Shown: piece after piece, positions 1 to 64,000 of the stretch
How the letters are laid out: the number at the start of each line of letters is the position of its first letter
Position numbering within the stretch: the first letter of the stretch is position 1
Assembly: GCF_050920415.1 (NCBI RefSeq)
Contig: NZ_CP169309.1
DNA: 64,000 bases
Source of the DNA: Escherichia coli
GTDB taxonomy: Bacteria; Pseudomonadota; Gammaproteobacteria; Enterobacterales; Enterobacteriaceae
Reading direction: 5' to 3' (one strand)
Program-made: the position numbers and the translations under genes
Notes under the pieces: generated by a model
What the model saw: only the letters and a program-made list of their open reading frames with translations
Databases searched by the model: none
What the model was told of the DNA's origin: nothing

Positions 1-17
1 ACGGATCTGGAGGTAAC

Positions 18-1067
18 GTGCGGGTATTACTTCGACCTGTACCGGTACCGGAACTCGGGGTGGTTATCGTTAAGCCAGGCCGTGAATCAATGTCGGTATT
101 CCATAACGACAGAGTACTGGTGGAGCCGGAACCAAAAAGCATGCGCGGTCTGCCGTCCGGAGTCGTCCCTACCGTTCGCCAGCCGCTGGCGGAGGATAAA
201 TCATTACTGCCGTTTTTCAGTAACAAACGAGTGATTCGTGCTGCTGGCGGCGCTGGTGCACTGTCTGACTGGTTACTGCGCCATGTCAAATCCTGCCAGT
301 GGCCTCATGGTGATTACCACCATAGTGAAACCGTTATTCACCGTTACGGTACCGGCGCGATGGTATTGTGCTGGCACTGCGACAACCAGCTGCGCGACCA
401 GACATCGGAATCACTCGAGCAACTTGCTCAACAAAATCTGACAGCCTGGATGCTTGAGGTTATACGTCACGCAATGAATGGCACGCAGGAGCGGGAATTA
501 TCGCTGGCTGAATTATCCTGGTGGGCGGTTTGCAATCAGGTGGTGGATGCTCTACCTGAGGCAGTATCACGTCGTTCGTTGGGATTACCGGTGGAAAAAA
601 TCCTCTCTGTGTATCGCGAGAGCGACATCGTACCGGGAGAACAGACAGCCACCAGCATACTGAAGCAGCGCACAAAAAATATTGCGCTACCGCCTCACGT
701 CCACCAGCAACAAAACTCACCACAGGAAAAGGCGGTGGTAAGCATCGCCGTTGATCCTGAGTCCCCGGAATCTTTCATGAAGCGACCTAAACGTCGCCGT
801 TGGGTAAATGAGAAATACACACGCTGGGTAAAGACACAGTCGTGTGCGTGCTGTGGTAAGCCAGCTGACGATCCCCATCACCTGATAGGTCATGGTCAGG
901 GCGGAATGGGAACAAAGGCCCACGATATTTTCACGTTACCGTTGTGTCGTAAACATCATAACGAGCTTCATGCAGAACCGTTGGCGTTCGAAGAAAAGCA
1001 TGGTTCTCAGGTTGATTTAATTTTTCGTTTTCTTGATCACGCCTTTGCAACCGGCGTGCTCGGATAA
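18..1067 (+). CDS. Prophage nin-region protein with C-terminal Cys/His-rich HNH-like motif (CxxC...HHL..H....C..HH...H); resembles E. coli prophage YdfU/DUF-type proteins; 5' end may lie outside window
   Basis: 349-aa ORF directly upstream of rusA and the Q-like gene; zinc-finger/HNH-like motif visible in translation; no stop upstream of position 18. Confidence 0.5.
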   Translation: MRVLLRPVPVPELGVVIVKPGRESMSVFHNDRVLVEPEPKSMRGLPSGVVPTVRQPLAEDKSLLPFFSNKRVIRAAGGAGALSDWLLRHVKSCQWPHGDYHHSETVIHRYGTGAMVLCWHCDNQLRDQTSESLEQLAQQNLTAWMLEVIRHAMNGTQERELSLAELSWWAVCNQVVDALPEAVSRRSLGLPVEKILSVYRESDIVPGEQTATSILKQRTKNIALPPHVHQQQNSPQEKAVVSIAVDPESPESFMKRPKRRRWVNEKYTRWVKTQSCACCGKPADDPHHLIGHGQGGMGTKAHDIFTLPLCRKHHNELHAEPLAFEEKHGSQVDLIFRFLDHAFATGVLG

Positions 1068-1076
1068 AAGAGGTTA

Positions 1077-1439
1077 TTGATGGGGATAGAATTTGTTTTG
1101 CCTTACCCGCCGACGGTAAATACCTACTGGCGTCGTCGTGGCAGCACATATTTTGTATCAAAAGCAGGGGAGCGTTATCGCCGGGATGTGGCGCTTATTG
1201 TTCGCCAGCAGCGGCTGAAATTAAATCTGTCCGGAAGGCTGGCAATAAAAATTATTGCAGAGCCACCGGATAAGCGCCGTCGTGACCTGGACAATATTCT
1301 GAAAGCACCACTGGATGCACTGACACATGCGGGACTGCTTATCGACGACGAGCAGTTTGATGAAGTTAATATTATGCGCGGTCAGGTTGTTCCCGGTGGT
1401 CGGCTGGGGATAAAAATCACAGAACTGGAGTGCGCATGA
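1077..1439 (+). CDS. rusA: RusA crossover junction endodeoxyribonuclease (Holliday junction resolvase)
   Basis: 120-aa translation recognisably matches the RusA family; typical nin-region position upstream of Q. Confidence 0.9.
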   Translation: MMGIEFVLPYPPTVNTYWRRRGSTYFVSKAGERYRRDVALIVRQQRLKLNLSGRLAIKIIAEPPDKRRRDLDNILKAPLDALTHAGLLIDDEQFDEVNIMRGQVVPGGRLGIKITELECA

Positions 1440-2101
1440 ATAACCAGTATTTACAGTTTGTGCGTGAGCAGCTCACGATCGCCACCGCTGATTTGAGTGG
1501 AGCAACAAAAGGTCAGCTTGAAGCCTGGCAGGAGAATGCCATGTTCAATACAGGGCGTTACAGACGTAAAAAAATCCGGTACCGCGATAAGGTCACTGGA
1601 AAAATAGTAACGCTGGATAATCCACCGATCCCGGGAAAGCAATCGCTGGCGAAAGGTTCATCAATTGCCCTGGTCAGTCCGGTTGAGTTTTCGACATCAT
1701 CATGGCGACGCGCCGTTCTGTCTCTTGAAGAACATCATAAAGCCTGGCTGCTGTGGTGTTACAGCGGTAGCATTTGCTGGGAGCATCAGATCGCGATAAC
1801 GCAGTGGGCGTGGATTGAATTTAATGCTCAATCCGGTACCAGAAAAATTGCAGGAAAAACTCTGGTGCGCCTGAAGACGTTGAGCTGGTTGGCGGCGCAG
1901 GCGGTAAAAGCTGAGCTTTTTGGTGGGGAAGGTTACGAATACCAGGAACTGGCGTTACTGGTGGGAGTAACAACCAAAAACTGGTCCAAGACATTTACTG
2001 GTCACTGGGTTGCAATGAAACACATTTTTCATCGGCTGGATAGTGAAGCTTTATTGTTAGTGGAGAGAACACGTTCAAAACAAAAGGCGGCATTTTCATA
2101 G
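1430..2101 (+). CDS. Putative late-gene antiterminator (Q-family by position)
   Basis: 223-aa ORF immediately upstream of a promoter plus short-transcript terminator (pR'/tR' arrangement) and the late region; assignment by synteny, sequence not confidently recognised. Confidence 0.45.
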   Translation: MRMNNQYLQFVREQLTIATADLSGATKGQLEAWQENAMFNTGRYRRKKIRYRDKVTGKIVTLDNPPIPGKQSLAKGSSIALVSPVEFSTSSWRRAVLSLEEHHKAWLLWCYSGSICWEHQIAITQWAWIEFNAQSGTRKIAGKTLVRLKTLSWLAAQAVKAELFGGEGYEYQELALLVGVTTKNWSKTFTGHWVAMKHIFHRLDSEALLLVERTRSKQKAAFS

Positions 2102-2108
2102 CAAAGTA

Positions 2109-2137
2109 TTGCAAAAGTAGATTAAAACGCATATATT
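2109..2137 (+). promoter_or_regulatory. pR'-like late promoter (TTGCAA -17 bp- TATATT) immediately after the Q-like stop
   Basis: -35 TTGCAA at 2109-2114, 17-bp spacer, -10 TATATT at 2132-2137. Confidence 0.4.
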
Positions 2138-2188
2138 TCGTGTAAATCTGATATTTTGCCGTTTTTATACGTGATGGCAAAGCTAGTA

Positions 2189-2214
2189 AAACCCGCGACC
2201 GAGCGGGTTTTTTA
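2189..2214 (+). terminator. tR'-like rho-independent terminator (aaacccgc-gaccga-gcgggttt + T-run)
   Basis: Perfect 8-bp stem, 6-nt loop, followed by T-run; about 50-70 nt downstream of the pR'-like promoter, as for lambda 6S RNA. Confidence 0.6.
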
Positions 2215-2287
2215 TCCCCCCAAAAAATGGCATAGACATTAAACGTGATGACGATTGTGCCAATACTTTCTCCATCAATGACGCCCC

Positions 2288-2317
2288 TTGACTGCATGGA
2301 ATCCAATTTGTTATGTA
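2288..2317 (+). promoter_or_regulatory. Candidate sigma70 promoter for the moron membrane-protein gene (TTGACT ... TGtTATGTA)
   Basis: Consensus-like -35 TTGACT at 2288-2293; extended -10-like TGnTATGTA about 18 bp downstream; lies after tR' and before the ATG at 2356. Confidence 0.3.
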
Positions 2318-2355
2318 ATATGTGTTGATATTTTTGAGTTGTTAATGGTGTTACT

Positions 2356-3069
2356 ATGAATGACAGTGCTCTGCTCAGAAACTCTTCACTTTTTGTTGCT
2401 TATATGGGCTGTCTAGGATGGGGAAGCGCTTATTTCTATGGATGGGGTACTTCATTTTACTATGGCTTTCCATGGTGGGTTGTCGGGGCTGGTGTCGATG
2501 ATGTTGCACGAAGTTTGTTTTATGCTGTGACAGTTATCGTTATATTCCTTATTGGATGGGGAGTTGGTATTGTTTTCTTTTTGGGCATAAAACAAAAGCG
2601 CAATATACAAAATTTGAGTTTTATCCGGCTTTTTCTCGCGATATTGCTGCTTTTTATTCCACCTGTTCTGGAGTTTTCGGTAATTCATCAGCATGTTGAG
2701 CCAGATGTACTGATTTTCTGCATTCTTGCTGCCTTTACAATCACGCTTTTTGTCAGGTCTGGAAGAAGACTTGTTTCAGTCAAATGTTTTTCGGAAATGT
2801 CTTTTATTCGCCATCACCGAATTGAGTTCATGATGGCTGGGTTTATGATTTATTTCTGGGCATTCTCTCTTATTGCCGGTTGGTACAAACCACAGTTTAA
2901 GAGGGAATATCAGGCGATCCACTATGAGAATGTATGGTATTACATTATTGCGCGTTATGATGATCGTCTGGTGTTATCGAAATCATACAGGAGTGGGGGT
3001 AAGAAATTCGTTATATTTAATAGCGGAAATATTAATGATTTTGAAATTAATACTATCAGAGTGCGTTAA
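2356..3069 (+). CDS. Uncharacterised integral membrane protein (about 4 predicted TM helices, Trp/Tyr/Gly-rich N-terminus, about 60-aa soluble C-terminal tail); moron
   Basis: 237-aa ORF, AT-rich codon usage unlike flanking phage genes, hydrophobic segments visible in translation; no family recognised. Confidence 0.7.
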   Translation: MNDSALLRNSSLFVAYMGCLGWGSAYFYGWGTSFYYGFPWWVVGAGVDDVARSLFYAVTVIVIFLIGWGVGIVFFLGIKQKRNIQNLSFIRLFLAILLLFIPPVLEFSVIHQHVEPDVLIFCILAAFTITLFVRSGRRLVSVKCFSEMSFIRHHRIEFMMAGFMIYFWAFSLIAGWYKPQFKREYQAIHYENVWYYIIARYDDRLVLSKSYRSGGKKFVIFNSGNINDFEINTIRVR

Positions 3070-3243
3070 AATTTCTTGAGTAATGAAGATTTTTACTGCC
3101 CGGCATTGAGCGGTTTTTTTATGCCAGAAAAATGGTGTGGTACATAAAATGTGCTGGTGGTTATTAATACCGGTCTTTCAGCTTGCTGGCTTTTTCGACA
3201 AGAGTTATTGGTATGTCACGTTAACCAATAAAGAGAAAAAGAC

Positions 3244-3441
3244 ATGCTAAAACAGCAGGATATGACCGAAACAGCCAGAGTGGTGTTTAATGAATTAAGC
3301 GTCACTGAACCGGCAACAGTTGGGGAAATTGCGCAGAATACTTACCTTTCACGCGAACGCTGCCAGTTAATACTGACCCAGCTTGTGATGGCGGGTCTGG
3401 CAGATTATCAGTTCGGTTGTTACAGACGCCTTCCGCAGTGA
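3244..3441 (+). CDS. Small (65 aa) putative winged-helix/HTH DNA-binding protein
   Basis: Helix-turn-helix-like segment (ATVGEIAQNTYLSRERCQLILTQLVMAGLA); own rho-independent terminator overlapping the stop. Confidence 0.45.
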   Translation: MLKQQDMTETARVVFNELSVTEPATVGEIAQNTYLSRERCQLILTQLVMAGLADYQFGCYRRLPQ

Positions 3442-3452
3442 AGGCTTTTTAC
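3428..3452 (+). terminator. Rho-independent terminator (gccttc-cgcagt-gaaggc + TTTTT)
   Basis: 6-bp perfect stem plus T-run overlapping the stop of the 65-aa ORF. Confidence 0.5.
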
Positions 3453-3591
3453 TTTGTGGTAATGGGCGGCTGGTGGGTGTTAGCGGCACCTGCCAGCCAT
3501 CTGCTCATGTGTTGAGGTCACAAGCAAACCTCAGGCCCATCTGCTTTGCGCAAAAGCGGTATGAGCCTATCAGAGAAGTGCTTATTGATCT

Positions 3592-4677
3592 ATGGCTAAT
3601 ACTGTAAAAATATCCAGTTGTGAGTTAATCAACACTGATTGCCTGGAATTTATCCAGACCTTATCGGAAAACTCTGTCGATCTTATAGTCACAGACCCGC
3701 CATATTTTAAAGTGAAGCCCGAGGGCTGGGATAACCAGTGGAAGGGCGACGATGATTACCTAAAATGGCTGGACCAGTGTCTGGCTCAGTTCTGGCGGGT
3801 ACTGAAGCCTGCCGGAAGTCTTTACCTGTTTTGTGGTCATCGCCTGGCATCTGATATCGAAATCATGATGCGTGAGCGCTTTAATGTGCTGAACCACATT
3901 ATCTGGGCGAAGCCGTCCGGACGCTGGAACGGGTGCAACAAAGAAAGCCTGCGGGCGTATTTCCCGGCAACAGAGCGCATTCTGTTTGCCGAACATTATC
4001 AGGGGCCATATCAGCCAAAAAATGCCGGCTATGCGGCAAAGGAGCGCGAGCTTAAACAACACGTCATGGCCCCGCTGATTTTTTACTTTCGTGATGCGCG
4101 TGAATCACTGGGAATAACGTCCAAACAGATAGCGGAAGCCACCGGAAAGAAAAACATGGTGTCGCACTGGTTTGGTACCAGTCAGTGGCAGTTACCGAAC
4201 GAAGCTGATTACAGAAAACTGCAGGCGCTGTTCGCGCGTGTTGCAGAAGAAAAACACCAGCGTGGGGAGCTGGCAACGCCACACCAACTGCTGGTCAGCA
4301 CATACAGTGAACTGAACCGGCAATATGCCAGTCTGCTTGAGGAATACAAATCTCTGCGGCGTTATTTTTCTGTATCGGCCGCCGTTCCTTATACGGATGT
4401 CTGGACGCATAAGCCCGTACAGTATTATCCGGGTAAGCATCCCTGCGAAAAACCGGCGGATATGTTGCGTCAGATAATTTCTGCCAGCAGTCGTCCGGGG
4501 GATGTGGTTGCGGATTTTTTTATGGGATCGGGGGCAACAATAAAAGCAGCAATGGGATTGGGGCGTCGCACGATTGGGGTTGAACTTGAGTCCGGGCGTT
4601 TTGAACAAACAGTTGGTGAAATATTGGTGCTGAACGATAAATTGCGAAATGCACAATTAGATAAGAACAGGAGCTAA
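3592..4677 (+). CDS. DNA methyltransferase, beta-class (N6-adenine or N4-cytosine); apparently orphan
   Basis: Motif IV DPPY near N-terminus (LIVTDPPYF), motif I FxGxG-like (DFFMGSGAT) near C-terminus; no restriction endonuclease ORF adjacent. Confidence 0.85.
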   Translation: MANTVKISSCELINTDCLEFIQTLSENSVDLIVTDPPYFKVKPEGWDNQWKGDDDYLKWLDQCLAQFWRVLKPAGSLYLFCGHRLASDIEIMMRERFNVLNHIIWAKPSGRWNGCNKESLRAYFPATERILFAEHYQGPYQPKNAGYAAKERELKQHVMAPLIFYFRDARESLGITSKQIAEATGKKNMVSHWFGTSQWQLPNEADYRKLQALFARVAEEKHQRGELATPHQLLVSTYSELNRQYASLLEEYKSLRRYFSVSAAVPYTDVWTHKPVQYYPGKHPCEKPADMLRQIISASSRPGDVVADFFMGSGATIKAAMGLGRRTIGVELESGRFEQTVGEILVLNDKLRNAQLDKNRS

Positions 4678-5197
4678 TCCTCGATTAATATCTAAGCCAA
4701 GCAGGATGCTTGGAAGTTCTGATATATTCTTATCGTTTTTCGGTATTTAAAACTGATTTTCGCTGGTTGCGAAAGCACGTGGTCGGGCACTGCGTTCACA
4801 CATGCAGGAGGGTGTGAAGTCAGCTTTTTTTCTGTGTATTCAGATGGCGTTCTGATTCTATAACGAGTTACGTGGACATCAGGGATGGAGAGAATAGGAA
4901 CGCCATCTTAATACATTTTCCCCGTTTATTTGATATATCTTCCGGATAAGGGATTAGGTCTGGTTTTTTATGTCATTCAATAACGCTCTTCTATACTGTA
5001 TACAATACTTTATCCTGGCAGTGTGTTTAAAACCTGAACTTATCCTTTGTTTCGTTTATAGACAGAAGGGTTAATATCGACTTATCATCAGCAGGATGGC
5101 AACAGATGTGTAAGCAGCTGGTCACCAGTTATACTTCAGTGGTACTTCTGAGTGCTTCTCTCCGTGAAATGATTATCATCCAGATGACAGGAGTAGA

Positions 5198-5476
5198 GTG
5201 AATATTGATGATATTTCCAGGTGCTCCAGCTTGTTGCAGCGTATTGAGGATGTTAATGCTGAACGAGCCAGGGCCTTTAGTCGTTTGACAGTTATATTTT
5301 CTACCCCTGATCGCCTTTCAGGAAAGAACATTGTTTTATTAAACAGTGATGCCATCCATAAGGTTTTTGAAGAGTTCATGGCTGCTAATTCAGAATTGCT
5401 GGCTCTTGTTGAGGAATACAACGAGATAGCCAGCCGTGTCGGTATGGATGAATTCAACGTCATACTTCGTGGATAA
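5198..5476 (+). CDS. Hypothetical protein (92 aa), GTG start with AGGAG RBS
   Basis: ORF preceded by AGGAG at 5187-5191 and followed by a strong terminator. Confidence 0.45.
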   Translation: MNIDDISRCSSLLQRIEDVNAERARAFSRLTVIFSTPDRLSGKNIVLLNSDAIHKVFEEFMAANSELLALVEEYNEIASRVGMDEFNVILRG

Positions 5477-5499
5477 AAACATGCTTCATATTTTCTGTT

Positions 5500-5524
5500 A
5501 GCTCGCTACGGCGAGCTTTTTTTG
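5500..5524 (+). terminator. Rho-independent terminator (agctcgc-tacg-gcgagct + T-run)
   Basis: 7-bp perfect stem, tetraloop, T-run of 8. Confidence 0.65.
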
Positions 5525-5657
5525 TATCTGAGCCACACCTGGCGCACATCAAAAACACAGAGCCTTTCAGGAGGTGCTTACGGGATTGTCAGTGTGACTT
5601 TCACTGTGGGCTGGTAACCATCTGGCGCAGGCTCGTCTACGCAAAGGAAAAGTCACG

Positions 5658-6083
5658 ATGTTAGGTATTTTCAAAAAGAAAACCCGCAAGGCCATCACAG
5701 AAGTGAAGAAGATGGAGAACCGTGATGCGGTGGAGGCGACCGTCTGGGGCGCATATTCCATTGCATATGCCGACGGCACCTGCGATGCGAAAGAAATCGC
5801 AGTACTGGAGAAAACTATTGCTGCGCTTCCTGCTTTTGCACCGTTCTCTGGTGAGATTGCCCAGATGAGCGCCAATATCCGCGCCCGTTATGAAGCGTCA
5901 CCGCGTAGTGCGAATGCGCATGCATTGCGTGAGCTGGCTGATGTGGCGGGGACAACTGAGGCGGTTGACGTGCTTTGCCTCTGTCTGGATATCGCTGATC
6001 AGGATGGCATTGGTCCGGATGAAGAAGCGCAGCTCAAGAAAATTGCACAGGCGCTTCAGTTACCACTGGAGCAGTATCTGTGA
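5658..6083 (+). CDS. TerB-like (tellurite-resistance TerB / DjlA N-terminal domain family) protein
   Basis: 141-aa helical protein whose acidic C-terminal motif (LCLCLDIADQDGIGPDEEAQLKKIAQAL) is typical of TerB-domain proteins. Confidence 0.55.
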   Translation: MLGIFKKKTRKAITEVKKMENRDAVEATVWGAYSIAYADGTCDAKEIAVLEKTIAALPAFAPFSGEIAQMSANIRARYEASPRSANAHALRELADVAGTTEAVDVLCLCLDIADQDGIGPDEEAQLKKIAQALQLPLEQYL

Positions 6084-6232
6084 AAAGTGCGGGCCTTGTG
6101 CTGGCTGCCATCCTGTTGTTTCTGGTAGTGGCAGTGGATTTCACTGGATGGCTGATGTCGGTACTGGCTGATGGTGTGCTGGTGGCGATGGTAACGGTCT
6201 TACTCTGGCCTTTACTTCGCAAATCTGAATAA
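6080..6232 (+). CDS. Possible small hydrophobic membrane protein (about 50 aa, GTG start overlapping the TerB-like stop)
   Basis: Unannotated frame reading VKSAGLVLAAILLFLVVAVDFTGWLMSVLADGVLVAMVTVLLWPLLRKSE; two hydrophobic stretches; start codon uncertain. Confidence 0.3.
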   Translation: MKSAGLVLAAILLFLVVAVDFTGWLMSVLADGVLVAMVTVLLWPLLRKSE

Positions 6233-6317
6233 ACAGCCTACAAAAGGTATCTGCGGGTACCTTTGATAAAGTTTTTTAGGGCCGCTGATGGTCCTTTTTA
6301 TTTACAGGAGAATAAAT

Positions 6318-6710
6318 ATGTCTGAACCCTTATCCGGTTCCGGCACTGCTGTGGCGCTCGGCGGGGCGACGGTATTCGGGCTGTTTACCGGGACGGATTT
6401 CGGGATTGTATTTGGTGCGTTCGCTGGTGCGTTATTTGTGGCAACAATGCCGCAGACACTTTCAGCCTGGCGTGTGGCTGCACATTTTCTGGTGTCCTTT
6501 ATTGTTGGTGTGCTTGGGGCCCGTGGTGTGGCCGGTTACATGGCGGAACGTATTGGGTTTAACAGTGCTTCCGTTGATGCGTTGTGTGCGGTCCTGGTGT
6601 CGGTGCTCTCAGTAAAAGTCCTGTCATTCATCCACCAGCAGGAGATTACATCACTGGTATCCGGTCTGTTCTCCCGTCAGCGTGGAGGAGGTGGTGGTAA
6701 TGACAAATAA
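6318..6710 (+). CDS. Putative holin (multi-TM membrane protein, Gly-rich C-terminus)
   Basis: ATG at 6318 preceded by AGGAG; about 3 hydrophobic helices; lies upstream of the endolysin. Confidence 0.55.
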   Translation: MSEPLSGSGTAVALGGATVFGLFTGTDFGIVFGAFAGALFVATMPQTLSAWRVAAHFLVSFIVGVLGARGVAGYMAERIGFNSASVDALCAVLVSVLSVKVLSFIHQQEITSLVSGLFSRQRGGGGGNDK

Positions 6711-6978
6711 TCTTCCAGGATTACTGAATGCGGCGTTATGTACGGTTATCGTACTGACGCTTTTTTTCTACCGCAGAAAAGAGTCCCGACACAAACCGCT
6801 GATATCGTGGTGCGCCTGGTGTCTGATGCTGTTGTATGCGATAACGCCGTTAAGTTATCTCTGTGGTCATCCGTTGCCGGCAGACTGGCTGGTAGTGATG
6901 CTGAACCTGGTGTTTGGTGTCATGGTAGTGCGTGCGCGCGGTAATGTTTCAAAAATTTTTGCTTTCCTGAGTGGCTGA
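6700..6978 (+). CDS. Putative holin/antiholin-like small membrane protein
   Basis: 92-aa hydrophobic protein (start MTNNLPGLL) overlapping the preceding gene's end and the endolysin start. Confidence 0.5.
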   Translation: MTNNLPGLLNAALCTVIVLTLFFYRRKESRHKPLISWCAWCLMLLYAITPLSYLCGHPLPADWLVVMLNLVFGVMVVRARGNVSKIFAFLSG

Positions 6979-7525
6979 TATGAAATCGAGAGATGAAATT
7001 TTTGATGAAATCCTCGGAAAAGAGGGGGGGTATGTCAGTCATCCTGACGATACAGGCGGAGCGACGAAGTGGGGAATTACTGAAAAAGTGGCGCGCGCGC
7101 ATGGTTACCGTGGTGATATGCGTGATTTGAGCCGCGGGCAGGCTCTGGAAATCCTTGAGGCAGACTATTGGTATGGACCTCGTTTTGACCAGGTGGCAAA
7201 CCTGTCTCCTGATATTGCTGCAGAACTGTGTGATACCGGGGTAAACATGGGGCCGTCGGTAGCCACAAAAATGCTTCAGCGCTGGCTGAATGTGTTTAAT
7301 CAGAAGGGAATGCTGTATCCGGACATAGTTACAGACGGGGGGATCGGGCCGCGAACCATTAATGCGTTACGTTCTTATCTGAAAAATCGCGGCAGGGATG
7401 GCGAACTGGTACTGGTGAAAGCCCTGAACTGTACGCAGGGTGAGCGTTATCTGGCGCTGGCAGAGAAACGCGAGGCTAACGAGTCGTTTGTCTATGGCTG
7501 GATGAAAGAGCGCGTTGGTTTATAA
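6971..7525 (+). CDS. Endolysin, glycoside hydrolase family 108 with C-terminal peptidoglycan-binding domain
   Basis: N-terminal EILGKEGGYVSHPDDTGGATKWGI motif characteristic of GH108 lysozymes. Confidence 0.85.
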   Translation: MADMKSRDEIFDEILGKEGGYVSHPDDTGGATKWGITEKVARAHGYRGDMRDLSRGQALEILEADYWYGPRFDQVANLSPDIAAELCDTGVNMGPSVATKMLQRWLNVFNQKGMLYPDIVTDGGIGPRTINALRSYLKNRGRDGELVLVKALNCTQGERYLALAEKREANESFVYGWMKERVGL

Positions 7526-7533
7526 ACTCATCG

Positions 7534-7558
7534 AAAAGGTCACTTCGGTGGCTTTTTT
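7534..7558 (+). terminator. Rho-independent terminator with UUCG tetraloop (aaaaggtcac-ttcg-gtggc + T-run)
   Basis: Stem with G-U wobble pairs, UUCG loop, T-run of 6, immediately after the endolysin stop. Confidence 0.5.
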
Positions 7559-7726
7559 ATTGTTCAAAAAACGAAAGAACGGAGGTACGTATGTACGCAC
7601 TGAAAAAGATTACGGTAACTGAAGATGGTCGTCAGTAGACTGGCCCCCTGAATCTCCAGACAACCAGTATCACTTAAATAAGTGATAGTCTTAATACTAG
7701 TTTTTAGACTAGTCATTGGAGAACAG

Positions 7727-8092
7727 ATGATTGATGTCTTAGGGCCGGAGAAACGCAGACGGCGTACCACACAGGAAAAGATCGCAATTGTTCAGCAGAG
7801 CTTTGAACCGGGGATGACGGTCTCCCTCGTTGCCCGGCAACATGGTGTAGCAGCCAGCCAGTTATTTCTCTGGCGTAAGCAATACCAGGAAGGAAGTCTT
7901 ACTGCTGTCGCCGCCGGAGAACAGGTTGTTCCTGCCTCTGAACTTGCTGCCGCCATGAAGCAGATTAAAGAACTCCAGCGCCTGCTCGGCAAGAAAACGA
8001 TGGAAAATGAACTCCTCAAAGAAGCCGTTGAATATGGACGGGCAAAAAAGTGGATAGCGCACGCGCCCTTATTGCCCGGGGATGGGGAGTAA
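7727..8092 (+). CDS. insC: IS2 transposase OrfA (InsC)
   Basis: Translation [41 protein letters not shown]... matches IS2 InsC. Confidence 0.9.
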
Positions 8093-8955
8093 GCTTAGTC
8101 AGCCGTTGTCTCCGGGTGTCGCGTGCGCAGTTGCACGTCATTCTCAGACGAACCGATGACTGGATGGATGGCCGCCGCAGTCGTCACACTGATGATACGG
8201 ATGTGCTTCTCCGTATACACCATGTTATCGGAGAGCTGCCCACGTATGGTTATCGTCGGGTATGGGCGCTGCTTCGCAGACAGGCAGAACTTGATGGTAT
8301 GCCTGCAATCAATGCCAAACGTGTTTACCGGATCATGCGCCAGAATGCGCTGTTGCTTGAGCGAAAACCTGCTGTACCGCCATCGAAACGGGCACATACA
8401 GGCAGAGTGGCCGTGAAAGAAAGCAATCAGCGATGGTGCTCTGACGGGTTCGAGTTCTGCTGTGATAACGGAGAGAGACTGCGTGTCACGTTCGCGCTGG
8501 ACTGCTGTGATCGTGAGGCACTGCACTGGGCGGTGACTACTGGCGGCTTCAACAGTGAAACAGTACAGGACGTCATGCTGGGAGCGGTGGAACGCCGCTT
8601 CGGCAACGATCTTCCGTCGTCTCCAGTGGAGTGGCTGACGGATAATGGTTCATGCTACCGGGCTAATGAAACACGCCAGTTCGCCCGGATGTTGGGACTT
8701 GAACCGAAGAACACGGCGGTGCGGAGTCCGGAGAGTAACGGAATAGCAGAGAGCTTCGTGAAAACGATAAAGCGTGACTACATCAGTATCATGCCCAAAC
8801 CAGACGGGTTAACGGCAGCAAAGAACCTTGCAGAGGCGTTCGAGCATTATAACGAATGGCATCCGCATAGTGCGCTGGGTTATCGCTCGCCACGGGAATA
8901 TCTGCGGCAGCGGGCTTGTAATGGGTTAAGTGATAACAGATGTCTGGAAATATAG
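8050..8955 (+). CDS. insD: IS2 transposase OrfB (InsD), DDE integrase-type
   Basis: 301-aa translation matches IS2 InsD; overlaps insC in the -1 frame as in IS2. Confidence 0.9.
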
Positions 8956-9236
8956 GGGCAAATCCAGTCAGGTTGAGGAAGTGCATGTCCTGGGGGGATA
9001 TGTATCGTATGGAGTTTTACCCGCGTAATACCCATCTGGCAGCAAAAATTGAGTATTGCCGGAACGGGAATATTTCATGTTTGCAGGTAGAGAAAACGGA
9101 TGAGGCTTATATCACTACGCTGAACGGCGATACGATGTCAGCGCCAATGATATAAGACAGTAATTCACCATTTGGATTGTCCGCTCCACCCAACATGTTG
9201 TTTCCTTAAGGTTCCTACACCACAAAGGGAACACTC

Positions 9237-11202
<1,966 letters not shown>

Positions 11203-11419
11203 TGACCAATAGCGGACATTAAAAATGGCGAAAAACGGCCAATAATCTTGGCGTTGACAACGATGCGTTGCATCTGTCGCGGCGACAGTAAAGCCCGGAA
11301 TGAAATGGCCAGATGTCGTACTCATACCAGTGAATAACAAGTAAAACCCCGGCGGCTGAAACAACCAAGGGGTTAACAGTGTAAATAAAACTGCCCATAT
11401 TGATGGGCAGCGCATGTAA

Positions 11420-11713
11420 TTATTGTGAGCAATAGACCCGAGCTTCAAGCGGAGTATAAATGCCTAAAGTAATAAAACCGAGCAATCCATTTACGAATGT
11501 TTGCTGGGTTTCAGTTTTAACAACTTTATCTGCGCCACCACAAATTTTGGCTGCATCGACAGTTTTCTTCTGACCAATTCCTGAAACGAAGAAATGATGA
11601 GTGATGGTTTCCTTCGGTGTTACTGTTGTAGGTTTGTTTTCAACTGTAAACGTCTGTTGAGCACATCCAGAGATAAGCAGCGCCAGTGTGAAAGTGAGTA
11701 GCGTTTTTTTCAT
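11420..11713 (-). CDS. bor: Bor lipoprotein (lambda Bor/Iss family)
   Basis: 97-aa translation with lipobox LLISGC, recognisably matching lambda Bor; minus strand between lysis region and cos as in lambda. Confidence 0.9.
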   Translation of the reverse strand: MKKTLLTFTLALLISGCAQQTFTVENKPTTVTPKETITHHFFVSGIGQKKTVDAAKICGGADKVVKTETQQTFVNGLLGFITLGIYTPLEARVYCSQ

Positions 11714-11937
11714 CGTGTGATTCCCGTTGTGTTTTTAAGTTTGGTGCATCGTATTTGTGGAAATTTAAACAAAACCTAAACAATGAGTTGAAATCTCATA
11801 TTGTTAATGTTTATTAAAGTATGCCAGATGTGCTGTATCTTTACTGTATACCCAGATTAACTATGGCCACAGCACCGACTGGTAACTCCTGTGTGGGAGT
11901 GCCGGCTACTGAGGCGGATCAAACCGGACGTTATGGT

Positions 11938-12348
11938 TTAGCGTGGAAAAATTTGAGTCGTGTTCTGGATGCTTTCGGTAAACAATAATGAGTTGTCAAA
12001 GGTATAGTAATATCTTTTGTGTTCGTGGATATTTGTAACCCATCGGAAAACTCCAGCTTTAGCCAGATTTACCCTGTATTCATGAAATGTGATTTCTCTT
12101 GATTTCAACTTATGAAGGTAAGTTTCTATAAGTCGCGTGTCTCTGCAAAAGCTAACATGAATAACATCATGGAAACCTTTTATTAACACCGTGTTATCGC
12201 TCTCAAATACAATGTGAATATTACCTGTGGCTAAATAGTAAATGTAATGTGAGACATTGTGGCGTTTTAGTTCAGAGTAAAACCGGTCACAGTTTAAATC
12301 TTTCCGCACTTGATCAAATATTTCTTTAAAAATGGCAACCTGAGCCAT
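11938..12348 (-). CDS. Uncharacterised protein (136 aa), AT-rich moron
   Basis: Minus-strand ORF in the bor-cos interval; AT-rich codon usage; no family recognised. Confidence 0.5.
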
Positions 12349-12907
12349 CAGTATCCCCTTGTATATGATATGAGGGGCGTAGTCTGCATGAGTGCTTTTA
12401 ATACTGCAATCTGGTCAGATGTCTTTATCGTATATTGATGATTATTGTCGGATAGTATGAGGTTTTCTCAACTCATGGAAATACCGGAAGGTGCGAAAAT
12501 TACTAAGTAAGAAGAGTTACATAAGCCCTTCATACAGTGAAGGGCTTATGTAATCTTAGAAATAAAAAACCGGTCATAGGGAGCTACACAGAACCGGTCG
12601 GCGAAGACCGCCAATACCACCCATGCATCGATGCAACATACTAATGACAATAGCTGCTATTGATGTAAATGCAATGTTATGCATCGACGAAAATAAAAAA
12701 CCGGCAGGGGAAATCCATTGAAGACTTGCCGGTGGCAAAAGTTGCCAATGCTTTTATAACCGTAGTCACAGAGTTACGAAGTGCAACACCGACTGCTGCT
12801 GGTATATGGATGAATGGCGTTTCAATGATGTGCATCATTCAAATCACAAATAGTATTGATACTTATTCTCGGTTTTGCGGGTCCTTTCCGGTGATCCGGC
12901 AGGCTAC

Positions 12908-12919
12908 GGGGCGGCGACC
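12908..12919 (+). other. cosN cohesive-end site (GGGCGGCGACCT), lambda type; cosB expected in the following ~180 bp
   Basis: 12-nt sequence GGGCGGCGACCT followed by AGCGGGTTTTCGCTATTTA, matching the lambda left end as recalled; lies just upstream of Nu1. Confidence 0.8.
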
Positions 12920-13597
12920 TAGCGGGTTTTCGCTATTTACGAGTTTTTTTGAGGTGATGGTTGTTGTTTTATCGTTTGATATATCTACTTGATAAGTAAT
13001 AAGAAAGAAAAATAAACACAACAACCTGATGATCTTTCTTATACGAAAAAGCATGTAAAATCAGAGGGTTTTACAAAAAACGTGGTTGTTGTATTGCTTT
13101 TTTGCCGGTGGTTTATGGAGGGGCTGTGGCCTTTTTATTGAATAAAAGCGACATGGCCTCCTCCATCGGTATCTCAGTACAGGCATTTGATAAATGGGGT
13201 GTTCCTCCTGTTGAGCGCCGGGGGAGAGAGGTTTTCTATGACGTTAAAACTGTACTGGAGATAGATCGCGAGCGACGTCAACAAAACCAGAAATCTTCAG
13301 GTGGTGAAAATGATCTTGAGGAAAGGCTACTTCAGGCCAGGGTTAACCTGACGGAAGAACAGGCTATTGCTCAGCGGTTAAAAAACCAGGTTGCAGAGCA
13401 TAAGGTGATTGATACAGCTTTCTCTATTTTTGCCCTGTCCCGGTTATCCGGAGAACTGGCATCTGTTTTGGACAGTATTCCGCTTTCGATGCAAAGAAAA
13501 TTCCCTGAATTGACAGGCAGACAATTGGCTTATCTAAAAGAGCTGGTTGCGAAGGGGGCTAATAAATGCGTTGAGTCCGCTGAAAAAATGAAGGAAT

Positions 13598-17310
<3,713 letters not shown>

Positions 17311-17330
<20 letters not shown>

Positions 17331-18630
17331 TCTCCCGCATATTGCCAGCATGGCCTTTAATGAGCCGCTGATGCTTGAACCCGCCTATGCGCGGGTTTTC
17401 TTTTGTGCGCTAGCAGGCCAGCTTGGGATCAGCCGCCTGACAGATGCGGTGTCCGGTGACAGCCTGACTGCCCCGGAGACACCCGCGACGCTGGCGTTAT
17501 CTGGTGATGATGACGGACCACGACAGGCCCGCAGTTATCAGGTCATGAACGGCATCGCCGTGCTGCCGGTTTCCGGCACGCTGGTCAGCCGGACGCGGGC
17601 GCTGCAGCCGTATTCGGGGATGACCGGTTACAACGGCATTATCGCCCGTCTGCAACAGGCTGCCAGCGATCCGATGGTGGACGGCATTCTGCTCGATATG
17701 GACACGCCCGGCGGGATGGTGGCGGGGGCATTTGACTGCGCTGACATCATCGCCCGTGTGCGTGACATAAAACCGGTATGGGCGCTTGCCAACGACATGA
17801 ACTGCAGTGCAGGTCAGTTGCTTGCCAGTGCCGCTTCCCGGCGTCTGGTCACGCAGACCGCCCGGACAGGCTCCATCGGCGTCATGATGGCTCACAGCAA
17901 TTACGGTGCAGCGCTGGAGAAACAGGGCGTGGAAATCACGCTGATTTACAGCGGCAGCCATAAGGTGGATGGCAACCCCTACAGCCATCTTCCGGATGAC
18001 GTCCGGGAAACACTGCAGTCCCGGATGGATGCAACCCGCCAGATGTTTGCGCAGAAAGTGTCGGCATATACCGGCCTGTCCGTGCAGGCTGTGCTGGATA
18101 CCGAGGCTGCAGTGTACAGCGGTCAGGAGGCCATTGATGCCGGACTGGCTGATGAACTTGTTAACAGTACCGATGCGATCACCGTCATGCGTGATGCACT
18201 GGATACACGTAAATCCCGTCTCTCAGGAGGGCGAATGACCAAAGAGACTCAATCAACAACTGTTTCAGCCACTGCTTCGCAGGCTGACGTTACTGGCGTG
18301 GTGCAAGCGACGGAGGGCGAGAACGCCAGCGCTGCGCAGCCGGACGTGAACGCGCAGATCACCGCAGCGGTTGCGGCAGAAAACAGTCGCATTATGGGGA
18401 TCCTCAACTGTGAGGAGGCTCACGGACGCGAAGAACAGGCATGCGTGCTGGCCGAAACCCCCGGTATGACCGTGGAAACGGCCCGCCGTATTCTGGCCGC
18501 AGCACCACAGAGTGCACAGGCGCGCAGTGACACTGCGCTGGATCGTCTGATGCAGGGGGCACCGGCGCCGCTGGCTGCAGGTAACCCGGCATCTGATGCC
18601 GTTAACGATTTGCTGAACACACCAGTGTAA
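17311..18630 (+). CDS. C: Head maturation protease/scaffold C (GTG start with GGAGGAG RBS); Nu3 scaffold encoded in-frame in its 3' portion
   Basis: 439-aa translation from GTG 17311 (VTAELRNLPHIASMAFNEPLMLEP...) matches lambda gpC; the ORF-track start at 17176 lies within B. Confidence 0.9.
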
Positions 18631-18639
18631 GGGATGTTT

Positions 18640-18972
18640 ATGACGAGCAAAGAAACCTTTACCCATTACCAGCCGCTGGGCAACAGTGACCCGGCTCATA
18701 CCGCAACCGCGCCCGGCGTATTGAGTGCGAAAGCGCCTGCAATGACCCCGCTGATGCTGGACACCTCCACCCGTAAGCTGGTTGCGTGGGATGGCACCAC
18801 CGACGGTGCTGCCGTTGGCATTCTTGCAGTTGCTGCTGACCAGACCAGCACCACACTGACGTTCTACAAGTCCGGCACGTTCCGTTATGAGGATGTGCTC
18901 TGGCCGGAGGCTGCCAGCGACGAGACGAAAAAACGGACCGCGTTTGCCGGAACGGCAATCAGCATCGTTTAA
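18640..18972 (+). CDS. D: Head decoration protein D
   Basis: [12 protein letters not shown]... matches lambda gpD (110 aa). Confidence 0.9.
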
Positions 18973-18990
18973 CTTTACCCTTCATCACTA

Positions 18991-19014
18991 AAGGCCGCCT
19001 GTGCGGCTTTTTTT
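18991..19014 (+). terminator. Hairpin plus T-run in the D-E intergenic region
   Basis: ggccgc-ctgt-gcggc stem followed by TTTTTTT. Confidence 0.4.
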
Positions 19015-19027
19015 ACGGGATTTTTTT

Positions 19028-20053
19028 ATGTCGATGTACACAACCGCCCAACTGCTCGCGGCAAATGAGCAGAAATTTAAGTTTGATCCGCTGTTTCTGC
19101 GTCTCTTTTTCCGTGAGAGCTATCCCTTCACCACGGAGAAAGTCTATCTCTCACAAATTCCGGGACTGGTAAACATGGCGCTGTACGTTTCGCCGATTGT
19201 TTCCGGTGAGGTTATCCGTTCCCGTGGCGGCTCCACCTCTGAATTTACGCCGGGATATGTCAAGCCGAAGCATGAAGTGAATCCGCAGATGACCCTGCGT
19301 CGCCTGCCGGATGAAGATCCGCAGAATCTGGCGGACCCGGCTTACCGCCGCCGTCGCATCATCATGCAGAACATGCGTGACGAAGAGCTGGCCATTGCTC
19401 AGGTCGAAGAGATGCAGGCAGTTTCTGCCGTGCTTAAGGGCAAATACACCATGACCGGTGAAGCCTTCGATCCGGTTGAGGTGGATATGGGCCGCAGTGA
19501 GGAGAATAACATCACGCAGTCCGGCGGCACGGAGTGGAGCAAGCGTGACAAGTCCACGTATGACCCGACCGACGATATCGAAGCCTACGCGCTGAACGCC
19601 AGCGGCGTGGTGAATATCATCGTGTTTGACCCGAAAGGCTGGGCGCTGTTCCGTTCCTTCAAAGCCGTCAAGGAGAAGCTGGATACCCGTCGCGGCTCTC
19701 ATTCCGAGCTGGAGACAGCGGTGAAAGACCTGGGTAAAGCGGTGTCCTATAAGGGGATGTATGGCGATGTGGCCATCGTCGTGTATTCCGGACAGTACGT
19801 GGAAAACGGCGTCAAAAAGAACTTCCTGCCGGACAACACGATGGTGCTGGGGAACACTCAGGCACGCGGTCTGCGCACCTATGGCTGCATTCAGGATGCG
19901 GACGCACAGCGCGAAGGCATTAACGCCTCTGCCCGTTACCCGAAAAACTGGGTGACCACCGGCGATCCGGCGCGTGAGTTCACCATGATTCAGTCAGCAC
20001 CGCTGATGCTGCTGGCTGACCCTGATGAGTTCGTGTCCGTACAACTGGCGTAA
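19028..20053 (+). CDS. E: Major capsid protein E
   Basis: 341 aa from ATG 19028 (MSMYTTAQLLAANEQKFKFDPLFLRLFF...) matches lambda gpE. Confidence 0.95.
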   Translation: MSMYTTAQLLAANEQKFKFDPLFLRLFFRESYPFTTEKVYLSQIPGLVNMALYVSPIVSGEVIRSRGGSTSEFTPGYVKPKHEVNPQMTLRRLPDEDPQNLADPAYRRRRIIMQNMRDEELAIAQVEEMQAVSAVLKGKYTMTGEAFDPVEVDMGRSEENNITQSGGTEWSKRDKSTYDPTDDIEAYALNASGVVNIIVFDPKGWALFRSFKAVKEKLDTRRGSHSELETAVKDLGKAVSYKGMYGDVAIVVYSGQYVENGVKKNFLPDNTMVLGNTQARGLRTYGCIQDADAQREGINASARYPKNWVTTGDPAREFTMIQSAPLMLLADPDEFVSVQLA

Positions 20054-20094
20054 TCATGGCCCTTCGGGGCCATTGTTTCTCTGTGGAGGAGTCC

Positions 20095-20493
20095 ATGACG
20101 AAAGATGAACTGATTGCCCGTCTCCGCTCGCTGGGTGAACAACTGAACCGTGATGTCAGCCTGACGGGGACGAAAGAAGAACTGGCGCTCCGTGTGGCAG
20201 AGCTGGAAGAGGAGCTTGATGACACGGATGAAACTTCCGGTCAGGACACCCCTCTCAGCCGGGAAAATGTGCTGACCGGACATGAAAATGAGGTGGGATC
20301 AGCGCAGCCGGATACCGTGATTCTGGATACGTCTGAACTGGTCACGGTCGTGGCACTGGTGACGCTGCATACTGATGCACTTCACGCCACGCGGGATGAG
20401 GCTGTGGCATTTGTGCTGCCGGGAACGGCGTTCCGTGTCTCTGCCGGTGTGGCAGCTGAAATGACAGAGCGCGGCCTGGCCAGAATGCAATAA
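20095..20493 (+). CDS. FI: DNA packaging protein FI
   Basis: 132 aa from ATG 20095 (MTKDELIARLRSLGEQLNRDVSLTGTKEELA...) matches lambda FI. Confidence 0.9.
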   Translation: MTKDELIARLRSLGEQLNRDVSLTGTKEELALRVAELEEELDDTDETSGQDTPLSRENVLTGHENEVGSAQPDTVILDTSELVTVVALVTLHTDALHATRDEAVAFVLPGTAFRVSAGVAAEMTERGLARMQ

Positions 20494-20504
20494 CGGGAGG
20501 CGCT

Positions 20505-20879
20505 GTGGCTGATTTCGATAACCTGTTCGATGCTGCCATTGCCTGCGCCGATGAAACGATACGCGGGTACATGGGAACGTCAGCCACCATGACATCCGGT
20601 GAGCAGTCCGGTGCTGTGATACGTGGTGTTTTTGATGACCCTGAAAATATCAGCTATGCCGGACAGGGCGTGCGCGTTGAAGGCTCCAGCCCGTCCCTGT
20701 TTGTCCGGACTGATGATGTGCGGCAGCTGCGGCGCGGCGACACGCTGACCATCGGTGAGGAAAACTTCTGGATAGACCGGATTTCGCCGGATGATGGCGG
20801 AAGCTGTCATCTCTGGCTTGGGCGGGGCGTACCGCCTGCCGTTAACCGTCGCCGCTGGAAGGGGGATGTATGGCCATAA
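20505..20879 (+). CDS. FII: Head-tail connector protein FII
   Basis: Translation MADFDNLFDAAIA...DETIRGYMGTSAT matches lambda FII. Confidence 0.9.
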   Translation: MADFDNLFDAAIACADETIRGYMGTSATMTSGEQSGAVIRGVFDDPENISYAGQGVRVEGSSPSLFVRTDDVRQLRRGDTLTIGEENFWIDRISPDDGGSCHLWLGRGVPPAVNRRRWKGDVWP

Positions 20880-21448
20880 AAGGTCTTGAGCAGGCCGTTG
20901 AAAACCTCAGCCGTATCAGCAGAACGGCGGTGCCCGGTGCCGCCGCAATGGCCATTAACCGCGTTGCTTCATCCGCGATATCGCAGTCGGTGTCACAGGT
21001 TGCCCGTGAGACAAAGGTACGCCGGAAACTGGTAAAGGAAAGGGCCAGGCTGAAAAGGGCCACGGTCAAAAATCCGCAGGCCAGAATCAAGGTTAACCGG
21101 GGGGATTTGCCCGTAATCAGGCTGGGTAATGCGCGGGTTGTCCTTTCGCGCCGCAGGCGTCGTAAAAAGGGGCAGCGTTCAGCCCTGAAAGGTGGCGGCA
21201 GCGTGCTTGTGGTGGGTAACCGTCGTATTCCCGGCGCGTTTATTCAGCAACTGAAAAATGGCCGGTGGCATGTTATGCAGCGTGTGGCCGGGAAAAACCG
21301 TTACCCCATTGATGTGGTGAAAATCCCGATGGCGGTGCCGCTGACCACGGCGTTTAAACAAAATATTGAGCGGATACGGCGTGAACGTCTTCCGAAAGAG
21401 CTGGGCTATGCGCTGCAGCATCAACTGAGGATGGTAATAAAGCGATGA
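20870..21448 (+). CDS. Z: Tail completion protein Z
   Basis: 192 aa, matches lambda gpZ. Confidence 0.9.
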   Translation: MAIKGLEQAVENLSRISRTAVPGAAAMAINRVASSAISQSVSQVARETKVRRKLVKERARLKRATVKNPQARIKVNRGDLPVIRLGNARVVLSRRRRRKKGQRSALKGGGSVLVVGNRRIPGAFIQQLKNGRWHVMQRVAGKNRYPIDVVKIPMAVPLTTAFKQNIERIRRERLPKELGYALQHQLRMVIKR

Positions 21449-21840
21449 AACATACTGAACTCCGTGCAGCCGTACTGGATGCACTGGAGAAGCATGACAC
21501 CGGGGCGACGTTTTTTGATGGTCGCCCCGCTGTTTTTGATGAGGCGGATTTTCCGGCAGTTGCCGTTTATCTCACCGGCGCTGAATACACGGGCGAAGAG
21601 CTGGACAGCGATACCTGGCAGGCGGAGCTGCATATCGAAGTTTTCCTGCCTGCTCAGGTGCCGGATTCAGAGCTGGATTCGTGGATGGAGTCCCGGATTT
21701 ATCCGGTGATGAGCGATATCCCGGCACTGTCAGATTTGCTCACCAGTATGGTGGCCAGTGGCTATGACTACCGGCGCGACGATGATGCGGGCCTGTGGAG
21801 TTCTGCCGATCTGACTTATGTCATTACCTATGAAATGTGA
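21445..21840 (+). CDS. U: Tail terminator protein U
   Basis: 131 aa, matches lambda gpU. Confidence 0.9.
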
Positions 21841-21847
21841 GGACGAT

Positions 21848-22588
21848 ATGCCTGTACCAAATCCAGCAATACCGGTGAAAGGTGCCGGGACCACCCTGTG
21901 GGTTTATAACGGGAGCGGCGACCCTTATGCGAACCCGCTTTCAGACGTTGACTGGTCGCGTCTGGCTAAAGTTAAAGACCTGACGCCCGGCGAACTGACC
22001 GCTGAGTCCTATGACGACAGTTATCTCGATGATGAAGATGCGGACTGGACCGCGACCGGGCAGGGGCAGAAATCCGCCGGAGATACCAGCTTCACGCTGG
22101 CGTGGATGCCCGGAGAGCAGGGGCAGCAGGCGCTGCTGGCGTGGTTTAATGAAGGTGATACCCGTGCCTATAAAATCCGCTTCCCGAACGGCACGGTCGA
22201 TGTGTTCCGTGGCTGGGTCAGCAGTATCGGTAAGGCGGTGACGGCGAAGGAAGTGATCACCCGTACGGTGAAGGTCACCAATGTGGGCCGTCCGTCAATG
22301 GCAGAAGATCGCAGCACGGTAACAGCGGCAACCGGTATGACCGTGACGCCTGCCAGCTCCTCGGTGGTGAAAGGGCAGAGCACCACGCTGACCGTGGCAT
22401 TCCAGCCGGAGGGCGCAACTGACAAGAGCTTCCGTGCGGTGTCAGCGGATAAAACAAAAGCCACCGTGTCGGTCAGTGGTATGACCATCACCGTGAAAGG
22501 CGTTGCTGCAGGTAAGGTCAACATTCCGGTTTTATCCGGTAATGGTGAACTTGCTGCGGTTGCAGAAATCACTGTCACCGACAGTTAA
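21848..22588 (+). CDS. V: Major tail tube protein V (with C-terminal Ig-like domain)
   Basis: 246 aa from ATG 21848 ([20 protein letters not shown]...) matches lambda gpV. Confidence 0.95.
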
Positions 22589-22603
22589 TCCGGAGAGTCA
22601 GCG

Positions 22604-23028
22604 ATGTTCCTGAAAACCGAATCATTTGAACATAACGGTGTGACCGTCACGCTTTCTGAACTGTCAGCCCTGCAGCGCATTGAGCATCTCGCCCTGATGA
22701 AACGGCAGGCAGAACAGGCGGAGTCAGACAGCAACCGGAAGTTTACTGTGGAAGACGCGCCATCAGAACCGGCGCGTTTCTGGTGGCGATGTCCCTGTGG
22801 CATAACCATCCGCAGAAGACAAAGCTGCCGTCCATGAATGAAGCCGTTAAACAGATTGAGCAGGAAGTGCTTACCACCTGGCCCACGGAGGCAATTTCTC
22901 ATGCTGAAAACGTGGTGTACCGGCTGTCTGGTATGTATGAGTTTGTGGTGAATAATGCCCCTGAACAGACAGAGGACGCCGGGCCCGCAGAGCCTGTTTC
23001 TGCGGGAAAGTGTTCGACGGTGAGCTGA
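22604..23028 (+). pseudogene. G: Tail assembly chaperone G, disrupted by a 2-nt insertion near 22757-22760
   Basis: Two overlapping ORFs (22604..22837 and 22783..23028) each carry part of the lambda G sequence; reading switches frame at GAAGACGCGCCATC. Confidence 0.75.
23004..23010 (+). other. Programmed -1 ribosomal frameshift slippery heptamer GGGAAAG (G to G-T fusion)
   Basis: GGGAAAG at the 3' end of G with the T reading frame opening at this point, as in lambda. Confidence 0.8.
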
Positions 23029-23444
23029 GTTTTGCCCTGAAACTGGCGCGTGAGATGGGGCGACCTGACTGGCGTGCCATGCTTGCCGGGATGTCATCCA
23101 CGGAGTATGCCGACTGGCACCGCTTTTACAGTACCCATTATTTTCATGATGTTCTGCTGGATATGCACTTTTCCGGGCTGACGTACACCGTGCTCAGCCT
23201 GTTTTTCAGCGATCCGGATATGCATCCGCTGGATTTCAGTCTGCTGAACCGGCGCGAGGCTGACGAAGAGCCTGAAGATGATGTGCTGATGCAGAAAGCG
23301 GCAGGGCTTGCCGGAGGTGTCCGCTTTGGCCCGGACGGGAATGAAGTTATCCCCGCTTCCCCGGATGTGGCGGACATGACGGAGGATGACGTAATGCTGA
23401 TGACAGTATCAGAAGGGATCGCAGGAGGAGTCCGGTATGGCTGA
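23010..23444 (+). CDS. T: Tail assembly protein T (normally expressed only as the G-T frameshift fusion)
   Basis: 144-aa frame matching lambda T. Confidence 0.85.
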   Translation: MFDGELSFALKLAREMGRPDWRAMLAGMSSTEYADWHRFYSTHYFHDVLLDMHFSGLTYTVLSLFFSDPDMHPLDFSLLNRREADEEPEDDVLMQKAAGLAGGVRFGPDGNEVIPASPDVADMTEDDVMLMTVSEGIAGGVRYG

Positions 23445-25998
23445 ACCGGTAGGCGATCTGGTCGTTGATTTAAGTCTGGATGCGGCCAGATTTGACGAGC
23501 AGATGGCCAGAGTCAGGCGTCATTTTTCCGGTACGGAAAGTGATGCGAAAAAAACAGCGGCAGTCGTTGAACAGTCGCTGAGCCGACAGGCGCTGGCTGC
23601 ACAGAAAGCGGGGATTTCCGTCGGGCAGTATAAAGCCGCCATGCGTATGCTGCCTGCACAGTTCACCGACGTGGCCACGCAGCTTGCAGGCGGGCAAAGT
23701 CCGTGGCTGATCCTGCTGCAACAGGGGGGGCAGGTGAAGGACTCCTTCGGCGGGATGATCCCCATGTTCAGGGGGCTTGCCGGTGCGATCACCCTGCCGA
23801 TGGTGGGGGCCACCTCGCTGGCGGTGGCGACCGGTGCGCTGGCGTATGCCTGGTATCAGGGCAACTCAACCCTGTCCGATTTCAACAAAACGCTGGTCCT
23901 TTCCGGCAATCAGTCGGGTCTGACGGCAGATCGCATGCTGGTCCTGTCCAGAGCCGGGCAGGCGGCAGGGCTGACGTTTAACCAGACCAGCGAGTCACTC
24001 AGCGCACTGGTTAAGGCGGGGGTAAGCGGTGAGGCTCAGATTGCGTCCATCAGCCAGAGTGTGGCGCGTTTCTCCTCTGCATCCGGCGTGGAGGTGGACA
24101 AGGTCGCTGAAGCCTTCGGGAAGCTGACCACAGACCCGACGTCGGGGCTGACGGCGATGGCACGCCAGTTCCATAACGTGACGGCGGAGCAGATTGCGTA
24201 TGTTGCTCAGTTGCAGCGTTCCGGCGATGAAGCCGGGGCATTGCAGGCGGCGAACGAGGCCGCAACGAAAGGGTTTGATGACCAGACCCGCCGCCTGAAA
24301 GAGAACATGGGCACGCTGGAGACCTGGGCAGACAGGACTGCGCGGGCCTTCAAATCCATGTGGGATGCGGTGCTGGATATTGGTCGTCCTGATACCGCGC
24401 AGGAGATGCTGATTAAGGCAGAGGCTGCGTTTAAGAAAGCAGACGACATCTGGAATCTGCGCAAGGATGATTATTTTGTTAACGATGAAGCGCGGGCGCG
24501 TTACTGGGATGATCGTGAAAAGGCCCGTCTTGCGCTTGAAGCCGCCCGAAAGAAGGCTGAGCAGCAGACTCAACAGGACAAAAATGCGCAGCAGCAGAGC
24601 GATACCGAAGCGTCACGGCTGAAATATACCGAAGAGGCGCAGAAGGCTTACGAACGGCTGCAGACGCCGCTGGAGAAATATACCGCCCGTCAGGAAGAAC
24701 TGAACAAGGCACTGAAAGACGGGAAAATCCTGCAGGCGGATTACAACACGCTGATGGCGGCGGCGAAAAAGGATTATGAAGCGACGCTGAAAAAGCCGAA
24801 ACAGTCCGGCGTGAAGGTGTCTGCGGGCGATCGTCAGGAAGACAGTGCTCATGCTGCCCTGCTGACGCTTCAGGCAGAACTCCGGACGCTGGAGAAGCAT
24901 GCCGGAGCGAATGAGAAAATCAGCCAGCAGCGCCGGGATTTGTGGAAGGCAGAAAGTCAGTTCGCGGTACTGGAGGAGGCGGCACAACGTCGCCAGCTGT
25001 CCGCACAGGAGAAATCCCTGCTGGCGCATAAAGATGAGACGCTGGAGTACAAACGCCAGCTGGCTGCACTTGGCGACAAGGTTACGTATCAGGAGCGCCT
25101 GAACGCGCTGGCGCAGCAGGCGGATAAATTCGCACAGCAGCAACGGGCAAAACGGGCCGCCATTGATGCGAAAAGCCGGGGGCTGACTGACCGGCAGGCA
25201 GAACGGGAAGCCACGGAACAGCGCCTGAAGGAACAGTATGGCGATAATCCGCTGGCGCTGAATAACGTCATGTCAGAGCAGAAAAAGACCTGGGCGGCTG
25301 AAGACCAGCTTCGCGGGAGCTGGATGGCAGGCCTGAAGTCCGGCTGGAGTGAGTGGGAAGAGAGCGCCATGGACAGTATGTCGCAGGTAAAAAGTGCAGC
25401 CACGCAGACCTTTGATGGTATTGCACAGAATATGGCGGCGATGCTGACCGGCAGTGAGCAGAACTGGCGCAGCTTCACCCGTTCCGTGCTGTCCATGATG
25501 ACAGAAATTCTGCTTAAGCAGGCAATGGTGGGGATTGTCGGGAGTATCGGCAGCGCCATTGGCGGGGCTGTTGGTGGCGGCGCATCCGCGTCAGGCGGTA
25601 CAGCCATTCAGGCCGCTGCGGCGAAATTCCATTTTGCAACCGGAGGATTTACGGGAACCGGCGGCAAATATGAGCCAGCGGGGATTGTTCACCGTGGTGA
25701 GTTTGTCTTCACGAAGGAGGCAACCAGCCGGATTGGCGTGGGGAATCTCTACCGGCTGATGCGCGGCTATGCCACCGGTGGTTATGTCGGTACACCGGGC
25801 AGTCTGGCTGACAGCCGGTCGCAGGCGTCCGGGACGTTTGAGCAGAATAACCATGTGGTGATTAACAACGAAGGCACGAACGGGCAGATAGGGCCACAGG
25901 CGCTGAAGGCGGTTTATGACGTAGCCCGTAAGGCGGCAATGGATGTTGTGACCGGGCAGATGCGCGATGGTGGTCTGTTCTCCGGAGGTGGACGATGA
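23437..25998 (+). CDS. H: Tail tape measure protein H
   Basis: 853 aa, same length as lambda gpH, coiled-coil-rich translation. Confidence 0.95.
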   Translation: MAEPVGDLVVDLSLDAARFDEQMARVRRHFSGTESDAKKTAAVVEQSLSRQALAAQKAGISVGQYKAAMRMLPAQFTDVATQLAGGQSPWLILLQQGGQVKDSFGGMIPMFRGLAGAITLPMVGATSLAVATGALAYAWYQGNSTLSDFNKTLVLSGNQSGLTADRMLVLSRAGQAAGLTFNQTSESLSALVKAGVSGEAQIASISQSVARFSSASGVEVDKVAEAFGKLTTDPTSGLTAMARQFHNVTAEQIAYVAQLQRSGDEAGALQAANEAATKGFDDQTRRLKENMGTLETWADRTARAFKSMWDAVLDIGRPDTAQEMLIKAEAAFKKADDIWNLRKDDYFVNDEARARYWDDREKARLALEAARKKAEQQTQQDKNAQQQSDTEASRLKYTEEAQKAYERLQTPLEKYTARQEELNKALKDGKILQADYNTLMAAAKKDYEATLKKPKQSGVKVSAGDRQEDSAHAALLTLQAELRTLEKHAGANEKISQQRRDLWKAESQFAVLEEAAQRRQLSAQEKSLLAHKDETLEYKRQLAALGDKVTYQERLNALAQQADKFAQQQRAKRAAIDAKSRGLTDRQAEREATEQRLKEQYGDNPLALNNVMSEQKKTWAAEDQLRGSWMAGLKSGWSEWEESAMDSMSQVKSAATQTFDGIAQNMAAMLTGSEQNWRSFTRSVLSMMTEILLKQAMVGIVGSIGSAIGGAVGGGASASGGTAIQAAAAKFHFATGGFTGTGGKYEPAGIVHRGEFVFTKEATSRIGVGNLYRLMRGYATGGYVGTPGSLADSRSQASGTFEQNNHVVINNEGTNGQIGPQALKAVYDVARKAAMDVVTGQMRDGGLFSGGGR

Positions 25999-26324
25999 AA
26001 ACCTTCCGCTGGAAAGTGAAACCCGGTATGGATGTGGCTTCGGCCCCTTCCGTCAGGAAGGTGCGCTTTGGTGATGGCTATTCCCAGCGTGCGCCTGCCG
26101 GGCTGAATGCCGACCTGAAAACGTACAGTGTGACGCTTTCCGTGACCCGGGAGGAGGCCCGGCATCTGGAGTCGTTTCTGGCAGAGCACGGGGGCTGGAA
26201 GGCCTTTCTGTGGACGCCGCCTTATGGTTACAGGCAGATAAAGGTGACCTGCGCAAAATGGTCGTCGCAGGTCAGTATGTTGCGTGTTGAGTTCAGCGCA
26301 GAGTTTAAACAGGTGGTGAACTGA
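25995..26324 (+). CDS. M: Tail tip protein M
   Basis: 109 aa, matches lambda gpM. Confidence 0.9.
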   Translation: MKTFRWKVKPGMDVASAPSVRKVRFGDGYSQRAPAGLNADLKTYSVTLSVTREEARHLESFLAEHGGWKAFLWTPPYGYRQIKVTCAKWSSQVSMLRVEFSAEFKQVVN

Positions 26325-27022
26325 TGCAGGATATCCGGCAGGAAACACTGAATGAATGCACCCGTGCGGAGCAGTCGGCCAGCGTGGTGCTCTGGGAAAT
26401 CGATCTGACAGAGGTCGGTGGAGAACGTTATTTTTTCTGTAATGAGCAGAACGAAAAAGGTGAGCCGGTCACCTGGCAGGGGCGACAGTATCAGCCGTAT
26501 CCCATTCAGGGGACGGGATTTGAACTGAACGGCAAGGGCAGTGCTGCCCGTCCGACACTGACGGTCTCTAACCTGTACGGCATGGTCACCGGGATGGCGG
26601 AAGATCTGCAGAGTCTGGTTGGCGGAACGGTGGTCCGGCGTAAGGTTTACGCCCGTTTTCTGGATGCGGTGAACTTCGTCAACGGAAACAGAGACGCCGA
26701 TCCGGAGCAGGAGGTGATCAGCCGCTGGCGCATCGAGCAGTGCAGCGAACTGAGCGCGGTGAGTGCCTCCTTTGTACTGTCCACGCCGACGGAAACGGAT
26801 GGCGCTGTTTTTCCGGGACGTATCATGCTGGCCAACACCTGCACCTGGACCTATCGCGGTGACGAGTGCGGTTATAGCGGTCCGGCTGTCGCGGATGAAT
26901 ATGACCAGCCAACGTCCGATATCACGAAGGATAAATGCAGCAAATGCCTGAGCGGTTGTAAGTTCCGCAATAACGTCGGCAACTTTGGCGGCTTCCTTTC
27001 CATTAACAAACTTTCGCAGTAA
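26324..27022 (+). CDS. L: Tail tip protein L
   Basis: 232 aa, matches lambda gpL including the C-terminal Cys cluster. Confidence 0.9.
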   Translation: MQDIRQETLNECTRAEQSASVVLWEIDLTEVGGERYFFCNEQNEKGEPVTWQGRQYQPYPIQGTGFELNGKGSAARPTLTVSNLYGMVTGMAEDLQSLVGGTVVRRKVYARFLDAVNFVNGNRDADPEQEVISRWRIEQCSELSAVSASFVLSTPTETDGAVFPGRIMLANTCTWTYRGDECGYSGPAVADEYDQPTSDITKDKCSKCLSGCKFRNNVGNFGGFLSINKLSQ

Positions 27023-27027
27023 ATCCC

Positions 27028-27771
27028 ATGACACAGACAGAATCAGCGATTCTGGCGCACGCCCGGCGATGTGCGCCAGCGGAGTCGTGCGGCTTCGTGG
27101 TAAGCACGCCGGAGGGGGAAAGATATTTCCCCTGCGTGAATATCTCCGGTGAGCCGGAGGCGTATTTCCGGATGTCGCCGGAAGACTGGCTGCAGGCAGA
27201 AATGCAGGGTGAGATTGTGGCGCTGGTCCACAGCCACCCCGGTGGTCTGCCCTGGCTGAGTGAGGCCGACCGGCGGCTGCAGGTGCAGAGTGATTTGCCG
27301 TGGTGGCTGGTCTGCCTGGGCGTGATTCACAAGTTCCGCTGTGTGCCGTATCTCACCGGGCGGCGCTTTGAGCACGGAGTGACGGACTGTTACACGCTGT
27401 TCCGGGACGCTTACCATCTGGCGGGAATTGAGATGCCGGATTTTCACCGCGAGGATGACTGGTGGCGTCACGGTCAGAATCTCTATCTTGACAATATGGA
27501 GGCAACGGGTTTTTACCGTGTCGCACTGACAGAGGCGCAGCCGGGCGATGTGCTGCTGTGCAGCTTTGGTTCATCGGTGCCGAATCATGCTGCCATTTAC
27601 TGCGGCGACGGCGAGCTGCTGCACCATATTCCTGAACAACTGAGCAAACGAGAGAGGTATACCGACAAATGGCAGCGACGCACACACTCCCTCTGGCGTC
27701 ACCGGGCATGGCACGCATCTGCCTTTACGGGGATTTGCAACGATTTGGCCGCCGCATCGACCTTCGTGTGA
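27028..27771 (+). CDS. K: Tail tip assembly protein K (MPN/NlpC-P60 type)
   Basis: Translation MTQTESAILAHARRCAPAESCGFVVS... matches lambda gpK; overlaps I by about 100 nt as in lambda. Confidence 0.9.
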   Translation: MTQTESAILAHARRCAPAESCGFVVSTPEGERYFPCVNISGEPEAYFRMSPEDWLQAEMQGEIVALVHSHPGGLPWLSEADRRLQVQSDLPWWLVCLGVIHKFRCVPYLTGRRFEHGVTDCYTLFRDAYHLAGIEMPDFHREDDWWRHGQNLYLDNMEATGFYRVALTEAQPGDVLLCSFGSSVPNHAAIYCGDGELLHHIPEQLSKRERYTDKWQRRTHSLWRHRAWHASAFTGICNDLAAASTFV

Positions 27772-28310
27772 AAACGGGGGCTGAAGCCATCCGGGCGCTG
27801 GCCACACAGCTCCCGGCGTTTCGTCAGAAACTGAATGAGGGCTGGTATCAGATACGGATTGCCGGGCGTGATGCAGGTGAAACCGAATTATCAGCCCGTC
27901 TGAATGAGCCGCTGGAAAATGGTGCCGTGATCCACATCGTGCCGCGTCTGGCGGGTGCTAAAAGTGGCGGTATTTTTCAGGCAGTGCTGGGGGCGGCTGT
28001 TATGGCAGTTGCTATATGGATGCCAGGAGTAGGAATTATGGCGAGTAATCTGCTGTTTTCTCTCGGTGCCAGTATGACGCTTGGCGGTGTTGCACAGATG
28101 CTGGCCCCTAAACCCAAAACCCCCCGCACACAGACAACGGATAACGGCAAACAGAACACCTATTTTTCTTCACTGGATAACATGGTTGCCCAGGGCAATG
28201 TCCTGCCCGTTCTGTACGGTGAAATGCGTGTGGGGTCGCGCGTGGTTTCTCAGGAGATCAGCACGGCAGACGAAGGGGACGGTGGTCAGGTTGTGGTGAT
28301 TGGTCGCTGA
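27669..28310 (+). CDS. I: Tail tip assembly protein I
   Basis: Translation matches lambda gpI; 60-bp gap to J as in lambda. Confidence 0.9.
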   Translation: MAATHTLPLASPGMARICLYGDLQRFGRRIDLRVKTGAEAIRALATQLPAFRQKLNEGWYQIRIAGRDAGETELSARLNEPLENGAVIHIVPRLAGAKSGGIFQAVLGAAVMAVAIWMPGVGIMASNLLFSLGASMTLGGVAQMLAPKPKTPRTQTTDNGKQNTYFSSLDNMVAQGNVLPVLYGEMRVGSRVVSQEISTADEGDGGQVVVIGR

Positions 28311-28370
28311 TGCAAAATGTTTTATGTGAAACCGCCTGCGGGCGGTTTTATCGTTTATGGAGCGTGAGGA

Positions 28371-31300
28371 ATGGGTAAAGGCAGCAGTAAGGGGCATACC
28401 CCGCGCGAAGCGAAGGACAACCTGAAGTCCACGCAGCTGCTGAGTGTGATCGATGCCATCAGCGAAGGGCCGGTTGAAGGTCCGGTGGATGGATTAAAAA
28501 GCGTGCTGCTGAACAGTACACCTGTGCTGGACAGTGAGGGGAATACCAATATCTCCGGCGTCACGGTGGTGTTCCGGCCGGTGAGCAGGAGCAGACACCG
28601 CCGGAGGGGTTTGAATCCTCCGGCTCCGAGACGGTGCTGGGTACGGAAGTGAAATACGACACGCCGATCACCCGCACCATTACGTCTGCAAACATCGACC
28701 GTCTGCGCTTTACCTTCGGTGTACAGGCACTGGTGGAAACCACCTCAAAGGGTGACAGGAATCCGTCGGAAGTCCGCCTGCTGGTTCAGATACAACGTAA
28801 CGGTGGCTGGGTGACGGAAAAGGACATCACCATTAAGGGTAAAACCACTTCACAGTATCTGGCCTCGGTGGTGGTGGATAACCTGCCGCCGCGCCCGTTC
28901 AGTATCCGGATGCGCAGGATGACGCCGGACAGCACCACAGACCAGCTGCAGAACAAAACGCTCTGGTCGTCATACACTGAAATCATCGATGTGAAACAGT
29001 GCTACCCGAACACGGCACTGGTTGGCGTACAGGTGGACTCGGAACAGTTCGGCAGTCAGCAGGTGAGCCGTAATTATCATCTGCGCGGGCGCATTCTGCA
29101 GGTGCCGTCGAACTATAACCCGCAGACGCGGCAATACAGCGGTATCTGGGACGGAACGTTTAAACCGGCATACAGCAACAACATGGCCTGGTGTCTGTGG
29201 GATATGCTGACCCATCCGCGCTACGGCATGGGGAAACGTCTTGGTGCGGCGGATGTGGATAAATGGGCGCTGTATGTCATCGGCCAGTACTGCGACCAGT
29301 CAGTGCCGGACGGCTTTGGTGGCACGGAGCCGCGCATCACCTGTAATGCGTACCTGACCACACAGCGCAAGGCGTGGGATGTGCTCAGTGATTTCTGCTC
29401 GGCGATGCGCTGTATGCCGGTATGGAACGGGCAGACGCTGACGTTCGTGCAGGACCGACCGTCGGATAAGGTGTGGACCTATAACCGCAGTAATGTGGTG
29501 ATGCCGGATGATGGCGCGCCGTTCCGCTACAGCTTCAGCGCCCTGAAGGACCGCCATAATGCCGTTGAGGTGAACTGGATTGACCCGGACAACGGCTGGG
29601 AGACGGCGACAGAGCTTGTTGAAGATACGCAGGCCATTGCCCGTTACGGTCGTAATGTCACGAAGATGGATGCCTTTGGCTGTACCAGCCGGGGGCAGGC
29701 ACACCGCGCCGGGCTGTGGCTGATTAAAACGGAACTGCTGGAGACGCAGACCGTGGATTTCAGCGTGGGTGCTGAAGGGCTTCGCCATGTACCGGGCGAT
29801 GTCATTGAAATCTGCGATGATGACTATGCCGGTATCAGCACCGGTGGTCGCGTGCTGGCGGTGAACAGCCAGACCCGGACGCTGACGCTCGACCGTGAAA
29901 TCACGCTGCCATCCTCCGGTACCACGCTGATAAGCCTGGTTGACGGAAGTGGCAATCCGGTCAGCGTGGAGGTTCAGTCCGTCACCGACGGCGTGAAGGT
30001 AAAAGTGAGCCGTGTTCCTGACGGTGTTGCTGAATACAGCGTATGGGGGCTGAAGCTGCCGACGCTGCGCCAGCGACTGTTCCGCTGCGTGAGTATCCGT
30101 GAGAACGACGACGGCACGTATGCCATCACCGCCGTGCAGCATGTGCCGGAAAAAGAGGCCATCGTGGATAACGGGGCGCACTTTGACGGCGAACAGAGTG
30201 GCACGGTGAATGGTGTCACGCCGCCAGCGGTGCAGCACCTGACCGCAGAAGTCACTGCAGACAGCGGGGAATATCAGGTGCTGGCGCGCTGGGACACGCC
30301 GAAGGTGGTGAAGGGCGTGAGCTTCCTGCTTCGCCTGACCGTGGCAGCGGATGACGGCAGTGAGCGGCTGGTCAGCACGGCCCGGACGACGGAAACAACA
30401 TACCGCTTCAGGCAGCTGGCGCTGGGGCGGTACACGCTGACAGTCCGGGCGGTAAATGCGTGGGGGCAGCAGGGCGATCCGGCATCGGTATCGTTCCGGA
30501 TTGCCGCACCGGCAGCGCCGTCGCGGATTGAGCTGACGCCGGGCTATTTTCAGATAACCGCCACGCCGCATCTTGCGGTTTATGACCCGACGGTACAGTT
30601 TGAGTTCTGGTTCTCGGAAAAGCGGATTACCGATATCAGGCAGGTTGAAACCACAGCCCGCTATCTTGGTACGGCGCTGTACTGGATAGCCGCCAGTATC
30701 AATATCAAACCGGGCCATGATTATTACTTTTATATCCGCAGTGTGAACACCGTTGGCAAATCGGCATTCGTGGAGGCTGTTGGTCAGCCGAGTGATGATG
30801 CTTCCGGCTATCTGGATTTTTTCAAAGGAGTGATAGGGAAAACACACCTGGCTCAGGAGCTGTGGACGCAGATTGATAACGGTCAGCTTGCGCCTGACCT
30901 GGCTGAAATCAGGACGTCCATTACGGATGTCAGCAATGAAATCACACAGACCGTCAATAAGAAACTGGAAGACCAGAGTGCAGCGATCCAGCAGATACAG
31001 AAGGTTCAGGTTGATACAAATAATAACCTGAACAGCATGTGGGCTGTGAAGCTGCAGCAGATGCAGGACGGACGCCTTTATATCGCGGGTATCGGTGCCG
31101 GTATTGAGAACACCCCTGACGGCATGCAGAGTCAGGTGCTGCTGGCGGCGGACAGGATTGCGATGGTTAATCCTGCGAATGGCAACACAAAACCGATGTT
31201 TGTTGGTCAGGGCGATCAGATATTCATGAACGACGTGTTCCTGAAGCGCCTGACGGCCCCCACCATTACCAGCGGCGGCAATCCCCCGGCCTTTTCCCTG

Positions 31301-31849
31301 ACACCAGACGGAAAGCTGACCGCTAAAAATGCGGATATCAGTGGCAGTGTGAATGCGAACGCCGGGACGCTCAATAATGTCACGATTAATGAGAACTGTC
31401 AGATTCTGGGGAAACTGTCAGCTAATCAGATTGAAGGCGATATTGTTAAAACGGTGGGTAAGGCTTTCCCCCGTGACTCCCGGGCACCGGAGCGGTGGCC
31501 GTCAGGGACCATTACCGTCAGGGTTTATGACGATCAGCCTTTTGACCGGCAAATTGTCATTCCGGCGGTGGCATTCAGCGGTGCCAGACATGAGAGAGAG
31601 CATAATGACATTTATTCATCATGCCGTCTGATAGTGCGGAAAAACGGTGCTGAAATTTATAACCGTACCGCGCTGGATAATACGCTGATTTATACCGGTG
31701 TGATTGATATGCCAGCGGGTCGCGGTCACATGACGCTGGAGTTTTCGGTATCAGCGTGGCTGGTGAATGACTGGTATCCCACGGCAAGCATCAGCGATTT
31801 GCTGGTTGTGGTGATGAAGAAATCCACAGCCGGTATCAGTATCAGCTGA
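28371..31849 (+). pseudogene. J: Central tail fibre / host-specificity protein J, disrupted by a 1-nt frameshift near 28578; C-terminal receptor-binding region appears divergent from lambda J
   Basis: N-terminal 93-aa ORF (28371..28652) matches the J N-terminus; the rest (28634..31849) continues in another frame. Confidence 0.8.
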
Positions 31850-31907
31850 ATGTTCAGAAACCAGACCGGGTGCCAGAAATGGCACCTTTTTTATTTGTGG
31901 AACGAAT

Positions 31908-34492
31908 ATGGCAGTAAAGATTTCAGGCGTGCTGAAAGACGGTGCAGGTAAACCGGTACAGAACTGCACCATTCAGCTGAAAGCAAAACGTAACAGTACC
32001 ACGGTGGTGGTGAACACGGTGGCCTCAGAAAATCCGGATGAAGCCGGGCGTTACAGTATGGACGTTGAGTACGGCCAGTACGGTGTCATCCTGCTGGTTG
32101 AAGGTTTTCCGCCGTCACATGCCGGCACCATCACCGTGTATGAAGATTCTGAGCCGGGGACGCTGAATGATTTTCTCGGTGCCATGACGGAGGATGATGC
32201 CCGTCCGGAGGCACTGCGCCGTTTTGAACTGATGGTGGAAGAGGTGGCGCGTAACGCGTCCGCAGTGGCACAGAACACGGCAGCCGCGAAAAAATCCGCC
32301 GGCGATGCCGGAACATCTGCCCGTGAGGCGGCAACCCATGCGACTGATGCTGCAGGCTCAGCACGCGCCGCCAGCACGTCCGCCGGACAGGCTGCGACGT
32401 CAGCACAGGAAGCATCTTCCGGCGCAGAAACAGCCTCAGCAAAGGCCGCTGAGGCATCAAAAAGTGCTGCCGCTGCAGAGTCCTCAAAAAGCGCGGCGGC
32501 CACCAGTGCCGGTGCCGCGAAAACGTCAGAAACGAATGCGGCAGCGTCACAACAATCAGCCGCCACGTCTGCATCCACCGCGACCACGAAAGCGTCAGAA
32601 GCTGCCACGTCAGCCAGGGATGCGGCGGCCTCAAAAGAGGCGGCAAAATCATCAGAAACGAGCGCAGCCTCGAGCGCCGGTAGTGCAGCTTCCTCGGCAA
32701 CGGCGGCAGGAAATTCCGCGAAGGCGGCAAAGACGTCTGAGACGACGCCAGGTCTTCTGAAACGGCAGCGGAACAGAGTGCCTCCGCAGCAGCAGGCTCA
32801 GAAACTGCCGCTGCATCATCGTCCCGTGAGGCGTCAGTTAAAGCGGAGGAGGCATCAGCCAGTGCCACCGCCGCCGGAAAATCGGCAGAAAGTGCCGCAT
32901 CGTCCGCTTCAGCAGCCACAACGAAGGCTGGCGAAGCCACTGAACAGGCCACTGCAGCAGTGAGGTCTGCTTCCGCTGCGAGGACATCCGAGACGAACGC
33001 GAAAGCGTCGGAAACCCGTGCAGAATCTTCAGAAACGGCTGCCGTATCGTCCGCCAGTTCGGCGGCGTCATCAGCATCATCGGCGTCAGCTTCAAAAGAT
33101 GAGGCGGCAAGGCTGGCGTCAGAGGCGCAGGGCAGTGCCACGACGGCATCCGCGAAGGCGACAGAGGCAGCTGGCAGTGCGACAGCGGCAGCACAGAGCA
33201 AAAGCACGGCAGAATCCGCGGCAACGCGCGCCGAGACTGCGGCAAAACGGGCGGAGGATATTGCGTCTGCCGTGGCGCTTGAGGATGCGAGCACGACGAA
33301 AAAGGGGATAGTCCAGCTCAGCAGTGCAACCAACAGCACTTCCGAGTCACTGGCGGCAACACCAAAGGCCGTAAAAGCCGCCTGTGAGAATGCTGAGAAA
33401 CGACTGCAGAAAGATAAGAACGGTGCGGATGTCCCCGACAAAGACACCTTTACGAAAAATATTGGTGCCTGCCGTGCCTTCGGTGGGGCCGTAAGCACAA
33501 CGACAGGAGACTGGACGACCGCACAGTTTATCGGGTGGCTGGATTCTCAGGGCGCATTTAACCACCCATACTGGATGTGCAAGGGCTCCTGGTCTTACGG
33601 TAATAATAAAATCATCACGGATACGGGCTGCGGAAATATTCATCTCGCCGGCGCTGTCATTGAGGTGATGGGGATAAAGTCAGCGATGACGATCCGCATA
33701 ACCACACCGACAACATCCAGCGGAAGTGGAACGGCGAATGCGCAGTTTACCTATATTAATCATGGTGATGGTTATTCCCCTGGCTGGCGTCGTGACTACA
33801 ACACGAAAAACAAGCCACCGGCCTTTGCGCTGGGAAAAACCGGGGAAACGCTCGCCGATACAGATGCCGTCGCCTGGAACCTGGACAGTGGCGCTTATTG
33901 TGCACAGGATGGTGGCGCATCATCCTTAATTCTTCATTTTAATACAGGGGAAGGCAGCTGCCCCGCGGTCCAGTTTCGGGTGAATTACCGGAATGGCGGG
34001 ATATTTTACCGCTCCGCCCGTGATGGCTATGGCTTTGAGGCGGACTGGGAGCGTCTGTTCACGACAACGGGCGGGACCCTGGAAGGTGCTGTGGGTATCG
34101 GTGCACAGAATACGCTGGGCGGCCATTCACTTGCGCTGGGGAGGGGCGACACAGGCCTGAAACAAAACGGCGACGGTAATCTTGATGTTTACGCCGGTAA
34201 CGCACGTGTAATGCGCTTTACAAACGGCAGCATTCAGGTCAGTAAAGGGCTGAATGTGTCCGGGCGCGTTAATCCTTCCGATTACAGTAATTTTGATATC
34301 CGCTATGTCAGGGATATCCGGCTGGGTACGCGTGTTGTTCAGGGCATGCAAAAAGGCGTGACGTATGAGAAATCCGGCCATGTCATTACGGGGCTTTGTC
34401 TTGTCGGGGATGCTGATGGCGATAACTCAGCGGTTTACCGGCCGGTGCAAAAATACATAAACGGCACATGGTTTAACGTATCGCAGGTATAA
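31908..34492 (+). pseudogene. stf: Side tail fibre protein Stf, disrupted by a 1-nt frameshift near 32747 within the Ala/Ser/Thr-rich repeat region
   Basis: N-terminus MAVKISGVLKDGAGKPVQNCTIQLKA... and the conserved GIVQLSSATNSTSESLAATPKAVKAA motif lie in different frames; genuine repeat sequence continues in the other frame across 32741. Confidence 0.75.
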
Positions 34493-34495
34493 GTA

Positions 34496-35026
34496 ATGCA
34501 GCACTTAAAAAATATTACAGCAGGTAATCCCAAAACCGTTGCTCAGTATCAACTGACAAAAAATTTTGATGTTATCTGGTTGTTTTCAGAGGACGGAAGA
34601 AACTGGTATGAAGAAGTGAGTAACTTTCAGAAAGACACAATAAAGATGGCTTACGATGAAAACAATATTATCGTTGCCATCACCCGGGATGCCTCAACGC
34701 TTAATCCGGCGGGATTAAGTGTTGTTGAGGTGGCAGATATAACGGCGAACCGCCGTGCAGACGATTCGGGGCAGTGGATGTATCTGGACGGTCAGGTGAG
34801 GAAACGCGAGTATTCGTCAGAGGAAGTCAACAGACAGACAGAGCAACGCAAGGCCACGCTGCTCAGTGAAGCAGATACCATCATCCGGCTTCTGGAGCGG
34901 TCGGTAAGGCTGAGTATGGCCACGGAAGAAGAGCGAACCCGGCTGTCGGCCTGGGAGCGTTACAGCGTCCTGCTCAGCCGGGTGGATTCAGCGAACCCGG
35001 AATGGCCACAAAAGCCAGAGCAGTAA
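34496..35026 (+). CDS. tfa: Tail fibre assembly protein Tfa
   Basis: 176-aa ORF immediately downstream of stf; sequence typical of lambdoid Tfa. Confidence 0.8.
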
Positions 35027-35290
35027 ATACCGGAGAAGAGGATTTTACGTTAATCAGTAATTACAGGCAGAGATGATAAAAGCCGCGGAACATTGTATGC
35101 AGGAATGTGCTGCGGCATACCGGATAACTGCGTATGTTGTGGAGTTTTATTTGGGGCATATATGGGACAGAAACAGGCCTCAGATAGGCAGTGATATTGA
35201 GATCAGGATATTTTTGAAAAGATGCAACCATTTGAAAAAACATAGAAAACCCCAAGAAAACCACAGGATGAAAAAAAACACCTATGAATC

Positions 35291-36574
35291 ATGGATTTCC
35301 AGTTATATTCGCTCGGCGCAGCGTTAGTGTTTCATGAAATATTTTTTCCTGAATCATCAACGGCAATGGCGTTAATTCTGGCAATGGGAACCTACGGTGC
35401 AGGTTATGTGGCGCGTATTGTCGGAGCATTTATTTTCGGCAAAATGGGCGACAGAATCGGGCGTAAAAAAGTGCTCTTTATTACCATCACTATGATGGGG
35501 ATCTGTACCACCTTAATTGGTGTGCTGCCGACCTATGCACAAATTGGTGTGTTTGCGCCAATTTTGCTGGTGACGCTGCGTATTATTCAGGGGCTGGGGG
35601 CAGGCGCGGAAATTTCCGGTGCCGGTACGATGCTGGCGGAATATGCGCCAAAAGGTAAGCGCGGAATTATCTCCTCATTTGTTGCTATGGGGACTAACTG
35701 CGGAACCTTGAGCGCAACGGCAATCTGGGCCTTTATGTTCTTCATTCTCAGTAAAGAGGAACTGTTGGCGTGGGGATGGCGTATACCGTTCCTGGCGAGC
35801 GTTGTCGTGATGGTCTTTGCTATCTGGTTGCGTATGAATCTGAAAGAAAGCCCGGTCTTTGAGAAGGTTAACGACAGCAACCAACCGACAGCAAAACCTG
35901 CACCTGCTGGTAGCATGTTCCAGAGCAAATCCTTCTGGCTGGCAACAGGGCTGCGTTTTGGTCAGGCTGGTAACTCAGGTTTAATTCAGACTTTCCTTGC
36001 AGGCTATTTAGTGCAGACGTTATTGTTTAACAAAGCAATTCCAACAGATGCATTGATGATCAGTTCGATTCTCGGCTTTATGACCATTCCGTTCCTTGGT
36101 TGGTTATCCGATAAAATTGGTCGCCGGATCCCGTATATTATTATGAATACCTCTGCGATTGTGCTGGCGTGGCCAATGCTTTCTATCATCGTAGATAAAA
36201 GCTATGCCCCGAGCACCATTATGGTTGCACTGATTGTGATTCATAACTGTGCGGTGCTGGGATTATTTGCTCTGGAAAACATTACCATGGCAGAAATGTT
36301 CGGCTGTAAAAATCGCTTTACCCGGATGGCCATTTCTAAAGAAATTGGTGGTCTTATCGCTTCCGGTTTTGGTCCTATCCTGGCGGGTATTTTCTGCACC
36401 ATGACGGAATCCTGGTATCCGATCGCCATTATGATCATGGCATATTCAGTGATTGGTTTAATCTCTGCGCTGAAAATGCCAGAAGTGAAAGACCGTGATT
36501 TAAGTGCACTGGAAGATGCCGCGGAAGATCAACCGCGTGTTGTAACAGCTGCGCAACCTTCAAGAAGTCTGTAA
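35291..36574 (+). pseudogene. ydfJ: MFS transporter YdfJ, 5'-truncated by the prophage insertion (prophage right junction about 35285-35290)
   Basis: 427-aa ORF lacking the first TM region of the family; in-frame stop immediately upstream of the ATG; same arrangement as Qin-interrupted ydfJ in K-12. Confidence 0.8.
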
Positions 36575-36663
36575 ATCCTCCATCCCTTCTCTTACCGGAG
36601 AGGGGATTTTTTATTCATATAACAAAACATGCAGCTTGCCATATTTAAATTTAAGGAATTGTT

Positions 36664-38124
36664 ATGGGAAATAATTTGTTATCAGCAAAAGCGACGCTCC
36701 CTGTTTATGATCGTAATAACCTGGCCCCAAGAATTGTTCATTTAGGCTTTGGTGCATTTCACCGTGCGCATCAGGGCGTGTATGCCGATATTCTTGCTTC
36801 GGAACATTACAGTGACTGGGGATATTATGAGGTCAACTTAATCGGCGGCGAACAGCAAATTGCCGATTTACAACAGCAAGATAATCTTTATACCGTTGCG
36901 GAAATGTCGGCCGATGCGTGGACGGCTCGCGTCGTTGGCGTCGTTAAAAAAGCCTTGCACATACAAATAGATGGCTTAGAAACCGTGCTGGCTGCGATGT
37001 GTGAACCGCAAATCGCGATTGTCTCTCTGACAATCACCGAAAAAGGGTATTTCCACTCTCCGGCGACCGGACAGTTAATGCTCGATCACCCGATGGTCGT
37101 TGCCGACGTGCAAAATCCCCACCAGCCGAAAACTGCAACAGGGGTGATTGTTGAGGCGCTGGCTCGCCGTAAAGCGGCAGGACTTCCCGCATTTACCGTA
37201 ATGTCATGTGACAACATGCCAGAAAACGGTCATGTTATGCGTGACGTTGTCACTTCCTACGCGCAAGCTGTTGATGTAAAACTGGCACAATGGATCGAAG
37301 AAAACGTGACTTTCCCATCAACAATGGTGGACCGTATTGTGCCCGCAGTGACAGAGGATACGCTGGCGAAAATCGAACAACTTACCGGTGTGCGCGATCC
37401 TGCTGGCGTTGCCTGTGAACCTTTCCGCCAGTGGGTAATAGAAGATAACTTTGTTGCCGGACGTCCGGAATGGGAAAAAGCGGGAGCCGAACTGGTTAGT
37501 GATGTGCTGCCTTATGAAGAGATGAAGTTGCGCATGCTCAACGGCAGTCATTCATTCCTGGCGTATCTGGGATATCTTGCGGGATATCAGCACATTAATG
37601 ACTGCATGGAAGATGAAAATTATCGCCGTGCGGCACATGCCTTGATGTTGCAGGAACAGGCGCCGACGCTGAAAGTGCAGGGCGTGGATCTGCAAAATTA
37701 TGCGGATCGACTAATTGAACGCTACAGTAATCCAGCGTTACGCCATCGAACCTGGCAGATTGCGATGGATGGCAGCCAGAAATTGCCACAGCGGATGTTG
37801 GATTCTGTTCGCTGGCATCTGGCGCATGACAGCAAGTTCGATCTGCTGGCGCTGGGCGTCGCGGGTTGGATGCGTTATGTCGGTGGTGTTGATGAACAGG
37901 GAAATCAGATAGAAATCAGTGACCCACTGTTACCTGTTATTCAGAAGGCAGTACAAAGTAGTGCTGAAGGGACAGCGCGCGTCCAGTCATTGCTGGCAAT
38001 TAAGGCGATCTTTGGTGATGATTTACCAGGCAATAGTTTGTTTACGACAAAAGTAACGGAAGTGTACTTGTCTTTATTAGCGCATGGCGCGAAAGCGACC
38101 GTGGCGAAATATTCCGTGAAGTAA
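36664..38124 (+). CDS. ydfI: Mannitol dehydrogenase-family oxidoreductase YdfI
   Basis: 486 aa; recognised E. coli YdfI. Confidence 0.9.
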
Positions 38125-38127
38125 AAA

Positions 38128-38158
38128 AAGCAATGCCGCCATCGGCGGCATTCACACG
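38128..38158 (-). terminator. Rho-independent terminator for ydfZ (hairpin aatgccgcc-atc-ggcggcatt, T-run on minus strand)
   Basis: 9-bp perfect stem between convergent ydfI and ydfZ; A-run on the + strand corresponds to a U-run for the minus-strand transcript. Confidence 0.6.
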
Positions 38159-38159
38159 C

Positions 38160-38363
38160 TTAGTTCATGCCGAGACGAATCAGGTCCAGTGGTGCCAGTT
38201 TCTCTTCACAACCTTCAACAACTACGGTTTTTCCGCGGCGGATTTGCTCAGCGGTCAGACCTTCAGTATCAATCGACAGGATCTTGCCAGTGTGACCGGT
38301 GCCGCTAACCATAACACGGCTGCCAGTGGTGATTGCGTTACGGTTACGATCGTAGGTCGTCAT
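38160..38363 (-). CDS. ydfZ: Small protein YdfZ
   Basis: 67-aa translation [32 protein letters not shown]... recognised as YdfZ. Confidence 0.9.
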
Positions 38364-38539
38364 AGGTGTTTTCTCCTTTCTGATTTACAGTCGAAGCCCA
38401 CGTAACGGGCGCAATATAAATACTCCTGTCGAGTGAAATATTTTTTGTTTTTGATCAAGCTCACATCTTTTTTGATGCATGCATGAGCCATATGACGGAG
38501 GGAAAAACTCTCACCCCGGATGGGATGAGAGGAATTGAA

Positions 38540-39226
38540 TTACTCTTCGCTAAACCAGTCGCTGTTTTCCTGGCGGATCTGGCGCACGGATTCGCTGATT
38601 TCCTGCAAATGTTGCGTCATTGCACGTTCTACCGCATCGCCATCACGTTTTTGCAGGGCAGAGAAAATCTCAAGATGCTGGCGTAACAGCATTTCTGGTG
38701 GAGAAACGTGGTCGAAACTCATATAGCGCACGCGATCAACGGTCGCTTTCAGGTTCTCAATGGTATCCCACGCCAGTTGACAGTCGGCAATCTGCGTCAG
38801 GAGTTGATGGAAGTTGTCATCAAGTTCAAAAAAATCATCCAGTTGCTTGCGCTCAATGGCAATGCGTTGCTGGTGAAGATTTTGTTCCAGTTGGTAGCAC
38901 TGGCTTTCGGTAATCATGCTCGCCGCCCGACGCGCCACCGCGCACTCAATGGCCTGACGGATAAAACTGCCGTTGTGCACCTGGGCCATGGAAATTTTGT
39001 TGACGTAGCTGCCACGCTGCGGACGAATTTGAATCAGGCCGTTTTCCGCCAGTTTAATAAAGGCTTCACGAACCGGCTGGCGTGACACATTGAAACGAAC
39101 AGAAACTTCTTTTTCCGACAACGGTGTGCCTGGTGCAATCAGGCAATGGACAATGTCGCGGCGAAGAATACGATAAATCTGCTGATTGACAGGCTGTGTG
39201 GGATTAAGTTGCGTTTCGACGGTCAT
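38540..39226 (-). CDS. ydfH: GntR-family transcriptional regulator YdfH (RspR)
   Basis: 228 aa; N-terminal GntR HTH plus FCD domain; recognised E. coli YdfH. Confidence 0.9.
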
Positions 39227-39314
39227 TCGTTCTTGCTTGTGAGTGAGTTAACTGCATGAGTCTACCACTTTTTTGTGACAAGCAATAACCCGGCAGTTAC
39301 GCCGGGTATAAAAA

Positions 39315-40061
39315 TTACTGACGGTGGACATTCAGTCCGGCATAGCTTTGGGTAACCGGCATCATTTCCAGGGTATTGATATTGACGTGAGCAGGCAGCG
39401 TTGACACCCACCAGACGGCTTCGCTGACATCTTCTGGCGTCAATGCAACTGTGTTTTGATAGGTTTTTTCGGCTTTACCGTCATCACCTTTAAAGCGGAC
39501 ATTAGAAAACTCGGTGCCACCCACCAGTCCCGGTTCGATGTCTGTGACACGTACTGCCGTACCGTGCAGATCTGTGCGTAGATTAAGGCTGAACTGACGA
39601 ACAAACGCTTTCGTCGCACCATAAACGTTACCACCAGCATACGGCCAGCTGCCTGCCGTGGAGCCAATGTTAATGATATGACCATGATTACGTTCAACCA
39701 TACCCGGTAAGACGGCCCGCGTCATATATACCAGGCCTTTGTTGTTGGTATCAATCATCGTTTCCCAGTCTTCAACGCTGGCTTTATGCGCAGGCTCCAT
39801 GCCCAGCGCCAGACCGGCATTGTTTACCAGGATATCAATATTGCACCACTCGGCAGGAAGCGATGCCAGCATCTCTTCAATAGCGGCGCGATTACGAACG
39901 TCCAGTTGGGCGATATACAGATTATCACCCAGTTCGTCTTTTAACTCCTGCAACCGCTCCTGGCGACGGCCAGTGGCGATAACTTTATGCCCTTGTTGAA
40001 TAAAACGACGAGTAATGCATTCACCAAAACCTGCCGTTGCTCCAGTTACTAAAACGATCAT
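39315..40061 (-). CDS. ydfG: NADP-dependent 3-hydroxy acid dehydrogenase YdfG (SDR family)
   Basis: MIVLVTGATAGFGECITRRF... with Rossmann TGxxxGxG motif; start set at the MIVLV methionine. Confidence 0.9.
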   Translation of the reverse strand: MIVLVTGATAGFGECITRRFIQQGHKVIATGRRQERLQELKDELGDNLYIAQLDVRNRAAIEEMLASLPAEWCNIDILVNNAGLALGMEPAHKASVEDWETMIDTNNKGLVYMTRAVLPGMVERNHGHIINIGSTAGSWPYAGGNVYGATKAFVRQFSLNLRTDLHGTAVRVTDIEPGLVGGTEFSNVRFKGDDGKAEKTYQNTVALTPEDVSEAVWWVSTLPAHVNINTLEMMPVTQSYAGLNVHRQ

Positions 40062-40197
40062 CTCACTGTTCCTCAACGCTTTTGTGTGTCAATAACATAG
40101 CACGTGATGCTTAAGAGCGGGTAATACTGGTTTGCAAGATTGCACTCCGTTATCAGTAAGCCTACGCTATGGAACACCTCGCGTTCAGGAGAAGAAA

Positions 40198-42243
40198 ATG
40201 ACAACAATGAATCCTTTCCTTGTGCAAAGCACACTGCCGTATCTGGCTCCCCATTTTGATCAAATTGCCAATCATCACTATCGACCGGCATTTGATGAGG
40301 GAATGCAGCAAAAGCGGGCCGAAATTGCCGCCATTGCGCTCAACCCGCAAACACCTGATTTCAACAATACTATTCTGGCACTGGAGCAGAGTGGGGAACT
40401 GCTGACCCGCGTCACCAGCGTTTTTTTTGCGATGACTGCGGCGCATACCAATGATGAATTACAGCGTCTTGATGAGCAGTTTTCCGCTGAACTGGCAGAA
40501 CTGGCTAATGATATCTATCTGAACGGTGAATTATTCGCGCGAGTAGATGCTGTCTGGCAGCGCCGTGAATCCGAGGGGCTTGATAGTGAATCCATTCGCC
40601 TGGTGGAGGTTATTCATCAACGTTTTGTCCTTGCCGGAGCCAAACTTGCGCGAGCTGATAAAGCAAAATTAAAAGTTCTTAATACAGAAGCTGCGACCCT
40701 GACCAGCCAGTTTAACCAGCGGTTACTTGCGGCAAATAAATCCGGCGGTCTGGTTCTGGACGATATTGCGCAACTGGCTGGGATGAGCGAACAGGAGATT
40801 GCGCTGGCGGCAGAGGCGGCTCGCGAGAAAGGTCTGGATAACAAATGGCTTATTCCGCTGCTGAATACCACCCAGCAACCGGCGCTTGCTGAACTGCGCG
40901 ATCGCGCGACGCGTGAAAAACTGTTTACTGCGGGCTGGACGCGAGCGGAAAAAAATGATGCCAATGATACCCGCGCTATCATTCAACGTCTGGTGGAGAT
41001 CCGTGCACAACAGGCTACATTACTTGGTTTTCCTCATTATGCCGCATGGAAAATCGCCGATCAGATGGCAAAAACACCTGAAGCAGCACTTAACTTTATG
41101 CGGGAAATTGTTCCAGCGGCGCGTCAACGTGCGAGCGATGAATTAGCCTCCATACAGGCGGTTATCGATAAGCAGCAGGGCGGGTTTAGCGTGCAGCCGT
41201 GGGACTGGGCATTTTATGCCGAACAGGTACGGCGGGAGAAATTTGATCTTGATGAGGCGCAGCTCAAGCCATATTTTGAATTAAACACGGTGTTGAATGA
41301 AGGTGTATTCTGGACCGCGAATCAGCTCTTCGGTATTAAGTTTGTCGAACGTTTTGATATTCCTGTCTACCATCCTGACGTTCGTGTGTGGGAAATTTTT
41401 GATCATAATGGCGTGGGGCTGGCGTTATTTTACGGTGATTTCTTCGCCCGTGATTCAAAAAGCGGCGGTGCATGGATGGGCAATTTTGTTGAGCAATCAA
41501 CGCTGAATGAAACGCATCCGGTAATTTATAACGTCTGCAATTATCAGAAACCCGCTGCCGGTGAACCTGCGTTGTTACCCTGGGATGATGTGATAACCTT
41601 ATTCCATGAATTTGGTCATACGCTGCACGGCCTTTTTGCCCGCCAGCGTTATGCCACGCTTTCCGGTACCAACACGCCGCGTGATTTTGTCGAATTTCCA
41701 TCGCAAATCAACGAACACTGGGCAACGTATCCGCAGGTATTCGCTCGCTACGCCCGGCATTATCAGAGCGGGGCAGCAATGCCTGACGAACTGCAACAGA
41801 AAATGCGTAAAGCCAGCCTGTTCAACAAAGGGTATGAGATGAGCGAACTGCTTAGCGCCGCACTTCTCGATATGCGCTGGCATTGCCTGGAAGAAAACGA
41901 AGCAATACAGGATGTCGATGATTTCGAATTGCGGGCGCTGGTGGCGGAAAATATGGATCTTCCTGCTATACCGCCACGCTATCGCAGCAGTTATTTCGCC
42001 CATATTTTTGGTGGCGGATATGCCGCAGGTTATTACGCTTATCTGTGGACACAAATGTTGGCCGATGATGGTTACCAGTGGTTTGTTGAGCAGGGCGGAT
42101 TAACGCGTGAAAATGGGCTGCGTTTTCGCGAGGCGATCCTTTCCAGAGGTAACAGCGAAGATCTGGAACGCCTGTATCGACAATGGCGCGGTAAGGCTCC
42201 TCAGATTATGCCGATGCTGCAACATCGTGGCTTGAACATATAA
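40198..42243 (+). CDS. dcp: Dipeptidyl carboxypeptidase II (M3 zinc metallopeptidase)
   Basis: 681 aa from ATG 40198 (MTTMNPFLVQSTLPYLAPHFDQI...); HEFGH zinc-binding motif present. Confidence 0.95.
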   Translation: MTTMNPFLVQSTLPYLAPHFDQIANHHYRPAFDEGMQQKRAEIAAIALNPQTPDFNNTILALEQSGELLTRVTSVFFAMTAAHTNDELQRLDEQFSAELAELANDIYLNGELFARVDAVWQRRESEGLDSESIRLVEVIHQRFVLAGAKLARADKAKLKVLNTEAATLTSQFNQRLLAANKSGGLVLDDIAQLAGMSEQEIALAAEAAREKGLDNKWLIPLLNTTQQPALAELRDRATREKLFTAGWTRAEKNDANDTRAIIQRLVEIRAQQATLLGFPHYAAWKIADQMAKTPEAALNFMREIVPAARQRASDELASIQAVIDKQQGGFSVQPWDWAFYAEQVRREKFDLDEAQLKPYFELNTVLNEGVFWTANQLFGIKFVERFDIPVYHPDVRVWEIFDHNGVGLALFYGDFFARDSKSGGAWMGNFVEQSTLNETHPVIYNVCNYQKPAAGEPALLPWDDVITLFHEFGHTLHGLFARQRYATLSGTNTPRDFVEFPSQINEHWATYPQVFARYARHYQSGAAMPDELQQKMRKASLFNKGYEMSELLSAALLDMRWHCLEENEAIQDVDDFELRALVAENMDLPAIPPRYRSSYFAHIFGGGYAAGYYAYLWTQMLADDGYQWFVEQGGLTRENGLRFREAILSRGNSEDLERLYRQWRGKAPQIMPMLQHRGLNI

Positions 42244-42287
42244 ACACCACCAATGGCTGGCCTGGAGATATCGCCAGGCCAGCCTGG

Positions 42288-42806
42288 TTAGAGCAGTAAT
42301 TGCAGCAGCTGGGCGAGGGCAAACCTCACCGCTAAAGCTAATACCGTTTCGCAGTCGCCAGCAAAATGCATAACCGCAGTGTAGTTCTGGCCTTTAAAAT
42401 GCCACGCGAACCAGACGGTACCCGCTGGTGTACCATCTTCACCGCCCTCCGGTCCGCCGTAGCCGGTAATGGCAATACTGACATCAGCATCCGCACGCTC
42501 TATGGCACCGGTTGCCATTTCTGCTGCCACTTTCTCACTCACCGCAGAATATCGTTCAAGAGATTGCTGGCTTACGCTGAGGATTTTCATCTTTGCCTGA
42601 TCGGTGAAAGTAACAAAGCCTGCACCGTAAAATTTGGGTGTATCTTCAGCTGCACACAGGGCGCTAGCCAACTTACCGCCGGTGCATGATTCGGCGGTAG
42701 TTAAGCGTAATTGATCCGCGATAAGTCTTTGACTCAACGCGGATGTCAGGTTTTCAATAGTGTCGGTATCTGCGAGTTGTACAATTTTATCTTTATTAAT
42801 GTTCAC
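42288..42806 (-). CDS. ydeJ: CinA-family protein YdeJ
   Basis: 172-aa translation recognised as YdeJ. Confidence 0.85.
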   Translation of the reverse strand: MNINKDKIVQLADTDTIENLTSALSQRLIADQLRLTTAESCTGGKLASALCAAEDTPKFYGAGFVTFTDQAKMKILSVSQQSLERYSAVSEKVAAEMATGAIERADADVSIAITGYGGPEGGEDGTPAGTVWFAWHFKGQNYTAVMHFAGDCETVLALAVRFALAQLLQLLL

Positions 42807-43084
42807 TGTTTTTTGTCCACGCTATTATTTATAAAGGTAATTTACTTTTTCTGTATACTCTTCCGTTATAATAATTTTCAAATTTATAAATCCGATTATT
42901 CTGAAAATGAGCTTAAGACTCTTTAATCTTCTTCTTAACTTTAGTGAGTTAAATTCTCTGAATATTTGACAGCTAGTTGGCTGATTTTAAATGCCTTATA
43001 ACAATTGGCAGTATTCTTATTTGGCAATTATAAAAATAGCAACCAGACTTAATAAGTCAAACCAAACGCAATTAAGGAGTCAGT

Positions 43085-43477
43085 ATGAAATTTCAGGCCA
43101 TTGTATTAGCAAGTTTTCTTATCATGCCTTATGCGTTGGCAGATGACCAGGGGGGATTAAAACAGGATGCAGCGCCACCGCCGCCTCATGCAATAGAAGA
43201 TGGCTATCGCGGAACCGATGATGCAAAAAAAATGACCGTTGATTTCGCAAAAACCATGCACGATGGCGCTTCGGTTTCACTACGCGGTAATTTGATTTCT
43301 CACAAAGGAGAGGACCGTTACGTTTTTCGCGATAAGAGCGGTGAAATTAATGTTGTTATTCCTGCGGCCGTTTTTGATGGACGAGAAGTTCAGCCGGACC
43401 AGATGATCAACATTAGTGGCAGCCTGGATAAGAAAAGCGCGCCGGCCGTCGTTCGGGTCACTCATTTGCAGAAATAA
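43085..43477 (+). CDS. ydeI: Periplasmic OB-fold (BOF/YgiW family) protein YdeI
   Basis: 130 aa with signal peptide; recognised as YdeI. Confidence 0.85.
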
Positions 43478-43730
43478 AAATAAATTAGCCTGATGGCCTG
43501 AACTACTGGGCCATTAGGGTATTGGGTTATGCTATTTGTCATCCTTTTATTTACGATAATGCAGAGGTAATTTACAGAATTAAACACTTTTTATCCGCTG
43601 ATTTTGTTTTAAATCAGAATGTTATCTCAGAGATGACTCATAACTTCGGATTTCTATGAAAATATTAACGTAATTTTGCTTTTCTCTCGTTAGAATAGCG
43701 CGCACAAGGAACTGTGAAAAAGGAGTGGCA

Positions 43731-44621
43731 ATGATCAAGAAGACAACGGAAATTGATGCCATCTTGTTAAATCTCAATAAGGCTATCGATGCCCACTACC
43801 AGTGGCTGGTGAGTATGTTTCACAGCGTGGTCGCGAGAGATGCCAGTAAGCCAGAAATAACGGATAACCATTCTTATGGACTGTGCCAGTTTGGTCGGTG
43901 GATTGATCATCTGGGGCCACTCGATAACGATGAATTACCTTACGTTCGGCTAATGGATTCTGCCCATCAACATATGCATAACTGTGGTCGGGAATTAATG
44001 TTGGCTATTGTTGAAAATCACTGGCAGGACGCGCATTTCGACGCCTTTCAGGAAGGGTTGCTTTCTTTTACTGCGGCATTAACCGATTACAAAATTTATT
44101 TGCTGACGATCCGTAGCAATATGGATGTTTTGACGGGATTGCCGGGTCGTCGGGTTCTTGATGAATCCTTCGATCATCAGTTACGCAATGCTGAACCTCT
44201 GAATCTTTATTTAATGTTGTTGGATATTGACCGATTTAAATTGGTTAATGATACCTACGGGCATTTAATCGGCGATGTAGTATTACGCACCCTGGCAACT
44301 TACTTAGCCAGTTGGACGCGCGATTACGAAACGGTTTATCGCTACGGGGGCGAAGAATTTATCATTATTGTCAAAGCGGCTAATGATGAAGAAGCATGTC
44401 GTGCAGGTATCAGAATTTGCCAGTTAGTCGATAACCATGCCATCACACATTCTGAAGGGCATATCAACATTACCGTTACAGCAGGTGTGAGTCGCGCATT
44501 TCCTGAAGAGCCTCTGGATGTGGTCATTGGAAGAGCGGACCGGGCAATGTATGAGGGTAAGCAAACCGGAAGAAATCGCTGCATGTTTATTGACGAACAA
44601 AATGTGATTAACCGAGTTTAA
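43731..44621 (+). CDS. dgcZ: Zinc-sensing diguanylate cyclase DgcZ (YdeH)
   Basis: 296 aa from ATG 43731; GGEEF motif (RYGGEEFIIIV) present. Confidence 0.9.
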   Translation: MIKKTTEIDAILLNLNKAIDAHYQWLVSMFHSVVARDASKPEITDNHSYGLCQFGRWIDHLGPLDNDELPYVRLMDSAHQHMHNCGRELMLAIVENHWQDAHFDAFQEGLLSFTAALTDYKIYLLTIRSNMDVLTGLPGRRVLDESFDHQLRNAEPLNLYLMLLDIDRFKLVNDTYGHLIGDVVLRTLATYLASWTRDYETVYRYGGEEFIIIVKAANDEEACRAGIRICQLVDNHAITHSEGHINITVTAGVSRAFPEEPLDVVIGRADRAMYEGKQTGRNRCMFIDEQNVINRV

Positions 44622-44654
44622 GCTCCGTTTAACATTCATTGAGAAAACTGATGC

Positions 44655-44764
44655 TACTGTGTCAACGATCCGTTATCAGTGCAGGAAAATGCCTGTTAGC
44701 GTAAAAGCAAAACACAAATCTATCCATGCAAGCATTCACCGCCGGTTTACTGGCGGTTTTTTTT
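44655..44764 (+). ncRNA. mgrR: Probable PhoP-activated small RNA MgrR (ends approximate)
   Basis: PhoP-box-like direct repeat GTTTA-N6-GTTTA at about 44616-44631, followed about 100 nt later by a terminator (caccgccggt-ttac-tggcggt + T-run at about 44737-44766); matches the known mgrR position downstream of dgcZ. Confidence 0.5.
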
Positions 44765-44839
44765 CGCCGTCATAAAAATCAGGCCCCTTGTACACAGTTG
44801 TAACAAGGGGCCGGTTAGGTGAGGGGTTATCTCCGTTCA

Positions 44840-44935
44840 TTAGTCATCCCATTTGTGGCTGAAATACGCGGCCAGAAAACCAGAAAATAAAATTATTCCC
44901 AGTACGGCCATAAAAACATTCATATTACCCAGCAT
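44840..44935 (-). CDS. mgtS: Small membrane protein MgtS (YneM), 31 aa
   Basis: Minus-strand translation MLGNMNVFMAVLGIILFSGFLAAYFSHKWDD*; below the ORF-track size cutoff; followed by a hairpin terminator on the minus strand. Confidence 0.8.
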   Translation of the reverse strand: MLGNMNVFMAVLGIILFSGFLAAYFSHKWDD

Positions 44936-45061
44936 TATTTGCCTCCGTTTATGGTGTGGTGTGTTTCCTCGCTTACCTTAATTTTCATCTCAATGAGAAA
45001 GATATTAGCAGAGGTAACCTAAACGAAGGCTGAATTAAATTTTTATTGTGTTCGACTTAAA

Positions 45062-46249
45062 TCAACAAAGCGCGGGCTGCCCCCACGGTCTTGCACGAAT
45101 CCCTTTTAACATCAGCACCCACGCAGCAATGATCACCAACGCTAAGATGATAAACAGCGAGGAAGGCGGCAGGCTGGTTAGCACTACGCCACTCACTAAT
45201 GGATTAATCGCAGCACCAAGCCAGCCTAAAGACTGGGCGGAAAAATAGCTGGCTTTCATTCCTGGCGGCGCAATATGGTCAATCAACATATACTCGCCCG
45301 GCGCATAAATGATTTCACCGACAGTAAATACCGCAGCTGACATACCCCACATTAGCAGGCTGTTGCCGGAAAAAATAAAACCGACCAGCCCGATGACGAA
45401 ACAGAGGGTGCCTGCTGTCATCAGCGCGCGGATGTTAGCCGGATTAAGGCGGCGGCCCACGGAATACTGCAACGTAACCACCATCGCAGCATTAACCGGA
45501 AGAACAACCGCGACCACCTTTTCGGCAAAATCACCATCAGCAATTACCATCACATATTGTGAAATGCATGAAGCAAATGCTCCGCTAACAAAAGAAGCCA
45601 GAAAGCCAGAGCAGGTAAACCACAACAGTGCTTTATCTTGTAATAAAACTTTCGGCGACCAGACACTGCCTGTTTCCGTGGCGATGATTTTCTCGCTGCG
45701 CTTTACCCAAATTTGAATGAAAAGCATGGGAAACGCGGAACAGATAGCTGCCAGCCAAAAGGGCAGATTGATGCTCTGCATCACCAACAGCGTGCCGAGC
45801 GGCGGACCGATGGTCCAGCCAATGTTGAGCATGGTGTAGTTGATTGAGAAGATTTTCGTTTTGCTGGTGGACGAAAGATTGTCGGCAAACCAGGCTTTCA
45901 ACACGGTAGCAAAAACGGAATAGGCGCAGTTAATAAGGGCAAAAAAGAGCACCACCAGCGTCACGTTATTCACTAAAGGAATGGCAATAAAACCGCTGGC
46001 GAAGGCGGTAATTGACAGTAACATATAGCGTTTCTTGTCGAACTTATCCGCCAGGATACCAAAACCGAGGCTAAAAACGACGCCAATAGTGAGCGCAATT
46101 GTCATCGCATAACCGATTAGATCGACACTCAGGCTGTACTGGCGACTCAAGTAAATGGTCATAAATGGCAGCGTAGCGCCGCGTCCGATGGTTAATAACA
46201 ACGACGAGGCAAGAAGGGCGCTGGTAGAGCGTCGTAGGGATAAGTTCAT
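45062..46249 (-). CDS. ydeE: MFS efflux transporter YdeE
   Basis: 395-aa 12-TM MFS protein recognised as YdeE. Confidence 0.9.
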   Translation of the reverse strand: MNLSLRRSTSALLASSLLLTIGRGATLPFMTIYLSRQYSLSVDLIGYAMTIALTIGVVFSLGFGILADKFDKKRYMLLSITAFASGFIAIPLVNNVTLVVLFFALINCAYSVFATVLKAWFADNLSSTSKTKIFSINYTMLNIGWTIGPPLGTLLVMQSINLPFWLAAICSAFPMLFIQIWVKRSEKIIATETGSVWSPKVLLQDKALLWFTCSGFLASFVSGAFASCISQYVMVIADGDFAEKVVAVVLPVNAAMVVTLQYSVGRRLNPANIRALMTAGTLCFVIGLVGFIFSGNSLLMWGMSAAVFTVGEIIYAPGEYMLIDHIAPPGMKASYFSAQSLGWLGAAINPLVSGVVLTSLPPSSLFIILALVIIAAWVLMLKGIRARPWGQPALC

Positions 46250-46443
46250 TTGTCTGTCCGGCAGTGCGTTTCGTTATGCTTTGTTTTAGAGATGTAAAGA
46301 AATAGCATGGCAAAAATCCGAAGTATAGCGACTTATTTGCGCATTAATGCCGTCGTAACCGGCGACTAACGAATCAACTGTTAAAGAAAAGTAAATTCAG
46401 CTAAGTTGATTGCTTACAAAAGATGAAATTCAGAGGCGGTAGA

Positions 46444-47343
46444 ATGTCGCGAAAAGATGGGGTGTTGGCGCTACTGGTAGTGGTCGTATGGGGGCTAAAT
46501 TTTGTGGTCATCAAAGTGGGGCTTCATAACATGCCACCGCTGATGCTGGCCGGTTTGCGCTTTATGCTGGTCGCTTTTCCGGCCATCTTTTTTGTCGCAC
46601 GACCGAAAGTACCACTGAATTTGCTGCTGGGGTATGGATTAACCATCAGTTTTGCGCAGTTTGCCTTTCTGTTTTGCGCCATTAACTTTGGTATGCCTGC
46701 TGGACTGGCCTCGCTGGTGTTACAGGCACAGGCGTTTTTTACTATTGTGCTCGGTGCGTTTACTTTTGGCGAACGGCTGCACGGTAAGCAACTGGCGGGG
46801 ATCGCGTTAGCGATTTTTGGCGTACTGGTGTTAATCGAAGATAGTTTTAACGGTCAGCATGTGGCGATGCTCGGCTTTATGTTGACCCTGGCGGCAGCAT
46901 TTAGTTGGGCGTGCGGCAATATCTTCAATAAAAAAATAATGTCACACTCAACGCGTCCGGCAGTGATGTCGCTGGTCATCTGGAGCGCATTAATCCCGAT
47001 CATTCCTTTCTTTGTTGCCTCGCTGATTCTCGATGGTTCCGCAACCATGATTCACAGTCTGGTTACTATCGATATGACCACCATCTTGTCTCTGATGTAT
47101 CTGGCATTTGTGGCGACAATCGTTGGTTATGGGATCTGGGGGACGTTACTGGGACGCTATGAAACCTGGCGGGTTGCACCGCTATCGTTACTGGTGCCTG
47201 TAGTTGGACTGGCAAGTGCGGCACTATTGCTGGATGAACGCTTAACGGGTCTGCAATTTTTCGGTGCGGTGCTCATTATGACCGGGCTGTATATCAATGT
47301 ATTTGGCTTGCGGTGGCGTAAAGCCGTGAAAGTGAGAGGCTAA
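46444..47343 (+). CDS. eamA: O-acetylserine/cysteine exporter EamA (YdeD)
   Basis: 299 aa from ATG 46444 (MSRKDGVLALLVVVVWGLNF...). Confidence 0.9.
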   Translation: MSRKDGVLALLVVVVWGLNFVVIKVGLHNMPPLMLAGLRFMLVAFPAIFFVARPKVPLNLLLGYGLTISFAQFAFLFCAINFGMPAGLASLVLQAQAFFTIVLGAFTFGERLHGKQLAGIALAIFGVLVLIEDSFNGQHVAMLGFMLTLAAAFSWACGNIFNKKIMSHSTRPAVMSLVIWSALIPIIPFFVASLILDGSATMIHSLVTIDMTTILSLMYLAFVATIVGYGIWGTLLGRYETWRVAPLSLLVPVVGLASAALLLDERLTGLQFFGAVLIMTGLYINVFGLRWRKAVKVRG

Positions 47344-47373
47344 AAAGCCCCGAGATGTCGGGGCCAGAATAAA

Positions 47374-47592
47374 CTATATAGCGTGTTGATTATAATAGGG
47401 CACGCCAAGCGCATCCGATTTATCACTGCCTGTGCTCATGTGGTTAAAATCAAATGGTGATTGTTCCGGTGATGGGGGAACAACCACCACATTGCCACAG
47501 GAAGTAACAACCGGCTGCGTGGTTTGTTCCGCAAAGCTCTGCGCAGAGAAGAGAATAAGCGCGGTTACCATTGCGGATAAAAGTGGTTTCAT
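47374..47592 (-). CDS. marB: Multiple antibiotic resistance protein MarB
   Basis: 72-aa translation MKPLLSAMVTALILFSAQSFA... recognised as MarB. Confidence 0.9.
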   Translation of the reverse strand: MKPLLSAMVTALILFSAQSFAEQTTQPVVTSCGNVVVVPPSPEQSPFDFNHMSTGSDKSDALGVPYYNQHAI

Positions 47593-47623
47593 GATTGCCT
47601 CAGTGACGTTGTCACGTTATCAA

Positions 47624-48007
47624 CTAGCTGTTGTAATGATTTAATGGATGTAAAAAGCGCGATTCGCCCTGCATATTGGTCATCCGGTATTTATGTGGCG
47701 GAACATCAAAGTAATTTTTGAAGGTTCGGGTCAGAGTTTGTTGCGACTCGAAGCCATATCGTTCTGCCAGATAGAGTATCGGCTCGTTACTTTCCTTCAG
47801 CTTTTGCGCGATTTCCGTCATCTTACGGCTGCGGATGTATTGGCCTAATGAATGACCGGTTTCTTTTTTAAACATCCGTTGCAGGTGCCATTTGGAGTAA
47901 CCCGAACGCTCTGACACTTTCTCCAGTGACAGTGGCGATTCCAGGTTGTCCTCGATCCAGTCCAAAATGCTATGAATGGTAATAGCGTCAGTATTGCGTC
48001 TGGACAT
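47624..48007 (-). CDS. marA: AraC-family transcriptional activator MarA
   Basis: [46 protein letters not shown]... recognised as MarA. Confidence 0.95.
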
Positions 48008-48027
48008 CGTCATACCTCTTTTTTTGT

Positions 48028-48462
48028 TTACGGCAGGACTTTCTTAAGCAAATGCTCAAGTGTTGCCACTTCGTCCGCCGTCAGGTTTTTTGTTAATTCT
48101 TGATGCAGGTCCTGGCCAACTAATTGATGGCATTGTTTACATATTGCCGCGCCGCTGGTGGTAAGTTTTACCAGTACGCCGCGCTTATCATTCGGGTTCG
48201 GCAACCTTTCCACCCAGCCTTTACAAACCAGGCGATCCAGCATACGGGTCAGCGCTCCCAGGTCGACCGACAACACTTTTTTCAGTTCAACCGGAGTAAT
48301 ACACGACGCGCAGCGGATAGAGCAGAGCACCTTAAACTGTGCCGCGGTAATATCCAGCGGAGACAGATACTCGTTAAGCAGGCGATCTTTCTTCTGATTA
48401 ACCATATGGATTAAGCGACCCAATGGAATAATTTCATTGAACAGATCGCTGGTACTTTTCAC
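48028..48462 (-). CDS. marR: Transcriptional repressor MarR
   Basis: 144-aa translation recognised as MarR. Confidence 0.95.
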
Positions 48463-48673
48463 ATTAGTTGCCCTGGCAAGTAATTAGTTGCAGGGGATAA
48501 TATTGCCCAGGCAAGTATAAGTCAAATGAATGAATTGACCGATGCCACGTTTTGCTAAATCGGTTCAAGTTTTGGTCAATGCGATTCAAGGCTAGCTAAA
48601 GAGTGACACTTTATCGTTGTTTACCCCTTATACTTTTCGCTGATAACCCAGATACACAGGATAACAACCACTA
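48463..48673 (-). promoter_or_regulatory. marO operator/promoter region with two MarR-binding palindromes (TTGCC-N-GGCAA) and the divergent marC promoter
   Basis: ttgccctggcaa at about 48470-48481 and ttgcccaggcaa at about 48507-48518, between divergent marR and marC. Confidence 0.8.
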
Positions 48674-49339
48674 ATGTTAGATTTGTTTAAAGCAATAGGC
48701 CTGGGGCTGGTGGTGTTACTGCCGTTAGCTAACCCATTAACAACTGTCGCGTTATTTCTTGGTCTGGCAGGCAACATGAACAGTGCCGAACGTAATCGTC
48801 AGTCGTTGATGGCCTCGGTGTACGTCTTTGCCATCATGATGGTGGCGTATTACGCCGGGCAACTGGTGATGGATACATTTGGCATTTCGATTCCCGGTCT
48901 GCGAATTGCAGGCGGCTTAATCGTCGCGTTTATCGGTTTTCGGATGCTCTTTCCGCAACAGAAAGCGATTGATTCACCGGAAGCGAAAAGCAAGTCGGAA
49001 GAGCTGGAAGATGAACCCAGCGCCAATATTGCCTTTGTACCTCTGGCAATGCCTAGTACCGCCGGTCCGGGAACCATTGCGATGATTATTAGCTCGGCGT
49101 CCACTGTGCGTCAGAGTTCAACCTTCGCTGATTGGGTACTGATGGCTGCGCCGCCGCTGATCTTTTTCCTGGTGGCGGTTATTTTGTGGGGAAGTCTACG
49201 CAGCTCTGGCGCAATTATGCGGCTGGTGGGCAAGGGGGGAATTGAAGCGATCTCCCGTCTGATGGGATTCCTGCTGGTATGTATGGGTGTGCAGTTTATT
49301 ATTAACGGCATCCTGGAAATCATTAAAACGTATCATTAA
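48674..49339 (+). CDS. marC: Inner membrane protein MarC
   Basis: 221-aa translation recognised as MarC. Confidence 0.9.
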
Positions 49340-49363
49340 AAAAGGCCCGAATGGGCCTTTCAA

Positions 49364-50554
49364 CTATTGCGTCTGTTCTTCGAGTGTCACTGGCCAGCGG
49401 CGAAAAATGATGATTGACCATATTAACGCGGCAAAAGCAGGCACCGCGCCCACATAACCAATCATCGACATTGACCAGTGCAGACTGACCTGATTACCTA
49501 CCAACGCGCCAGCGCCGATTCCAATATTAAATATTCCCGAGAATAGCGCCATCGCGACGTCGGTGGCATCTGGTGCCAGCGCCAGCACTTTAACCTGCAT
49601 ACCAAGCCCGATGATCATCATCGCGATCCCCCAGAAAATACTCAGCACCCCGAGGTGTATTTCACTGTTCGCCGCAGTTAGCAGTAATGCAAGGCAGACC
49701 AGCAACAGCGCAATCGCCGTACTCACCAACGTAGACGCATACTGATTGCCCAGTTTACCGAAAATCACGCTGCCAATAATGCCTGCACCACCGAGTAATA
49801 ACAGTAATGCCGTGGCAAAGTTGGCGCTGAATCCCGCAATGTTTTGCACAAAAGGCTCGATATAGCTGTATGCCGTGTAATGGGCGGTGACAACCACCAC
49901 AGTTAACAAATAAATGCTCATCAATGCCGGGCGGCGGAACAATAGCGGAAGGCTTTTCAACGACCCTGAATGCTCGCTGGGGAGTAAGGGAAGTAACTTA
50001 ATCAGGCACAGAAGGGTGATAAATGCCCCGATACCGATCGCGAAGAAGGTCATACGCCAACCGAAATACTGCCCCACAATGCGCCCGAGAGGTAAACCTA
50101 ATACCATCGCCAGAGCTGTACCGGTGGCAATTAAACTCAATGCCTGTGCTCGCTTTCCGGCCGGAGCCATACGGATCGCCAGAGACGCCGTAATCGACCA
50201 GAAAATCGCATGTGCAAAAGCTACACCAATGCGACTGATCACCAGAACGGTAAAGCTCCACGACAAAAAAGACAGTACATGGCTGGCAATAAACACCACA
50301 AACAGGCAGATCAGTAATTTGCGGCGTTCAACCTGGCTTGTCATTAGCATAAAAGGCAATGACATTAGCGCCACTACCCATGCATAAATGGTTAACATGA
50401 TACCGACTTGAGCGGTTTGCATATGGAAACTTTGTGCGATGTCAGAAAGCAGGCCAACAGGGACAAATTCGGTAGTATTGAAGATGAAAGCGGCGACTGC
50501 CAGCGTAACTACCCGTAGCCACGCCACTTTGCGGGAAACAGTGTTTGTTGTCAT
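49364..50554 (-). CDS. sotB: MFS sugar efflux transporter SotB (YdeA)
   Basis: 396-aa translation recognised as SotB. Confidence 0.9.
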
Positions 50555-50701
50555 AACAGATTATCGGGTGAGTTGCGAAAAGTAATGAAATGATCTTAAA
50601 ACGGTTAATGATGTGAATACAATGCATTTGTGATCTAGATCGCATCTCCATCTCTCTGACGGTTGTTCTGTCACGCGTCAGAGAGTTGTTAACATCACAT
50701 T

Positions 50702-51817
50702 TTAATGACGATCAGGAAGGTCTGGCGTTTTGGTGGCTGATGGTAAAGGTGGCCTCACAGGGGAACGAGGCCTGTTGTCCAGTAGTTCTTCGTTACTAAT
50801 TTTGGGCGGAATTTCATTTTTTACAAAAAGTTTTAAAATCTTGCGTGCCATACGATGGATACTTTTATCTTCACTTAATAATGCCGGTATCAACACATCA
50901 TTCAGGTCATTTTCATTAGGTTTCATAAAAATTTGAAAGTGCAATAACATATTTGTAAAAAATAAGAATAGACTCTGAAAGTGAGGTATTTCTTTGTTTG
51001 ATAAAAGCGATAAAAAGCAGATACAAACTTCAGGTAGTACTTGTTTGTTAGAACCTAATGAATCCATGAGGTTTTGTAATAACTCCTCTTTTAATGGGCT
51101 ATCCTTTATGTCGTAGATGGCGGTGATTAAGTTTGGGTTTTTATTCGCGAACCACCTGTGGACCTGCGGCTTATTCCATAGTCGGGGGAGTATGACAAAA
51201 TTACCACGAGAGATAAAGTTCAGTACGAATAAATCAAACTGACGTAAGTAGTCTGCAGCGGTATGATGCTCAGGAGGAAGAGGTTCAATATGTGGAGTAT
51301 GAGACCTTTTGATGGGGACGCCGGGGCTGATCATTGGAAATTGTTCAATAAAGTCATTAAGAAACAGAAAGAGCACACGCTCGACGCCGGTCTGAAAGGC
51401 CCGACCCATAGTGACAGGCTTTGGGTCGGGAGCACAATAAATATTAATTTCCCCATCGTGGCGAAAATTATCTAAATAAATAGGGCTTAAATTTATTACT
51501 ACCTGAAATTCAATATTTTCTTTATGTCTTCCATTCTTAACAGGATAAGTGAGTTTAAATTGAACCTTTTCATTGTATAGCGTGTCGTTATCTCGGAAAG
51601 TTGTCCTCTGTATATAAGATAGGTTATCAAGATTATTGAATATCTTTTTGGTGTTTGAATTGATGTTTAAAGACGTACGCCACTCCTCATCACATATTAT
51701 AATGCTGAGCGCATCAATAAAATCCTTCAAAACTTCTTTTACCTGAGGTGCAATATTGCGAACGGGAAAATCATCAGGAAGTGAGATGAAATTGCTGATG
51801 CTTACTGGCGTAACCAT
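50702..51817 (-). CDS. yneK: Uncharacterised protein YneK
   Basis: 371-aa ORF at the K-12 yneK position between sotB and yneJ. Confidence 0.75.
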   Translation of the reverse strand: MVTPVSISNFISLPDDFPVRNIAPQVKEVLKDFIDALSIIICDEEWRTSLNINSNTKKIFNNLDNLSYIQRTTFRDNDTLYNEKVQFKLTYPVKNGRHKENIEFQVVINLSPIYLDNFRHDGEINIYCAPDPKPVTMGRAFQTGVERVLFLFLNDFIEQFPMISPGVPIKRSHTPHIEPLPPEHHTAADYLRQFDLFVLNFISRGNFVILPRLWNKPQVHRWFANKNPNLITAIYDIKDSPLKEELLQNLMDSLGSNKQVLPEVCICFLSLLSNKEIPHFQSLFLFFTNMLLHFQIFMKPNENDLNDVLIPALLSEDKSIHRMARKILKLFVKNEIPPKISNEELLDNRPRSPVRPPLPSATKTPDLPDRH

Positions 51818-51900
51818 ATTTGCCCCATATAGTCATAAGTCATCGGAACATCAATATATAGAGCATATTAGCCGCATGAACTATCAAAAATAGCTCATTG

Positions 51901-52776
51901 CTAACTCTGTTTTGCTGAGTCAGGCACATCGAGCAGTTGAATAAACGCTTCAAGAGGACGCGTTTTCGCACCGCGACGCCAGACCAGCCAGGTTGTTAAC
52001 CAACGCCATTGCTCAGCCAACGGCCACGCTTCAACCTGGTGATGCCCCGGCATACTTTCCAGCATTGAGCGTGGGATAAGTGCAATGCCCGCACCCGCAA
52101 CCACACAGGCTAACATACCGTGATACGACTCCATTTCATGGATGGTCCCCGGCGCTGCACCGTCGGCATGAAACCAGCTCTCGAAGTGGCGACGATACGA
52201 ACAATTGGCGCGGAAGGCATAAATGTTACTGCCATTCACCTGACTGGCACGGGTTACTGGCGCATGTCCTTGAGGCGTGACAATCATCAGCTCCTCGCGG
52301 TACACCGGTATCCCGTCAATGGCAGTATGGTTAATGGGCCCATCAATAAACGCCGCATTCAGTTTTCCCTCCAGCACCCCTTCCAGCATAGTGCCGGAAG
52401 GGCCGGTGGAAAGTGAAAACTGAATTTTGGGATAACGACGGTTATATTCCGCCAGCGTGGCCGGAATGCGCACTGCAGCGGTGCTTTCCAGCGAACCAAG
52501 AGAAAATAAACCTTGCGGCTCATCGCCAGCGACAACGCTCCGCGCTTCATCCACTAACGCGAGAATTTGTTGGCTATAGCGTAAAAAGTTATGCCCGGCA
52601 GGCGAGAGACGTAAACGCTGATTCTCGCGAATAAACAGATCAACCCCCAGTTCTGTTTCCAGCTGGCGTAGACGGGTAGTGAGATTCGACGGGACGCGAT
52701 GCACTTTTGCTGCAGCCTGGGTAATGCTGCCAGCTTCGGCAACCGCGTTGAACATCTCCAGTTGGGTCAGATCCAT
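51901..52776 (-). CDS. yneJ: LysR-type transcriptional regulator YneJ
   Basis: N-terminal LysR HTH; divergent from sad. Confidence 0.85.
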
Positions 52777-52876
52777 GGCATTCTCAATTCGTGAATAAGT
52801 GGCTTAATATTATTCATTTTCAAGCAAGAGTAAATCTGCGTATCTTTTTACCATAACCCATAAAGGAGATACCCCG

Positions 52877-54265
52877 ATGACCATTACTCCGGCAGCCCAT
52901 GCAATTTCGATAAATCCTGCCACTGGTGAACAACTTTCTGTGCTGCCGTGGGCTGGCGCTGACGATATAGAAAACGCACTTCAGCTGGCGGCAGCAGGCT
53001 TTCGCGACTGGCGCGAGACAAATATAGATTATCGTGCTGAAAAACTGCGTGATATCGGTAAGGCTCTGCGCGCCCGTAGCGAAGAAATGGCGCAAATGAT
53101 TACCCGGGAAATGGGCAAACCGATCAACCAGGCGCGTGCTGAAGTGGCGAAATCGGCGAATTTGTGTGACTGGTATGCAGAATATGGTCCGGCGATGCTG
53201 AAGGCGGAACCTACGCTGGTGGAAAATCAGCAGGCGGTTATTGAGTATCGACCGTTGGGGACGATTCTGGCGATTATGCCGTGGAATTTTCCGTTATGGC
53301 AGGTGATGCGTGGCGCGGTGCCCATCATTCTTGCAGGTAACGGCTACTTACTTAAACATGCGCCGAATGTGATGGGCTGTGCACAGCTCATTGCCCAGGT
53401 GTTTAAAGATGCGGGGATCCCGCAAGGCGTATATGGCTGGCTGAATGCTGACAACGACGGTGTCAGTCAGATGATTAAAGACTCGCGCATTGCTGCTGTC
53501 ACAGTGACCGGAAGTGTTCGTGCGGGAGCGGCTATTGGCGCACAGGCTGGAGCGGCACTGAAAAAATGTGTACTGGAACTGGGCGGTTCGGATCCGTTTA
53601 TTGTACTTAACGATGCCGATCTGGAACTGGCGGTTAAAGCGGCGGTAGCCGGACGTTATCAGAATACTGGACAGGTTTGTGCGGCGGCAAAACGCTTTAT
53701 CATCGAAGAGGGAATTGCTTCGGCATTTACTGAACGTTTTGTAGCAGCTGCGGCAGCCTTGAAAATGGGCGATCCACGTGATGAAGAGAACGATCTCGGA
53801 CCCATGGCTCGCTTTGATTTGCGTGATGAGCTACATCATCAGGTAGAAAAAACTCTGGCTCAAGGTGCACGTTTGTTACTGGGCGGGGAAAAGCTGGCTG
53901 GGGCAGGTAACTACTATCCGCCAACGGTTCTGTCGAATGTCACACCAGAAATGACTGCATTTCGGGAAGAGATGTTTGGCCCCGTTGCGGCAATCACTAT
54001 TGCAAAGGATGCAGAACATGCGCTGGAACTGGCTAATGATAGCGAGTTCGGTCTTTCAGCGACCATTTTCACCACCGACGAAACACGGGCCAGACAGATG
54101 GCGGCACATCTGGAATGCGGTGGCGTGTTTATCAATGGTTATTGTGCCAGTGATGCGCGAGTTGCCTTTGGTGGCGTGAAGAAGAGTGGCTTTGGTCGTG
54201 AACTTTCCCATTTCGGTTTACATGAGTTCTGTAATATCCAGACGGTGTGGAAAGACCGGATCTGA
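52877..54265 (+). CDS. sad: NAD-dependent succinate-semialdehyde dehydrogenase Sad (YneI)
   Basis: 462-aa aldehyde dehydrogenase recognised as Sad. Confidence 0.9.
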
Positions 54266-54328
54266 CGCTACATATTCAGCTCTGATATACTCGCAGGTCT
54301 TTTCAGACCTGCGGTCCAGGAGTAGAAA

Positions 54329-55255
54329 GTGGCAGTCGCCATGGATAATGCAATTTTAGAAAACATCTTGCGGCAAGTGCGGCCGCTCATTGGTCAGGGT
54401 AAAGTCGCGGATTATATTCCGGCGTTGGCTACGGTAGACGGTTCCCGGCTGGGCATAGCTATCTGTACCGTTGACGGACAGCTTTTTCAGGCCGGAGACG
54501 CACAAGAACGTTTTTCCATTCAGTCTATTTCCAAAGTGCTTAGTCTCGTTGTCGCCATGCGTCATTACTCCGAAGAGGAAATCTGGCAACGCGTCGGCAA
54601 AGATCCGTCTGGATCACCGTTCAATTCTTTAGTGCAACTGGAAATGGAGCAGGGTATTCCGCGTAATCCGTTTATTAATGCCGGTGCGCTGGTGGTCTGC
54701 GATATGTTGCAAGGGCGATTAAGCGCGCCACGGCAACGTATGCTGGAAGTCGTGCGCGGCTTAAGCGGTGTGTCTGATATTTCCTACGATACGGTGGTAG
54801 CGCGTTCCGAATTTGAACACTCCGCGCGAAATGCGGCTATCGCCTGGCTGATGAAGTCGTTTGGCAATTTCCATCATGACGTGACAACCGTTCTGCAAAA
54901 CTACTTTCATTACTGCGCTCTGAAAATGAGCTGTATAGAGCTGGCCCGGACGTTTGTCTTTCTGGCTAATCAGGGGAAAGCTATTCATATTGATGAACCT
55001 GTGGTGACGCCAATGCAGGCGCGGCAAATTAACGCGCTGATGGCGACCAGTGGTATGTACCAGAACGCGGGGGAGTTTGCCTGGCGGGTGGGACTACCGG
55101 CAAAATCTGGCGTTGGTGGCGGTATTGTGGCGATTGTTCCGCATGAAATGGCCATCGCAGTCTGGAGCCCGGAACTGGATGATGCCGGTAACTCGCTTGC
55201 GGGCATTGCTGTCCTTGAACAATTAACGAAACAATTAGGGCGTTCGGTTTATTAA
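54329..55255 (+). CDS. glsB: Glutaminase 2 (GlsB/YneH)
   Basis: 308-aa translation recognised as GlsB. Confidence 0.9.
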
Positions 55256-55614
55256 TGCAGTCTCTCGATCCACTCTTCGCGCGTTTATCCCGTTCAAAAT
55301 TTCGCTCTCGCTTTCGTTTGGGTGTGAAAGAGCGTCAGTATTGTCTGGAGAAAGGCGCGCCAGTCATCGAACAACATGCGGCGGATTTTGTCTCTAAACG
55401 TCTTGCTCCGGCATTACCGGCTAACGACGGTAAGCAAACCCCCATGCGCGGGCATCCGGTGTTTATCGCTCAGCACGCCACTGCAACCTGTTGTCGCGGT
55501 TGTCTGGCTAAGTGGCATAACATTCCGCAGGGTGTTTCGTTAAGCGAGGAACAACAACGTTATATCGTGTCGGTAATCTATCACTGGTTGGTTATACAGA
55601 TGAATCAGCCATGA
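55255..55614 (+). CDS. yneG: Uncharacterised protein YneG
   Basis: 119-aa ORF overlapping the glsB stop. Confidence 0.8.
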   Translation: MQSLDPLFARLSRSKFRSRFRLGVKERQYCLEKGAPVIEQHAADFVSKRLAPALPANDGKQTPMRGHPVFIAQHATATCCRGCLAKWHNIPQGVSLSEEQQRYIVSVIYHWLVIQMNQP

Positions 55615-55752
55615 TAATTGCGGAAAACGATAAAATAGCATTCCCAGGATATCTTTATTTGCCGCCGCTATCAGCGAACATGCTATCCTTTATGAGAATT
55701 TACTTATTACGTTGAGATAATTGCCACCCGCAATTGTATGGACAGATAATTA

Positions 55753-57171
55753 ATGCATGTACAGCCCATTTCAACTTTCCGTTTGTTCCAGGAAGGTCAT
55801 CTGCTACGTAATAGCATCGCTATTTTTGTGCTAACCACGCTGTTCTATTTTATTGGTGCAGAGTTACGGCTGGTTCACGAACTTTCTCTTTTCTGGCCGC
55901 TGAATGGCGTAATGGCGGGGGTGTTTGCCCGCTATGTCTGGCTTAATCGACTGCATTACTATGCGATCAGTTATGTGGCAATGCTGGTTTATGATGCCAT
56001 AACCACCGAATGGGGGCTGGTTTCACTGGCTATCAATTTCTCCAATATGATGTTTATTGTTACCGTCGCCTTACTGGTCGCGCGGGATAAGCGTCTGGGG
56101 AAAAATAAGTACGAGCCAGTAAGTGCCTTACGGCTATTTAATTACTGTCTGATTGCCGCATTATTATGCGCTATTGTCGGGGCGATTGGTTCGGTCAGTA
56201 TTGATAGTCTGGATTTCTGGCCTTTGCTTGCCGACTGGTTCAGTGAGCAATTCTCAACGGGCGTGTTGATCGTGCCTTGTATGCTGACGTTGGCAATTCC
56301 TGGAGTGCTGCCGCGCTTTAAAGCAGAACAGATGATGCCCGCCATCGCGCTCATTGTGTCGGTTATTGCCTCGGTAGTCATTGGCGGAGCGGGGAGTCTG
56401 GCGTTCCCGCTGCCTGCATTAATCTGGTGTGCAGTGCGCTATACGCCGCAGGTAACATGTCTGTTGACCTTTGTCACCGGTGCGGTGGAAATCGTACTGG
56501 TGGCAAATTCGGTGATTGATATCTCGGTCGGTTCGCCGTTCTCCATTCCGCAAATGTTCTCCGCACGTCTCGGTATTGCCACGATGGCGATATGCCCAAT
56601 TATGGTTTCTTTTAGCGTGGCAGCGATCAATTCGCTAATGAAGCAAGTTGCGCTGCGAGCCGACTTTGATTTTCTGACTCAGGTTTACTCACGGTCCGGT
56701 CTTTATGAGGCGCTGAAAAGTCCATCGCTGAAACAGACACAACATCTGACTGTCATGCTGCTTGATATCGACTATTTCAAAAGCATTAACGATAACTATG
56801 GACATGAATGTGGCGATAAAGTGTTAAGCGTGTTTGCCCAGCATATTCAAAAGATTGTCGGTGATAAGGGGCTGGTGGCGCGAATGGGCGGCGAAGAATT
56901 TGCTGTTGCAGTGCCATCGGTGAATCCTGTCGATGGTCTGCTAATGGCGGAAAAAATCCGTAAAGGCGTTGAACTGCAACCGTTCACCTGGCAACAAAAA
57001 ACGCTTTATCTCACGGTAAGTATTGGCGTCGGTAGTGGTTGCGCATCGTACCGAACGCTGACCGATGACTTTAATAAATTGATGGTCGAAGCCGATACAT
57101 GTCTGTATCGCTCGAAGAAAGATGGGCGCAACCGTACCAGCACTATGCGTTACGGTGAGGAAGTTGTCTGA
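55753..57171 (+). CDS. dgcF: Membrane-anchored diguanylate cyclase DgcF (YneF)
   Basis: N-terminal multi-TM domain plus C-terminal GGDEF domain (RMGGEEFAVAV). Confidence 0.85.
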   Translation: MHVQPISTFRLFQEGHLLRNSIAIFVLTTLFYFIGAELRLVHELSLFWPLNGVMAGVFARYVWLNRLHYYAISYVAMLVYDAITTEWGLVSLAINFSNMMFIVTVALLVARDKRLGKNKYEPVSALRLFNYCLIAALLCAIVGAIGSVSIDSLDFWPLLADWFSEQFSTGVLIVPCMLTLAIPGVLPRFKAEQMMPAIALIVSVIASVVIGGAGSLAFPLPALIWCAVRYTPQVTCLLTFVTGAVEIVLVANSVIDISVGSPFSIPQMFSARLGIATMAICPIMVSFSVAAINSLMKQVALRADFDFLTQVYSRSGLYEALKSPSLKQTQHLTVMLLDIDYFKSINDNYGHECGDKVLSVFAQHIQKIVGDKGLVARMGGEEFAVAVPSVNPVDGLLMAEKIRKGVELQPFTWQQKTLYLTVSIGVGSGCASYRTLTDDFNKLMVEADTCLYRSKKDGRNRTSTMRYGEEVV

Positions 57172-57398
57172 CATCTTTATTTATGCAGAGCGATTTTAAC
57201 GGAATGTGTTCTACCACTTTATTGAGCGAATAAAAGGCGTAGTTCCTCGATTAAACCATGATCCGCGCCACACTTTTCTCATAAAACTGCTCATTAATCA
57301 TCAGGAGTTGATCAAAACAGGGGTTCGGCGTATTAAAGTTTGCTAACCTGTCGTACCAATTCAAACAGGTTGTATGACTAATCAGAAGGGAACCCATT

Positions 57399-58850
57399 GT
57401 GAAAACACTAAATCGTCGCGATTTTCCCGGTGCACAGTATCCAGAACGTATCATTCAGTTTGGTGAAGGTAACTTCCTGCGCGCCTTTGTTGACTGGCAA
57501 ATCGATCTCCTGAATGAGCACACCGATCTGAATTCTGGCGTGGTCGTTGTTCGTCCGATTGAAACTTCATTCCCGCCGTCATTGAGCACGCAGGATGGTC
57601 TTTACACCACTATTATCCGTGGCCTGAACGAGAAGGGTGAAGCGGTCAGCGACGCGCGTCTGATTCGCTCTGTTAATCGTGAAATCAGCGTCTACAGTGA
57701 ATACGATGAATTCCTGAAACTGGCGCACAACCCGGAAATGCGCTTTGTTTTCTCTAACACTACCGAAGCGGGTATCAGCTACCATGCGGGCGATAAATTC
57801 GATGACGCGCCAGCGGTAAGTTATCCGGCAAAACTGACCCGTCTGCTGTTCGAACGTTTTAGCCATTTCAACGGAGCGCAGGATAAAGGTTGGATCATCA
57901 TCCCATGTGAACTGATCGACTATAACGGCGATGCACTGCGTGAACTGGTGCTGCGCTACGCGCAAGAGTGGGCACTACCAGAAGCATTTATTCAATGGCT
58001 GGATCAGGCTAACAGCTTCTGTTCTACGCTGGTGGACCGTATCGTTACCGGTTATCCGCATGATGAAGTGGCTAAACTGGAAGAAGAACTGGGTTATCAC
58101 GATGGTTTCCTCGACACCGCTGAACACTTTTACCTGTTTGTGATTCAGGGGCCGAAATCCTTAGCGACTGAGCTGCGTCTGGACAAATATCCGCTCAACG
58201 TGCTGATTGTTGACGATATTAAACCGTATAAAGAGCGCAAAGTGGCAATCCTCAACGGTGCACACACGGCGCTGGTGCCGGTGGCGTTCCAGGCAGGGCT
58301 GGATACTGTAGGTGAAGCGATGAACGATGCTGAAATTTGCGCATTCGTTGAAAAAGCCATCTATGAAGAGATTATTCCGGTACTGGATTTGCCTCGTGAT
58401 GAACTGGAATCTTTCGCCAGTGCAGTCACCGGGCGTTTCCGTAACCCGTACATCAAGCATCAGCTGCTGTCTATCGCGCTCAACGGTATGACTAAGTTCC
58501 GCACCCGCATCCTGCCGCAGCTGCTGGCAGGGCAGAAGGCAAACGGCACACTACCGGCGCGCCTTACTTTCGCATTAGCGGCATTGATTGCGTTCTATCG
58601 CGGTGAGCGTAACGGAGAAGCGTATCCGGTACAGGACGATGCACACTGGCTGGAACGTTATCAGCAACTCTGGAGCCAGCATCGTGACCGTGTTATCGGT
58701 ACCCAGGAACTGGTTGCTATTGTGTTGGCAGAAAAAGACCACTGGGAGCAGGACCTGACGCAAGTGCCTGGTCTGGTCGAGCAGGTTGCTAATGACCTGG
58801 ATGCGATTCTCGAAAAAGGGATGCGCGAAGCTGTTCGTCCGTTGTGCTAA
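57399..58850 (+). CDS. uxaB: Altronate oxidoreductase UxaB
   Basis: 483-aa translation recognised as UxaB. Confidence 0.9.
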
Positions 58851-59046
58851 TACTTTGAACCCGGTTTCGACCGGGTTTCTTATTTCACTATATTAGTTAC
58901 AACATCCTATGTGCCTTTATCATTAACAGGTGCCACATGCAGCACCTGTTAATGTTGTAAGCTTGTAGGTAATTTGTAAGTAGTGTCTTGAGAATGTGAT
59001 CGTAATCACGTTTAATAGGGCGACTTTTCCACGCCTGAAGATAACC

Positions 59047-59961
59047 ATGATCGTTCGTCCACAACAACACTGGCTGCGCCGTATTTTTGTCTGGCACGGT
59101 TCAGTATTATCCAAGATATCCTCGCGCTTACTACTCAATTTTCTCTTTTCTATCGCTGTTATTTTCATGCTGCCCTGGTACACGCATTTGGGAATCAAAT
59201 TCACCCTCGCACCGTTCAGCATTCTCGGTGTCGCCATCGCCATCTTTTTGGGTTTTCGTAATAACGCCGGTTACGCCCGTTATGTTGAAGCGCGAAAACT
59301 TTGGGGACAGTTGATGATTGCCTCTCGGTCGTTACTGCGTGAGGTAAAAACGACATTGCCGGATTCGGCAAGTGTAAGGGAGTTTGCCCGGCTGCAAATC
59401 GCCTTTGCCCACTGTTTACGCATGACATTACGAAAACAGCCACAAGAGGAAATGCTGGCGCGGTATCTCAAGACTGAAGATCTTCAGCGTGTACTGGCTT
59501 CAAACACTCCAGCTAACCGTATTTTGTTGATAATGGGGGAGTGGTTGGCGGTTCAGCGACGCAATGGACAGCTTTCAGATATCCTGTTTATTAGCCTCAA
59601 CGATCGGCTCAACGATATTTCGGCGGTTCTGGCAGGCTGTGAGCGTATTGCCTATACGCCAATTCCTTTTGCCTACACCCTGATTTTGCATCGTACCGTG
59701 TATCTGTTTTGTATCATGCTGCCGTTCGCACTGGTCGTGGAGCTGCATTACATGACGCCATTTATCTCTGTGCTGATTTCCTACACTTTTATTTCGCTGG
59801 ATTGTCTGGCGGAAGAGCTGGAAGATCCGTTCGGTACTGAAAACAATGACTTACCACTGGATGCCATCTGCAACGCTATTGAAATTGACCTGTTACAGAT
59901 GAACGATGAAGCAGAAATTCCAGCGAAAATTCTTCCCGATCGTCATTACCAGCTGACGTAA
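59047..59961 (+). CDS. yneE: Bestrophin-family membrane protein YneE
   Basis: 304 aa from ATG 59047 (MIVRPQQHWLRRIF...). Confidence 0.85.
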   Translation: MIVRPQQHWLRRIFVWHGSVLSKISSRLLLNFLFSIAVIFMLPWYTHLGIKFTLAPFSILGVAIAIFLGFRNNAGYARYVEARKLWGQLMIASRSLLREVKTTLPDSASVREFARLQIAFAHCLRMTLRKQPQEEMLARYLKTEDLQRVLASNTPANRILLIMGEWLAVQRRNGQLSDILFISLNDRLNDISAVLAGCERIAYTPIPFAYTLILHRTVYLFCIMLPFALVVELHYMTPFISVLISYTFISLDCLAEELEDPFGTENNDLPLDAICNAIEIDLLQMNDEAEIPAKILPDRHYQLT

Positions 59962-59964
59962 TAA

Positions 59965-60723
59965 TTACTCCGTACGCCGGGCAACAATAAACAGACGCGG
60001 AAATGCCAGCAGTATCTCTCCGTTCTCTTGCAGTGGATACTGCTCTTCCAGCATCTGATGGTAGCGCGTAAGAAAATGCTGCTGTTCGCTCTCGGTCAGA
60101 TCCTGTAACCACGGACGTAATCCAGTGGCGGTCACCCAATCGATAATCGCCTGGTGCGACGGCATCTGGTGATAGTAGGTGGTTCGCCAGATATCGACCT
60201 CACATCCGGCTTCGCTCAAAATATCGTAGTAAGCATGAACGCCAGCCAGCGGCTCACGCCCGCGATCCGGATAATTTTGTTCCCAGGCGACTTCGCGCAT
60301 GAGCACATGGGTTGGCTCTAGCCAGTTATCCGGCATTTGTACCGCCAGCACGCCCTGCGGACTGAGTAACGAAACCAGATGAGGGAACAGTTCGTAATGG
60401 TCGGGCAGCCATTGCAGCGAGGCATTAGCAAAAATCAGATCGAGTGCCTGTTCCGGTTGCCAGTTGCGGATGTCTGCTTCCACGAACTGGCAGTCTGGCA
60501 AAGCACTGCGCGCTTCAGCAATCATCGCCGGAGACGAGTCGATGCCTGTTATCCTGGCCGCAGGCCAACGTTGATGCAGCAGGGCGGTGCTGTTACCTGG
60601 GCCACAGCCAAGATCGGCAACGTATTCGATATTCTCCAGCGGCACTCTGGCAAGCAGCTCCACCGCCGGACGCGATCGTTCAGCGGCAAAGTGCAGATAT
60701 AAAGAGGGGTTCCAGTCAGACAT
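59965..60723 (-). CDS. tam: Trans-aconitate 2-methyltransferase Tam
   Basis: 252-aa SAM-dependent methyltransferase recognised as Tam. Confidence 0.9.
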
Positions 60724-60779
60724 ATTTTTACTCCCGTCAGCGCGTTACCCCAATTGTAGATAAAACTGATAAATTCGCC

Positions 60780-61070
60780 TCACGGCATCAATCCATTGAA
60801 CAGACGTTTTTTACGCGGCCCGGTCATTAAAGATTCCAGTTTTGCGACACAGGTTTTGTAGTGGGGCGTGGTTTTATGGAACGCCACTGCGTCTTCATCT
60901 TTATAGGCTTCGTAGATATAAAAGCGCGAATTCACTTCCGGGTCCTGTAAGACATCGAAGCGCAAATTGCCTTCTTCCTGTACCGAGCCCAGGTGGTTCT
61001 GGCGAAAAACTTCGATAAACTCGTCAACCTTGTCTTCATGAACGTTAATTTCAACCAGTGTGACGTGCAT
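60780..61070 (-). CDS. lsrG: (4S)-4-hydroxy-5-phosphonooxypentane-2,3-dione isomerase LsrG
   Basis: 96-aa translation recognised as LsrG. Confidence 0.9.
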
Positions 61071-61093
61071 AATTCTTCTCCTTAAATCCGCAG

Positions 61094-61969
61094 TTACTGT
61101 TTTTCACTCAGATAGAGTTCATATGCCCGATCAGCCGTTTCGTTATGGTGTACCACCGCCTGTACGGCTTTCATCATCGCCACCGGATGGTCAGACTGGA
61201 AAATATTACGCCCCATATCCACACCAGAAGCGCCCTGATTGATAGCCTGCCAGCACATTTCCAGCGCCTCGCGCTCCGGTAATTTTTTACCGCCAGCAAT
61301 AACAATGGGTACCGGACATCCGGCAACAATCCGTTCAAAACCTTTATCGACATAATAAGTTTTGATAATCTGCGCCCCCATTTCAGCGGCGATTCGGGTA
61401 GCCAGCGAGAAATAACGTTGGTCGCGCACCATATCTTTGCCCACGCCAGTCACGGCCATGGTCGGCATTCCTACTTTCATTCCGGCATCGACCAGCTGAA
61501 TAATATTTTTAATCGACTGATGTTCATATTCACTGCCGATATAAACCTGCGCTGCCACCGCGCAACTGTTCAGGCGCACGGCGTCATCCATCGATAACGC
61601 CACGGCTTCATTACTTAATTCCGCCAGAATAGAGTTCGCACCAGACGCCCGCAGTACTACCGGCTTATTGGTCGCCGGGGGGACTACGCTGCGCAAAATG
61701 CCGCGCGTACACATTAATACATCGGCATGTTCAAACAGCGGGGCGATATTTATATCAATGCGTTCAAGTCCGGTAGTCGGCCCCTGAAAATAACCATGGT
61801 CAAAGGCCAGCATCACGGTTTTACCCGTTTTCGGATTAAATATCCGTGATAAGCGTGACTGCATTCCCCAATCCAGCGCACCGCAACCTTTCAGGGTAAA
61901 AGGGATATTTTGTTGCGGTTGATCGGTGCGAAAATCTTTACCATCTTTAATATCGTCTAAATCTGCCAT
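61094..61969 (-). CDS. lsrF: 3-hydroxy-5-phosphonooxypentane-2,4-dione thiolase LsrF
   Basis: 291-aa translation recognised as LsrF. Confidence 0.9.
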
Positions 61970-61995
61970 AACGTACTCCAGTTAAGTAATGCACA

Positions 61996-63018
61996 TCAGA
62001 AATCGTATTTGCCGATATTCTCTTTGTTGAATACCACGCGCTCTGGCAACAGTACGATGCCATTACCATCCGCTTCGTAGTCATAGCCCTGAACGCTGTT
62101 TGGCGAGACTTCAACCTGGCCTACACCCTGGATATCCAGCTTGTCGCCCGTTTTCATTGCACCTTTTTTCAATAATGCATCCGCGACATAAACTGAAATT
62201 TTGCCTTGCTGAACGACGTCCCACAGGCCAAATTCTTTCACCGTGCCGCGCTCGACATACGGACGCATCACATTTGGTGTGCTGAATCCCACAATTGCAA
62301 CTTTGTCATTTTTCAGGTTTTCTGCGGCTTGCGCGGCAGCGGGCAGGGCGTTGGCGTCCGGGGCGATAATGGCGTCGAGATCGCTATAGGCTTTTAATAT
62401 TCCTTCTGCGGTTTGTAACGATTTAGTGGCATCGTTATAGCCAAACTGCGTAGTGACAATTTCCCAGCCTGGATGGTCTTTGGCGATTTTCGCTTTCGCC
62501 TCTTTCACCCACTGGTTTTGGTCCGTAACGGTGGGACTTGAGTAGAAAAACGCGACTTTGGCTTTGTCTTTATTCACCTGACGCGCCGCCATATCCACCA
62601 ACATACCTCCCAACTGGGCGGGCGTTCCCTGATTAATGTAGTAAGAGCGGCACTCCGGTTTGGTATCAGAGTCCCAGGTCAGCACTCTCACGCCACGTTG
62701 CATGGCGCGTTTCAGTGCCGGACACAAGCCATCAGGCGAAACCGCAGAAACGATAATGGCGTTATACCCCTGATTGACGAAGTTATTAATCAACTGTACC
62801 TGACCAGAAACACTGGGTTCTGTCGGCCCGTCGTAGGTCACATCAACGCCCAGCTCTTTACCAGCTTGTTGTGCGCCGTTGCCACCGCTGGTAAAAAATC
62901 CCACGCCAACCAGTTTGGGAATAAAAGCAATACGCTCTGCGGCCTGCACATTCATAGAGATTGCGGCAATGCCAAGAGCGCTAAGTAAGGCGATTTTCTT
63001 AAAGCGATGAAGTGTCAT
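61996..63018 (-). CDS. lsrB: Autoinducer-2 periplasmic binding protein LsrB
   Basis: 340 aa with signal peptide, recognised as LsrB. Confidence 0.9.
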
Positions 63019-63029
63019 GAAGATATCCT

Positions 63030-64000
63030 TTATGGCAATGGGTTATTGGCCCGACGCGCCAGCCACTCTTTAATTTGCTGGCGATGCAGGCTAACGGAAC
63101 GACCTACGACAACGACGATAAGCAGCGCACCGGAAAGGGCGCTGGACACCTGATTTGGCACTCCTGCCATTTGCAAACCTTGTTGCAAATATCCCACTAG
63201 TAAAACCGCAATGGCGGTGCCGATAATGGAACCGGAACCACCATAAATATTGGCACCGCCAAGCACCACGGCGGTGATGGCGGGCATCAGAAACGACGCA
63301 CCGAGATCGGAACGTGCTGAACCAAAATACGATACCAGCAGCACAGCGGCGACCGCAGACGCCAGCCCCGTCATGGCATAGAGCGCACATAAGGTGCGGT
63401 TAACTTTAATCGCGCTATAAAGCGCCACGCGCGGGCTTTGCCCAATCAAAAACACATTACGTCCGGCATGGGTTTTATGCAGCCAGAGCCAGAAAACGAG
63501 GAGACATATCAGAAAGATAATCAGCGGAACGGGGAGTCCCAGCACATCCAGGTTAGCGAAATCTGTAAACGCCATCGGGAATCCACCAATACCTTCGTAC
63601 CCCGTCGCTCCGGCCATCCCGGAAAGCAGCAGAGCGCTTCCGGCAAACAGATACAGCGTGCCAAGCGTAATCACCAGCGGGTTAACTTTGGTATAGATAA
63701 TTAATCCGGCGTTAATCAGCCCGCACAATGCGCCGAGCAGAAAGGTCAGAAGAATCGCCAGCGGCATCGGCACGCCGCTTTGAAACAGTACGCCTAATGC
63801 AATGGCGCACAAGCCGATGGTCGAGCCAAACGAAATATCGATCCCGCCACTGACAATCACCATCGTCAGCGGTAGGGCGACAATGCCAATGCAGATAAAG
63901 TCACTGGTGCTGAACAGCAACATATTGAGATCTAACATCCGCGGGTTAATTGCACCAAATGCGACAATCTCAATAACGAGCAGTGCGGCAAGAGCTAGTT
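63030..64000 (-). CDS. lsrD: Autoinducer-2 ABC transporter permease LsrD (N-terminus beyond window end)
   Basis: Translation matches LsrD; reading frame stays open to the last base of the window. Confidence 0.85.

Follow-up and report, generated by a model that had tools for sequence, protein, structure and literature searches.

A lambda-like prophage of Escherichia coli has a lysis cassette with two holin-like genes and a GH108 endolysin gene, and we found no spanin genes with it. We think that this is probably a phiP27-type late-operon lysis cassette whose spanins are missing because of a mosaic exchange of modules, rather than because of the two insertion sequences that lie nearby, and we predict that it is spanin-null.

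The lysis cassette and its relatives

The cassette is encoded within a stretch of 64,000 nucleotides (the window), where it includes these features:

6318..6710, plus strand: holin 1, 130 amino acids, about 3-4 transmembrane domains (TMDs) by hydropathy, Phage_holin_8 family
6700..6978, plus strand: holin 2 (second holin or antiholin), 92 amino acids, 3 TMDs by hydropathy, Phage_holin_3_7 family
6980..7525, plus strand: soluble endolysin, 181 amino acids, GH108 N-acetylmuramidase domain and PG_binding_3
7533..7558, plus strand: intrinsic-terminator-like hairpin with an 11-bp stem, a UUCG loop, and a T-run, from a pattern scan

The initial annotation, which was made from the sequence alone, described two holin-like genes and a GH108 endolysin, and the matches to Pfam and PHROG bear this out, with slight corrections to the coordinates. 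Holin 1 matches phrog_198 ("holin", E = 1.7e-39) and Phage_holin_8 (PF16931, E = 2.6e-22), and PGAP labels it as a "putative holin" in identical relatives. Holin 2, which has a net charge of +6, matches phrog_217 ("holin", E = 1.9e-35) and Phage_holin_3_7 (PF05449, E = 3.9e-21), and its first 11 nt are shared with the end of holin 1. The endolysin matches Glyco_hydro_108 (PF05838, E = 3.5e-25), PG_binding_3 (PF09374, E = 1.9e-24), and phrog_315. It has a net charge of -2, and no TMD, signal, or SAR segment was predicted in it. All three genes overlap or abut closely. Small multi-TMD holin genes thus adjoin a peptidoglycan hydrolase without a secretion signal, as in a canonical holin-endolysin cassette. 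We infer the roles of the two putative holins; a literature search turned up no usable experimental work on PF16931 or PF05449 holins or on lysis by phiP27.

The cassette lies in a complete lambda-like late operon, between Q (1436-2101, phrog_304) and the terminase ORFs, which begin at 13102. Annotated genomes that are near-identical share this gene order. DUF3927 is directly upstream of the holins, and the other neighbours are TerB, bor, and DUF1398. By comparison with a near-identical genome, the prophage appears to be integrated between rspB and ydfJ. It shows further apparent frameshifts, for example in the tail-tip gene J, where there is a G-run at about 28575. No other prophage was found within the window.

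Downstream of the endolysin gene, the pattern scan and a shuffle test bear out a terminator-like hairpin with a UUCG loop, where a terminator had been proposed from the sequence. The hairpin's energy is -12.4 kcal/mol (z = -4.3), and none of 200 shuffles was equally stable. As a stable GC-containing hairpin followed by a U-run, it is probably a Rho-independent terminator. In the relatives, three different hairpin sequences precede an identical T-run and an identical downstream ribosome-binding site. We also considered an ORF that overlaps the terminator (7515-7622, TTG start, 35 amino acids, cationic) as a candidate gene. We rejected it: its N-terminal half is the hairpin sequence, and it is not conserved as a protein in the relatives.

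The same two holins, in the same order and with the same overlap, are found in phiP27 (L28-L30), phiSTEC1575-Stx2k, Rac-SA53, and SerU-LTIIb, with ~80% nucleotide identity to the window. As in the window, these cassettes have one soluble endolysin after the holins, and they lie between Q or the morons and terminase. Rac-SA53 and SerU-LTIIb also share the GH108 endolysin, while phiP27 and phiSTEC1575 have an M15 peptidase in its place. In phiP27 and phiSTEC1575, a lipoprotein of 51-60 amino acids is encoded downstream, where the window has bor and DUF1398 instead. The downstream lipoprotein has been named as the o-spanin of phiP27 (Kongari et al. 2018). As for the published i-spanin of phiP27 (ORF 20348-20542), we rejected it: it has no PHROG match, it is antisense to the conserved ORF phrog_36812, and the commonest architecture, with the lipoprotein immediately after the endolysin, does not have it.

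Spanin searches and the insertion sequences

We searched the entire 64 kb for lipobox ORFs, using all frames and all starts, with strict and relaxed motifs. Bor was the sole credible hit, and the rest were spurious antisense ORFs. Using tblastn, the window has no match to lambda Rz, lambda Rz1, or GER2 Rz, nor to the small lipoprotein and small TM proteins of the relatives. Scanning the prophage for ORFs with the layout of an i-spanin (a single N-terminal TMD) turned up nothing beyond antisense ORFs and pieces of known genes. In a genome that is 99.7-99.99% identical, the PGAP annotation of the entire prophage includes no spanin. The window therefore has neither an o-spanin nor an i-spanin (PF03245 type) that we could find. 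Nor did we find a unimolecular spanin of the T1 gp11 type: the only lipobox ORF, Bor, has no C-terminal TMD. The initial annotation had reported no Rz/Rz1-like pair between the endolysin and bor and had suggested checking all frames for a lipobox; this absence extends over the entire window. Because the lipobox scans gave no credible hit other than Bor and the tblastn searches gave none, the absence of spanins is real and not an artefact of reading frames.

Another kind of outer-membrane disruptor is the disruptin of phage phiKT, gp28, which is a small (about 56 amino acids), strongly cationic amphipathic protein, other than a spanin (bioRxiv 10.1101/515445). In a heuristic scan of the window for small ORFs with a net charge of at least +6 and a Shine-Dalgarno-like motif, we found no stand-alone small cationic gene of this type. 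All of the candidates were out of frame inside known genes, or were holin 2 itself.

Between the terminator and bor lie two insertion sequences and the pieces of a small gene, p93:

7591..7635, plus strand: 5' fragment of p93, codons 1-15 (phrog_33497; homolog at L003:3542-3823 of phage phiSTEC1575-Stx2k)
7636..8966, plus strand: IS2, 1331 bp, from its sequence, length, and terminal inverted repeats
8967..9135, plus strand: middle fragment of p93, residues 22-70 by tblastn
9136..11259, plus strand: IS21-family element (istA/istB), 2124 bp, with ends TGTCAGCGCC...GGCGTTGACA
11260..11337, plus strand: 3' fragment of p93, …RCICRGDSKARNEMARCRTHTSE, with its stop codon at 11335-11337; residues 56-93 by tblastn

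p93 has no assigned function and is 93 amino acids long when intact (match to phrog_33497, E = 2.9e-50). Its beginning corresponds to a short ORF that had been noticed for its good ribosome-binding site and for being cut by IS2; the ATG at 7591 follows a GGAGG motif, and the ORF is interrupted past codon 15. The first element we take to be IS2, with its two transposase ORFs, from the element's ends and ORFs. The ORFs (7682-8092 and 8050-8955) overlap, and the imperfect terminal inverted repeats, the length of 1331 bp, and the 5-bp target duplication (GTCAG at 7631-7635 and 8967-8971) are as in IS2 of the IS3 family. The second element has istA and istB (9237-10283 and 10405-11202; "IS21 family transposase / IstB" according to PGAP in a near-identical genome), ends of the form TGTCAG.../...TTGACA, and a 4-bp target duplication (ACGA at 9132-9135 and 11260-11263), which places it in the IS21 family. 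We set its limits from the sequence and from alignment to an IS-free relative. An internal repeat suggested limits of ~9179-11218, which we rejected; the alignment with the IS-free genome gives 9136-11259.

The middle fragment of p93 also has a +1 frameshift, from an extra G in the G-run at 8992-8997, as seen when its DNA is aligned to intact homologs. The IS-free relative has this frameshift too, and PGAP flags the gene there as "frameshifted." In the window, p93 is a pseudogene, as it is cut twice (by IS2 and by the IS21-family element) and frameshifted. We considered whether the stretch past the IS21-family element (…GVDNDAL…) might be a remnant of the C-terminus of Rz, and rejected this: the correct frame gives the C-terminus of p93 (RCICRGDSKARNEMARCRT), which matches the phiSTEC1575 homolog. 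We also rejected p93 itself as a disruptin or other lysis factor. Its net charge is 0, it has no TMD or signal by inspection, it has no match in Pfam or NCBIfam, it is a pseudogene here, and in Proteus the p93 gene is upstream of the holins. We do not count p93 among the lysis genes, and the presence of the two IS elements is incidental.

The initial annotation had also suggested a comparison with IS-free relatives. Removing both elements in silico leaves a sequence that matches the IS-free prophage of E. coli 357900 (NZ_CP038859) with 99.8% identity across 1641 nt. PGAP's gene order in that prophage is holin, holin, GH108, frameshifted hypothetical, bor, DUF1398, and terminase, without a spanin. 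A near-identical genome that carries the IS21-family element but not IS2 has the same flanks. IS2 and the IS21-family element are clean insertions, and nothing was removed.

A probable recombination joint at the end of Rz

Past p93, the window resembles lambda:

11377..11419, no strand assigned: left edge of the lambda-like bor module, with a ~12-nt remnant of the 3' end of Rz and a shared inverted repeat
11420..11713, minus strand: bor, an outer-membrane lipoprotein moron and not a lysis gene (phrog_260, E = 6.4e-56)
11938..12348, minus strand: DUF1398 gene (counterpart of lambda lambdap78), part of the bor module (phrog_413; "DUF1398" in PGAP; collinear with lambda)

In lambda, S-R-Rz/Rz1-bor has the same position in the late operon, and its bor-lambdap78 (DUF1398) module is about 86-88% identical to the window. 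But lambda's S and R are unrelated to the holins and endolysin of the window, and Rz/Rz1 are absent from the window except for a terminal scar. In a four-way alignment, this remnant of Rz is CAGTGTAAATAA in the window and CAGTGCAGATAG in lambda. It is followed by an inverted repeat (TGCCCAT…ATGGGCA), which in lambda lies between Rz and bor. By blastn, homology to lambda begins 12 nt ahead of the stop codon of lambda Rz. Because the homology starts inside the last ~12 nt of Rz, we interpret this as a recombination joint that left out Rz/Rz1. The scar in the window is only ~12 nt and diverged; E. coli 1303 has the same homology boundary with a different left flank, and there the scar is clearer.

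We propose that a block with TerB, DUF3927, the two holins, GH108, the terminator, and p93 was joined to the lambda-type block of bor and DUF1398. With the joint inside the final ~12 nt of a former Rz gene, Rz/Rz1 would have been left behind. IS2 and the IS21-family element would be later arrivals, into an already frameshifted p93.

We predict that the three-step lysis logic of lambda applies to this cassette. Late transcription, antiterminated by Q, would pass the hairpins that bracket the cassette (this read-through is a presumption). The holin or holins would permeabilise the inner membrane at the programmed time, and the muramidase, which has no signal, would then escape and degrade the peptidoglycan. 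Without a spanin, small lipoprotein, or disruptin, the outer membrane would not be actively breached. We expect the cells to behave as with a lambda Rz/Rz1 null: they would become spherical and burst just by shear or because of a weak outer membrane, and millimolar divalent cations would prevent the bursting. In shaken cultures, spanin nulls do lyse, except where divalent cations stabilise the outer membrane (PMC6139136).

The same two-holin module adjoins Rz-type genes in four E. coli relatives (L041, L049, L050, and L076). We found Rz1 in three of these with the lipobox scan and in the fourth by a weak tblastn hit. Proteus prophages also have the module, next to a PF03245 Rz. Because of these linkages, the two-holin cassette is not intrinsically spanin-free. 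Most of the E. coli relatives have a tiny lipoprotein directly after the endolysin, as at L043:7053-7235, which the window does not. The complete E. coli genomes contain roughly 360 two-holin loci, and in about 300 of 5426 such genomes this lipoprotein takes the place of the spanins. Of 68 complete relatives, 17 lack Rz as well as the small lipoprotein, and the spanin-less version recurs in near-identical copies in about 10 complete genomes of E. coli, whose sources are varied. This recurrence could mean that the arrangement is functional and maintained, not defective. The initial annotation had also raised a different or absent outer-membrane step. This idea survives, mostly in its "absent" form, as the module is paired elsewhere with Rz-type genes.

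Alternative explanations and implications

We considered whether E. coli prophages with Phage_holin_8 and Phage_holin_3_7 holins generally lack a two-component spanin, with most of them using a lipoprotein-only disruptor and the lipoprotein-less variants still lysing efficiently. We consider this unlikely. If true, a mature outer-membrane lipoprotein of 30 residues, encoded right after the endolysin, would act with no inner-membrane partner, and efficient lysis without the lipoprotein would imply a spanin-independent route to rupture of the outer membrane in a lambdoid phage.

Alternatively, either "holin," DUF3927, or the GH108 enzyme might have a hidden function in disrupting the outer membrane, so that lysis would be complete without a spanin. 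If such a function exists, one might expect what is seen: a quarter of the complete relatives do without Rz and without the small lipoprotein, and several E. coli genomes have the spanin-less form. Also, no spanin can be identified in about 13% of the phages that infect Gram-negative hosts, and at least one phage, phiKT, relies on another protein (PMC6139136; bioRxiv 10.1101/515445). But the two holins, which are the constant part of the cassette, are found together with Rz-type genes in the four E. coli relatives and in Proteus, so they do not replace spanins there. The endolysin is interchangeable among the relatives (GH108 or M15), acidic (net charge -2), and without a predicted membrane segment, and we found no stand-alone cationic amphipathic ORF. 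Overall, a hidden disruptor seems improbable.

E. coli genomes commonly hold several lambdoid prophages with copies of Rz/Rz1, so these might supply a spanin in trans from elsewhere in the same chromosome. The spanin genes of one phage can stand in for those of another; those of T4, for example, have been assayed on a plasmid in a lysogen of lambda Rz-am Rz1-am (PMC6139136). The window covers 64 kb of the chromosome and holds no other prophage, but the late genes of a resident prophage are normally silent without its own Q. We believe that there is little chance of this explanation being correct.

There is even less chance that the cassette is, or is becoming, a domesticated module like a type 10 secretion system (T10SS), which would release periplasmic or prophage cargo without full lysis. 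The T10SSs of Salmonella use a holin together with an N4-gp61-type (GH108) muramidase, and they have no spanins (PMC13284979). The pairing of holin and muramidase, also seen in T10SSs more broadly (Salmonella TtsA and ChiH/ChiP; Serratia ChiWXYZ), is shared with the window. Toxin genes flank the cassettes of the relatives: Stx2e in phiP27, Stx2k in phiSTEC1575, and LT-IIa and EplBA in Rac-SA53. But T10SSs stand alone as operons in the chromosome, with regulators of their own and a defined cargo, while the cassette has the standard position in a complete lambdoid late operon, under Q. No gene for secreted cargo is adjacent to it (the neighbours are TerB, DUF3927, bor, and DUF1398), and the muramidase scores just 74 bits against NCBIfam's model for holin-associated muramidases (NF040573), which has a cut-off of 240.

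Finally, the initial annotation suggested that spanins might have been lost to the IS insertions, and two IS elements do sit where Rz/Rz1 would be expected, but deletion of spanins from between the endolysin and bor, by transposition of these elements or by IS-mediated rearrangement, can be regarded as refuted because both target duplications are perfect, the IS-free relative that matches the excised sequence is spanin-less, and the genome with just the IS21-family element keeps the same flanks.

Module exchange is the likeliest reason for the missing spanins. How phages of Gram-negative hosts manage without spanins is acknowledged to be an open problem, and to our knowledge, the disruptin is the single alternative mechanism that has been described so far. 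Spanin-less phages accounted for 91 of 677 genomes (Kongari et al. 2018), or about 13% of the phages of Gram-negative hosts (PMC6139136). As in this class, no two-component or unimolecular spanin is identifiable in the window, and as in its strictest cases, there is no candidate lysis lipoprotein in any reading frame. Unlike the window's prophage, none of the listed spanin-less phages in Kongari et al. 2018 is lambdoid. Another difference is that the absence here has a visible recombinational origin, in a prophage with further apparent frameshifts.

The locus is most likely a further case of the known spanin-less class, and our result is mostly clarifying. It brings into this class a lambdoid phage whose host is amenable to genetics, and the lack of spanins has its source in a specific recombination joint and is not a product of poor annotation. 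In practice, the locus would be of use mainly as a negative control for asking if the tiny lipoprotein of the relatives is a new outer-membrane disruptor.

Lysis genes and the search for a spanin

The lysis cassette at 6318-7635 consists of three closely packed plus-strand genes, and the genes for the two holins overlap by 11 nt. The initial annotation had accurately described two holins, a GH108 endolysin, a UUCG terminator, and then an ORF with a good ribosome-binding site that is cut by IS2; domain matches and the sequence agree with this. We call the interrupted gene p93.

Features of the lysis region
Within 6318-7635, plus strand: holin 1, a 130-aa membrane protein (phrog_198 'holin', E = 1.7e-39; Phage_holin_8 in Pfam)
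Within 6318-7635, plus strand: holin 2, 92 aa with three transmembrane segments (phrog_217 'holin'; Phage_holin_3_7 in Pfam)
Within 6318-7635, plus strand: endolysin, 181 aa (Glyco_hydro_108 and PG_binding_3 domains)
7533-7558: hairpin with an 11-bp stem, UUCG loop and T-run, starting 8 nt past the endolysin stop
7591-7635, 8967-9135 and 11260-11337: pieces of p93 (homolog at L093:4001-4249)
7636-8966: IS2, 1331 bp, with the 5-bp direct repeat GTCAG on both sides
9136-11259: IS21-family element, 2124 bp, with ends TGTCAGCGCC… and …GGCGTTGACA and ACGA flanks

To look for a spanin, we scanned the 64-kb window in all six frames for lipoboxes, from every start codon and with both strict and relaxed rules. 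The sole credible lipoprotein signal was that of Bor, which is on the opposite strand. Searching for i-spanins (a single N-terminal transmembrane segment plus a tail of 50-240 residues) returned just pieces of known genes and antisense ORFs. When we compared the window by tblastn to lambda Rz, lambda Rz1, and Rz from phage GER2, or to the small membrane proteins and the small lipoprotein of related loci, there was no match. The window covers the entire late operon, from Q through the tail-fibre assembly gene, and no spanin is annotated in the remaining prophage, as read from a near-identical genome. The absence of a spanin is real, and the earlier statement that no Rz/Rz1-like pair lies between the endolysin and bor holds for every frame.

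p93, the insertions, and the junction with bor

The initial annotation proposed that the spanins might have been lost to the IS insertions. Both IS2 and the IS21-family element lie within p93, whose ORF starts at 7591, is preceded by GGAGG, and reaches IS2 after 15 codons. We removed both elements, and one copy of each target duplication, in silico. Over 1.64 kb, the reconstruction matches the IS-free prophage in E. coli 357900 from end to end at 99.8% identity, and PGAP annotates that prophage in the order holin, holin, GH108, "hypothetical protein, frameshifted," Bor, DUF1398, terminase, again without a spanin. This refutes loss by insertion. A second genome, MFDS1022581, matches the window at 99.7-99.99% identity and contains the IS21-family element but not IS2. 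Given the clean target duplications and these two comparisons, the insertions were simple, successive transpositions that deleted nothing.

An intact p93 is found in phage phiSTEC1575-Stx2k (93 aa, MYALKKITVMEDGRQ…RCICRGDTKARNEIARCRTQGSK; phrog_33497, unknown function). The copy in the window has an additional G within the run at 8992-8997, so it carries three lesions. p93 has no match in Pfam or NCBIfam. The family (~80-93 aa) is conserved across Enterobacterales, with members in prophages of E. coli, Salmonella, Edwardsiella, Proteus, Providencia, and Xenorhabdus. Its position varies but is always close to the lysis genes: in E. coli it follows the endolysin, and in Proteus prophages it lies between Q and the holins instead of 3' of the endolysin. 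Its product has five cysteines, zero net charge and no membrane segment. p93 is a late-region accessory gene and not a spanin.

How the cassette came to lack a spanin can be read from its junction with bor. Homology between the window and lambda starts at about 11377, within the final 12 nt of lambda Rz (CAGTGCAGATAG; CAGTGTAAATAA in the window). From there it extends, at 86-88% identity, over a common inverted repeat, bor, and the DUF1398 gene. The boundary is identical in E. coli 1303, where the scar is cleaner and the left flank differs. Such a pattern marks modular recombination at a gene border: a bor module that was formerly behind Rz became attached to a newly acquired lysis block without a spanin.

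The prophage also shows apparent signs of decay besides the three hits to p93. Compared with a 99.9% identical genome, tail-tip gene J (28369-31849) seems to have lost 1 nt from a G-run near 28575, so that its ORF is split; the tail-fibre gene (31908-34492) has a single-base gap relative to a near-identical genome and is also two ORFs. These splits could reflect either a defective prophage or homopolymer sequencing errors. A truncated ydfJ marks the end of the prophage; the rest of the window (~35030-64000) is ordinary E. coli chromosome, with ydfI, dcp, the mar operon and, towards the end, lsr genes. By comparison with NZ_CP169399, the integrase end adjoins rspB, beyond the window.

Probable lysis without a third step

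The hairpin at 7533-7558 has a folding energy of -12.4 kcal/mol (z = -4.3 versus shuffles). Relatives have three differing versions of its sequence, yet all keep the T-run and the ribosome-binding site that follows, which speaks for a genuine structural element. Another terminator-like hairpin with a T-run (6278-6295) is directly upstream of the ribosome-binding site of holin 1, so the lysis genes are bracketed. Immediately upstream of the holins, at 5658-6232, are a TerB-family gene (phrog_632) and a 50-aa DUF3927 membrane protein (phrog_1470, "TciB-like"); this pair, or DUF3927 alone, is again upstream of the cassette in three other E. coli prophages (L004, L006, and L009).

The cassette is most likely the canonical three-step lysis pathway without its third step. 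In the lysogen, the hairpins may insulate the lethal lysis genes from transcription of the TerB/DUF3927 moron; Q-modified polymerase would pass through both. One or both holins would open the inner membrane, and the muramidase, which has no predicted membrane or signal segment, would then gain access to the wall. The outer membrane would presumably fail mechanically. Spanin nulls lyse when shaken, and stop as spheres if divalent cations stabilise the outer membrane (PMC6139136). The alternative is a different outer-membrane step, which the initial annotation had also allowed. The one characterised spanin alternative is the disruptin of phiKT (bioRxiv 10.1101/515445), but a heuristic search for small ORFs that are strongly cationic and have a Shine-Dalgarno sequence found only out-of-frame ORFs within known genes. 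Of the two readings, an absent step is favoured.

Phages without spanins form a recognised class, with 91 of 677 genomes in one survey; none of those listed is lambdoid (PMC6139136). Salmonella type 10 secretion systems also combine a holin with a GH108-type muramidase and no spanin (PMC13284979), and toxin genes flank relatives of our cassette. In contrast to those systems, the cassette belongs to a complete phage late operon, no cargo gene adjoins it, and its muramidase scores far under the NCBIfam cut-off for the holin-associated family. Given this context, we file it with the known spanin-less phages, with a documented recombinational origin.

Relatives of the cassette and the small lipoprotein

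Of 5,426 complete E. coli genomes, 357 carry the two-holin module, and 108 of these have the GH108 endolysin. We sorted 68 loci, drawn from IMG/VR, phage records, and E. coli genomes, by what follows the cassette; each extends to terminase or has 4 kb or more of downstream sequence.

Genes downstream of the cassette
48 of 68 loci: small lipoprotein (phrog_7528), total
31 loci, a subset of the 48: M15 endolysin and lipoprotein, without Rz, bor or p93
4 loci: lambda-type Rz, with Rz1 in all (lipobox scan for three, weak tblastn for the fourth)
9 of 68 loci: bor only
8 of 68 loci: none of lipoprotein, Rz or bor

Proteus prophages have a homologous holin pair (32-34% identity), with genes for an endolysin and a PF03245 Rz protein behind it. 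Together with the four Rz-bearing loci, this indicates that the holin pair can work alongside classical spanins and is in some cases physically linked to their genes; there is no sign that it substitutes for them.

The region around the lysis module is a moron hotspot. For instance, in Rac-SA53 (L001:4815-5955) LT-IIa comes straight after the GH108 endolysin and EplBA is ahead of the holins, and toxin genes precede the holins in phiP27 (Stx2e, L002:1886-3121) and phiSTEC1575 (Stx2k, L003:1-676). A mechanosensitive-channel-family gene replaces p93/bor 3' of the GH108 endolysin at L006:4764-5771 (cassette group 85% identical).

For phiP27, Kongari et al. 2018 (PMC6139136) gave L002:4732-4926 (phiP27 20348-20542) as the i-spanin, in the shortest two-component assignment of their survey. 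This ORF starts with TTG, is antisense to a conserved 90-aa ORF (phrog_36812), has no PHROG match, and is missing from most lipoprotein-bearing relatives. On these grounds the assignment looks doubtful.

The small lipoprotein itself is 51-60 aa, with the lipobox LVGC and a mature part of 30 aa (CVSLDKARQLFDTASQVCEIVDGVRQCLQN; unknown function), and its gene is in 303 of the 5,426 genomes.

Small lipoprotein genes
L043:7053-7235
L007:4743-4925
L009:4851-5006
L003:4070-4252
L002:5090-5245 (phiP27 20706-20861)

In the commonest layout, with an M15 endolysin (inspected in detail in L043, with the same offsets in L048, L053, and L079), this gene starts ~20 nt past the endolysin gene. Because it co-occurs with Rz/Rz1 in L076, one of the four Rz-bearing loci, and in phage GER2, it is no more than a candidate spanin substitute. 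Still, this small lipoprotein, which fills the spanin slot in most relatives, outside the window, is the more promising lead.

Follow-up and report, generated by a model that had tools for sequence, protein, structure and literature searches.

A complete IS2 element in a predicted pseudogene of an Escherichia coli lambdoid prophage

A complete copy of the insertion sequence IS2 interrupts a small gene of a lambdoid prophage in the window, by which we mean the whole 64,000-nucleotide stretch of Escherichia coli contig NZ_CP169309.1 that was analysed. The account that explains the locus best, and that we hold to be very probably correct, is that an intact IS2 entered by transposition and duplicated five bases of its target, that the gene it entered was already dead, that the lesions of this gene were acquired stepwise, and that the arrival of IS2 was most likely of neutral effect. 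Within this account the identity of the element, its boundaries, the duplication, the empty site, the reading frames and the order of events were computed. The locus had been noticed in a preliminary description of the window, which proposed a complete IS2 flanked by a GTCAG duplication, a recent transposition, and a short open reading frame (ORF) split by the element.

Base counting gives exactly 1,331 bp between the two GTCAG repeats, which places the element at 7636-8966 on the + strand. The features of the insertion are listed below, with the basis for each in brackets.

7631-7635, no strand: left copy of the target-site duplication, GTCAG (base counting; single GTCAG at the empty site of a relative)
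7636-8966, + strand: complete IS2 of the IS3 family, 1,331 bp (99.9% identical over its full length to IS2 copies annotated by PGAP)
7636-7677, + strand: left inverted repeat (IRL), imperfect, 42 bp, starting TAGACTGGCCCCC (gapped alignment)
7727-8092, + strand: orfA/insC, 121 aa, HTH_Tnp_1 (protein identical to K-12 InsC1; PF01527, E 1.8e-19)
8044-8050, + strand: A6G window (AAAAAAG) for the programmed -1 frameshift that gives the OrfAB transposase (sequence; role according to PMC3299598)
8050-8955, + strand: orfB/insD, 301 aa, DDE integrase core (protein identical to K-12 InsD1; Pfam HTH_21, rve and rve_3)
8926-8966, + strand: right inverted repeat (IRR), imperfect, 41 bp, finishing GGGGCAAATCCA (gapped alignment; PMC3299598)
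8967-8971, no strand: right copy of the target-site duplication, GTCAG (base counting and BLAST of the empty site)

Judged on its sequence, the window copy is an intact IS2 in which every sequence-level defining feature is present. It is 1,331 bp long, exceeds the threshold of 95% nucleotide identity to a reference IS2, and has imperfect inverted repeats of 42 and 41 bp with a right end in ...CA, a 5-bp duplication on both sides that is single at the relative's empty site, and an overlapping orfA (HTH) and orfB (DDE/rve) in 0/-1 phase with an A6G slippery window. The 42- and 41-bp ends, the overlapping ORFs, the A6G frameshift window and the mechanism are as described for IS2 (PMC3299598). When 7636-8966 was used as a megablast query on 5,426 complete E. 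coli genomes, places with at least 80% query cover were returned in 4,058 of them, and the full-length matches at 99.9% identity are annotated as "IS3-like element IS2 family transposase"; the copy in the sister strain carries the PGAP label "programmed frameshift".

Compared with IS2A of K-12 (NC_000913 381260-382590), 1326 of 1331 bases are identical (99.6%), with no indels and five substitutions, at window positions 7667, 8241, 8307, 8535 and 8541, all of which are silent. InsC and InsD of the window copy are both open and identical in protein to InsC1 and InsD1 of K-12. The element had been called an exact IS2 with intact insC and insD; the intact genes are confirmed, and exactness holds for the length and for the proteins, but not base by base. 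Alignment to the IS2 reference, which the preliminary description had put forward as a check, shows the termini and the inverted repeats of 42 and 41 nt to be those of K-12 IS2A. In the gapped alignment of the two ends the repeats give 31 matching columns and one gap, and the termini read TAGACTGG... on the left and ...AAATCCA on the right. An ungapped comparison of the ends, with 15/45 matches, proved to be an artefact of the 42/41-nt length difference that the gapped alignment resolved. The substitution at 7667 is an A-to-G variant at position 32 of the IRL relative to K-12; IRL and IRR already disagree in the column concerned, and the same base is found in the copies of the sister strain.

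The GTCAG direct repeat is exactly 5 bp, with no extension to 6 bp or more, and the probability that 5 bp agree by chance is about 1/1024. No second copy of the IS2 left end was found elsewhere in the window. The route of entry, taken from what is established for the family, would have been copy-out/paste-in transposition with a figure-of-eight and a minicircle as successive intermediates, the GTCAG duplication resulting from cleavage of the target with a 5-bp stagger. The copy is probably competent for transposition, as its sequence suggests; that the insertion is there testifies only to earlier activity of a parent copy.

In order to find the empty site, we removed IS2 and one GTCAG from the window and used the reconstructed site, 501 bases long, as a query. 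One genome, that of E. coli MFDS1022581 (NZ_CP169399.1), matches 501/501 bases at 100%, and ten further genomes match positions 1-402 of the reconstructed site at 98.5-100%. When the locus of MFDS1022581 was compared by BLAST with the window, it aligned in two segments, 99.98% and 99.7% identical, and both segments overlap on exactly GTCAG (L001 6232-6236, NZ_CP169399.1), as expected if the single GTCAG of this sister strain corresponds to the two copies at 7631-7635 and 8967-8971. The duplication that had been proposed is thereby upheld. In the 7.6 kb upstream of IS2 there is 1 mismatch between MFDS1022581 and the window, and window positions 1-36492 are collinear with the sister prophage, IS2 being the only large difference. 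When a 200-bp probe for the left junction was run against the 5,426 complete E. coli genomes, none of them reached 80% coverage. The phage collection held no close IS-free relative of the site, and the best match in it was an 83% identical orthologue in phage phiSTEC1575-Stx2k.

On these comparisons, the insertion is real, simple, strain-specific and recent. It is taken to be recent because the junction is missing in all of the genomes searched, because a copy of IS2 in the sister strain differs by 1 nt, and because the sister prophage is collinear. The recent transposition suggested earlier therefore agrees with the absence of the junction from complete genomes and with the empty site of the sister strain. 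The IS2 junction also provides a strain-specific marker that distinguishes this strain from the near-identical MFDS1022581.

The gene that IS2 entered lies directly 3' of the GH108 endolysin gene, and the IS2 junction falls exactly after its codon 15. Its remains, and those of a second insertion in it, are distributed as follows.

7582-7586: GGAGG ribosome-binding site of the 93-aa gene
7591-7635, + strand: 5' fragment, codons 1-15, of the 93-aa PHROG 33497 gene (intact orthologues are a 282-nt CDS)
8972-9135, + strand: middle fragment, codons 16 to about 70, with the older +1 G frameshift (alignment)
8992-8997, + strand: run of six G (G6; intact alleles have G5), a +1 frameshift older than both IS insertions (DNA alignment)
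9132-9135 and 11260-11263: ACGA duplication of the ISEc62-like element
9136-11259, + strand: ISEc62-like element of the IS21 family, 2,124 bp, with TG...CA ends (99.9% identical to ISEc62 annotated by PGAP)
11264-11337, + strand: 3' fragment, codons about 70 to stop

Comparison with IS-free prophages, also suggested in the preliminary description, allowed the interrupted gene to be rebuilt as the 93-aa gene of PHROG 33497. The element does lie in a small ORF, as had been proposed, but the 15 + 18 codons on its two sides are the frameshift-truncated remnant of this 93-aa gene; the identity of the gene, the prior +1 G frameshift and the second IS in the same gene had been missed. For both the sister strain and strain 357900, which is IS-free, PGAP annotates a "hypothetical protein, frameshifted" after the endolysin, and in more distant relatives and in phage phiSTEC1575-Stx2k an intact 282-nt (93-aa) gene occupies the same position. 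The G6 run shifts the frame after codon 23 and leaves an ORF of 33 codons. This frameshift is common to at least ten independent IS-free complete genomes, and is therefore a real mutation of the lineage that predates both IS insertions. With both IS elements and the extra G taken out, the window encodes a 93-aa protein that is 99% identical (one residue different) to the intact G5 allele WP_160454477.1 of strain Ceylon31. Intact orthologues match the PHROG 33497 profile at positions 1-95 with E values of 1e-50 to 1e-54. As it stands, the window copy is broken by the frameshift and by two IS elements, and from this reading it is a pseudogene member of PHROG 33497, a family annotated as of unknown function. 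The locus is accordingly better annotated as one 93-aa pseudogene with a frameshift and two nested IS events than as several short ORFs.

The 93-aa protein has no match in Pfam or NCBIfam, and PHROGs places it in a single family of unknown function; about 30 clusters of this family are found in Enterobacterales, all of them named "hypothetical". A sequence-profile search of the PDB with the protein returned only noise. Its AlphaFold model is confident (pLDDT 87.8) and all-beta, with seven strands and a C-terminal helix; a fold search of the PDB with this model gave no match (best E 0.49), and the matches in BFVD are only uncharacterised small proteins of diverse phages.

The second insertion in the gene was revealed by the ten genomes that match the reconstructed site only to position 402. 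It is the ISEc62-like element, which splits the gene at about codon 70, 166 bp beyond IS2, and is common to the window and MFDS1022581. Its ends are TGTCAGCGCCAA and TTGGCGTTGACA, and by Pfam it encodes IstA (rve, Mu-transpos_C_2) and IstB (IstB_IS21, AAA+). The TG...CA termini, the pair of istA and istB, and the short duplication place it in the IS21 family. The PGAP-annotated copy of ISEc62 has the same TG...CA ends, istA and istB and is 99.9% identical, but a 1-nt deletion near 10257 of the window truncates IstA to 348 of 390 aa, such that an intact 390-aa IstA is lacking. This copy is therefore probably non-autonomous, as predicted from its reading frame, unless the missing base in istA is a fault of the assembly. 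In the window the ORF of istB is open, whereas the annotation of the relative's copies gives it as frameshifted.

The order of the three lesions follows from parsimony across the relatives. The +1 G frameshift, which is also present in IS-free genomes, would have arisen first in the 93-aa gene; the ISEc62-like element, present in two strains, would then have entered at about codon 70; and IS2, present in the window strain only, would have entered last, after codon 15. Because its target was already a pseudogene, we infer that the IS2 insertion was most likely selectively neutral.

The host of these elements is a lambdoid prophage of about 48 kb at the Qin locus, where the Qin prophage of K-12 is integrated, with rspB on one side and a truncated ydfJ on the other. 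The right boundary of the prophage (about 35291-36574) abuts the 5'-truncated ydfJ, and in the relative the left boundary adjoins rspB. The gene order starts with int-xis, followed further on by cI/cro-like genes and, further on again, by RusA, Q, a methyltransferase, a TerB-family gene, two holins and the GH108 endolysin. After the endolysin come the 93-aa gene, bor and a DUF1398 gene (both on the minus strand), Nu1-like and gpA-like terminase genes, and lambda-like head and tail genes. Two features border the 93-aa gene on its 5' side.

6971-7525, + strand: GH108/PG_binding_3 endolysin, last gene of the lysis cassette (Pfam; PGAP annotation of the 99.98%-identical relative)
7528-7551, + strand: terminator-like hairpin and T-run between the endolysin and the 93-aa gene (sequence scan)

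The lysis cassette as a whole spans 6288-7525 and consists of Phage_holin_8, Phage_holin_3_7 and then the endolysin; Rz/Rz1-type spanin genes are not annotated in any of the relatives. Directly upstream of the holins, at 5658-6232 in the late region, are a TerB-family (tellurite-resistance-like) gene and a DUF3927 gene, named from the annotation of the 99.98%-identical relative. The layout downstream, in which the endolysin is followed by a hairpin and then by the 93-aa gene with its own strong GGAGG ribosome-binding site, is moron-like.

Elsewhere in the prophage there are further differences from the sister. The gpJ gene (28371-31849) has one base fewer than the intact gpJ of the sister, through an indel at 28575, and is frameshifted after about 68 aa, with a long ORF resuming at 28634; either true decay of the prophage or a fault of the assembly may account for this indel. 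Additional single-base indels relative to the sister prophage occur at 32744, 16736, 22756-22757 and 26159/26165, in tail-fibre, portal and other structural genes. The portal gene is flagged by PGAP as frameshifted in the relative, and the portal ORF of the window (15729-17330) is open. Mismatches to the sister prophage cluster at 13000-18999 and 25000-26999, where there are 4 to 33 per kb compared with 0-1 elsewhere, a pattern suggestive of mosaic recombination that affected the terminase-portal-protease and tape-measure regions.

IS2 separates the lysis cassette from the terminase genes, as the preliminary description had it, and is situated 110 bp past the endolysin stop and about 4.1 kb ahead of the small terminase ORF (Nu1-like, 13102), in the orientation of the late genes. 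Lambdoid phages antiterminate their late transcription through Q, and this prophage has a Q gene upstream. By analogy, late transcription here is probably Q-antiterminated as well, with polarity damped; reading through both the hairpin at 7528-7551 and a 2.1-kb IS would imply as much, and we infer that strong polarity is absent. An alternative is that IS2 acts as a polar block, in which Rho-dependent termination within the element would cut transcription from the lysis genes into the terminase and structural genes and would help to lock the prophage in place. The position of IS2 between the endolysin gene and the Nu1-like gene, in the same orientation as both, is what such a block would need, and other apparent lesions (gpJ, tail fibre) are found in the same prophage. 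Classical IS2 insertions are polar in a Rho-dependent manner, the polarity being relieved by rho mutations, according to Yarulin and Gorlenko 1985 as cited in PMC12095673. However, a terminator-like site inside IS2 was looked for on the + strand and none was detected, transcription already has to cross the hairpin at 7528-7551, an IS21-family element of 2.1 kb, and bor and DUF1398, which are antisense to it, and the Q gene upstream argues for antitermination of the late transcript. We therefore consider a polar block to be improbable.

An activating role for IS2 is also unlikely from the sequence of the junction. The promoter scan of 7300-9400 detected no sigma-70-like sites. Fusion promoters formed by an outward -35 element of an IS and a -10 element in the flank have been reviewed (PMC9330008); for such an IS2-borne hybrid promoter, inspection by eye found no -10-like hexamer 16-18 bp from the "TGGAAA" of the IRR. 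An Rfam scan of 5000-13500 returned nothing.

Three independent lesions (the frameshift, the ISEc62-like element and IS2) have accumulated within the 283 bp of a single gene. It could be a late-region accessory gene, moron-like, that is harmful to the lysogen, such that its inactivation was selected, or else the site could be a post-terminator hot spot for IS elements; we give this pair of ideas only slender credence. The hot-spot idea found no support in hits H36-H38, in which the match spans an extra 300 nt, as the extra DNA there is intergenic and the gene is intact. Some relatives, such as E. coli R1 (NZ_CP031706.1, L011 727-1101), have about 310 bp of additional DNA between the endolysin and an intact 93-aa gene.

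It is also conceivable that IS2 was precisely excised from the sister lineage, for example with promotion by IEE, and was not gained in the window lineage. A comparison of two strains alone does not give the direction of change, and IEE can precisely excise IS3-family elements according to a preprint (bioRxiv 10.1101/2023.06.07.543989). Nevertheless, 11/11 other genomes with this allele of the locus are without IS2, the junction was found in 0/5,426 genomes, and insertion is established to be much more frequent than precise excision, which makes loss from the sister lineage very unlikely. Scarcely credible, finally, is an assembly artefact or a product of homologous recombination between two IS2 copies: the sister genome has 20 IS2 places on the chromosome and 11 on a plasmid, and such repeats often lead to misassembly, but misjoining or recombination would not give a perfect 5-bp duplication with contiguous flanks, and the flanks here are collinear with the IS-free relative over 7.6 kb and 27.5 kb.

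The gain of an intact IS2 by an already dead gene is thus the reading that we retain. Beyond adding 1.3 kb to the late operon, which must be transcribed and packaged along with it, the insertion most likely has no effect. In itself the insertion is of little importance, as IS2 is among the best-characterised bacterial insertion sequences and IS elements in resident prophages are commonplace. The layered lesions of the 93-aa gene, however, make a small, clear example of stepwise prophage decay.

Among known copies, IS2A of K-12 resembles the window copy in its length of 1,331 bp, its termini, its 42/41-bp repeats, its A6G window and its 5-bp duplication, which is ATTAC/ATTAC in its own case; it differs by the five silent substitutions, one of them in the IRL, and the site of the window copy is new. 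An IS2 copy of MFDS1022581 (NZ_CP169399.1 1496096-1497426, L008) is 1 nt from the window copy, at window position 8307. That strain has the same strain background, the same prophage and the same ISEc62-like insertion, and its prophage differs in having the empty GTCAG site. Studies of polarity and antitermination made use of classical IS2 insertions, in phage lambda and in the gal operon. Like the insertion described here, they lie inside a phage or operon transcription unit with antitermination factors, whereas in the window the target, an accessory gene of a resident prophage, was dead beforehand. IS2 at this locus is therefore a known kind of element at a previously unrecorded site.

What the first reader, a model, noticed from the sequence alone, without database searches (positions are those of the whole stretch)
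11938..12348. AT-rich 136-aa minus-strand moron next to bor, flanked by hairpin terminators
Lambda carries accessory, non-essential genes in the bor-cos interval. This ORF has strongly AT-biased composition, is transcribed against the late operon like bor, and has no family I recognise. It is a candidate lysogenic-conversion or defence gene, separate from the Q-proximal cluster.
Basis: inference. Interest (0 to 1): 0.5.

Follow-up and report, generated by a model that had tools for sequence, protein, structure and literature searches.

The report
Lambda-type ybcV/ydfO gene (DUF1398)
The ORF is real, but it is the well-known, still uncharacterised ybcV/ydfO-type accessory gene (DUF1398) that phage lambda itself and most E. 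coli lambdoid prophages carry next to bor, so it is an ordinary feature and not a new one.

Summary
The 136-aa minus-strand ORF at 11938-12348 exists and is AT-rich: 35.5% GC against 51% for the window. It lies 224 nt upstream of bor on the same strand and 561 nt from cosN. It matches Pfam DUF1398 (PF07166) over the full model, E 1e-42. It is 84% identical to phage lambda's own ORF lambdap78 and 85% identical to a DLP12-type YbcV. It matches the NMR structure of E. coli YdfO (PDB 2HH8) at E 3e-65, and RefSeq annotates it as WP_000079499.1, "DUF1398 family protein". Alleles are under purifying selection (median dN/dS 0.15). In 72 of 80 viral loci bor lies just downstream on the same strand. The protein has no signal peptide or membrane segment, no hit to a defence-system model, and a fold matched among solved structures only by YdfO. 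Published work shows that lambdap78 is dispensable for lambda growth. It also shows that ybcV/ydfO are stress- or regulator-responsive and were strongly derepressed when T4 MotB, which alters H-NS repression, was overexpressed. YdfO was still listed as uncharacterised in 2024. Verdict: already known and of low interest. It is most likely a conditionally expressed lysogen-side accessory protein that acts by binding; its molecular function is unresolved.

The parts
11938..12348 (-). DUF1398 (YbcV/YdfO-type) coding sequence, 136 aa plus stop; RefSeq WP_000079499.1
   Evidence: ORF list. Pfam PF07166 E 1e-42, model 1-119/119. PDB 2HH8 E 3e-65. 84% identity to lambda lambdap78. Median dN/dS 0.15. 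RefSeq annotation in a 100%-identical genome.
12354..12360 (-). Shine-Dalgarno-like AAGGGGA, 5 nt upstream of the ATG
   Evidence: Read directly from the sequence.
12444..12471 (-). Only sigma-70-like promoter match upstream of the ORF (TTGAGA-16-GACAAT, 9/12); weak, function not shown
   Evidence: Consensus scan. The number of such matches in the region (5) does not exceed the shuffle expectation (5.4). It lies at the edge of the block homologous to lambda and DLP12.
12409..12425 (.). ATCTGGTCAGATGTCTT, at the position of the PdhR box reported upstream of K-12 ybcV; one half-site is degenerate here (8/14 to consensus, against 10/14 in K-12)
   Evidence: Alignment with the DLP12-type upstream region. 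K-12 box sequence from PMC7660256. The match count is my own reading; binding is not tested.
12513..12557 (.). 16-bp perfect palindromic hairpin at the boundary between the bor-DUF1398 block and the cos-proximal segment
   Evidence: dG -26.2 kcal/mol, z -9.0. Homology to lambda ends at about 12467. Homology to phiSTEC1575-Stx2k, which lacks the block, starts at 12538.
11866..11915 (-). Imperfect hairpin just 3' of the stop codon, without a U-run; not a canonical terminator, so read-through into bor is possible
   Evidence: dG -24.8, z -2.9. Not reported by the terminator scan.
11420..11713 (-). bor (Bor-family lipoprotein), the co-oriented downstream neighbour
   Evidence: ORF. RefSeq 'Bor family protein'. 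bor lies 228-295 nt downstream on the same strand in 71 of 80 viral loci and at 1608 nt in one more.
11390..11411 (-). Canonical intrinsic terminator after bor (9-bp stem, 5 G-C pairs, then UUUAUUU); plausible end of the leftward transcription unit
   Evidence: Terminator scan. dG -14.4, z -3.7.
12909..12920 (+). cosN cohesive-end sequence GGGCGGCGACCT; places the ORF at the right end of the packaged genome
   Evidence: Alignment with the lambda left end.

Best explanation
The ORF is this prophage's copy of the ybcV/ydfO gene. It is the same gene as phage lambda's ORF lambdap78 and a member of Pfam DUF1398.

Shown: it encodes a 16.4-kDa soluble protein with no signal peptide or membrane segment. 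The predicted structure has the YdfO fold, made of two structurally repeated helix-helix-strand-strand-strand units. The gene sits in a leftward-transcribed, AT-rich two-gene block (DUF1398 then bor) between the lysis cassette and cos. The block comes and goes among related phages, and the gene is under purifying selection.

From the literature: the lambda homologue is dispensable for plaque formation. The K-12 homologues are transcribed conditionally. ybcV needs PdhR for normal mRNA level. ybcV/ybcW rise more than 1000-fold when T4 MotB, which alters H-NS repression, is overexpressed. ydfO is induced by an ionic liquid. ybcV was among the 12 most strongly up- or downregulated genes in a copper-stress RNA-seq; the passage read does not give the direction. 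Overexpression changes host physiology: YdfO raises oxidative-stress resistance and YbcV gives a glycogen-deficient phenotype.

Inferred: it is a moron whose product acts in the cytoplasm of the lysogen, not in the virion or in lysis. It is probably normally silenced by H-NS because of its AT-richness and is switched on under particular stresses. It probably works by binding a host macromolecule or small ligand rather than by catalysis, and so shifts stress or stationary-phase physiology. The target is unknown.

Confidence by part: identity about 0.97; role as a lysogen-side accessory gene about 0.6; mode of action by binding about 0.3.

For: Real gene. Median dN/dS is 0.15 over 21 unique alleles.

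Module. bor lies downstream on the same strand in 72 of 80 IMG/VR loci. The block is absent from phiSTEC1575-Stx2k, which shares the cos-proximal 370 bp at 94%. GC is 35.5% against 51%.

Soluble. The maximum 19-residue Kyte-Doolittle mean is 0.68.

Non-essential in lambda. CRISPRi EOP is 1.9 (PMC10695390).

Conditional expression and phenotypes. PMC7660256, PMC4077768, PMC7827196, PMC2853380 and bioRxiv 10.64898/2026.03.12.711415.

Against: No experiment or computation here identifies a binding partner, a ligand or an activity. The overexpression phenotypes come from genome-wide screens and may be indirect. No promoter stands out: there is one 9/12 consensus match and no excess over shuffles. 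The PdhR box of K-12 is half degenerate here, so regulation in this prophage may differ. H-NS silencing is inferred from AT content and from MotB data for K-12 ybcV, not measured for this locus. Invariant polar residues in a diverse alignment (R15, T41, N43, R112, E125) leave a catalytic or ligand-binding site possible.
Confidence: 0.6

Rival explanations
1. It is an anti-phage defence or superinfection-exclusion gene expressed from the prophage.
For: It sits in a variable accessory slot, is AT-rich, and is oriented like the lysogen-expressed bor gene. Its function is unknown, so this reading is not excluded. The fold has no characterised relatives.
Against: No PADLOC family matches even at E<=1. 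It is a single small domain with no nuclease, ATPase, NAD-ase or membrane module. Five distant homologues are stand-alone genes beside housekeeping-type neighbours with no conserved partner (three in multi-kb loci, two in short contigs). Structure-level relatives are annotated DUF1398 across Bacteroidota, Proteobacteria and Firmicutes. None of the 5 papers holding 'DUF1398' nor the 17 E. coli papers holding 'ybcV' links the family to defence by title or abstract, and none of those read does.
Confidence: 0.1
2. It is the effector or toxin half of a two-gene module with the small YlcI/YnfO (DUF3950) protein encoded upstream in lambda, DLP12 and Qin.
For: In 49 of the 80 viral loci, all of the lambda/DLP12 type, ylcI lies 660 nt upstream on the same strand. 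In Qin-type prophages ynfO is directly upstream of ydfO and in frame, which produces read-through fusions (P0180, a cluster of 761 sequences). Lambda itself carries an unannotated YlcI homologue.
Against: This window and 18 related viral loci have no ylcI or ybcW homologue between the gene and cos, yet the gene is intact and 99-100% conserved in the five closest of them (L009-L013). Distant homologues have no such neighbour. An ASKA overexpression clone of ybcV was viable enough to be scored for glycogen content (PMC2853380).
Confidence: 0.08
3. It is a structural phage protein ('head protein' or 'envelope protein'), as several database labels say.
For: PHROG 413 is labelled 'head protein'. 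RefSeq lambda calls lambdap78 'head protein'. Other records say 'putative envelope protein'.
Against: The gene is on the strand opposite to the late operon. The protein has no signal peptide, lipobox or membrane segment. Knock-down in lambda does not reduce plating (EOP 1.9; PMC10695390). The family is widespread in non-phage chromosomal contexts. From my own knowledge, it is not among the established lambda virion proteins. The labels look like propagated annotation with no experiment behind them.
Confidence: 0.02
4. It is a chance ORF in AT-rich spacer DNA, not a gene.
For: The region is AT-rich and has no strong promoter match.
Against: Median dN/dS is 0.15. The Pfam match covers the full model. 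A homologue folds into a defined NMR structure (2HH8). About 1900 clustered homologues exist.
Confidence: 0.01

Closest known systems
Phage lambda ORF lambdap78 (NP_597781.1; lambda 47042-47575, complement)
   Same: 84% identical over all 136 residues. Same position between bor and cos and same orientation. The homologous DNA block runs from bor to about 120 bp upstream of the start codon.
   Different: RefSeq annotates lambdap78 as 177 aa. The extra 41 N-terminal residues have no counterpart here, where the frame is closed upstream of M1, so that extension is probably an over-call. Lambda also carries ybcW (lambdap79) and a YlcI homologue between this gene and cos. This prophage has neither.
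E. coli K-12 YbcV (DLP12 prophage) and the DLP12-type allele WP_001298896.1
   Same: 85% identical and 136 aa. The bor - ybcV order is the same, and about 125 bp of upstream sequence is shared.
   Different: DLP12 has ybcW divergent and ylcI upstream. The PdhR box reported for K-12 (PMC7660256) is only half conserved here.
E. coli YdfO (Qin prophage), PDB 2HH8
   Different: In Qin, ydfO follows ynfO directly; bor was not among the flanking genes listed for ydfO. The reported phenotypes (oxidative-stress resistance, ionic-liquid induction) were measured for ydfO, not for this allele.
Pfam DUF1398 (PF07166) at large, including E. coli YcgX and members in Bacteroidota and Firmicutes
   Same: Same domain, same length (about 130 aa), same predicted fold.
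   Different: The distant members examined (26-36% identical) are stand-alone chromosomal genes, not prophage morons; AFDB relatives fall to 15-24% identity.

Membership tests
Pfam DUF1398 (PF07166) / YbcV-YdfO family | Significant full-length match to the family HMM | tested here: met
   E 1.1e-42, score 145.3, residues 8-126 on model positions 1-119 of 119.
Pfam DUF1398 (PF07166) / YbcV-YdfO family | YdfO fold, as in PDB 2HH8 | tested here: met
Pfam DUF1398 (PF07166) / YbcV-YdfO family | Single-domain protein of about 130-140 aa | tested here: met
   136 aa, with the frame closed upstream.
Lambdoid bor-ybcV accessory block | Located between the lysis cassette and cos, co-oriented with bor and opposite to the late operon | tested here: met
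   bor lies downstream on the same strand in 72 of 80 viral loci.
Moron (autonomous accessory cassette, in the sense of Juhala et al. 2000; definition from my own knowledge) | Base composition different from the neighbouring phage genes | tested here: met
   35.5% GC against 56% for nu1 and the head genes.
Moron (autonomous accessory cassette, in the sense of Juhala et al. 2000; definition from my own knowledge) | Present or absent between otherwise related phages | tested here: met
   phiSTEC1575-Stx2k shares 12538-12905 at 94% but has no bor or DUF1398.
Moron (autonomous accessory cassette, in the sense of Juhala et al. 2000; definition from my own knowledge) | Own promoter and own terminator | tested here: inconclusive
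   Only one weak promoter-like match, with no excess over shuffles. There is no canonical terminator between this ORF and bor; the first one lies after bor. Transcription-start mapping is needed.
Known anti-phage defence systems (PADLOC-DB v2) | Match to any defence-protein model | tested here: not met
   0 families at E<=1.
Toxin-antitoxin pair with YlcI/YnfO (DUF3950) | Obligatory adjacent partner gene | tested here: not met
   No ylcI or ynfO homologue near the gene in this window; the only weak hit is at window 384-506, 27% identity, E 0.003. The partner is also absent from 18 further window-type viral loci.
Phage structural / envelope protein (database label) | Late-operon expression, export signal or virion association | tested here: not met
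   Opposite strand to the late operon. No hydrophobic segment. Non-essential in lambda. Virion association cannot be tested with these tools.

The most novel reading that the evidence does not exclude
DUF1398 proteins of lambdoid prophages, including lambda's own lambdap78, could be a so-far unrecognised single-protein effector with a fold of its own. Under particular stresses it would be switched on from an H-NS-silenced state. It would then either protect the lysogen against other phages or reprogramme host stationary-phase and stress physiology by binding a specific host factor. This would assign a function to one of the last unassigned ORFs of phage lambda. The gene block that holds it, together with bor and their flanks, matched DNA in 4682 of 5426 complete E. 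coli genomes.
Probability: 0.1. Interest if true: 0.5.

Novelty: already known. Interest (0 to 1): 0.12.

Why it matters

Tried and rejected

2. Conserved neighbours of distant homologues. Five look-ups showed no shared partner gene.

3. A hypervariable surface patch that would suggest an arms race. Differences from lambda looked clustered in residues 42-93. Entropy over 59 close alleles was modest and scattered, with dN/dS 0.15-0.4. Rejected.

4. Internal sequence repeat. The two structural halves show no detectable sequence similarity (score 25 against a shuffle mean of 26.8).

5. Nucleic-acid binding suggested by charge. pI ranges from 5.8 to 9.6 across homologues, so this has no support.

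6. A non-coding RNA in or around the locus. There was no Rfam match at E<=1 in 11000-13500.

7. NCBIfam gave only sub-threshold noise.

8. Two key lambda papers (Casjens & Hendrix 2015; Liu et al. 2013, ribosome profiling) are not held in the library. I therefore could not check whether lambdap78 is translated in lysogens.

Full report
**Observation.** The ORF listing gives an ATG-initiated ORF of 136 codons at 11938-12348 on the minus strand, exactly as reported. An AAGGGGA Shine-Dalgarno-like motif lies 5 nt upstream of the ATG (sequence). Stop codons 23 and 32 codons upstream close the frame. The ORF has 35.5% GC (GC3 36.5%), against 51.2% for the whole window and 56% for the adjacent packaging and head genes.

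bor (11420-11713) is 224 nt downstream on the same strand. nu1 and A start at about 13102 and 13598 on the other strand. The lambda cohesive-end sequence GGGCGGCGACCT is at 12909-12920. The ORF therefore lies at the right end of a lambda-like genome, 561 nt from cosN.

Two strong hairpins flank the ORF. One is at 11866-11915 (dG -24.8, z -2.9). The other is a 16-bp perfect palindrome at 12513-12557 (dG -26.2, z -9.0). Neither has the U-run of a canonical intrinsic terminator placed to end this gene's transcript. The canonical terminators on this strand are after bor (11390-11411) and upstream at about 12565-12600.

**What it is.** The protein matches Pfam DUF1398 (PF07166) over the entire model (E 1.1e-42). 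It matches PHROG 413 (E 1e-76) and the NMR structure of E. coli YdfO, PDB 2HH8 (E 3e-65). It is 84% identical over all 136 residues to phage lambda's own ORF lambdap78 (NP_597781) and 85% identical to a DLP12-type YbcV. A 100%-identical stretch in E. coli MFDS1022581 is annotated by RefSeq as 'DUF1398 family protein' WP_000079499.1, between 'Bor family protein' and 'terminase small subunit'. DNA similar to the 1.9-kb query spanning bor, this ORF and their flanks is found in 4682 of 5426 complete E. coli genomes, with a median of two places per genome. This is one of the commonest prophage ORFs in E. coli, and K-12 has three paralogues: ybcV, ydfO and ycgX (PMC3509220).

**Surroundings and modularity.** Homology to lambda runs from bor to about 120 bp upstream of the ORF's start, at window position ~12467. 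From 12538 to 12905 the window matches the cos-proximal segment of phage phiSTEC1575-Stx2k at 94%. That phage goes from its lysis genes to that segment with no bor or DUF1398. The palindrome at 12513-12557 sits at this junction.

In 80 viral loci, bor lies downstream on the same strand in 72 (at 228-295 nt in 71, at 1608 nt in one). Nineteen loci are of the window type, with no ybcW or ylcI and with nu1 at -754 or -755 where enough upstream sequence is held. Most of the rest are of the lambda/DLP12 type, with ybcW divergent at -286 and ylcI co-oriented at -660.

The window has no ybcW or ylcI homologue. An IS21-family element (9136-11259, 4-bp target duplication ACGA) is inserted 156 bp downstream of the bor stop codon. 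It does not touch the block. All this fits a leftward-transcribed accessory block of foreign composition, that is, a moron. Its own promoter is not established. The only sigma-70-like match (12471-12444, 9/12) is no more than shuffles give.

**What it does.** Nothing here or in the searchable literature assigns a molecular function.
- NCBIfam gave noise and PADLOC gave no hit.
- Five distant homologues are stand-alone chromosomal genes with no shared neighbour.
- Literature on the lambda homologue: CRISPRi knock-down of lambdap78 leaves plating unchanged (EOP 1.9; PMC10695390).
- Literature on expression in K-12: ybcV and ybcW mRNA fall about 10-fold in a pdhR mutant, and a PdhR box lies between them (PMC7660256). 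Both rise more than 1000-fold when T4 MotB, which perturbs H-NS silencing, is overexpressed (PMC7827196). ydfO is induced up to about 100-fold by an ionic liquid (PMC4077768). ybcV was among the 12 most strongly up- or downregulated genes in a copper-stress RNA-seq (bioRxiv 10.64898/2026.03.12.711415); the passage read does not say in which direction.
- Literature on phenotypes: YdfO overexpression is reported to raise oxidative-stress resistance (cited in PMC4077768). ybcV overexpression gives a glycogen-deficient phenotype (PMC2853380).
- ydfO was still listed as uncharacterised in the 2024 y-ome review (PMC11551758).

My best reading, partly inferred, is a cytoplasmic, non-structural, lysogen-side accessory protein. 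It is normally silenced, probably by H-NS, and conditionally induced. It would act by binding a host component and not by catalysis. I am about 97% confident of the identity, about 60% of the general role and about 30% of the mode of action.

**Rivals.**
- Defence or superinfection exclusion is not excluded, but it has no positive evidence and several points against it. Estimated at 0.1.
- A two-gene module with YlcI/YnfO is suggested by synteny in lambda, DLP12 and Qin and by read-through fusions (P0180). It is contradicted by the intact, conserved gene in partner-less prophages such as this one. Estimated at 0.08.
- The database labels 'head protein' and 'envelope protein' are contradicted by strand, sequence features and dispensability. 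Estimated at 0.02.
- A chance ORF is excluded.

**Comparison, novelty and verdict.** The ORF passes every membership test for DUF1398/YbcV-YdfO and for the lambdoid bor-ybcV block. It fails the tests for known defence systems, for an obligate TA pair and for a structural protein. It is already known: annotated, with a Pfam family and a solved paralogue structure. The only open question, what DUF1398 does, is a general one and does not arise from this window. Interest is 0.12.

Noticed in passing
window 9136-11259: An IS21-family element (istA/istB, both flagged as frameshifted in RefSeq) with terminal inverted repeats TGTCAGCGCC / TGTCAACGCC and a 4-bp target duplication ACGA (9132-9135 and 11260-11263). 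It is inserted just after the lysis genes, into or next to a frameshifted small ORF. Related prophages (L004) lack it.
   Followed up: partly
L002 3197-3388 (phage lambda NC_001416 48112-48303, minus strand): Phage lambda carries an ORF 98% identical to E. coli YlcI (DUF3950, YlcI/YnfO family) between lambdap79 and cos. The RefSeq lambda record does not annotate it.
   Followed up: partly
window 12538-12905: A cos-proximal segment with no annotated gene, 94% identical to phage phiSTEC1575-Stx2k and about 79% identical to phage cdtI. It holds two similar minus-strand stem-loops, each followed by UUUUUUAUUU (about 12565-12600 and 12691-12733). They look like leftward terminators with nothing obvious to terminate. 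There is no Rfam match.
   Followed up: partly
window 12513-12557: A 16-bp perfect palindrome (z -9) lies exactly at the junction between the bor-DUF1398 block and the cos-proximal backbone. Lambda and DLP12 have a shorter hairpin with the same CTGTATGAAG core at the corresponding place. It may be a module boundary or insulator.
   Followed up: partly
protein database hits P0155-P0265 (ENA contigs of about 3.5 kb): Dozens of 135-210-aa 'variants' of the lambda DUF1398 protein come from contigs of about 3.5 kb. By their length and their near-identity to lambda these look like assemblies of lambda spike-in or control DNA with sequencing errors; this is my inference and was not checked. They inflate the apparent diversity and create false N-terminal extensions.
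   Followed up: no
lambda NP_597781 (L002 2127-2660) compared with window 11938-12471: RefSeq's 177-aa version of lambdap78 has a 41-residue N-terminal extension with no counterpart in this homologue (stops upstream) or in YbcV/YdfO. It is probably an over-extended gene call. The product names 'head protein' and 'envelope protein' appear to be unsupported propagated labels.
   Followed up: partly
window ~1-8900 (L001 1-9600): The late-regulatory and lysis region of this prophage carries several other accessory genes: a zeta-toxin family protein, a Hok/Gef pseudogene, a DNA methyltransferase, a TerB-family protein, DUF3927, two holins and a GH108 lysin (RefSeq annotation).
   Followed up: no
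P0180 (233 aa; 761 member sequences): In Qin-type prophages ynfO (DUF3950) and ydfO (DUF1398) are co-oriented and in frame, so loss of the ynfO stop gives a fused protein. This hints that the two are co-transcribed there.
   Followed up: partly

Follow-up and report, generated by a model that had tools for sequence, protein, structure and literature searches.

What packaging specificity is encoded at a cos site that carries the cohesive end of lambda but reads its DNA with a small terminase subunit (TerS) that is not that of lambda? What DNA a phage, or a satellite hijacking it, can pack into capsids is set by this specificity, which therefore shapes gene flow between co-resident prophages. 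The site considered here lies in an Escherichia coli prophage; the window referred to below is the whole 64,000-nucleotide stretch of DNA that was analyzed. According to our analysis, the site is very probably a natural chimera, in which lambda cosQ and cosN are followed by an N15/“Monarch”-type cassette of about 750 bp and then by the lambda body of the large terminase subunit (TerL) and lambda head and tail genes.

The part of the site at which the DNA would be cut agrees closely with lambda. Its subsites are as follows, with base pairs (bp) counted from the nick:

12879–12885 (−30 to −24), plus strand: cosQ, GGGTCCT, the packaging-termination subsite, at the same offset as in lambda and as the annotated cosQ of phage 21
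12909–12920, plus strand: cosN cohesive end, GGGCGGCGACCT, 12/12 positions identical to lambda and to phage 21
12908/12909 (top strand) and 12920/12921 (bottom strand): cosN nicks, predicted from the sequence
12921–12942, plus strand: conserved right flank of cosN (lambda bp 13–34); past the cohesive end, 20/23 nt are as in lambda

A preliminary description of this DNA had noted the 12-nt cohesive end of lambda and about 20 lambda-like nucleotides after it. Both observations were confirmed by the alignment, and the cohesive end has a single exact match in the 64-kb window. Over the whole cos junction, from −38 to +37, 64 of 75 bp are identical to lambda, and all seven positions of cosQ are invariant among 14 related loci. 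As judged from the sequence, the match of cosN to lambda is not a product of chance. An open reading frame at 12669–12992, which spans cosN, was dismissed as coding because it crosses the conserved cos subsites. The cos site of a PICI or another satellite was also rejected, since PICI cos sites are without repeated R sequences and since a TerS/TerL pair and head genes follow here.

With cosQ, cosN and the following 23 nt almost as in lambda, and with TerL and the head and tail genes at about 97% identity to that phage, the site might be taken for an ordinary cos site of lambda whose cosB and Nu1 are lambda-identical as well. This reading has practically no chance of being correct. Anchored at the nick, the alignment with lambda retains 8 of 18 identical positions at bp 48–65 and 32 of 125 at bp 66–190, TerS is 38% identical to Nu1, and blastn detects no lambda homology at 12468–13680 except for a short island at cosQ and cosN. 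The identity of Nu1 and cosB with lambda, which the preliminary description had set against its own proposal, is thus ruled out by the alignments.

The limits of the foreign DNA can be placed on both sides. To the right, blastn aligned the window at 13681–30828 with lambda (788–17963) at 96.8% identity, and the junction is sharp: the number of identities per 30 columns rises from 10–14 to 26–30 at 13682, that is, at TerL codon 27–30. To the left, weaker lambda homology was found by blastn in bor (86%) and in a DUF1398 gene (82%), and the junction itself was located with the help of phiSTEC1575-Stx2k. Over cosQ, cosN and the right-end region, its identity to the window is 95%; about 30 bp past the nick, the phage switches to lambda cosB and a near-identical lambda Nu1. 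The boundaries are:

about 12940–12945: left boundary of the cassette, from the comparison with phiSTEC1575-Stx2k
about 13682–13692: right boundary of the cassette, from the jump in identity to lambda

On the basis of both junctions, the swapped unit extends over about 12940–13690 and comprises cosB, the whole TerS gene and the docking tip of TerL. At this locus, the specificity module thus moves as one unit, and its joints are the right flank of cosN and the TerL segment VEWADxxYYLPKES, both of which are conserved.

Within the cassette, the DNA between cosN and the TerS gene has the layout of a complex cosB, with three R repeats in the order +/−/+, an inverted R2, and R3 near bp 50–65:

12959–12967 (bp 51–59 from the nick), plus strand: R3 core, GGTTGTTGT; the extended site covers about 12953–12975
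12982–12994 (bp 74–86), minus strand: I1, an IHF-like site, TATCAAGTAGATA, with one mismatch to WATCAANNNNTTR
13018–13026 (bp 110–118), minus strand: R2 core, GGTTGTTGT, inverted; 9/9 columns invariant in 11 relatives
13084–13092 (bp 176–184), plus strand: R1 core, GGTTGTTGT, direct; 9/9 columns invariant in 11 relatives

The preliminary description had called for the identification of the R sites and of the IHF site of cosB. The former were found as three GGTTGTTGT cores, all in a stretch of 134 bp that lies between cosN and the gene for TerS; these are the only copies of this 9-mer in the 64 kb, where 0.57 would be expected. Both the direct–inverted–direct order and the place of the first copy correspond to the R3–R2–R1 layout of lambda and phage 21, the latter annotated with R3 at 50–65, R2 at 107–122 and R1 at 150–166. 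R3, with 8/9 core columns invariant in the alignment of related loci, is the predicted critical binding site of the small terminase. The search for the IHF site gave a less firm answer. The one-mismatch candidate at bp 74–86 has the position and strand of the annotated I1 of phage 21 (bp 74–86), and 9 of its 13 columns are invariant in 11 relatives, but the match alone is not significant, because 56 one-mismatch matches to the IHF consensus were counted in the window against 54 expected. Since such matches are not rare, the assignment to IHF rests on position and conservation. A second one-mismatch match, at 12969–12981 on the minus strand, adjoins I1 and is not conserved in the relatives.

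The same overall architecture, the identical cosN and the position of the candidate I1, which is at bp 74–86 in phage 21 as well, could be explained by phage 21 specificity, i.e., by a natural hybrid of the lambda-21 type. However, we consider this extremely improbable, given that 4 of 18 positions at bp 48–65 and 10 of 46 residues of the DNA-binding domain (in comparison with gp1) agree with phage 21, and that the GGTTGTTGT core is absent from the phage 21 cosB sequence that was compared. The N15/Monarch cassette on a lambda backbone remains our preferred reading.

The small terminase and its regions are listed below, with identities by region given as identical over aligned residues:

13126–13632, plus strand: TerS, Nu1 family, 168 aa, GTG start, with GGAGG at 13117–13121
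residues 1–48: DNA-binding domain (predicted wHTH); lambda 17/46, N15 36/48, phage 21 10/46
residues 49–92: linker; lambda 13/44, N15 11/44, phage 21 12/44
residues 93–127: central block; lambda 21/35 (60%), N15 21/35, phage 21 13/35
residues 128–168: C-terminal 41 aa; lambda 11/40 (28%), N15 11/41, phage 21 8/41

The open reading frame at 13102–13632 scored 77 bits with Pfam Phage_Nu1 (PF07471; cut-off 30). The coordinates of the preliminary description had implied that Nu1 starts at the ATG at 13153. This codon is residue 10, and the start is almost certainly the GTG at 13126, as indicated by the ATG that relatives have in the aligned column, by the GGAGG 4 nt upstream in the window, and by the PGAP start call at the same GTG in 99.9%-identical genomes (WP_000874941.1). 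Over its full length, TerS shares 46% of its residues with N15 gp1, 38% with lambda Nu1 and 26% with phage 21 gp1. The N-terminal DNA-binding domain does differ from that of lambda, as had been proposed; the C-terminal terminase-interaction region, proposed to be conserved, is not, and the part that is conserved with lambda is the central block. The domain by which TerS binds TerL has been assigned to the C-terminal 40 residues (PMC9026076), and the diverged residues 128–168, which are no better conserved than the N-terminus, presumably bind TerL.

The recognition helix was positioned by alignment to lambda residues 17–24, which form the recognition helix there (PMC9026076). It reads QAFDKWGV (residues 19–26), identical to N15 gp1, whereas lambda has RTIQNWQE. 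The wing is three residues shorter than that of lambda, as in N15, and the whole DNA-binding domain is 92–98% identical to that of other prophage loci with a complex cosB. In a structural model of TerS (pLDDT 79.6), a beta-alpha-alpha-wing-alpha arrangement at residues 4–56 is followed by long helices. A Foldseek search of the PDB with the full-length model, dominated by the long helix, returned no match with E < 0.08 and weak MerR-like matches only; a phmmer search of the PDB with TerS found nothing, and neither terminase subunit had a match in NCBIfam.

The gene for the large subunit contains the right junction of the cassette:

13604–15529, plus strand: TerL, gpA family, 641 aa, ATG start, lambda-type from about residue 30
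13604–13690, plus strand: N-terminal non-lambda segment of TerL, the first 27–30 codons, with the identity jump at 13682

TerL matched the Pfam families GpA_ATPase (172.8 bits, cut-off 25.6) and GpA_nuclease (251.5 bits, cut-off 22.5), and its full length is 96.9% identical in amino acids to lambda gpA. The differences are concentrated at one end: of the 30 residues before the conserved W-x(4-6)-Y-x-LP motif, 47% are those of lambda, and in the 400 aa that follow the identity is 100%. By module, the identities to lambda are 100% for the TerL body, 47% for the TerL N-terminal 30 aa and 32–43% for TerS. Across the loci compared, the distances of the TerS modules were correlated with those of the TerL N-terminus (rho 0.53–0.58; 0.53 for the TerS C-terminus) more strongly than with those of the TerL body (rho 0.21–0.39). 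This correlation of module distances moderately supports the co-inheritance of TerS and the TerL N-terminus, a segment that presumably docks the TerS C-terminus. Our analysis indicates that the TerS/TerL interface pair travelled together with cosB.

The preliminary description had likened the mosaic specificity of this locus to that of phage 21 relative to lambda. The joining of lambda cosQ and cosN to a non-lambda cosB and TerS supports the core of this idea, and its details have to be revised. The non-lambda part is not the TerS N-terminus alone but the whole of TerS with the first 27–30 codons of TerL, and no lambda C-terminus has been retained. The specificity class is that of neither lambda (bp 48–65 and the recognition helix disagree) nor phage 21 (bp 48–65 and the DNA-binding domain disagree) but of N15, with the helix QAFDKWGV and the core GGTTGTTGT. 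With lambda, the locus shares the identical cosQ and cosN and the R3–I1–R2–R1 layout (I1 being a candidate site) at similar spacing; it differs in the sequence of the R sites, the recognition helix, TerS as a whole and its C-terminus, and the N-terminal 30 aa of TerL (identities as given above).

The likeness to N15 extends from the DNA to the protein that would read it. The R core GGTTGTTGT occurs at bp 50–58 in N15 and at bp 51–59 in the window, and GGTTGTTGTTT, which comprises the R3 core together with the T-rich flank on its 3′ side, is common to both R3 sites with this 1-bp offset. The recognition helix is identical, the wing is equally shortened, and 36 of 48 residues of the DNA-binding domain agree. 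In contrast, the simple cosB of N15 has R3 only and no IHF site, its rR2 lies within gene 1 at bp 250, and this gene starts at bp 89; the cosN of N15 deviates from that of the window at 2 of 12 positions; and the gp1 C-terminus and the gp2 N-terminus of N15 are lambda-like, unlike their counterparts in the window.

In order to place the locus among its relatives, IMG/VR was scanned with the TerS alignment. Among the 80 loci obtained, cosN and R-like cores (at most one mismatch to GGTTGTTGT) were located in 50, and the loci separated cleanly into two classes. The “simple” class, which includes N15, has R3 at bp 50–51, an inverted copy at bp 250–251 inside the gene, and the gene start at bp 89–90. 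In the “complex” class, R3 lies near bp 51 and is followed by an inverted R2 near bp 110; R1 is located at bp 176 or about bp 188, and the gene starts at bp 218–230. The scan is validated by N15 itself, in which the inverted copy found at bp 250 corresponds to rR2 as published (bp 249–260). The window falls into the complex class and is without rR2, none having been found within 320 bp of the TerS gene start. When 11 non-identical loci of the complex class were aligned, 26 of 27 R-core columns were invariant; in the spacers the figure is only 63 of 133, and upstream of cosQ it is 5 of 45. We read this pattern of conservation as a clear phylogenetic footprint on the proposed cosB subsites.

These data also bear on the possibility that the window has in function an N15-type simple cosB, in which a single R3 works together with an accessory site elsewhere, and the R2 and R1 copies and the IHF-like site are non-functional leftovers. 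N15 works with R3 alone and has nearly the same DNA-binding domain, R1 is merely accessory in lambda, and the spacer before R1 varies by 11–12 bp between subgroups. Nevertheless, this explanation appears quite improbable: R2 and R1 are invariant in the 11 loci while the spacers drift, the TerS gene starts at bp 218 and not at bp 89, and rR2 (bp 250) is absent.

A complex cosB with N15-type recognition has a precedent in the Monarch group, which was reportedly defined in a 2015 paper in Virology. The “Monarch” prophages combine a strong match to the R3 of N15 and a TerS recognition helix identical to that of N15 with the absence of rR2; of the three R sequences in their cosB, R2 is inverted, and R3 and R2 are separated by an IHF site (Feiss et al., 2015; PMC4669245). 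As judged from this published description, the window agrees with every feature of it that was tested, and cosQ and cosN are lambda-like in both. The window is a further example of this already described N15/Monarch kind of complex cosB, on a lambda backbone. Our literature search for further mentions of Monarch prophages found none, and its matches referred to the name of a DNA-purification kit. Within the class, the window differs from the main group in several respects. Its R2–R1 spacer is 11–12 bp shorter, the TerS gene has a GTG start, the TerS C-terminus is 49–53% and the TerL N-terminus 50–60% identical to those of the main group, and the TerL body to which this subtype is joined is identical to that of lambda.

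The cassette (at least 94% identity over at least 80% of the query) was present in 15 of 5,426 complete E. coli genomes, and proteins related to TerS occur widely in prophages from Klebsiella, Salmonella, Trabulsiella, Edwardsiella and Hafnia, among others. Among 50,697 phage records, no isolated phage had a TerS more than 60% identical, and megablast with 12349–13700 found in the same records no phage with this cosB and TerS; the matches covered the right-end/cosN piece only (phiSTEC1575-Stx2k, phi458 and the cdtI phage).

The laboratory hybrids lambda-21 hy51 and lambda-N15 hy4 (PMC4669245) resemble the window in having a lambda backbone and a foreign left end with cosB and the DNA-binding part of TerS. 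In these hybrids, however, the crossovers lie inside the TerS gene and generate a chimeric TerS with a lambda C-terminus, whereas in the window the crossover lies at TerL codon 27–30, so that the whole of TerS and its docking partner are foreign. Since the recognition helix is that of N15, the cos site of the window should reject service by the terminases of lambda and phage 21. N15 specificity has been found to be asymmetric, with the N15-specific terminase packaging lambda DNA (PMC4669245), and by analogy the terminase of the window may package lambda DNA as well.

A mechanism for the site can be outlined by analogy with lambda (PMC4669245, PMC9026076), and we infer binding, bending and cutting alike from this analogy. 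IHF would bend the DNA at I1, and the winged-helix domains of a TerS dimer would dock at R3 and R2 across the bend, with R1 as an accessory site. TerL would be held by the TerS C-terminus through its co-inherited N-terminus. R3 (bp 51–59) would then position the lambda-type nuclease for the nicks in cosN, staggered by 12 nt and leaving 5′ ends, and packaging would be terminated at the next cos by means of cosQ.

More tentatively, and with somewhat less than even confidence, we propose that the window delimits a minimal exchangeable specificity cassette with an uncharacterised class of docking pair, formed by the TerS C-terminus (KGANKCVESAEKM...EYYR) and the TerL N-terminus. If this is true, the first approximately 30 residues of TerL would be sufficient to set the specificity for the TerS partner, and the prophage would offer a system with lambda genetics for the use of an IHF hairpin by an N15-type TerS at a complex cosB. 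The complex N15-type cosB has so far been described only bioinformatically, and a version on an almost pure lambda backbone would be a convenient experimental handle. The current understanding of cos function is not changed by this locus.

The prophage is located at the ydfJ (Qin) locus of E. coli, and from about 35.3 kb on the window consists of chromosomal DNA (ydfJ to lsr). We take the ydfJ site to be that of the defective Qin prophage in K-12. Integration at this site is one reason to ask whether the cos site is an inert relic of a defective prophage, preserved in sequence and no longer used. The rearranged side tail-fibre region points in the same direction, as does a 3.6-kb insertion of IS2 and ISEc62 (IS21 family) at 7636–11259, which breaks the late operon between the endolysin gene and bor. 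The insertion sits upstream of cos in an operon that is transcribed to reach the terminase genes, and terminase expression in this prophage may be abnormal as a result. On the other hand, the insertion is recent, since it is absent from otherwise 99.9%-identical prophages. The homologues of lambda genes A to J, which include the terminase, head and tail genes, are all full length with 79–100% amino-acid identity, in a region that is about 97% lambda overall; all cos subsites are intact; and the cassette is maintained in many genomes. An inert relic is thus unlikely, and we favor a chimeric cos site that is intact in all its parts.

Finally, the preliminary description had characterized the approximately 500 bp upstream of the site as AT-rich and containing several hairpins. 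The AT-richness is moderate, with a GC content of 0.38–0.455 compared to about 0.52 in the head genes, and the adjoining bor and DUF1398 genes are equally AT-rich. The hairpins are real and enriched, with four terminator-like sites against 0.5 expected. The strongest of them is:

12517–12553, minus strand: palindromic hairpin with a stem of 16 pairs in one count and 20 in another, −26.2 kcal/mol, z = −9.0

None of 200 shuffled sequences folded as well as this hairpin, which is terminator-like when read leftward, and two further hairpins in the upstream region are followed by U6 on the minus strand. An Rfam scan of 11000–14000 (E ≤ 1) returned no RNA family, and the upstream hairpins are therefore not a known RNA. 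The hairpin at 12517–12553 is probably not part of cos, and the upstream hairpins are regarded as features of the non-coding region at the right end of lambdoid genomes rather than of the cos site.

The subtype of complex cosB (the R3-I1-R2-R1 layout) formed by the window and locus L013 differs from the main group of relatives (L016-L039) in the spacer between R2 and R1 (13027-13083 in the window), which is shorter by 11-12 bp, about one helical turn. Counted rightward from the cosN nick, R1 lies at bp 176 in this subtype vs. bp 188 in the main group, and the gene starts at bp 218 vs. bp 229-230. A further element is limited to the window and L013 and is absent from the other relatives; it adjoins candidate I1 and shares sequence with the 3' flank of R3:

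12969-12981, minus strand: second IHF-like site, TATCAAACGATAA, with one mismatch

Other arrangements were found as well. The Stx2k-converting phage phiSTEC1575-Stx2k has the right-end region, cosQ and cosN in common with the window (1501-1894 vs. 12549-12939, 95% identity) and changes to a lambda-type cosB and Nu1 about 30 bp past the nick. This phage is a natural case of an alternative cassette at the joint seen in the window. A third cos arrangement is represented by three IMG/VR loci (L014, L015 and L040), with cosN reading GGGCGACGTCCG, R3 present together with an inverted R2-like GGTTGTTAT, and the gene start at bp 203-207; a search of these loci for the R1 core detected none. Two of them, L014 and L015, carry the TerS C-terminus closest to that of the window (80-82%).

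The non-coding right-end region contains three hairpins:

12517-12553: hairpin
12573-12610: hairpin
12693-12733: hairpin

One of them (-26 kcal/mol, z = -9) is a palindrome of 20 pairs, and the remaining two are followed by U6 in the minus-strand reading. Rfam gave no family matching the three hairpins (12517-12733); they look like leftward terminators, located upstream of the leftward DUF1398-bor unit. The DUF1398 gene (11938-12348, minus strand) encodes 136 aa vs. 177 aa in its lambda homologue lambdap78 (lambda 47042-47575), while DNA homology of the region to lambda (82%) extends beyond the gene to 12467, which suggests either a different start or a truncated N-terminus.

An insertion of 3.6 kb (7636-11259) consists of IS2 and the IS21-family element ISEc62, with IS2 either adjoining ISEc62 or nested in it:

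7682-8092 and 8050-8955: IS2 ORFs
9237-10283: istA of ISEc62
10405-11202: istB of ISEc62

The insertion, flanked by the GH108 endolysin and bor, is located within the late operon, upstream of cos. The prophage of strain MB07081, which is 99.9% identical, lacks the insertion, so it may render the prophage copy in the window defective.

At its right end, the prophage is bordered by a truncated ydfJ (about 35030-35292), the Qin prophage site. The following ~29 kb (35292-64000) are E. coli chromosome, 99.99% identical to strain MFDS1022581, with ydfI, rspR, dcp, the mar operon, sad, glsB and the lsr operon.

What the first reader, a model, noticed from the sequence alone, without database searches (positions are those of the whole stretch)
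22604..23028. Tail assembly chaperone G disrupted by a 2-nt insertion upstream of the intact programmed frameshift site
G is split into two overlapping ORFs; the switch is at GAAGACGCGCCATC, where a GC dinucleotide appears duplicated. The GGGAAAG slippery site and the T frame are intact, but both G and the G-T fusion would be lost, which should abolish tail assembly.
Basis: partly seen in the sequence, partly recalled or inferred. Interest (0 to 1): 0.45.

Follow-up and report, generated by a model that had tools for sequence, protein, structure and literature searches.

The report
Frameshifted lambda tail chaperone gene G
A prophage copy of the phage lambda tail-assembly gene G carries two extra bases that break its reading frame; this is either a leftover sequencing/assembly error or one more lesion in an already broken prophage, and is ordinary either way.

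Summary
Window 22604-23444 is the lambda G/T gene pair, 99.3% identical to lambda. It has two extra bases (GC/CG inside CGCGC, 22755-22759) after codon 52 of G. Deleting them restores a 140-aa gpG that differs from lambda's at two residues. The GGGAAAG slippery site (23004-23010) and the T frame are intact.

As written, G stops at 22835-22837, so neither gpG nor gpGT can be made.

The insertion was found nowhere else: not among about 6,500 homologous copies in 5,426 complete E. coli genomes, not in 81 full-length phage records, and not in three exact-match scans of large collections.

It is not alone. Against a near-identical sibling genome (5 SNPs, no indels in 29 kb of host flank), the window has four private frameshifting indels: in istA, G, J and the side tail fibre. 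All four lie in multi-copy mobile DNA. Three are 1-nt deletions in short homopolymers, and two sit at Dam or Dcm methylation sites.

That pattern fits residual long-read consensus errors in repeats (about 55%). A real null allele in a decaying prophage is nearly as likely (about 42%). Only reads can decide. Nothing here is novel, and interest is low.

The parts
22592..22597 (+). Shine-Dalgarno-like GGAGAG upstream of the G start codon
   Evidence: read directly from the sequence
22604..22837 (+). 5' fragment of gene G: native codons 1-52, then 25 out-of-frame codons and a TGA stop (77 aa)
   Evidence: ORF list; TIGR01674 phage_lambda_G profile positions 1-52, E 6.6e-23
22755..22759 (+). CGCGC, where lambda and all relatives have CGC. 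This is the 2-nt insertion; aligners place it at 22756-22757
   Evidence: alignments; absent from every other copy examined
22783..23028 (+). 3' fragment of gene G in the native frame (residues 60-140). There is no convincing ribosome-binding site before its GTG or ATG
   Evidence: ORF list; TIGR01674 positions 60-137, E 8e-32; upstream contexts
22834..22837 (+). ATGA overlap: the stop codon of the 5' fragment (22835-22837) overlaps the ATG of native Met77 (22834-22836). This is the only conceivable reinitiation point
   Evidence: sequence; gene callers call the 64-aa ORF starting at this ATG in other disrupted alleles
23004..23010 (+). Programmed -1 frameshift heptamer G GGA AAG, intact
   Evidence: the lambda slippery sequence GGGAAAG is given in PMC3296357
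23010..23444 (+). T reading frame (144 codons), intact. In lambda it is expressed only as the G-T fusion
   Evidence: TIGR01715 phage_lam_T, E 1.9e-56; one synonymous-level difference from lambda DNA
21818..22588 (+). Major tail protein V gene, the upstream neighbour
   Evidence: ORF list; annotation of the collinear sibling locus
23437..25998 (+). Tape measure protein H gene (853 aa), the downstream neighbour, intact
   Evidence: ORF list; annotation of the sibling

Best explanation
The locus is the lambda-type tail assembly chaperone gene pair G/GT in a lambdoid prophage inserted in ydfJ. The sequence as written carries a private 2-nt insertion after codon 52. That would end translation 167 nt before the GGGAAAG slip site and remove both gpG and gpGT.

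Most likely the two bases are not in the organism's DNA. I read them as a residual consensus or polishing error of a long-read-based assembly, sitting in DNA that is repeated several times per genome and so cannot be corrected with short reads. On this reading the underlying G gene is intact and ordinary.

Shown: the insertion, its uniqueness, and its company of three other private frameshifts confined to repeats. Inferred: that the cause is technical.
For: (a) Uniqueness. The best full-length matches among about 6,555 homologous places in 5,426 complete E. coli genomes all lack the 2 nt. All 81 full-length phage records have a 423-nt G. Exact-pattern scans of genome contigs, viral contigs and metagenome contigs gave 0 hits. 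The 77-aa product is absent from the 15-billion-protein collection.

(b) Comparison with the sibling genome MFDS1022581. The window differs by only 5 SNPs outside two mosaic patches and has no indel in 29 kb of host flank. Yet it has four private frameshifting indels: istA at 10257, G at 22756-22757, J at 28575 and stf at 32744. The J and stf deletions are also absent from all complete genomes.

(c) Rate. With about 1e-4 substitutions per site, only about 0.2-0.5 real indels are expected in the prophage. P(>=4) is 6e-5 to 2e-3.

(d) Location. All four lie in multi-copy DNA. The sibling has 6 places for G-T, 4 for ISEc62 and 20+11 for IS2. P = 0.034 under uniform placement.

(e) Error type. Three of the four are 1-nt deletions in 2-3-nt homopolymers. 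The istA change destroys a GATC Dam site, and the stf change is 4 nt from a CCAGG Dcm site. P(>=2 of 4 within 5 nt of such a motif) = 0.025.

(f) Assembly type. The contig runs through IS2, ISEc62 and lambdoid tail genes, which implies long reads. Residual long-read errors that persist in repeats after short-read polishing are documented (Polypolish, PMC8812927).

(g) The sibling assembly shows the same kind of private 1-nt indels in the same elements.
Against: A 2-nt tandem duplication is not the classic long-read error, which is a change in homopolymer length.

The G site is not at a Dam or Dcm motif.

The inserted bases cannot be derived from the alternative G allele, TCTCG, that occurs at this spot.

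The IS2 copy in the window has the canonical 1,331-nt length with no indel, so not every repeat carries errors.

The strain has a genuine private IS2 insertion with a 5-bp target duplication, so real decay of this prophage is under way.

The motif and clustering statistics are post hoc and rest on n = 4.

No reads or assembly metadata were available.
Confidence: 0.55

Rival explanations
1. The insertion is real. A GC tandem duplication from replication slippage on CGC created a null allele of G and GT. It is one of several inactivating lesions in a prophage that is decaying under relaxed selection. The prophage can make no tails, and would fail anyway because J and stf are also broken.
For: Tandem duplication of a dinucleotide next to its own copy is a typical spontaneous insertion, and it is atypical of long-read homopolymer errors.

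The host flank is clean, so the assembly is accurate overall.

The prophage carries a bona fide private IS2 insertion and a shared ISEc62 insertion in the late region.

G is found disrupted by independent deletions in other public contigs: L015, L016 and L022.

Frameshifted prophage genes are common in annotated E. coli genomes.
Against: Four private frameshifts against five SNPs since the split from the sibling is far more than a neutral indel rate allows.

Three of the four look like consensus errors, being short-homopolymer deletions, and two sit at methylation motifs.

None of the four is shared with any other genome.

If most of the set are artefacts, the prior that the G change is real is low.
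Confidence: 0.42
2. The insertion is real but expression is partly rescued. One route is termination-reinitiation at the ATGA overlap (22834-22837), giving a 64-aa C-terminal G fragment and its T fusion. The other is a compensating +1 or -2 ribosomal shift between 22757 and 22835. Either would leave some chaperone activity.
For: The stop of the shifted frame overlaps the ATG of native Met77, and the slippery site downstream is intact.
Against: There is no Shine-Dalgarno sequence before Met77, and no recognisable +1 slippery motif in the 80-nt shifted stretch (my inspection).

A restart at Met77 would lack 76 of the 125 residues covered by the Phage_TAC_2 domain.

No natural allele has this arrangement as a conserved feature. 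The other contigs with a 64-aa ORF are deletions or error-rich assemblies.
Confidence: 0.03

Closest known systems
Bacteriophage lambda genes G and T (gpG / gpGT tail assembly chaperones with a programmed -1 frameshift at GGGAAAG; Levin, Hendrix & Casjens 1993, as cited in PMC3296357)
   Same: 99.3% DNA identity over G-T. The repaired protein differs at 2 of 140 residues. The gene order V-G-T-H is the same. The slippery heptamer is the same and at the same place, and the T frame is the same.
   Different: Two extra bases after codon 52 break the G frame as written. No phage record shows this.
Intact gpG WP_000479146.1 in E. coli prophages (e.g. strains 442/2, JCKP02, MFDS1022581)
   Same: The DNA is identical to the window over all 839 shared positions of G-T (99.8% = the gap only). 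In MFDS1022581 the prophage is the same and sits at the same ydfJ site.
   Different: These copies lack the 2-nt insertion and are annotated as intact genes.
Residual indel errors in repeats of long-read bacterial assemblies (Polypolish paper, PMC8812927)
   Same: The small indels are private and restricted to multi-copy IS and prophage DNA, next to clean unique sequence. Most are 1-nt homopolymer deletions.
   Different: The G change is a 2-nt insertion, not a change in homopolymer length. The sequencing technology of the source is unknown.

Membership tests
lambda gpG/gpGT tail assembly chaperone (TIGR01674 / PF06894 + TIGR01715 / PF06223) | Sequence match to the G family profile | tested here: met
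   The two fragments hit TIGR01674 at positions 1-52 and 60-137, both above the cut-off. Repaired G hits PF06894 over 1-125 of 126, E 2.6e-60.
lambda gpG/gpGT tail assembly chaperone (TIGR01674 / PF06894 + TIGR01715 / PF06223) | A downstream overlapping ORF in the -1 frame that matches protein T | tested here: met
   ORF 23010-23444 hits TIGR01715, E 1.9e-56.
lambda gpG/gpGT tail assembly chaperone (TIGR01674 / PF06894 + TIGR01715 / PF06223) | Slippery heptamer G GGA AAG just before the G stop codon | tested here: met
   23004-23010, identical to lambda (PMC3296357 Table 1).
lambda gpG/gpGT tail assembly chaperone (TIGR01674 / PF06894 + TIGR01715 / PF06223) | Location between the major tail protein gene and the tape measure gene | tested here: met
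   V at 21818-22588 and H at 23437-25998.
lambda gpG/gpGT tail assembly chaperone (TIGR01674 / PF06894 + TIGR01715 / PF06223) | Uninterrupted reading frame from the G start codon to the slippery site, i.e. a functional gene | tested here: not met
   A +2 frameshift after codon 52, with a stop at 22835-22837. The sequence belongs to the family, but as written it is a pseudogene.
lambda gpG/gpGT tail assembly chaperone (TIGR01674 / PF06894 + TIGR01715 / PF06223) | Production of gpG and about 4% gpGT, and the requirement of both for tail assembly | not testable with these tools
   Needs protein or phage assays. Known for lambda (PMC3296357).
Residual assembly/consensus error | The variant is private to this assembly | tested here: met
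Residual assembly/consensus error | It lies in DNA that is repeated within the genome | tested here: inconclusive
   The sibling genome has 6 places matching G-T. The window's own genome outside the 64 kb could not be examined.
Residual assembly/consensus error | It is accompanied by an excess of other private small indels in repeats, with clean unique sequence alongside | tested here: met
   4 private indels against 5 SNPs, and none in 29 kb of host DNA.
Residual assembly/consensus error | Homopolymer or methylation-motif context | tested here: not met
   Not met for the G insertion itself. Met for the other three indels.
Residual assembly/consensus error | Not supported by the raw reads | not testable with these tools
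   No reads were available, and the source genome is not in the gene index.
Genuine prophage pseudogene | Other inactivating lesions of clearly biological origin in the same prophage | tested here: met
   IS2 with a 5-bp target duplication at 7636-8966, and ISEc62 at 9136-11262.

The most novel reading that the evidence does not exclude
The 2-nt insertion is real, and ribosomes that terminate at the ATGA overlap (22834-22837) reinitiate at Met77. This would give an N-terminally truncated G and, through the intact GGGAAAG slip, a truncated G-T fusion that keeps some tape-measure chaperone activity. It would be a natural separation-of-function allele of a phage tail assembly chaperone.
Probability: 0.02. 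Interest if true: 0.35.

Novelty: already known. Interest (0 to 1): 0.08.

Why it matters
It matters little. If real, it is one more private null mutation in a lambdoid prophage that is already crippled by IS insertions and by frameshifts in J and the side tail fibre.

If it is an artefact, it is a reminder that frameshifts in multi-copy prophage genes of long-read assemblies should not be read as biology without read support.

Its practical use is as a quality flag for this assembly's repeat regions.

Tried and rejected
(1) I looked for the same insertion elsewhere, to obtain independent confirmation. I used megablast of 841-nt and 101-nt queries against 5,426 complete E. coli genomes and against phage records. 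I ran exact 33-nt pattern scans of genome contigs, viral contigs and metagenome contigs. I also made exact protein look-ups of the 77-aa, 81-aa, 79-aa and 64-aa products. No occurrence with the insertion was found.

(2) The 79-aa and 64-aa products do exist in public data. Their contigs begin inside G, carry larger deletions, contain N runs, or are error-rich. None has the GC insertion.

(3) I tried to find the source genome through its private products: the J 93-aa fragment, the stf 351-aa fragment and H of 853 aa. None is on record. The IS2 junction is in no complete genome either.

(4) I tested whether the insertion could be a chimera of two G alleles at the polymorphic patch CGCCA/TCTCG. 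The inserted bases are not those of the other allele, so this stays a weak lead only.

(5) I looked for a solved structure of gpG to judge what a Met77 restart would retain. There is none.

(6) I considered translational read-through by a compensating +1 or -2 shift. No motif supports it.

Full report
**What is there**

Window 22604-23444 is the G/T gene pair of a lambda-like prophage. It lies between the major tail protein gene V (21818-22588) and the tape measure gene H (23437-25998).

Over these 841 nt the window is 99.3% identical to phage lambda. It is 99.8% identical to prophages in E. coli 442/2, JCKP02 and MFDS1022581. In every one of these matches 841 query bases align to 839 record bases.

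The three-way alignment shows a single indel. Lambda and E. coli 442/2 read GAAGA--CGCCATC, and the window reads GAAGACGCGCCATC. CGC has therefore become CGCGC at 22755-22759. The aligner places the gap at 22756-22757.

The effects on the reading frames are as follows.
- ORF 22604-22837 encodes G residues 1-52 followed by 25 out-of-frame residues.
- The native frame resumes as ORF 22783-23028, equal to residues 60-140.
- NCBIfam TIGR01674 (phage_lambda_G) matches the two pieces at profile positions 1-52 and 60-137.
- TIGR01715 (phage_lam_T) matches the intact T frame at 23010-23444.
- Deleting the two bases restores a 140-aa protein identical to lambda gpG except Q73K and M74L. Pfam PF06894 covers residues 1-125 of it.
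- The slippery heptamer G GGA AAG is intact at 23004-23010. It is the sequence given for lambda G/GT in PMC3296357.

**Consequence as written**

In lambda, gpGT is made only when ribosomes translating G slip -1 at GGGAAAG, which happens about 4% of the time. Both gpG and gpGT are needed for normal phage production (PMC3296357, citing Levin et al. 1993).

Here ribosomes would stop at the TGA at 22835-22837, which is 167 nt before the slip site. Neither product would be made.

The only conceivable rescue is reinitiation at the ATG of native Met77. That ATG (22834-22836) overlaps the stop as ATGA. There is no Shine-Dalgarno sequence before it, and the product would lack 76 of the 125 residues of the chaperone domain. 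I found no +1 or -2 slippery motif in the shifted stretch. I give rescued expression about 3%.

**How unusual the insertion is**

It was not found in any other sequence I could search.
- A 101-nt query centred on the insertion found about 6,555 homologous places in 3,614 of 5,426 complete E. coli genomes. The best full-length matches are all 98.0%, meaning perfect except for the 2-nt gap.
- All 81 phage records that cover the whole gene have a 423-nt G.
- Exact 33-nt pattern scans of genome contigs, viral contigs and metagenome contigs returned nothing.
- The 77-aa product is not among about 15 billion proteins.
- Shorter ORFs from the 3' half of G do occur in public data. Those contigs start inside G or carry unrelated deletions, N runs or many errors. 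None has this insertion.

**Context: a sibling genome**

The whole window is collinear with E. coli MFDS1022581 (NZ_CP169399.1). The prophage sits in ydfJ in both.

Outside two mosaic patches (13.3-19.0 kb and 25.7-26.2 kb) the two sequences differ by five SNPs. The 29 kb of host DNA from 35 to 64 kb has 2-3 SNPs and no indel.

The window has a private IS2 at 7636-8966. It is 1,331 bp long, has a 5-bp target duplication, and its junction is in no complete genome. The window shares an ISEc62 (IS21-family) insertion at about 9136-11262 with the sibling.

**Four private frameshifts**

Besides G, the window has three more private frameshifting changes.
- J: a 1-nt deletion at 28575 (GGG to GG). 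It splits J into ORFs 28371-28652 and 28634-31849.
- Side tail fibre: a 1-nt deletion at 32744 (GAACG to GACG). It splits an 861-codon ORF into pieces of 351 and 510 codons.
- istA of ISEc62: a 1-nt deletion at 10257 plus a C>T change 4 nt away.

The J and tail-fibre deletions are absent from every complete E. coli genome. Their truncated products are not in the gene index.

The sibling assembly has its own three private 1-nt deletions in ISEc62 and the portal gene. It also has frameshifted host genes nearby.

**Real or artefact?**

Several points favour an artefact.
- Rate. With about 1e-4 substitutions per site between the siblings, and indels roughly a tenth as frequent as substitutions (my own knowledge of E. 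coli mutation-accumulation work), about 0.2-0.5 real indels are expected in the prophage on the window's branch. Four are seen, giving P = 6e-5 to 2e-3.
- Location. All four lie in the 27-kb block of IS and prophage structural DNA, giving P = 0.034 under uniform placement. This DNA is multi-copy in the sibling: 6 places for G-T, 4 for ISEc62 and 31 for IS2.
- Type. Three of the four are 1-nt deletions in 2-3-nt runs.
- Methylation motifs. The istA change destroys a GATC Dam site, and the tail-fibre change is 4 nt from a CCAGG Dcm site, giving P = 0.025 for at least 2 of 4. This test is post hoc.
- Assembly type. A contig that runs through IS2, ISEc62 and lambdoid tail genes must come from long reads. 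Residual long-read errors are known to survive short-read polishing specifically in repeats (PMC8812927).

Several points favour a real mutation.
- A 2-nt tandem duplication is not a typical long-read error.
- The G site is not at a methylation motif.
- The IS2 copy has no indel.
- The private IS2 insertion shows that real decay of this prophage is under way.

The insertion does fall in a 5-nt patch where G alleles differ (CGCCA versus TCTCG). That is where misplaced reads could confuse a polisher. However, the inserted bases are not those of the other allele, so this is only a weak lead.

My estimate is about 55% artefact, about 42% a real null allele, and about 3% real with rescued expression. 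Only reads or resequencing can settle it.

**Comparison with what is known**

By sequence, gene order and recoding signal this is lambda G/GT. The one defining feature it fails, as written, is an open G frame. No solved structure of gpG exists to refine the functional argument.

Under both main readings the finding is ordinary. It is either a quality blemish of an assembly in repeated DNA, or one of several lesions in a defective prophage whose J and tail-fibre genes are also broken. The claim that the G lesion "should abolish tail assembly" is correct in principle, but G would not be the sole or decisive cause.

**Verdict**

- Observation: confirmed.
- Interpretation: partly supported.
- Novelty: none.
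- Interest: low (0.08).

Noticed in passing
window 28371-31849 (indel at 28575): Tail tip gene J is frameshifted by a 1-nt deletion (CCGGGCC to CCGGCC). It is split into ORFs of 93 aa and 1071 aa. The deletion is absent from all complete E. coli genomes searched.
   Followed up: yes
window 31908-34492 (indel at 32744): The side tail fibre gene, an 861-codon ORF in the sibling genome, is frameshifted by a 1-nt deletion (GAACG to GACG). The deletion lies 4 nt upstream of a CCAGG Dcm site and is private to the window.
   Followed up: yes
window 7636-8966: A full-length IS2 (1,331 bp, 5-bp target duplication) is inserted just downstream of the endolysin gene. It is absent at this site from the sibling and from every complete E. 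coli genome.
   Followed up: yes
window 9136-11262 (indel at 10257): An ISEc62 (IS21-family) element lies between the lysis genes and bor/terminase and is shared with the sibling. In the window, istA has a private 1-nt deletion plus a C>T change that together destroy a GATC Dam site. The sibling has two different private 1-nt deletions in the same element.
   Followed up: yes
window 13301-18976 and 25698-26192: Two patches of dense SNPs (about 105 and about 24) separate the window from the otherwise near-identical sibling. They lie in terminase-portal-protease and in the 3' end of H plus M. They could be prophage-prophage recombination or paralogue mixing in one of the assemblies.
   Followed up: no
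window 35291-36574: The prophage's right end abuts a ydfJ that is truncated at its N-terminus. This is the Qin-type attachment site. Normal host genes (ydfI, dcp, mar operon, lsr operon) follow to the end of the window.
   Followed up: partly
L015, L016, L022 (public contigs; G region): Independent in-gene deletions of 30-44 nt disrupt G in other public assemblies. In each, gene callers predict the same 64-aa ORF starting at the ATG of Met77, the ATG that the window's shifted-frame stop overlaps.
   Followed up: partly
L004 1-2709 (GCA_964049915.1 contig CAXKDK010000008.1): A called 902-aa gene runs into the middle of G on this contig. This suggests a rearrangement or fusion upstream of G residue 62.
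   Followed up: no
window 3592-4677: The prophage encodes a DNA methyltransferase (361 aa, annotated as such in the sibling). It could add a strain-specific methylation motif, which would be relevant to nanopore error patterns.
   Followed up: no

Follow-up and report, generated by a model that had tools for sequence, protein, structure and literature searches.

Lambda gpJ (P03749; PDB 8IYK, 8XCJ) ends in a LamB-binding domain, and lambda h434 is classically OmpC-dependent. Natural gpJ C-termini have been grafted onto lambda gpJ at residue 964, and two of the resulting chimeras, A8 and 1A2, use OmpC for DNA delivery to a host deleted for lamB; 1A2 works with EDL933-type OmpC and not with K-12 OmpC (Brodel et al., Nature 2024, PMC11338833). 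The 1A2 protein, the gpJ of the anti-STEC vector EB003, is an engineered chimera that consists of the lambda N-terminus to residue 964 followed by a recoded C-terminus (PMC11338833), and a follow-up preprint uses it against O157 strains (bioRxiv 10.1101/2025.02.28.640725). Furthermore, single substitutions in the J of phage 21 or lambda can add the use of OmpC or OmpF (PMC11336670).

The window analysed here, a stretch of 64,000 nucleotides of Escherichia coli DNA (NZ_CP169309.1), matches the chromosome of E. coli MFDS1022581 (NZ_CP169399.1) colinearly from end to end, with an identity of 99.4–99.99%. A lambda-like prophage contributes its late region, at positions 1–35,290, in which tblastn of the MFDS1022581 neighbours gives the gene order Q, DNA methyltransferase, holins, endolysin, bor, terminase, portal, head genes, Z-U-V-G-T-H-M-L-K-I-J, side tail fibre and tail-fibre assembly. 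The right junction of the prophage (35024–36571) lies in ydfJ, which is 5′-truncated and is the site of the Qin cryptic prophage in K-12, and beyond it runs ordinary chromosome, from ydfI through dcp, mar and lsr. J sits in a lambda-like tail module, H-M-L-K-I-J-stf-tfa, as judged by tblastn and by the annotation of the relative. There is no lom between J and stf, which are separated by only a 58-nt spacer (31850–31907), unlike in lambda, h434 and PhiR55_1, where lom is present after J. Two insertion sequences, an IS2 and an IS21-family element (Table 1), both lie between the endolysin gene (6980–7522) and bor (11423–11713), and the spanin region is therefore probably disrupted.

In the record, J is divided between two ORFs in different frames. 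The 93-aa ORF starts with MGKGSSKGHTPREAKDNLKSTQLL, matching the lambda J N-terminus, and tblastn on the window places residues 1–69 of intact gpJ at 28371–28577 with 100% identity; the J frame is already open from 28577, and residues 70–1159 follow, again at 100% identity with the intact homologue, the two ORFs overlapping by 19 nt (28634–28652). When the gene is aligned with the J of lambda (NC_001416) and with its closest intact homologue, a single gap appears over its whole length: the relatives read TTCCGGGCCGG where the window reads TTCCGGCCGG (in a second rendering of the context, GTGTTCCGGGCCGGTGAG and GTGTTCCGGCCGGTGAG, respectively), and the lost G, one of a GGG run, falls at the boundary between codon 69 (CGG) and codon 70. 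Adding one G gives a stop-free J of 1159 aa (hereafter repaired J), the protein being 100% identical to WP_086251841.1, the annotated intact gpJ of MFDS1022581. An uninterrupted J frame of about 1130–1160 codons is present in every relative examined and is broken in the window; the gpJ of PhiR55_1 and those of the long-tailed Stx2a phages and PPompW prophages are intact, unlike that of the window. The first-pass annotation had described two J ORFs in different frames with a 1-nt loss near codon 70, and its coordinates, ORF lengths and codon all agree with the ORF list and the alignments. Both this split and the C-terminal divergence described below are direct alignment results rather than statistical patterns, and chance is not at issue for either.

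The gene is a standard lambda-family gpJ, carried by an E. coli prophage at ydfJ. The 1071-aa ORF alone scores 2196 bits against the NCBIfam profile lambda_TipJ (NF049904; cut-off 1950), covering profile positions 90–1163, and repaired J contains six Pfam domains in the expected order, with E-values from 1e-30 to 1e-43. This domain order and the gene order M-L-K-I-J-stf-tfa are common to the window and lambda. The encoded gpJ would comprise hub domains, two FNIII/Ig domains, a helical shaft, a beta-prism fibre and a C-terminal Ig-like receptor-binding domain (region names after Ge and Wang, 2024, PMC11101478).

Table 1. Features of the J locus and of the surrounding prophage, in window coordinates and in residues of repaired J.
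Feature	Position (nt)	Strand	Residues of repaired J	Remarks
IS2	7636–8966			1,331 bp; TnpA and TnpB above NCBIfam cut-offs; no copy in MFDS1022581
IS21-family element (istA/istB)	9237–11202			directly beside IS2; common to the window and MFDS1022581
Tail-assembly chaperone gene G, frameshifted	22604–23028			2-nt CG insertion at 22756–22757
GC-rich hairpin and T-run	28325–28352			AAACCGCCTGCGGGCGGTTTTATCGTTT; after gene I, ahead of the J start
J 5′ fragment	28371–28652	+		ORF list; 93 aa: 69 codons of authentic J followed by 24 in the wrong frame, then a stop
1-nt deletion site	28576–28577	+		GG in the window; GGG in lambda, MFDS1022581, the draft assemblies and 81 IMG/VR contigs
Long ORF, remainder of J	28634–31849	+		ORF list; 1071 aa; GTG start at 28634
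Hub and FNIII/Ig domains			1–805	98% to lambda; about 35% to HK97, N15 and phi80
FNIII-A_GpJ			86–207	Pfam
Phage-tail_3			330–498	Pfam
Ig_J			610–714	Pfam
Ig_J_second			716–818	Pfam
First mosaic segment, alpha-helical shaft and upper beta-prism fibre	30785–31219	+	806–950	41% to lambda, with a 27-aa insertion; 99% to PhiR55_1
Phage_Tail_Tip			872–1000	Pfam
Conserved island, lower beta-prism	31220–31384	+	951–1005	96% to lambda, 93% to h434
Receptor-binding region	31385–31846	+	1006–1159	44% to lambda, 41% to h434, 94% to PhiR55_1
Ig_GpJ_C, receptor-binding domain	31454–31846	+	1029–1159	Pfam
Terminator-like hairpin (31868–31887) and T-run	31868–31897	+		just 3′ of the J stop; consensus match
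Side-tail-fibre gene stf, split	31908–34492			one A lost at about 32744

Compared with lambda gpJ, the window protein is alike in the hub and FNIII/Ig domains and in the conserved island, and it differs in the shaft, in the receptor domain, in the missing lom of its locus and in the broken frame of the record (identities in Table 1). The divergence begins at about residue 806 and extends over 354 residues, as two swapped blocks with a 55-residue island between them, and this island holds the junction (lambda residue 964) that was used for the gpJ chimeras (PMC11338833). The earlier description of the last 300 or so residues as divergent from lambda is thus real in substance and imprecise in extent, since the divergence starts further upstream and is broken by the island. 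In the alignments it had proposed, residues 1006–1159 gave no significant blastp match to the J of HK97, N15 or phi80 (E > 0.3), which places the region outside the FhuA-directed class of phi80 and N15, and identity to lambda residues 978–1132 was 44% over 154 residues, outside the LamB-type domain of lambda and phage 21.

The gpJ gene of PhiR55_1 (PV340571) is 95.8% identical in nucleotides to that of the window over its full length, and tblastn of the last 202 residues against phage records returned 53 at 90% identity or more, among them the temperate ECOR phages PhiR55_1 and PhiR46_1, PPompW prophages, many long-tailed Stx2a phages and P-EibA. The 470-nt DNA of the domain occurs in 3,346 of 5,426 complete E. 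coli genomes (at least 80% identity and at least 80% coverage), and in 1,862 records at 90% identity or more. The receptor-binding class of the window is the commonest in E. coli and is present in most genomes, so that the swap suggested by the first-pass annotation, while supported, is not an unusual one.

The best PDB match of the domain is 9WCA/9WCB, "A8 gpJ 713", ahead of lambda gpJ; A8 is one of the chimeras of Brodel et al. (2024, PMC11338833). Strings of window DNA matched only A8 in the supplement of that paper, 1A2 being recoded; because the 1A2 DNA is both recoded and OCR-damaged there, it was compared by a frameshift-tolerant alignment, in which 140 of the 155 readable positions were identical to the last 160 residues of the window protein (at least 90%), with about 13 real substitutions in the domain and the conserved junction region the same. 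A8 is identical at 97 of 159 positions (61%). A8 and h434 share the Ig_GpJ_C fold family with the window, yet their receptor domains are separate sequence classes. On this likeness the window domain can be assigned to the 1A2 class, and the native phage would most likely adsorb irreversibly to OmpC, the dependence on OmpC being known for the chimera and predicted for the window.

It is improbable that the window domain, although of the 1A2 class, recognises something else than OmpC, such as LamB or a different porin. About 8–10% of the residues differ from 1A2, and single substitutions in the J of phage 21 or lambda can widen receptor use (PMC11336670). Any of the roughly 13 substitutions, as read from an OCR-damaged supplement, could shift the specificity for OmpC alleles. 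We also found no stated receptor for the nearest natural phage, PhiR55_1, its outer-membrane receptor not being stated in the SNIPE paper that uses the PhiR phages. These phages were reportedly described by Brenes and Laub in 2025. Against another receptor, the domain is at least 90% identical to an OmpC-dependent domain, compared with 44% to the LamB-binding domain of lambda, and both 1A2 and the more distant A8 are OmpC users, which suggests that the whole clade is OmpC-directed. OmpC is therefore the best-supported receptor, and the earlier proposal of a receptor other than LamB is a sound one by homology.

The frameshift, by comparison with other genomes, is private to this record. Complete E. 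coli genomes (3,480 of them, with 5,651 J copies) were matched with a 70-nt probe spanning the site, and no copy carried the deleted allele; the best identity was 98.6%, which equals one gap, and 99% was reached nowhere. The best match among RefSeq complete E. coli genomes is 99.9% identical and intact. In IMG/VR, the exact 33-mer with the deletion gave no match, and the intact 34-mer at the same site gave 81 matches in contigs. The truncated products (the 93-aa and 1071-aa pieces of J, 351 aa of stf and 77 aa of G) have no exact match among about 15 billion proteins. Furthermore, three draft assemblies, found through contigs that encode the exact M protein of the window, cover the region independently. 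Window positions 25750–36322 (10.6 kb) recur without a substitution in two of them, GCA_015518365.1 and GCA_045005245.1, which depart from the window only by two 1-nt gaps, where J and stf have each lost a base. In GCA_035787075.1, the third, these two gaps reappear along with one substitution. In the flanking chromosome, positions 43592–64000 differ from MFDS1022581 by two substitutions and no indel, and positions 35291–43848 add no further differences, giving 2 SNPs in 28.7 kb.

Two other tail genes are broken in a similar manner. In G the window reads GACGCGCC where both MFDS1022581 and STEC_7v read GACGCC, leaving a 77-aa ORF (22604–22837) and a separate remainder (22783–23028). In stf, GACGAACGCC has become GACGACGCC, giving ORFs of 351 and 510 aa; with the A put back, stf reads as one ORF of 861 aa, the same as in MFDS1022581 and in a zero-substitution draft assembly. 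The split is like the stf frameshift of lambda PaPa in kind only.

Being private, and lying in DNA that is otherwise identical to independent intact assemblies, the J deletion is probably an error of the consensus or the assembly in multi-copy prophage DNA, J-like DNA being found at a median of three places per E. coli genome and at six in MFDS1022581. The spontaneous indel rate of E. coli is about one-tenth of its substitution rate in mutation-accumulation studies, and three indels without substitutions are accordingly improbable by mutation. The tail module, with isolated small indels at three sites and not one substitution beside them, shows the reverse of what spontaneous mutation would leave, and this argues for an artefact. 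The indel pattern is that expected of an unpolished or mis-polished consensus in multi-copy prophage DNA. The support is nevertheless indirect, coming from sequence comparison; the runs concerned are short (GGG, AA, CGCG) rather than the long homopolymers where long-read errors usually concentrate; and the window-specific indels number only three, their restriction to the prophage half not being significant alone (p about 0.17). The IS2 and IS21-family insertions, moreover, may mark a decaying prophage that gathers real frameshifts. A genuine and very recent inactivation, in which the ydfJ prophage would be defective and decaying, with private frameshifts in J, G and stf, and J a pseudogene that leaves no functional tail tip, is accordingly a serious alternative, though an unlikely one. 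Real lineage-specific lesions do occur in this prophage, as the IS insertions indicate, namely the IS21-family element in the lysis region and the extra IS2 (7636–8966) without counterpart in the closest relative; the close relative MFDS1022581 has frameshifts of its own, in the portal gene and IS21, and tail genes with frameshifts are common among E. coli prophages. Yet such an inactivation would have to produce three indels and no substitution over at least 10.6–14 kb relative to independent assemblies, next to a chromosome with 2 SNPs in 28.7 kb, and none of the three indels is found in any other genome.

A frameshift that is tolerated or functional, whether by −1 ribosomal frameshifting within 28577–28652 or by translation of a truncated J from the GTG at 28634, is extremely improbable. 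The 19-nt overlap of the ORFs and a J frame open from 28577 would be compatible with recoding, and programmed frameshifting is used elsewhere in the lambda-type tail module, at G-T. However, no slippery heptamer of the form X XXY YYZ was seen around the deletion (by eye rather than by systematic scan), and neither the 5,651 J copies nor IMG/VR contain the split allele, so that nothing about the split arrangement is conserved; on these two grounds recoding and reinitiation were rejected. For reinitiation in particular, no Shine-Dalgarno-like sequence was seen before the GTG, and the product would lose the first 88 residues of J. Very unlikely, too, is a reading in which the G, J and stf frameshifts are real and came from recent selection or indel-biased mutation that disabled the tail and spared the head and lysis genes, or one in which the roughly 13 substitutions relative to 1A2 retarget the domain to an undescribed OmpC allele or porin.

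The split J described by the first-pass annotation is hence true of the record and probably not of the organism, since independent assemblies with 0–1 substitutions in 10.6 kb are intact; resequencing that restores the frame, which it had named as refuting its reading, is matched by these assemblies by proxy. If a consensus or assembly error is corrected in the record, the prophage would encode a complete tail tip, probably targeting OmpC; were the frameshift genuine, it would amount to a trivial and recent pseudogenisation, in a prophage ridden with IS elements. Neither the C-terminal class of J nor the frameshift is novel, and the locus matters little in itself: the gene family, mosaic swapping of gpJ C-termini and this class of receptor domain are all documented, and the 1A2 class is already in engineered delivery vectors. 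It does carry a caution: where a prophage gene is multi-copy and its DNA matches other assemblies at every other position, a lone 1-nt indel should not be taken as pseudogenisation without read support.

Several smaller features of the region can be added. The hairpin between gene I and J is absent from the output of the terminator scan; the corresponding place in HK97 and N15 carries a putative terminator in the annotation. The stf deletion, private to this record, adjoins a CCAGG (Dcm) motif. MFDS1022581, the closest complete genome, has private indels of its own in the same prophage: istA/istB of IS21 hold three and the portal gene a fourth, and the annotation treats all of these genes as frameshifted pseudogenes. 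That small indels keep to prophage or IS DNA, in the one record as in the other, strengthens the suspicion of assembly error in repeated DNA. The substitutions that separate the window from MFDS1022581 are clustered: about 68 fall in the portal/protease region (16368–18650) and about 25 in M and the end of H (25400–26330), where two indels, at 26159 and 26164, compensate each other. The remainder of the prophage is almost the same in the two strains, and the clusters look like gene-conversion patches from other resident lambdoid prophages.

Follow-up and report, generated by a model that had tools for sequence, protein, structure and literature searches.

The closest described counterparts of the locus analysed here are the side tail fibre (Stf) of Ur-lambda, the interrupted stf gene of lambda PaPa, and the Mu fibre proteins S/S' with U/U' (PDB 8JU3 and 5YVQ). 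Ur-lambda Stf, an intact protein of 774 residues, has been mapped into a collar (residues 1-91), a linker (92-101), a proximal coiled coil (102-393) and a hinge (394-422); the collar, to which PDB entries 9E7M and 9MGH belong, clamps the place where gpV meets gpM (PMC12617516). In lambda PaPa (J02459), the gene is divided into orf-401 (19650-20855) and orf-314 (21029-21973), and alignment of this record with KT232076, a lambda record carrying an intact 774-aa stf, places the lesion at one C lost from a CCCC run at stf nucleotides 1181-1184, in codon 395 (lambda coordinate about 20832). Among 21 low-adsorption isolates of lambda, 15 carried an stf frameshift (PMC2762979).

Having placed the PaPa lesion, we turn to a 64,000-nucleotide stretch of Escherichia coli DNA (contig NZ_CP169309.1; hereafter the window) in which a side-tail-fibre gene at 31908-34492 likewise appears in two pieces; features lie on the plus strand unless stated. 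The 5' fragment is a 351-aa ORF (31908-32963) that follows native codons 1-279 as far as 32744 and then runs through 72 out-of-frame codons to a TGA. The 3' part lies in the -1 frame, which is open from 32741 to 34492 and holds native codons 281-861, so that the two frames overlap over 32741-32963; within it, a 510-aa ORF begins with the GTG at 32960 and ends at 34492. Inspection of amino-acid composition locates the switch sharply. In the first frame, the combined Ala, Ser and Thr fraction falls from 0.72 at residues 117-279 to 0.04 past codon 279, the last 72 codons being 71% R, K, P, Q or H, while in the -1 frame the same fraction is 0.12, with stop codons, before 32741 and 0.68 from that position on. 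A TGA at 32738-32740 in the -1 frame confines the change of frame to 32741-32746. The earlier note on this DNA had proposed that stf is frameshifted inside an Ala/Ser/Thr tract and that one nucleotide would have to be restored near 32741-32750, and both points are borne out.

The identity of the missing base follows from alignment with the closest complete genome, E. coli MFDS1022581 (NZ_CP169399.1), where an uninterrupted 861-aa ORF occupies this position. Where that genome reads GAGACGAACGCC, the window has GAGACG-ACGCC, with the gap at 32744/32745; the window sequence across the site is GAGACGACGCC, in which the one A that is left occupies 32745. In codons, GAG ACG AAC GCC of the intact gene becomes GAG ACG ACG CC, which corresponds to the loss of one A from the AAC codon of Asn280 (stf nucleotide 838, codon 280; 32744-32746 in the window). 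With one A inserted at 32745, the gene agrees exactly, in DNA and in protein, with the intact 861-aa version of MFDS1022581. The range given earlier was thus right, but the base had been placed after ACGACG, and the gap belongs 2 nt further left. A CCAGG sequence, the Dcm motif, begins 3 nt downstream of the deletion. On sequence evidence, both ORFs belong to a single side-tail-fibre gene of the stf type, 861 codons long and split by one missing A.

The assignment to the Stf family rests on the N-terminal part of the protein and on the neighbouring genes. The full PF08400 (phage_tail_N) profile aligns to residues 1-134 (E 7.5e-73), and a match to 9e7m_Ta, the collar chain of Ur-lambda Stf, covers residues 1-94 (E 6e-51). 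The order of the late operon, with J ending at 31849, stf at 31908-34492 and an intact tfa at 34496-35026, agrees with this assignment; the 176-aa tfa product, a tail fibre assembly chaperone, matches PF02413 (Caudo_TAP, E 1.9e-29) and is labelled 'tail fiber assembly protein' in relatives, while NCBIfam returned no match for either Stf or Tfa. The identification as stf made from the letters alone therefore stands. Between J and stf, a spacer of 58 nt contains a strong hairpin at 31868-31887 (GGGTGCC-AGAAAT-GGCACCT, then TTTTTT) that is terminator-like by match to the consensus only. On the minus strand, a 455-aa ORF (32131-33498) lies opposite the rod; it is not a gene but a by-product of GCN-rich rod codons, and has a lambda equivalent in 'orf206b' (J02459 20147-20767).

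The comparison with Ur-lambda stf that had been suggested as a check was run, and it divides the protein in two. Residues 1-488 of the intact protein are 63% identical to residues 1-484 of Ur-lambda Stf, including an SETNARSSE motif at residues 277-285 that holds Asn280 and is the same in both, and no significant alignment was obtained past residue ~500. The Ala/Ser/Thr-rich rod (32256-33271, residues ~117-455; A+S+T fraction 0.68-0.72) is homologous to the Ur-lambda proximal coiled coil, residues 102-393, and the lesion falls on the Ur-lambda map in the middle of this proximal rod. A Phage_fiber_2 motif (PF03406, E 2.5e-18) at 33290-33412, starting GIVQLSSATNSTSE, marks the junction of rod and distal part; it is found in the 510-aa ORF together with a weak gp37_C match. 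Beyond it, a distal domain with a predicted receptor-binding role (33389-34105) resembles residues 178-418 of the Mu S/S' chimera 8ju3: residues 495-733 align closely with that chain, with whole-chain E values of 4e-133 and 9.5e-135 and a best stretch of 382.9 bits. The tip (34181-34483), comprising the last ~100 residues, aligns with the Mu S C-terminus (5YVQ, residues 396-502). The protein encoded by the restored frame is accordingly, as judged by homology, a lambda-type N-terminal half (collar, rod and Phage_fiber_2 junction) joined to a Mu S'/S-like tip. The absence of a lambda-type tip, together with the Mu-like distal part, indicates a mosaic member of the Stf family rather than an orthologue of lambda stf, and lambda itself was set aside as the identity of the gene on the same ground.

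To see how the two alleles are distributed, it is useful to consider the intact form first. Full-length matches were found in 32 of 5,426 complete E. coli genomes, 31 of them spanning 2,586 nt and one 2,565 nt, and none has the deletion. At least eight independent assemblies (L001 and L007-L013 in our numbering of loci) match the window at all 2,585 nt, the one gap being the sole difference, and all encode the intact 861 aa. The deletion allele, by contrast, occurred in 0 of the 5,426 genomes (60-mer across the site, match of at least 99%) and had no exact 40-mer match in genome_contigs, viral_contigs or metagenome_contigs, while the intact 41-mer is present in viral_contigs; look-ups of the exact 351-aa stf fragment, and of a 93-aa fragment of J described below, came back empty.

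Annotation of the family is a poor guide to its state. RefSeq (PGAP) tags intact 861-aa copies with a continuous ORF as pseudogenes, 'incomplete; missing C-terminus' (L001 6001-7563 and L002 3001-4563), likely because the Mu-like distal half is unlike the reference protein. In GCA_000194575.2 (L017), a 385-aa gene is called on the minus strand opposite the rod (L017 11660-12817); this call and a 406-aa fragment had suggested a second stf lesion or an IS insertion, a candidate that we rejected because the L017 ORF is an intact, misannotated 861 aa. With intact genes labelled as pseudogenes and antisense genes called across them, pseudogene counts for the stf family are unreliable in both directions. 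As a separate observation, isolate UR21/11-869 (L002; NZ_OU342919.1, 1-2942) has the same stf-tfa pair after an N-terminally truncated J, upstream of which lie genes labelled 'enterotoxin A family protein' and 'enterotoxin'; the locus lies beside uspF/ompN, not in ydfJ.

In the window, stf stands directly after J, in the right-end portion of a lambdoid prophage inserted in ydfJ, which is also the site of the K-12 Qin prophage. The 3' part of ydfJ, which encodes an MHS-family MFS transporter, occupies 35291-36574, and the gene lacks its N-terminus because the prophage integrated into it; the right prophage/chromosome junction lies within 35027-35290. Comparing the window with MFDS1022581 base by base gave 10 gap columns. 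Each falls within 10.0-32.7 kb, in IS DNA or the late region of the prophage; the ~28 kb of chromosomal sequence at 35-64 kb is free of gaps, and so are the first 7.6 kb. Two other tail genes are affected. In gpJ (28371-31849), GGG has become GG at 28575, which breaks the 1,159-aa tail-tip protein at codon 69, leaving a 1,071-aa ORF and a fragment of 93 aa; this allele is absent from L017-L020 and was seen in 0 of 5,426 complete E. coli genomes. In gpG (22604-23028), a CG duplication at 22756-22757 frameshifts the tail assembly chaperone upstream of its G/GT slippery site, leaving fragments that match Phage_TAC_2 positions 1-52 and 61-125, and this allele, too, occurred in 0 of 5,426 complete genomes.

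Mobile elements account for further damage. An IS21-family element (istA/istB, about 9237-11202) is common to the window and MFDS1022581, as is a frameshifted gene after the endolysin. In comparison with MFDS1022581 only, the istA of the window carries a -1 change with an adjacent substitution at 10257 (GGATC to GATT), which destroys a GATC and shortens istA to 348 aa. MFDS1022581 has private indels of its own, annotated 'frameshifted', in the portal gene and in the IS21 element, where its frameshifts differ from that of the window. Just after the endolysin, at 7636-8966, the window contains a 1,331-bp IS3-family insertion (an HTH_Tnp_1 ORF and an rve ORF), presumably IS2 by its length and proteins, with a 5-bp target duplication; its junction was not found in any complete E. 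coli genome. Because an insertion of this size with a target duplication cannot be a base-calling error, it is certainly a real private event. Substitutions relative to MFDS1022581 are clustered, ~105 of them at 13301-18976 (terminase-portal-protease) and 23 at 25698-26192 (H/M boundary), and resemble tracts that were exchanged by recombination with other lambdoid prophages; the H/M boundary also holds two indels that compensate each other, at 26159/26164.

Two main readings of the stf deletion compete. We favour, at a probability of roughly 0.58, the reading that the missing A is a consensus error of sequencing or assembly in a multi-copy prophage region, in which case the true gene in the organism would probably be intact and no biological event would have occurred. 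The difference is a single base, it is private to the window sequence, and it belongs to a pattern made of indels only. Over 10.57 kb (25750-36322), two draft assemblies, GCA_015518365.1 (L019) and GCA_045005245.1 (L020), show 0 substitutions relative to the window and depart from it only at the 1-nt deletions of J (28575) and stf (32744). Spontaneous mutation in E. coli produces indels and substitutions at about 1:10; under this assumed ratio, the probability that both of two differences are indels is about 0.008. Outside the recombination tracts, the window and MFDS1022581 differ by 7 indel events against ~5 isolated substitutions, for which P is about 3e-5 under the same assumption. An stf deletion that is private, in a prophage with other private indels and without accompanying substitutions, is better explained by an assembly error.

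The genomic setting is of the kind in which such errors would be expected to persist. The indels that separate the window from MFDS1022581 all lie in multi-copy DNA, and the stf rod region itself occurs at two places in MFDS1022581. Illumina drafts fragment here, their contigs beginning inside H, M-L or J or being only 0.6-1.5 kb long; the window, which runs unbroken through IS2- and IS21-type elements and the tail genes, therefore appears to come from a long-read-based assembly. The Polypolish preprint (10.1101/2021.10.14.464465) and Wick et al. (2019; PMC6591954) describe residual long-read errors as mostly changes of homopolymer length or errors at Dcm sites, and errors in repeats as outlasting short-read polishing. 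The window resembles this picture in that its single-base length changes lie in short runs, one beside CCAGG and one at a GATC, and in that its indels are private to one assembly and confined to multi-copy prophage or IS DNA without substitutions. It departs from it in that the run at the stf site is just 2 nt long. On the present window sequence, one of four lesion sites (stf) is close to a Dam or Dcm motif (P about 0.2); including the ancestral GATC of the istA lesion raises this to two of four (P about 0.025), an enrichment that is suggestive, but not decisive, as a nanopore signature. The remark in the earlier note that the tract is error-prone through repetition survives in part: the rod is present twice in the closest genome, but at the DNA level there is no repeat, with neither a tandem repeat nor a homopolymer of at least 5 nt at the site. 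DNA-level repeat instability was set aside for the same reason, the rod 'repeat' being one of amino-acid composition only.

Some features speak against a consensus error. The deleted base belongs to an AA dinucleotide and not to a long homopolymer, the CG duplication in gpG looks more like genuine slippage than like a typical consensus error, and a prophage that was already damaged in the common ancestor of the window and MFDS1022581 makes real decay plausible. The main alternative, which we put at somewhat below even odds, is accordingly that the deletion is a real and very recent loss-of-function mutation in an already decaying prophage. It would then join the damage shared with the closest relative (the IS21-type element and the frameshifted gene after the endolysin), the private 1,331-bp insertion, and the splitting of gpG by the CG duplication and of gpJ at codon 69, and it would agree with the ease with which stf frameshifts arise in lambda, as in the low-adsorption isolates and in PaPa. 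This explanation must nonetheless account for two frameshifting deletions and 0 substitutions in 10.6 kb relative to L019 and L020, and for 7 indels against ~5 substitutions relative to MFDS1022581, which is far from the expected ~1:10. The gpG, gpJ and stf lesions occur in no other genome (0 of 5,426), and the stf lesion in none of the contig collections scanned; nor is there an evident selective reason to strike three tail genes once the lysis region had been disrupted. For these reasons, the description of the lesion as an 'independent inactivation' goes too far: it presumes a biological deletion that is unproven, and the private, indel-only pattern fits an assembly error better. A stronger version, in which the gpG, gpJ and stf frameshifts are all real and arose in quick succession without substitutions, would call for selection for a tail-less prophage or for an indel-specific mutational process, and might leave the collar-plus-half-rod fragment with a function of its own; we regard it as very improbable.

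Least credible of all, to the point of being nearly negligible, is a functional split in which a programmed -1 ribosomal frameshift, transcriptional slippage or a phase-variable site yields a short collar-only protein alongside the full fibre: the downstream part does lie in the -1 frame with the frames overlapping, and a programmed -1 frameshift, at G/GT, is used in another part of lambdoid tail operons, but the overlap contains no X XXY YYZ slippery heptamer, there is no homopolymer of at least 5 nt within 250 nt, no simple-sequence or tandem repeat is present (TRF at a minimum score of 30 found none in 31900-34500), the out-of-frame tail is junk in composition, and all relatives have one continuous ORF, with the two-frame arrangement in no other sequence. 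A programmed frameshift was rejected on the heptamer and on the relatives, and a phase-variable contingency locus because the site offers only an AA dinucleotide and the deletion allele was seen nowhere else searched.

What the deletion would mean for the fibre, should it be real, can be read from the domain map. The 351-aa product would consist of the collar, 145 rod residues and 72 junk residues, and it could still attach to the tail at the boundary of gpV and gpM. Missing from it would be the Tfa-dependent C-terminus, the receptor-binding region and the distal rod, and side fibres would be lost with them; the 3' part should not be made, as the GTG at 32960 is the only -1-frame start codon before 33110 and is preceded by no Shine-Dalgarno-like sequence. 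With gpG and gpJ frameshifted as well, no functional, infectious tails would be expected, and stf would be one of several pseudogenes in the prophage.

The deletion carries little biological weight on either account, as it belongs to an ordinary and well-known class. If real, it adds to the frameshifted tail-fibre pseudogenes of defective prophages, a kind of lesion familiar since lambda PaPa and readily obtained in the laboratory. Should it be an artefact, as we favour, it is a reminder that long-read assemblies retain indel errors in multi-copy prophage genes.

Set beside the known systems, the gene of the window shares with Ur-lambda Stf the collar, flexible linker, proximal coiled coil and Phage_fiber_2 junction, as well as a position downstream of J with tfa next. 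It differs at the tip, which is gp37-like, His-rich and OmpC-binding in Ur-lambda and Mu S'/S-like here; the window also has no lom gene between J and stf, and its prophage sits in ydfJ rather than at attB-lambda. With Mu, the likeness is to the distal half of S/S' and to the Tfa/U-type chaperone gene that follows, whereas the N-terminal attachment part in the window is lambda-type, and there is neither an invertible G-segment-like cassette nor an invertase, only about 260 nt separating tfa from ydfJ. The lambda PaPa gene is homologous to that of the window (88% nucleotide identity across the initial 898 nt), shares with it the SETNARSSE motif that holds Asn280, and is likewise divided into two ORFs by a 1-nt deletion. 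As the earlier note stated, the two lesions are at different positions and give fragments of different size: PaPa lost a C from CCCC at the post-rod hinge, in codon 395, leaving 401 and 314 aa, whereas the window lacks an A from AA in mid-rod, in codon 280, leaving 351 and 510 aa. The PaPa lesion is experimentally established, while that of the window is putative and accompanied by other frameshifts; were it real, the expected outcome would be the one known from PaPa, a particle with no side fibres (PMC12617516).
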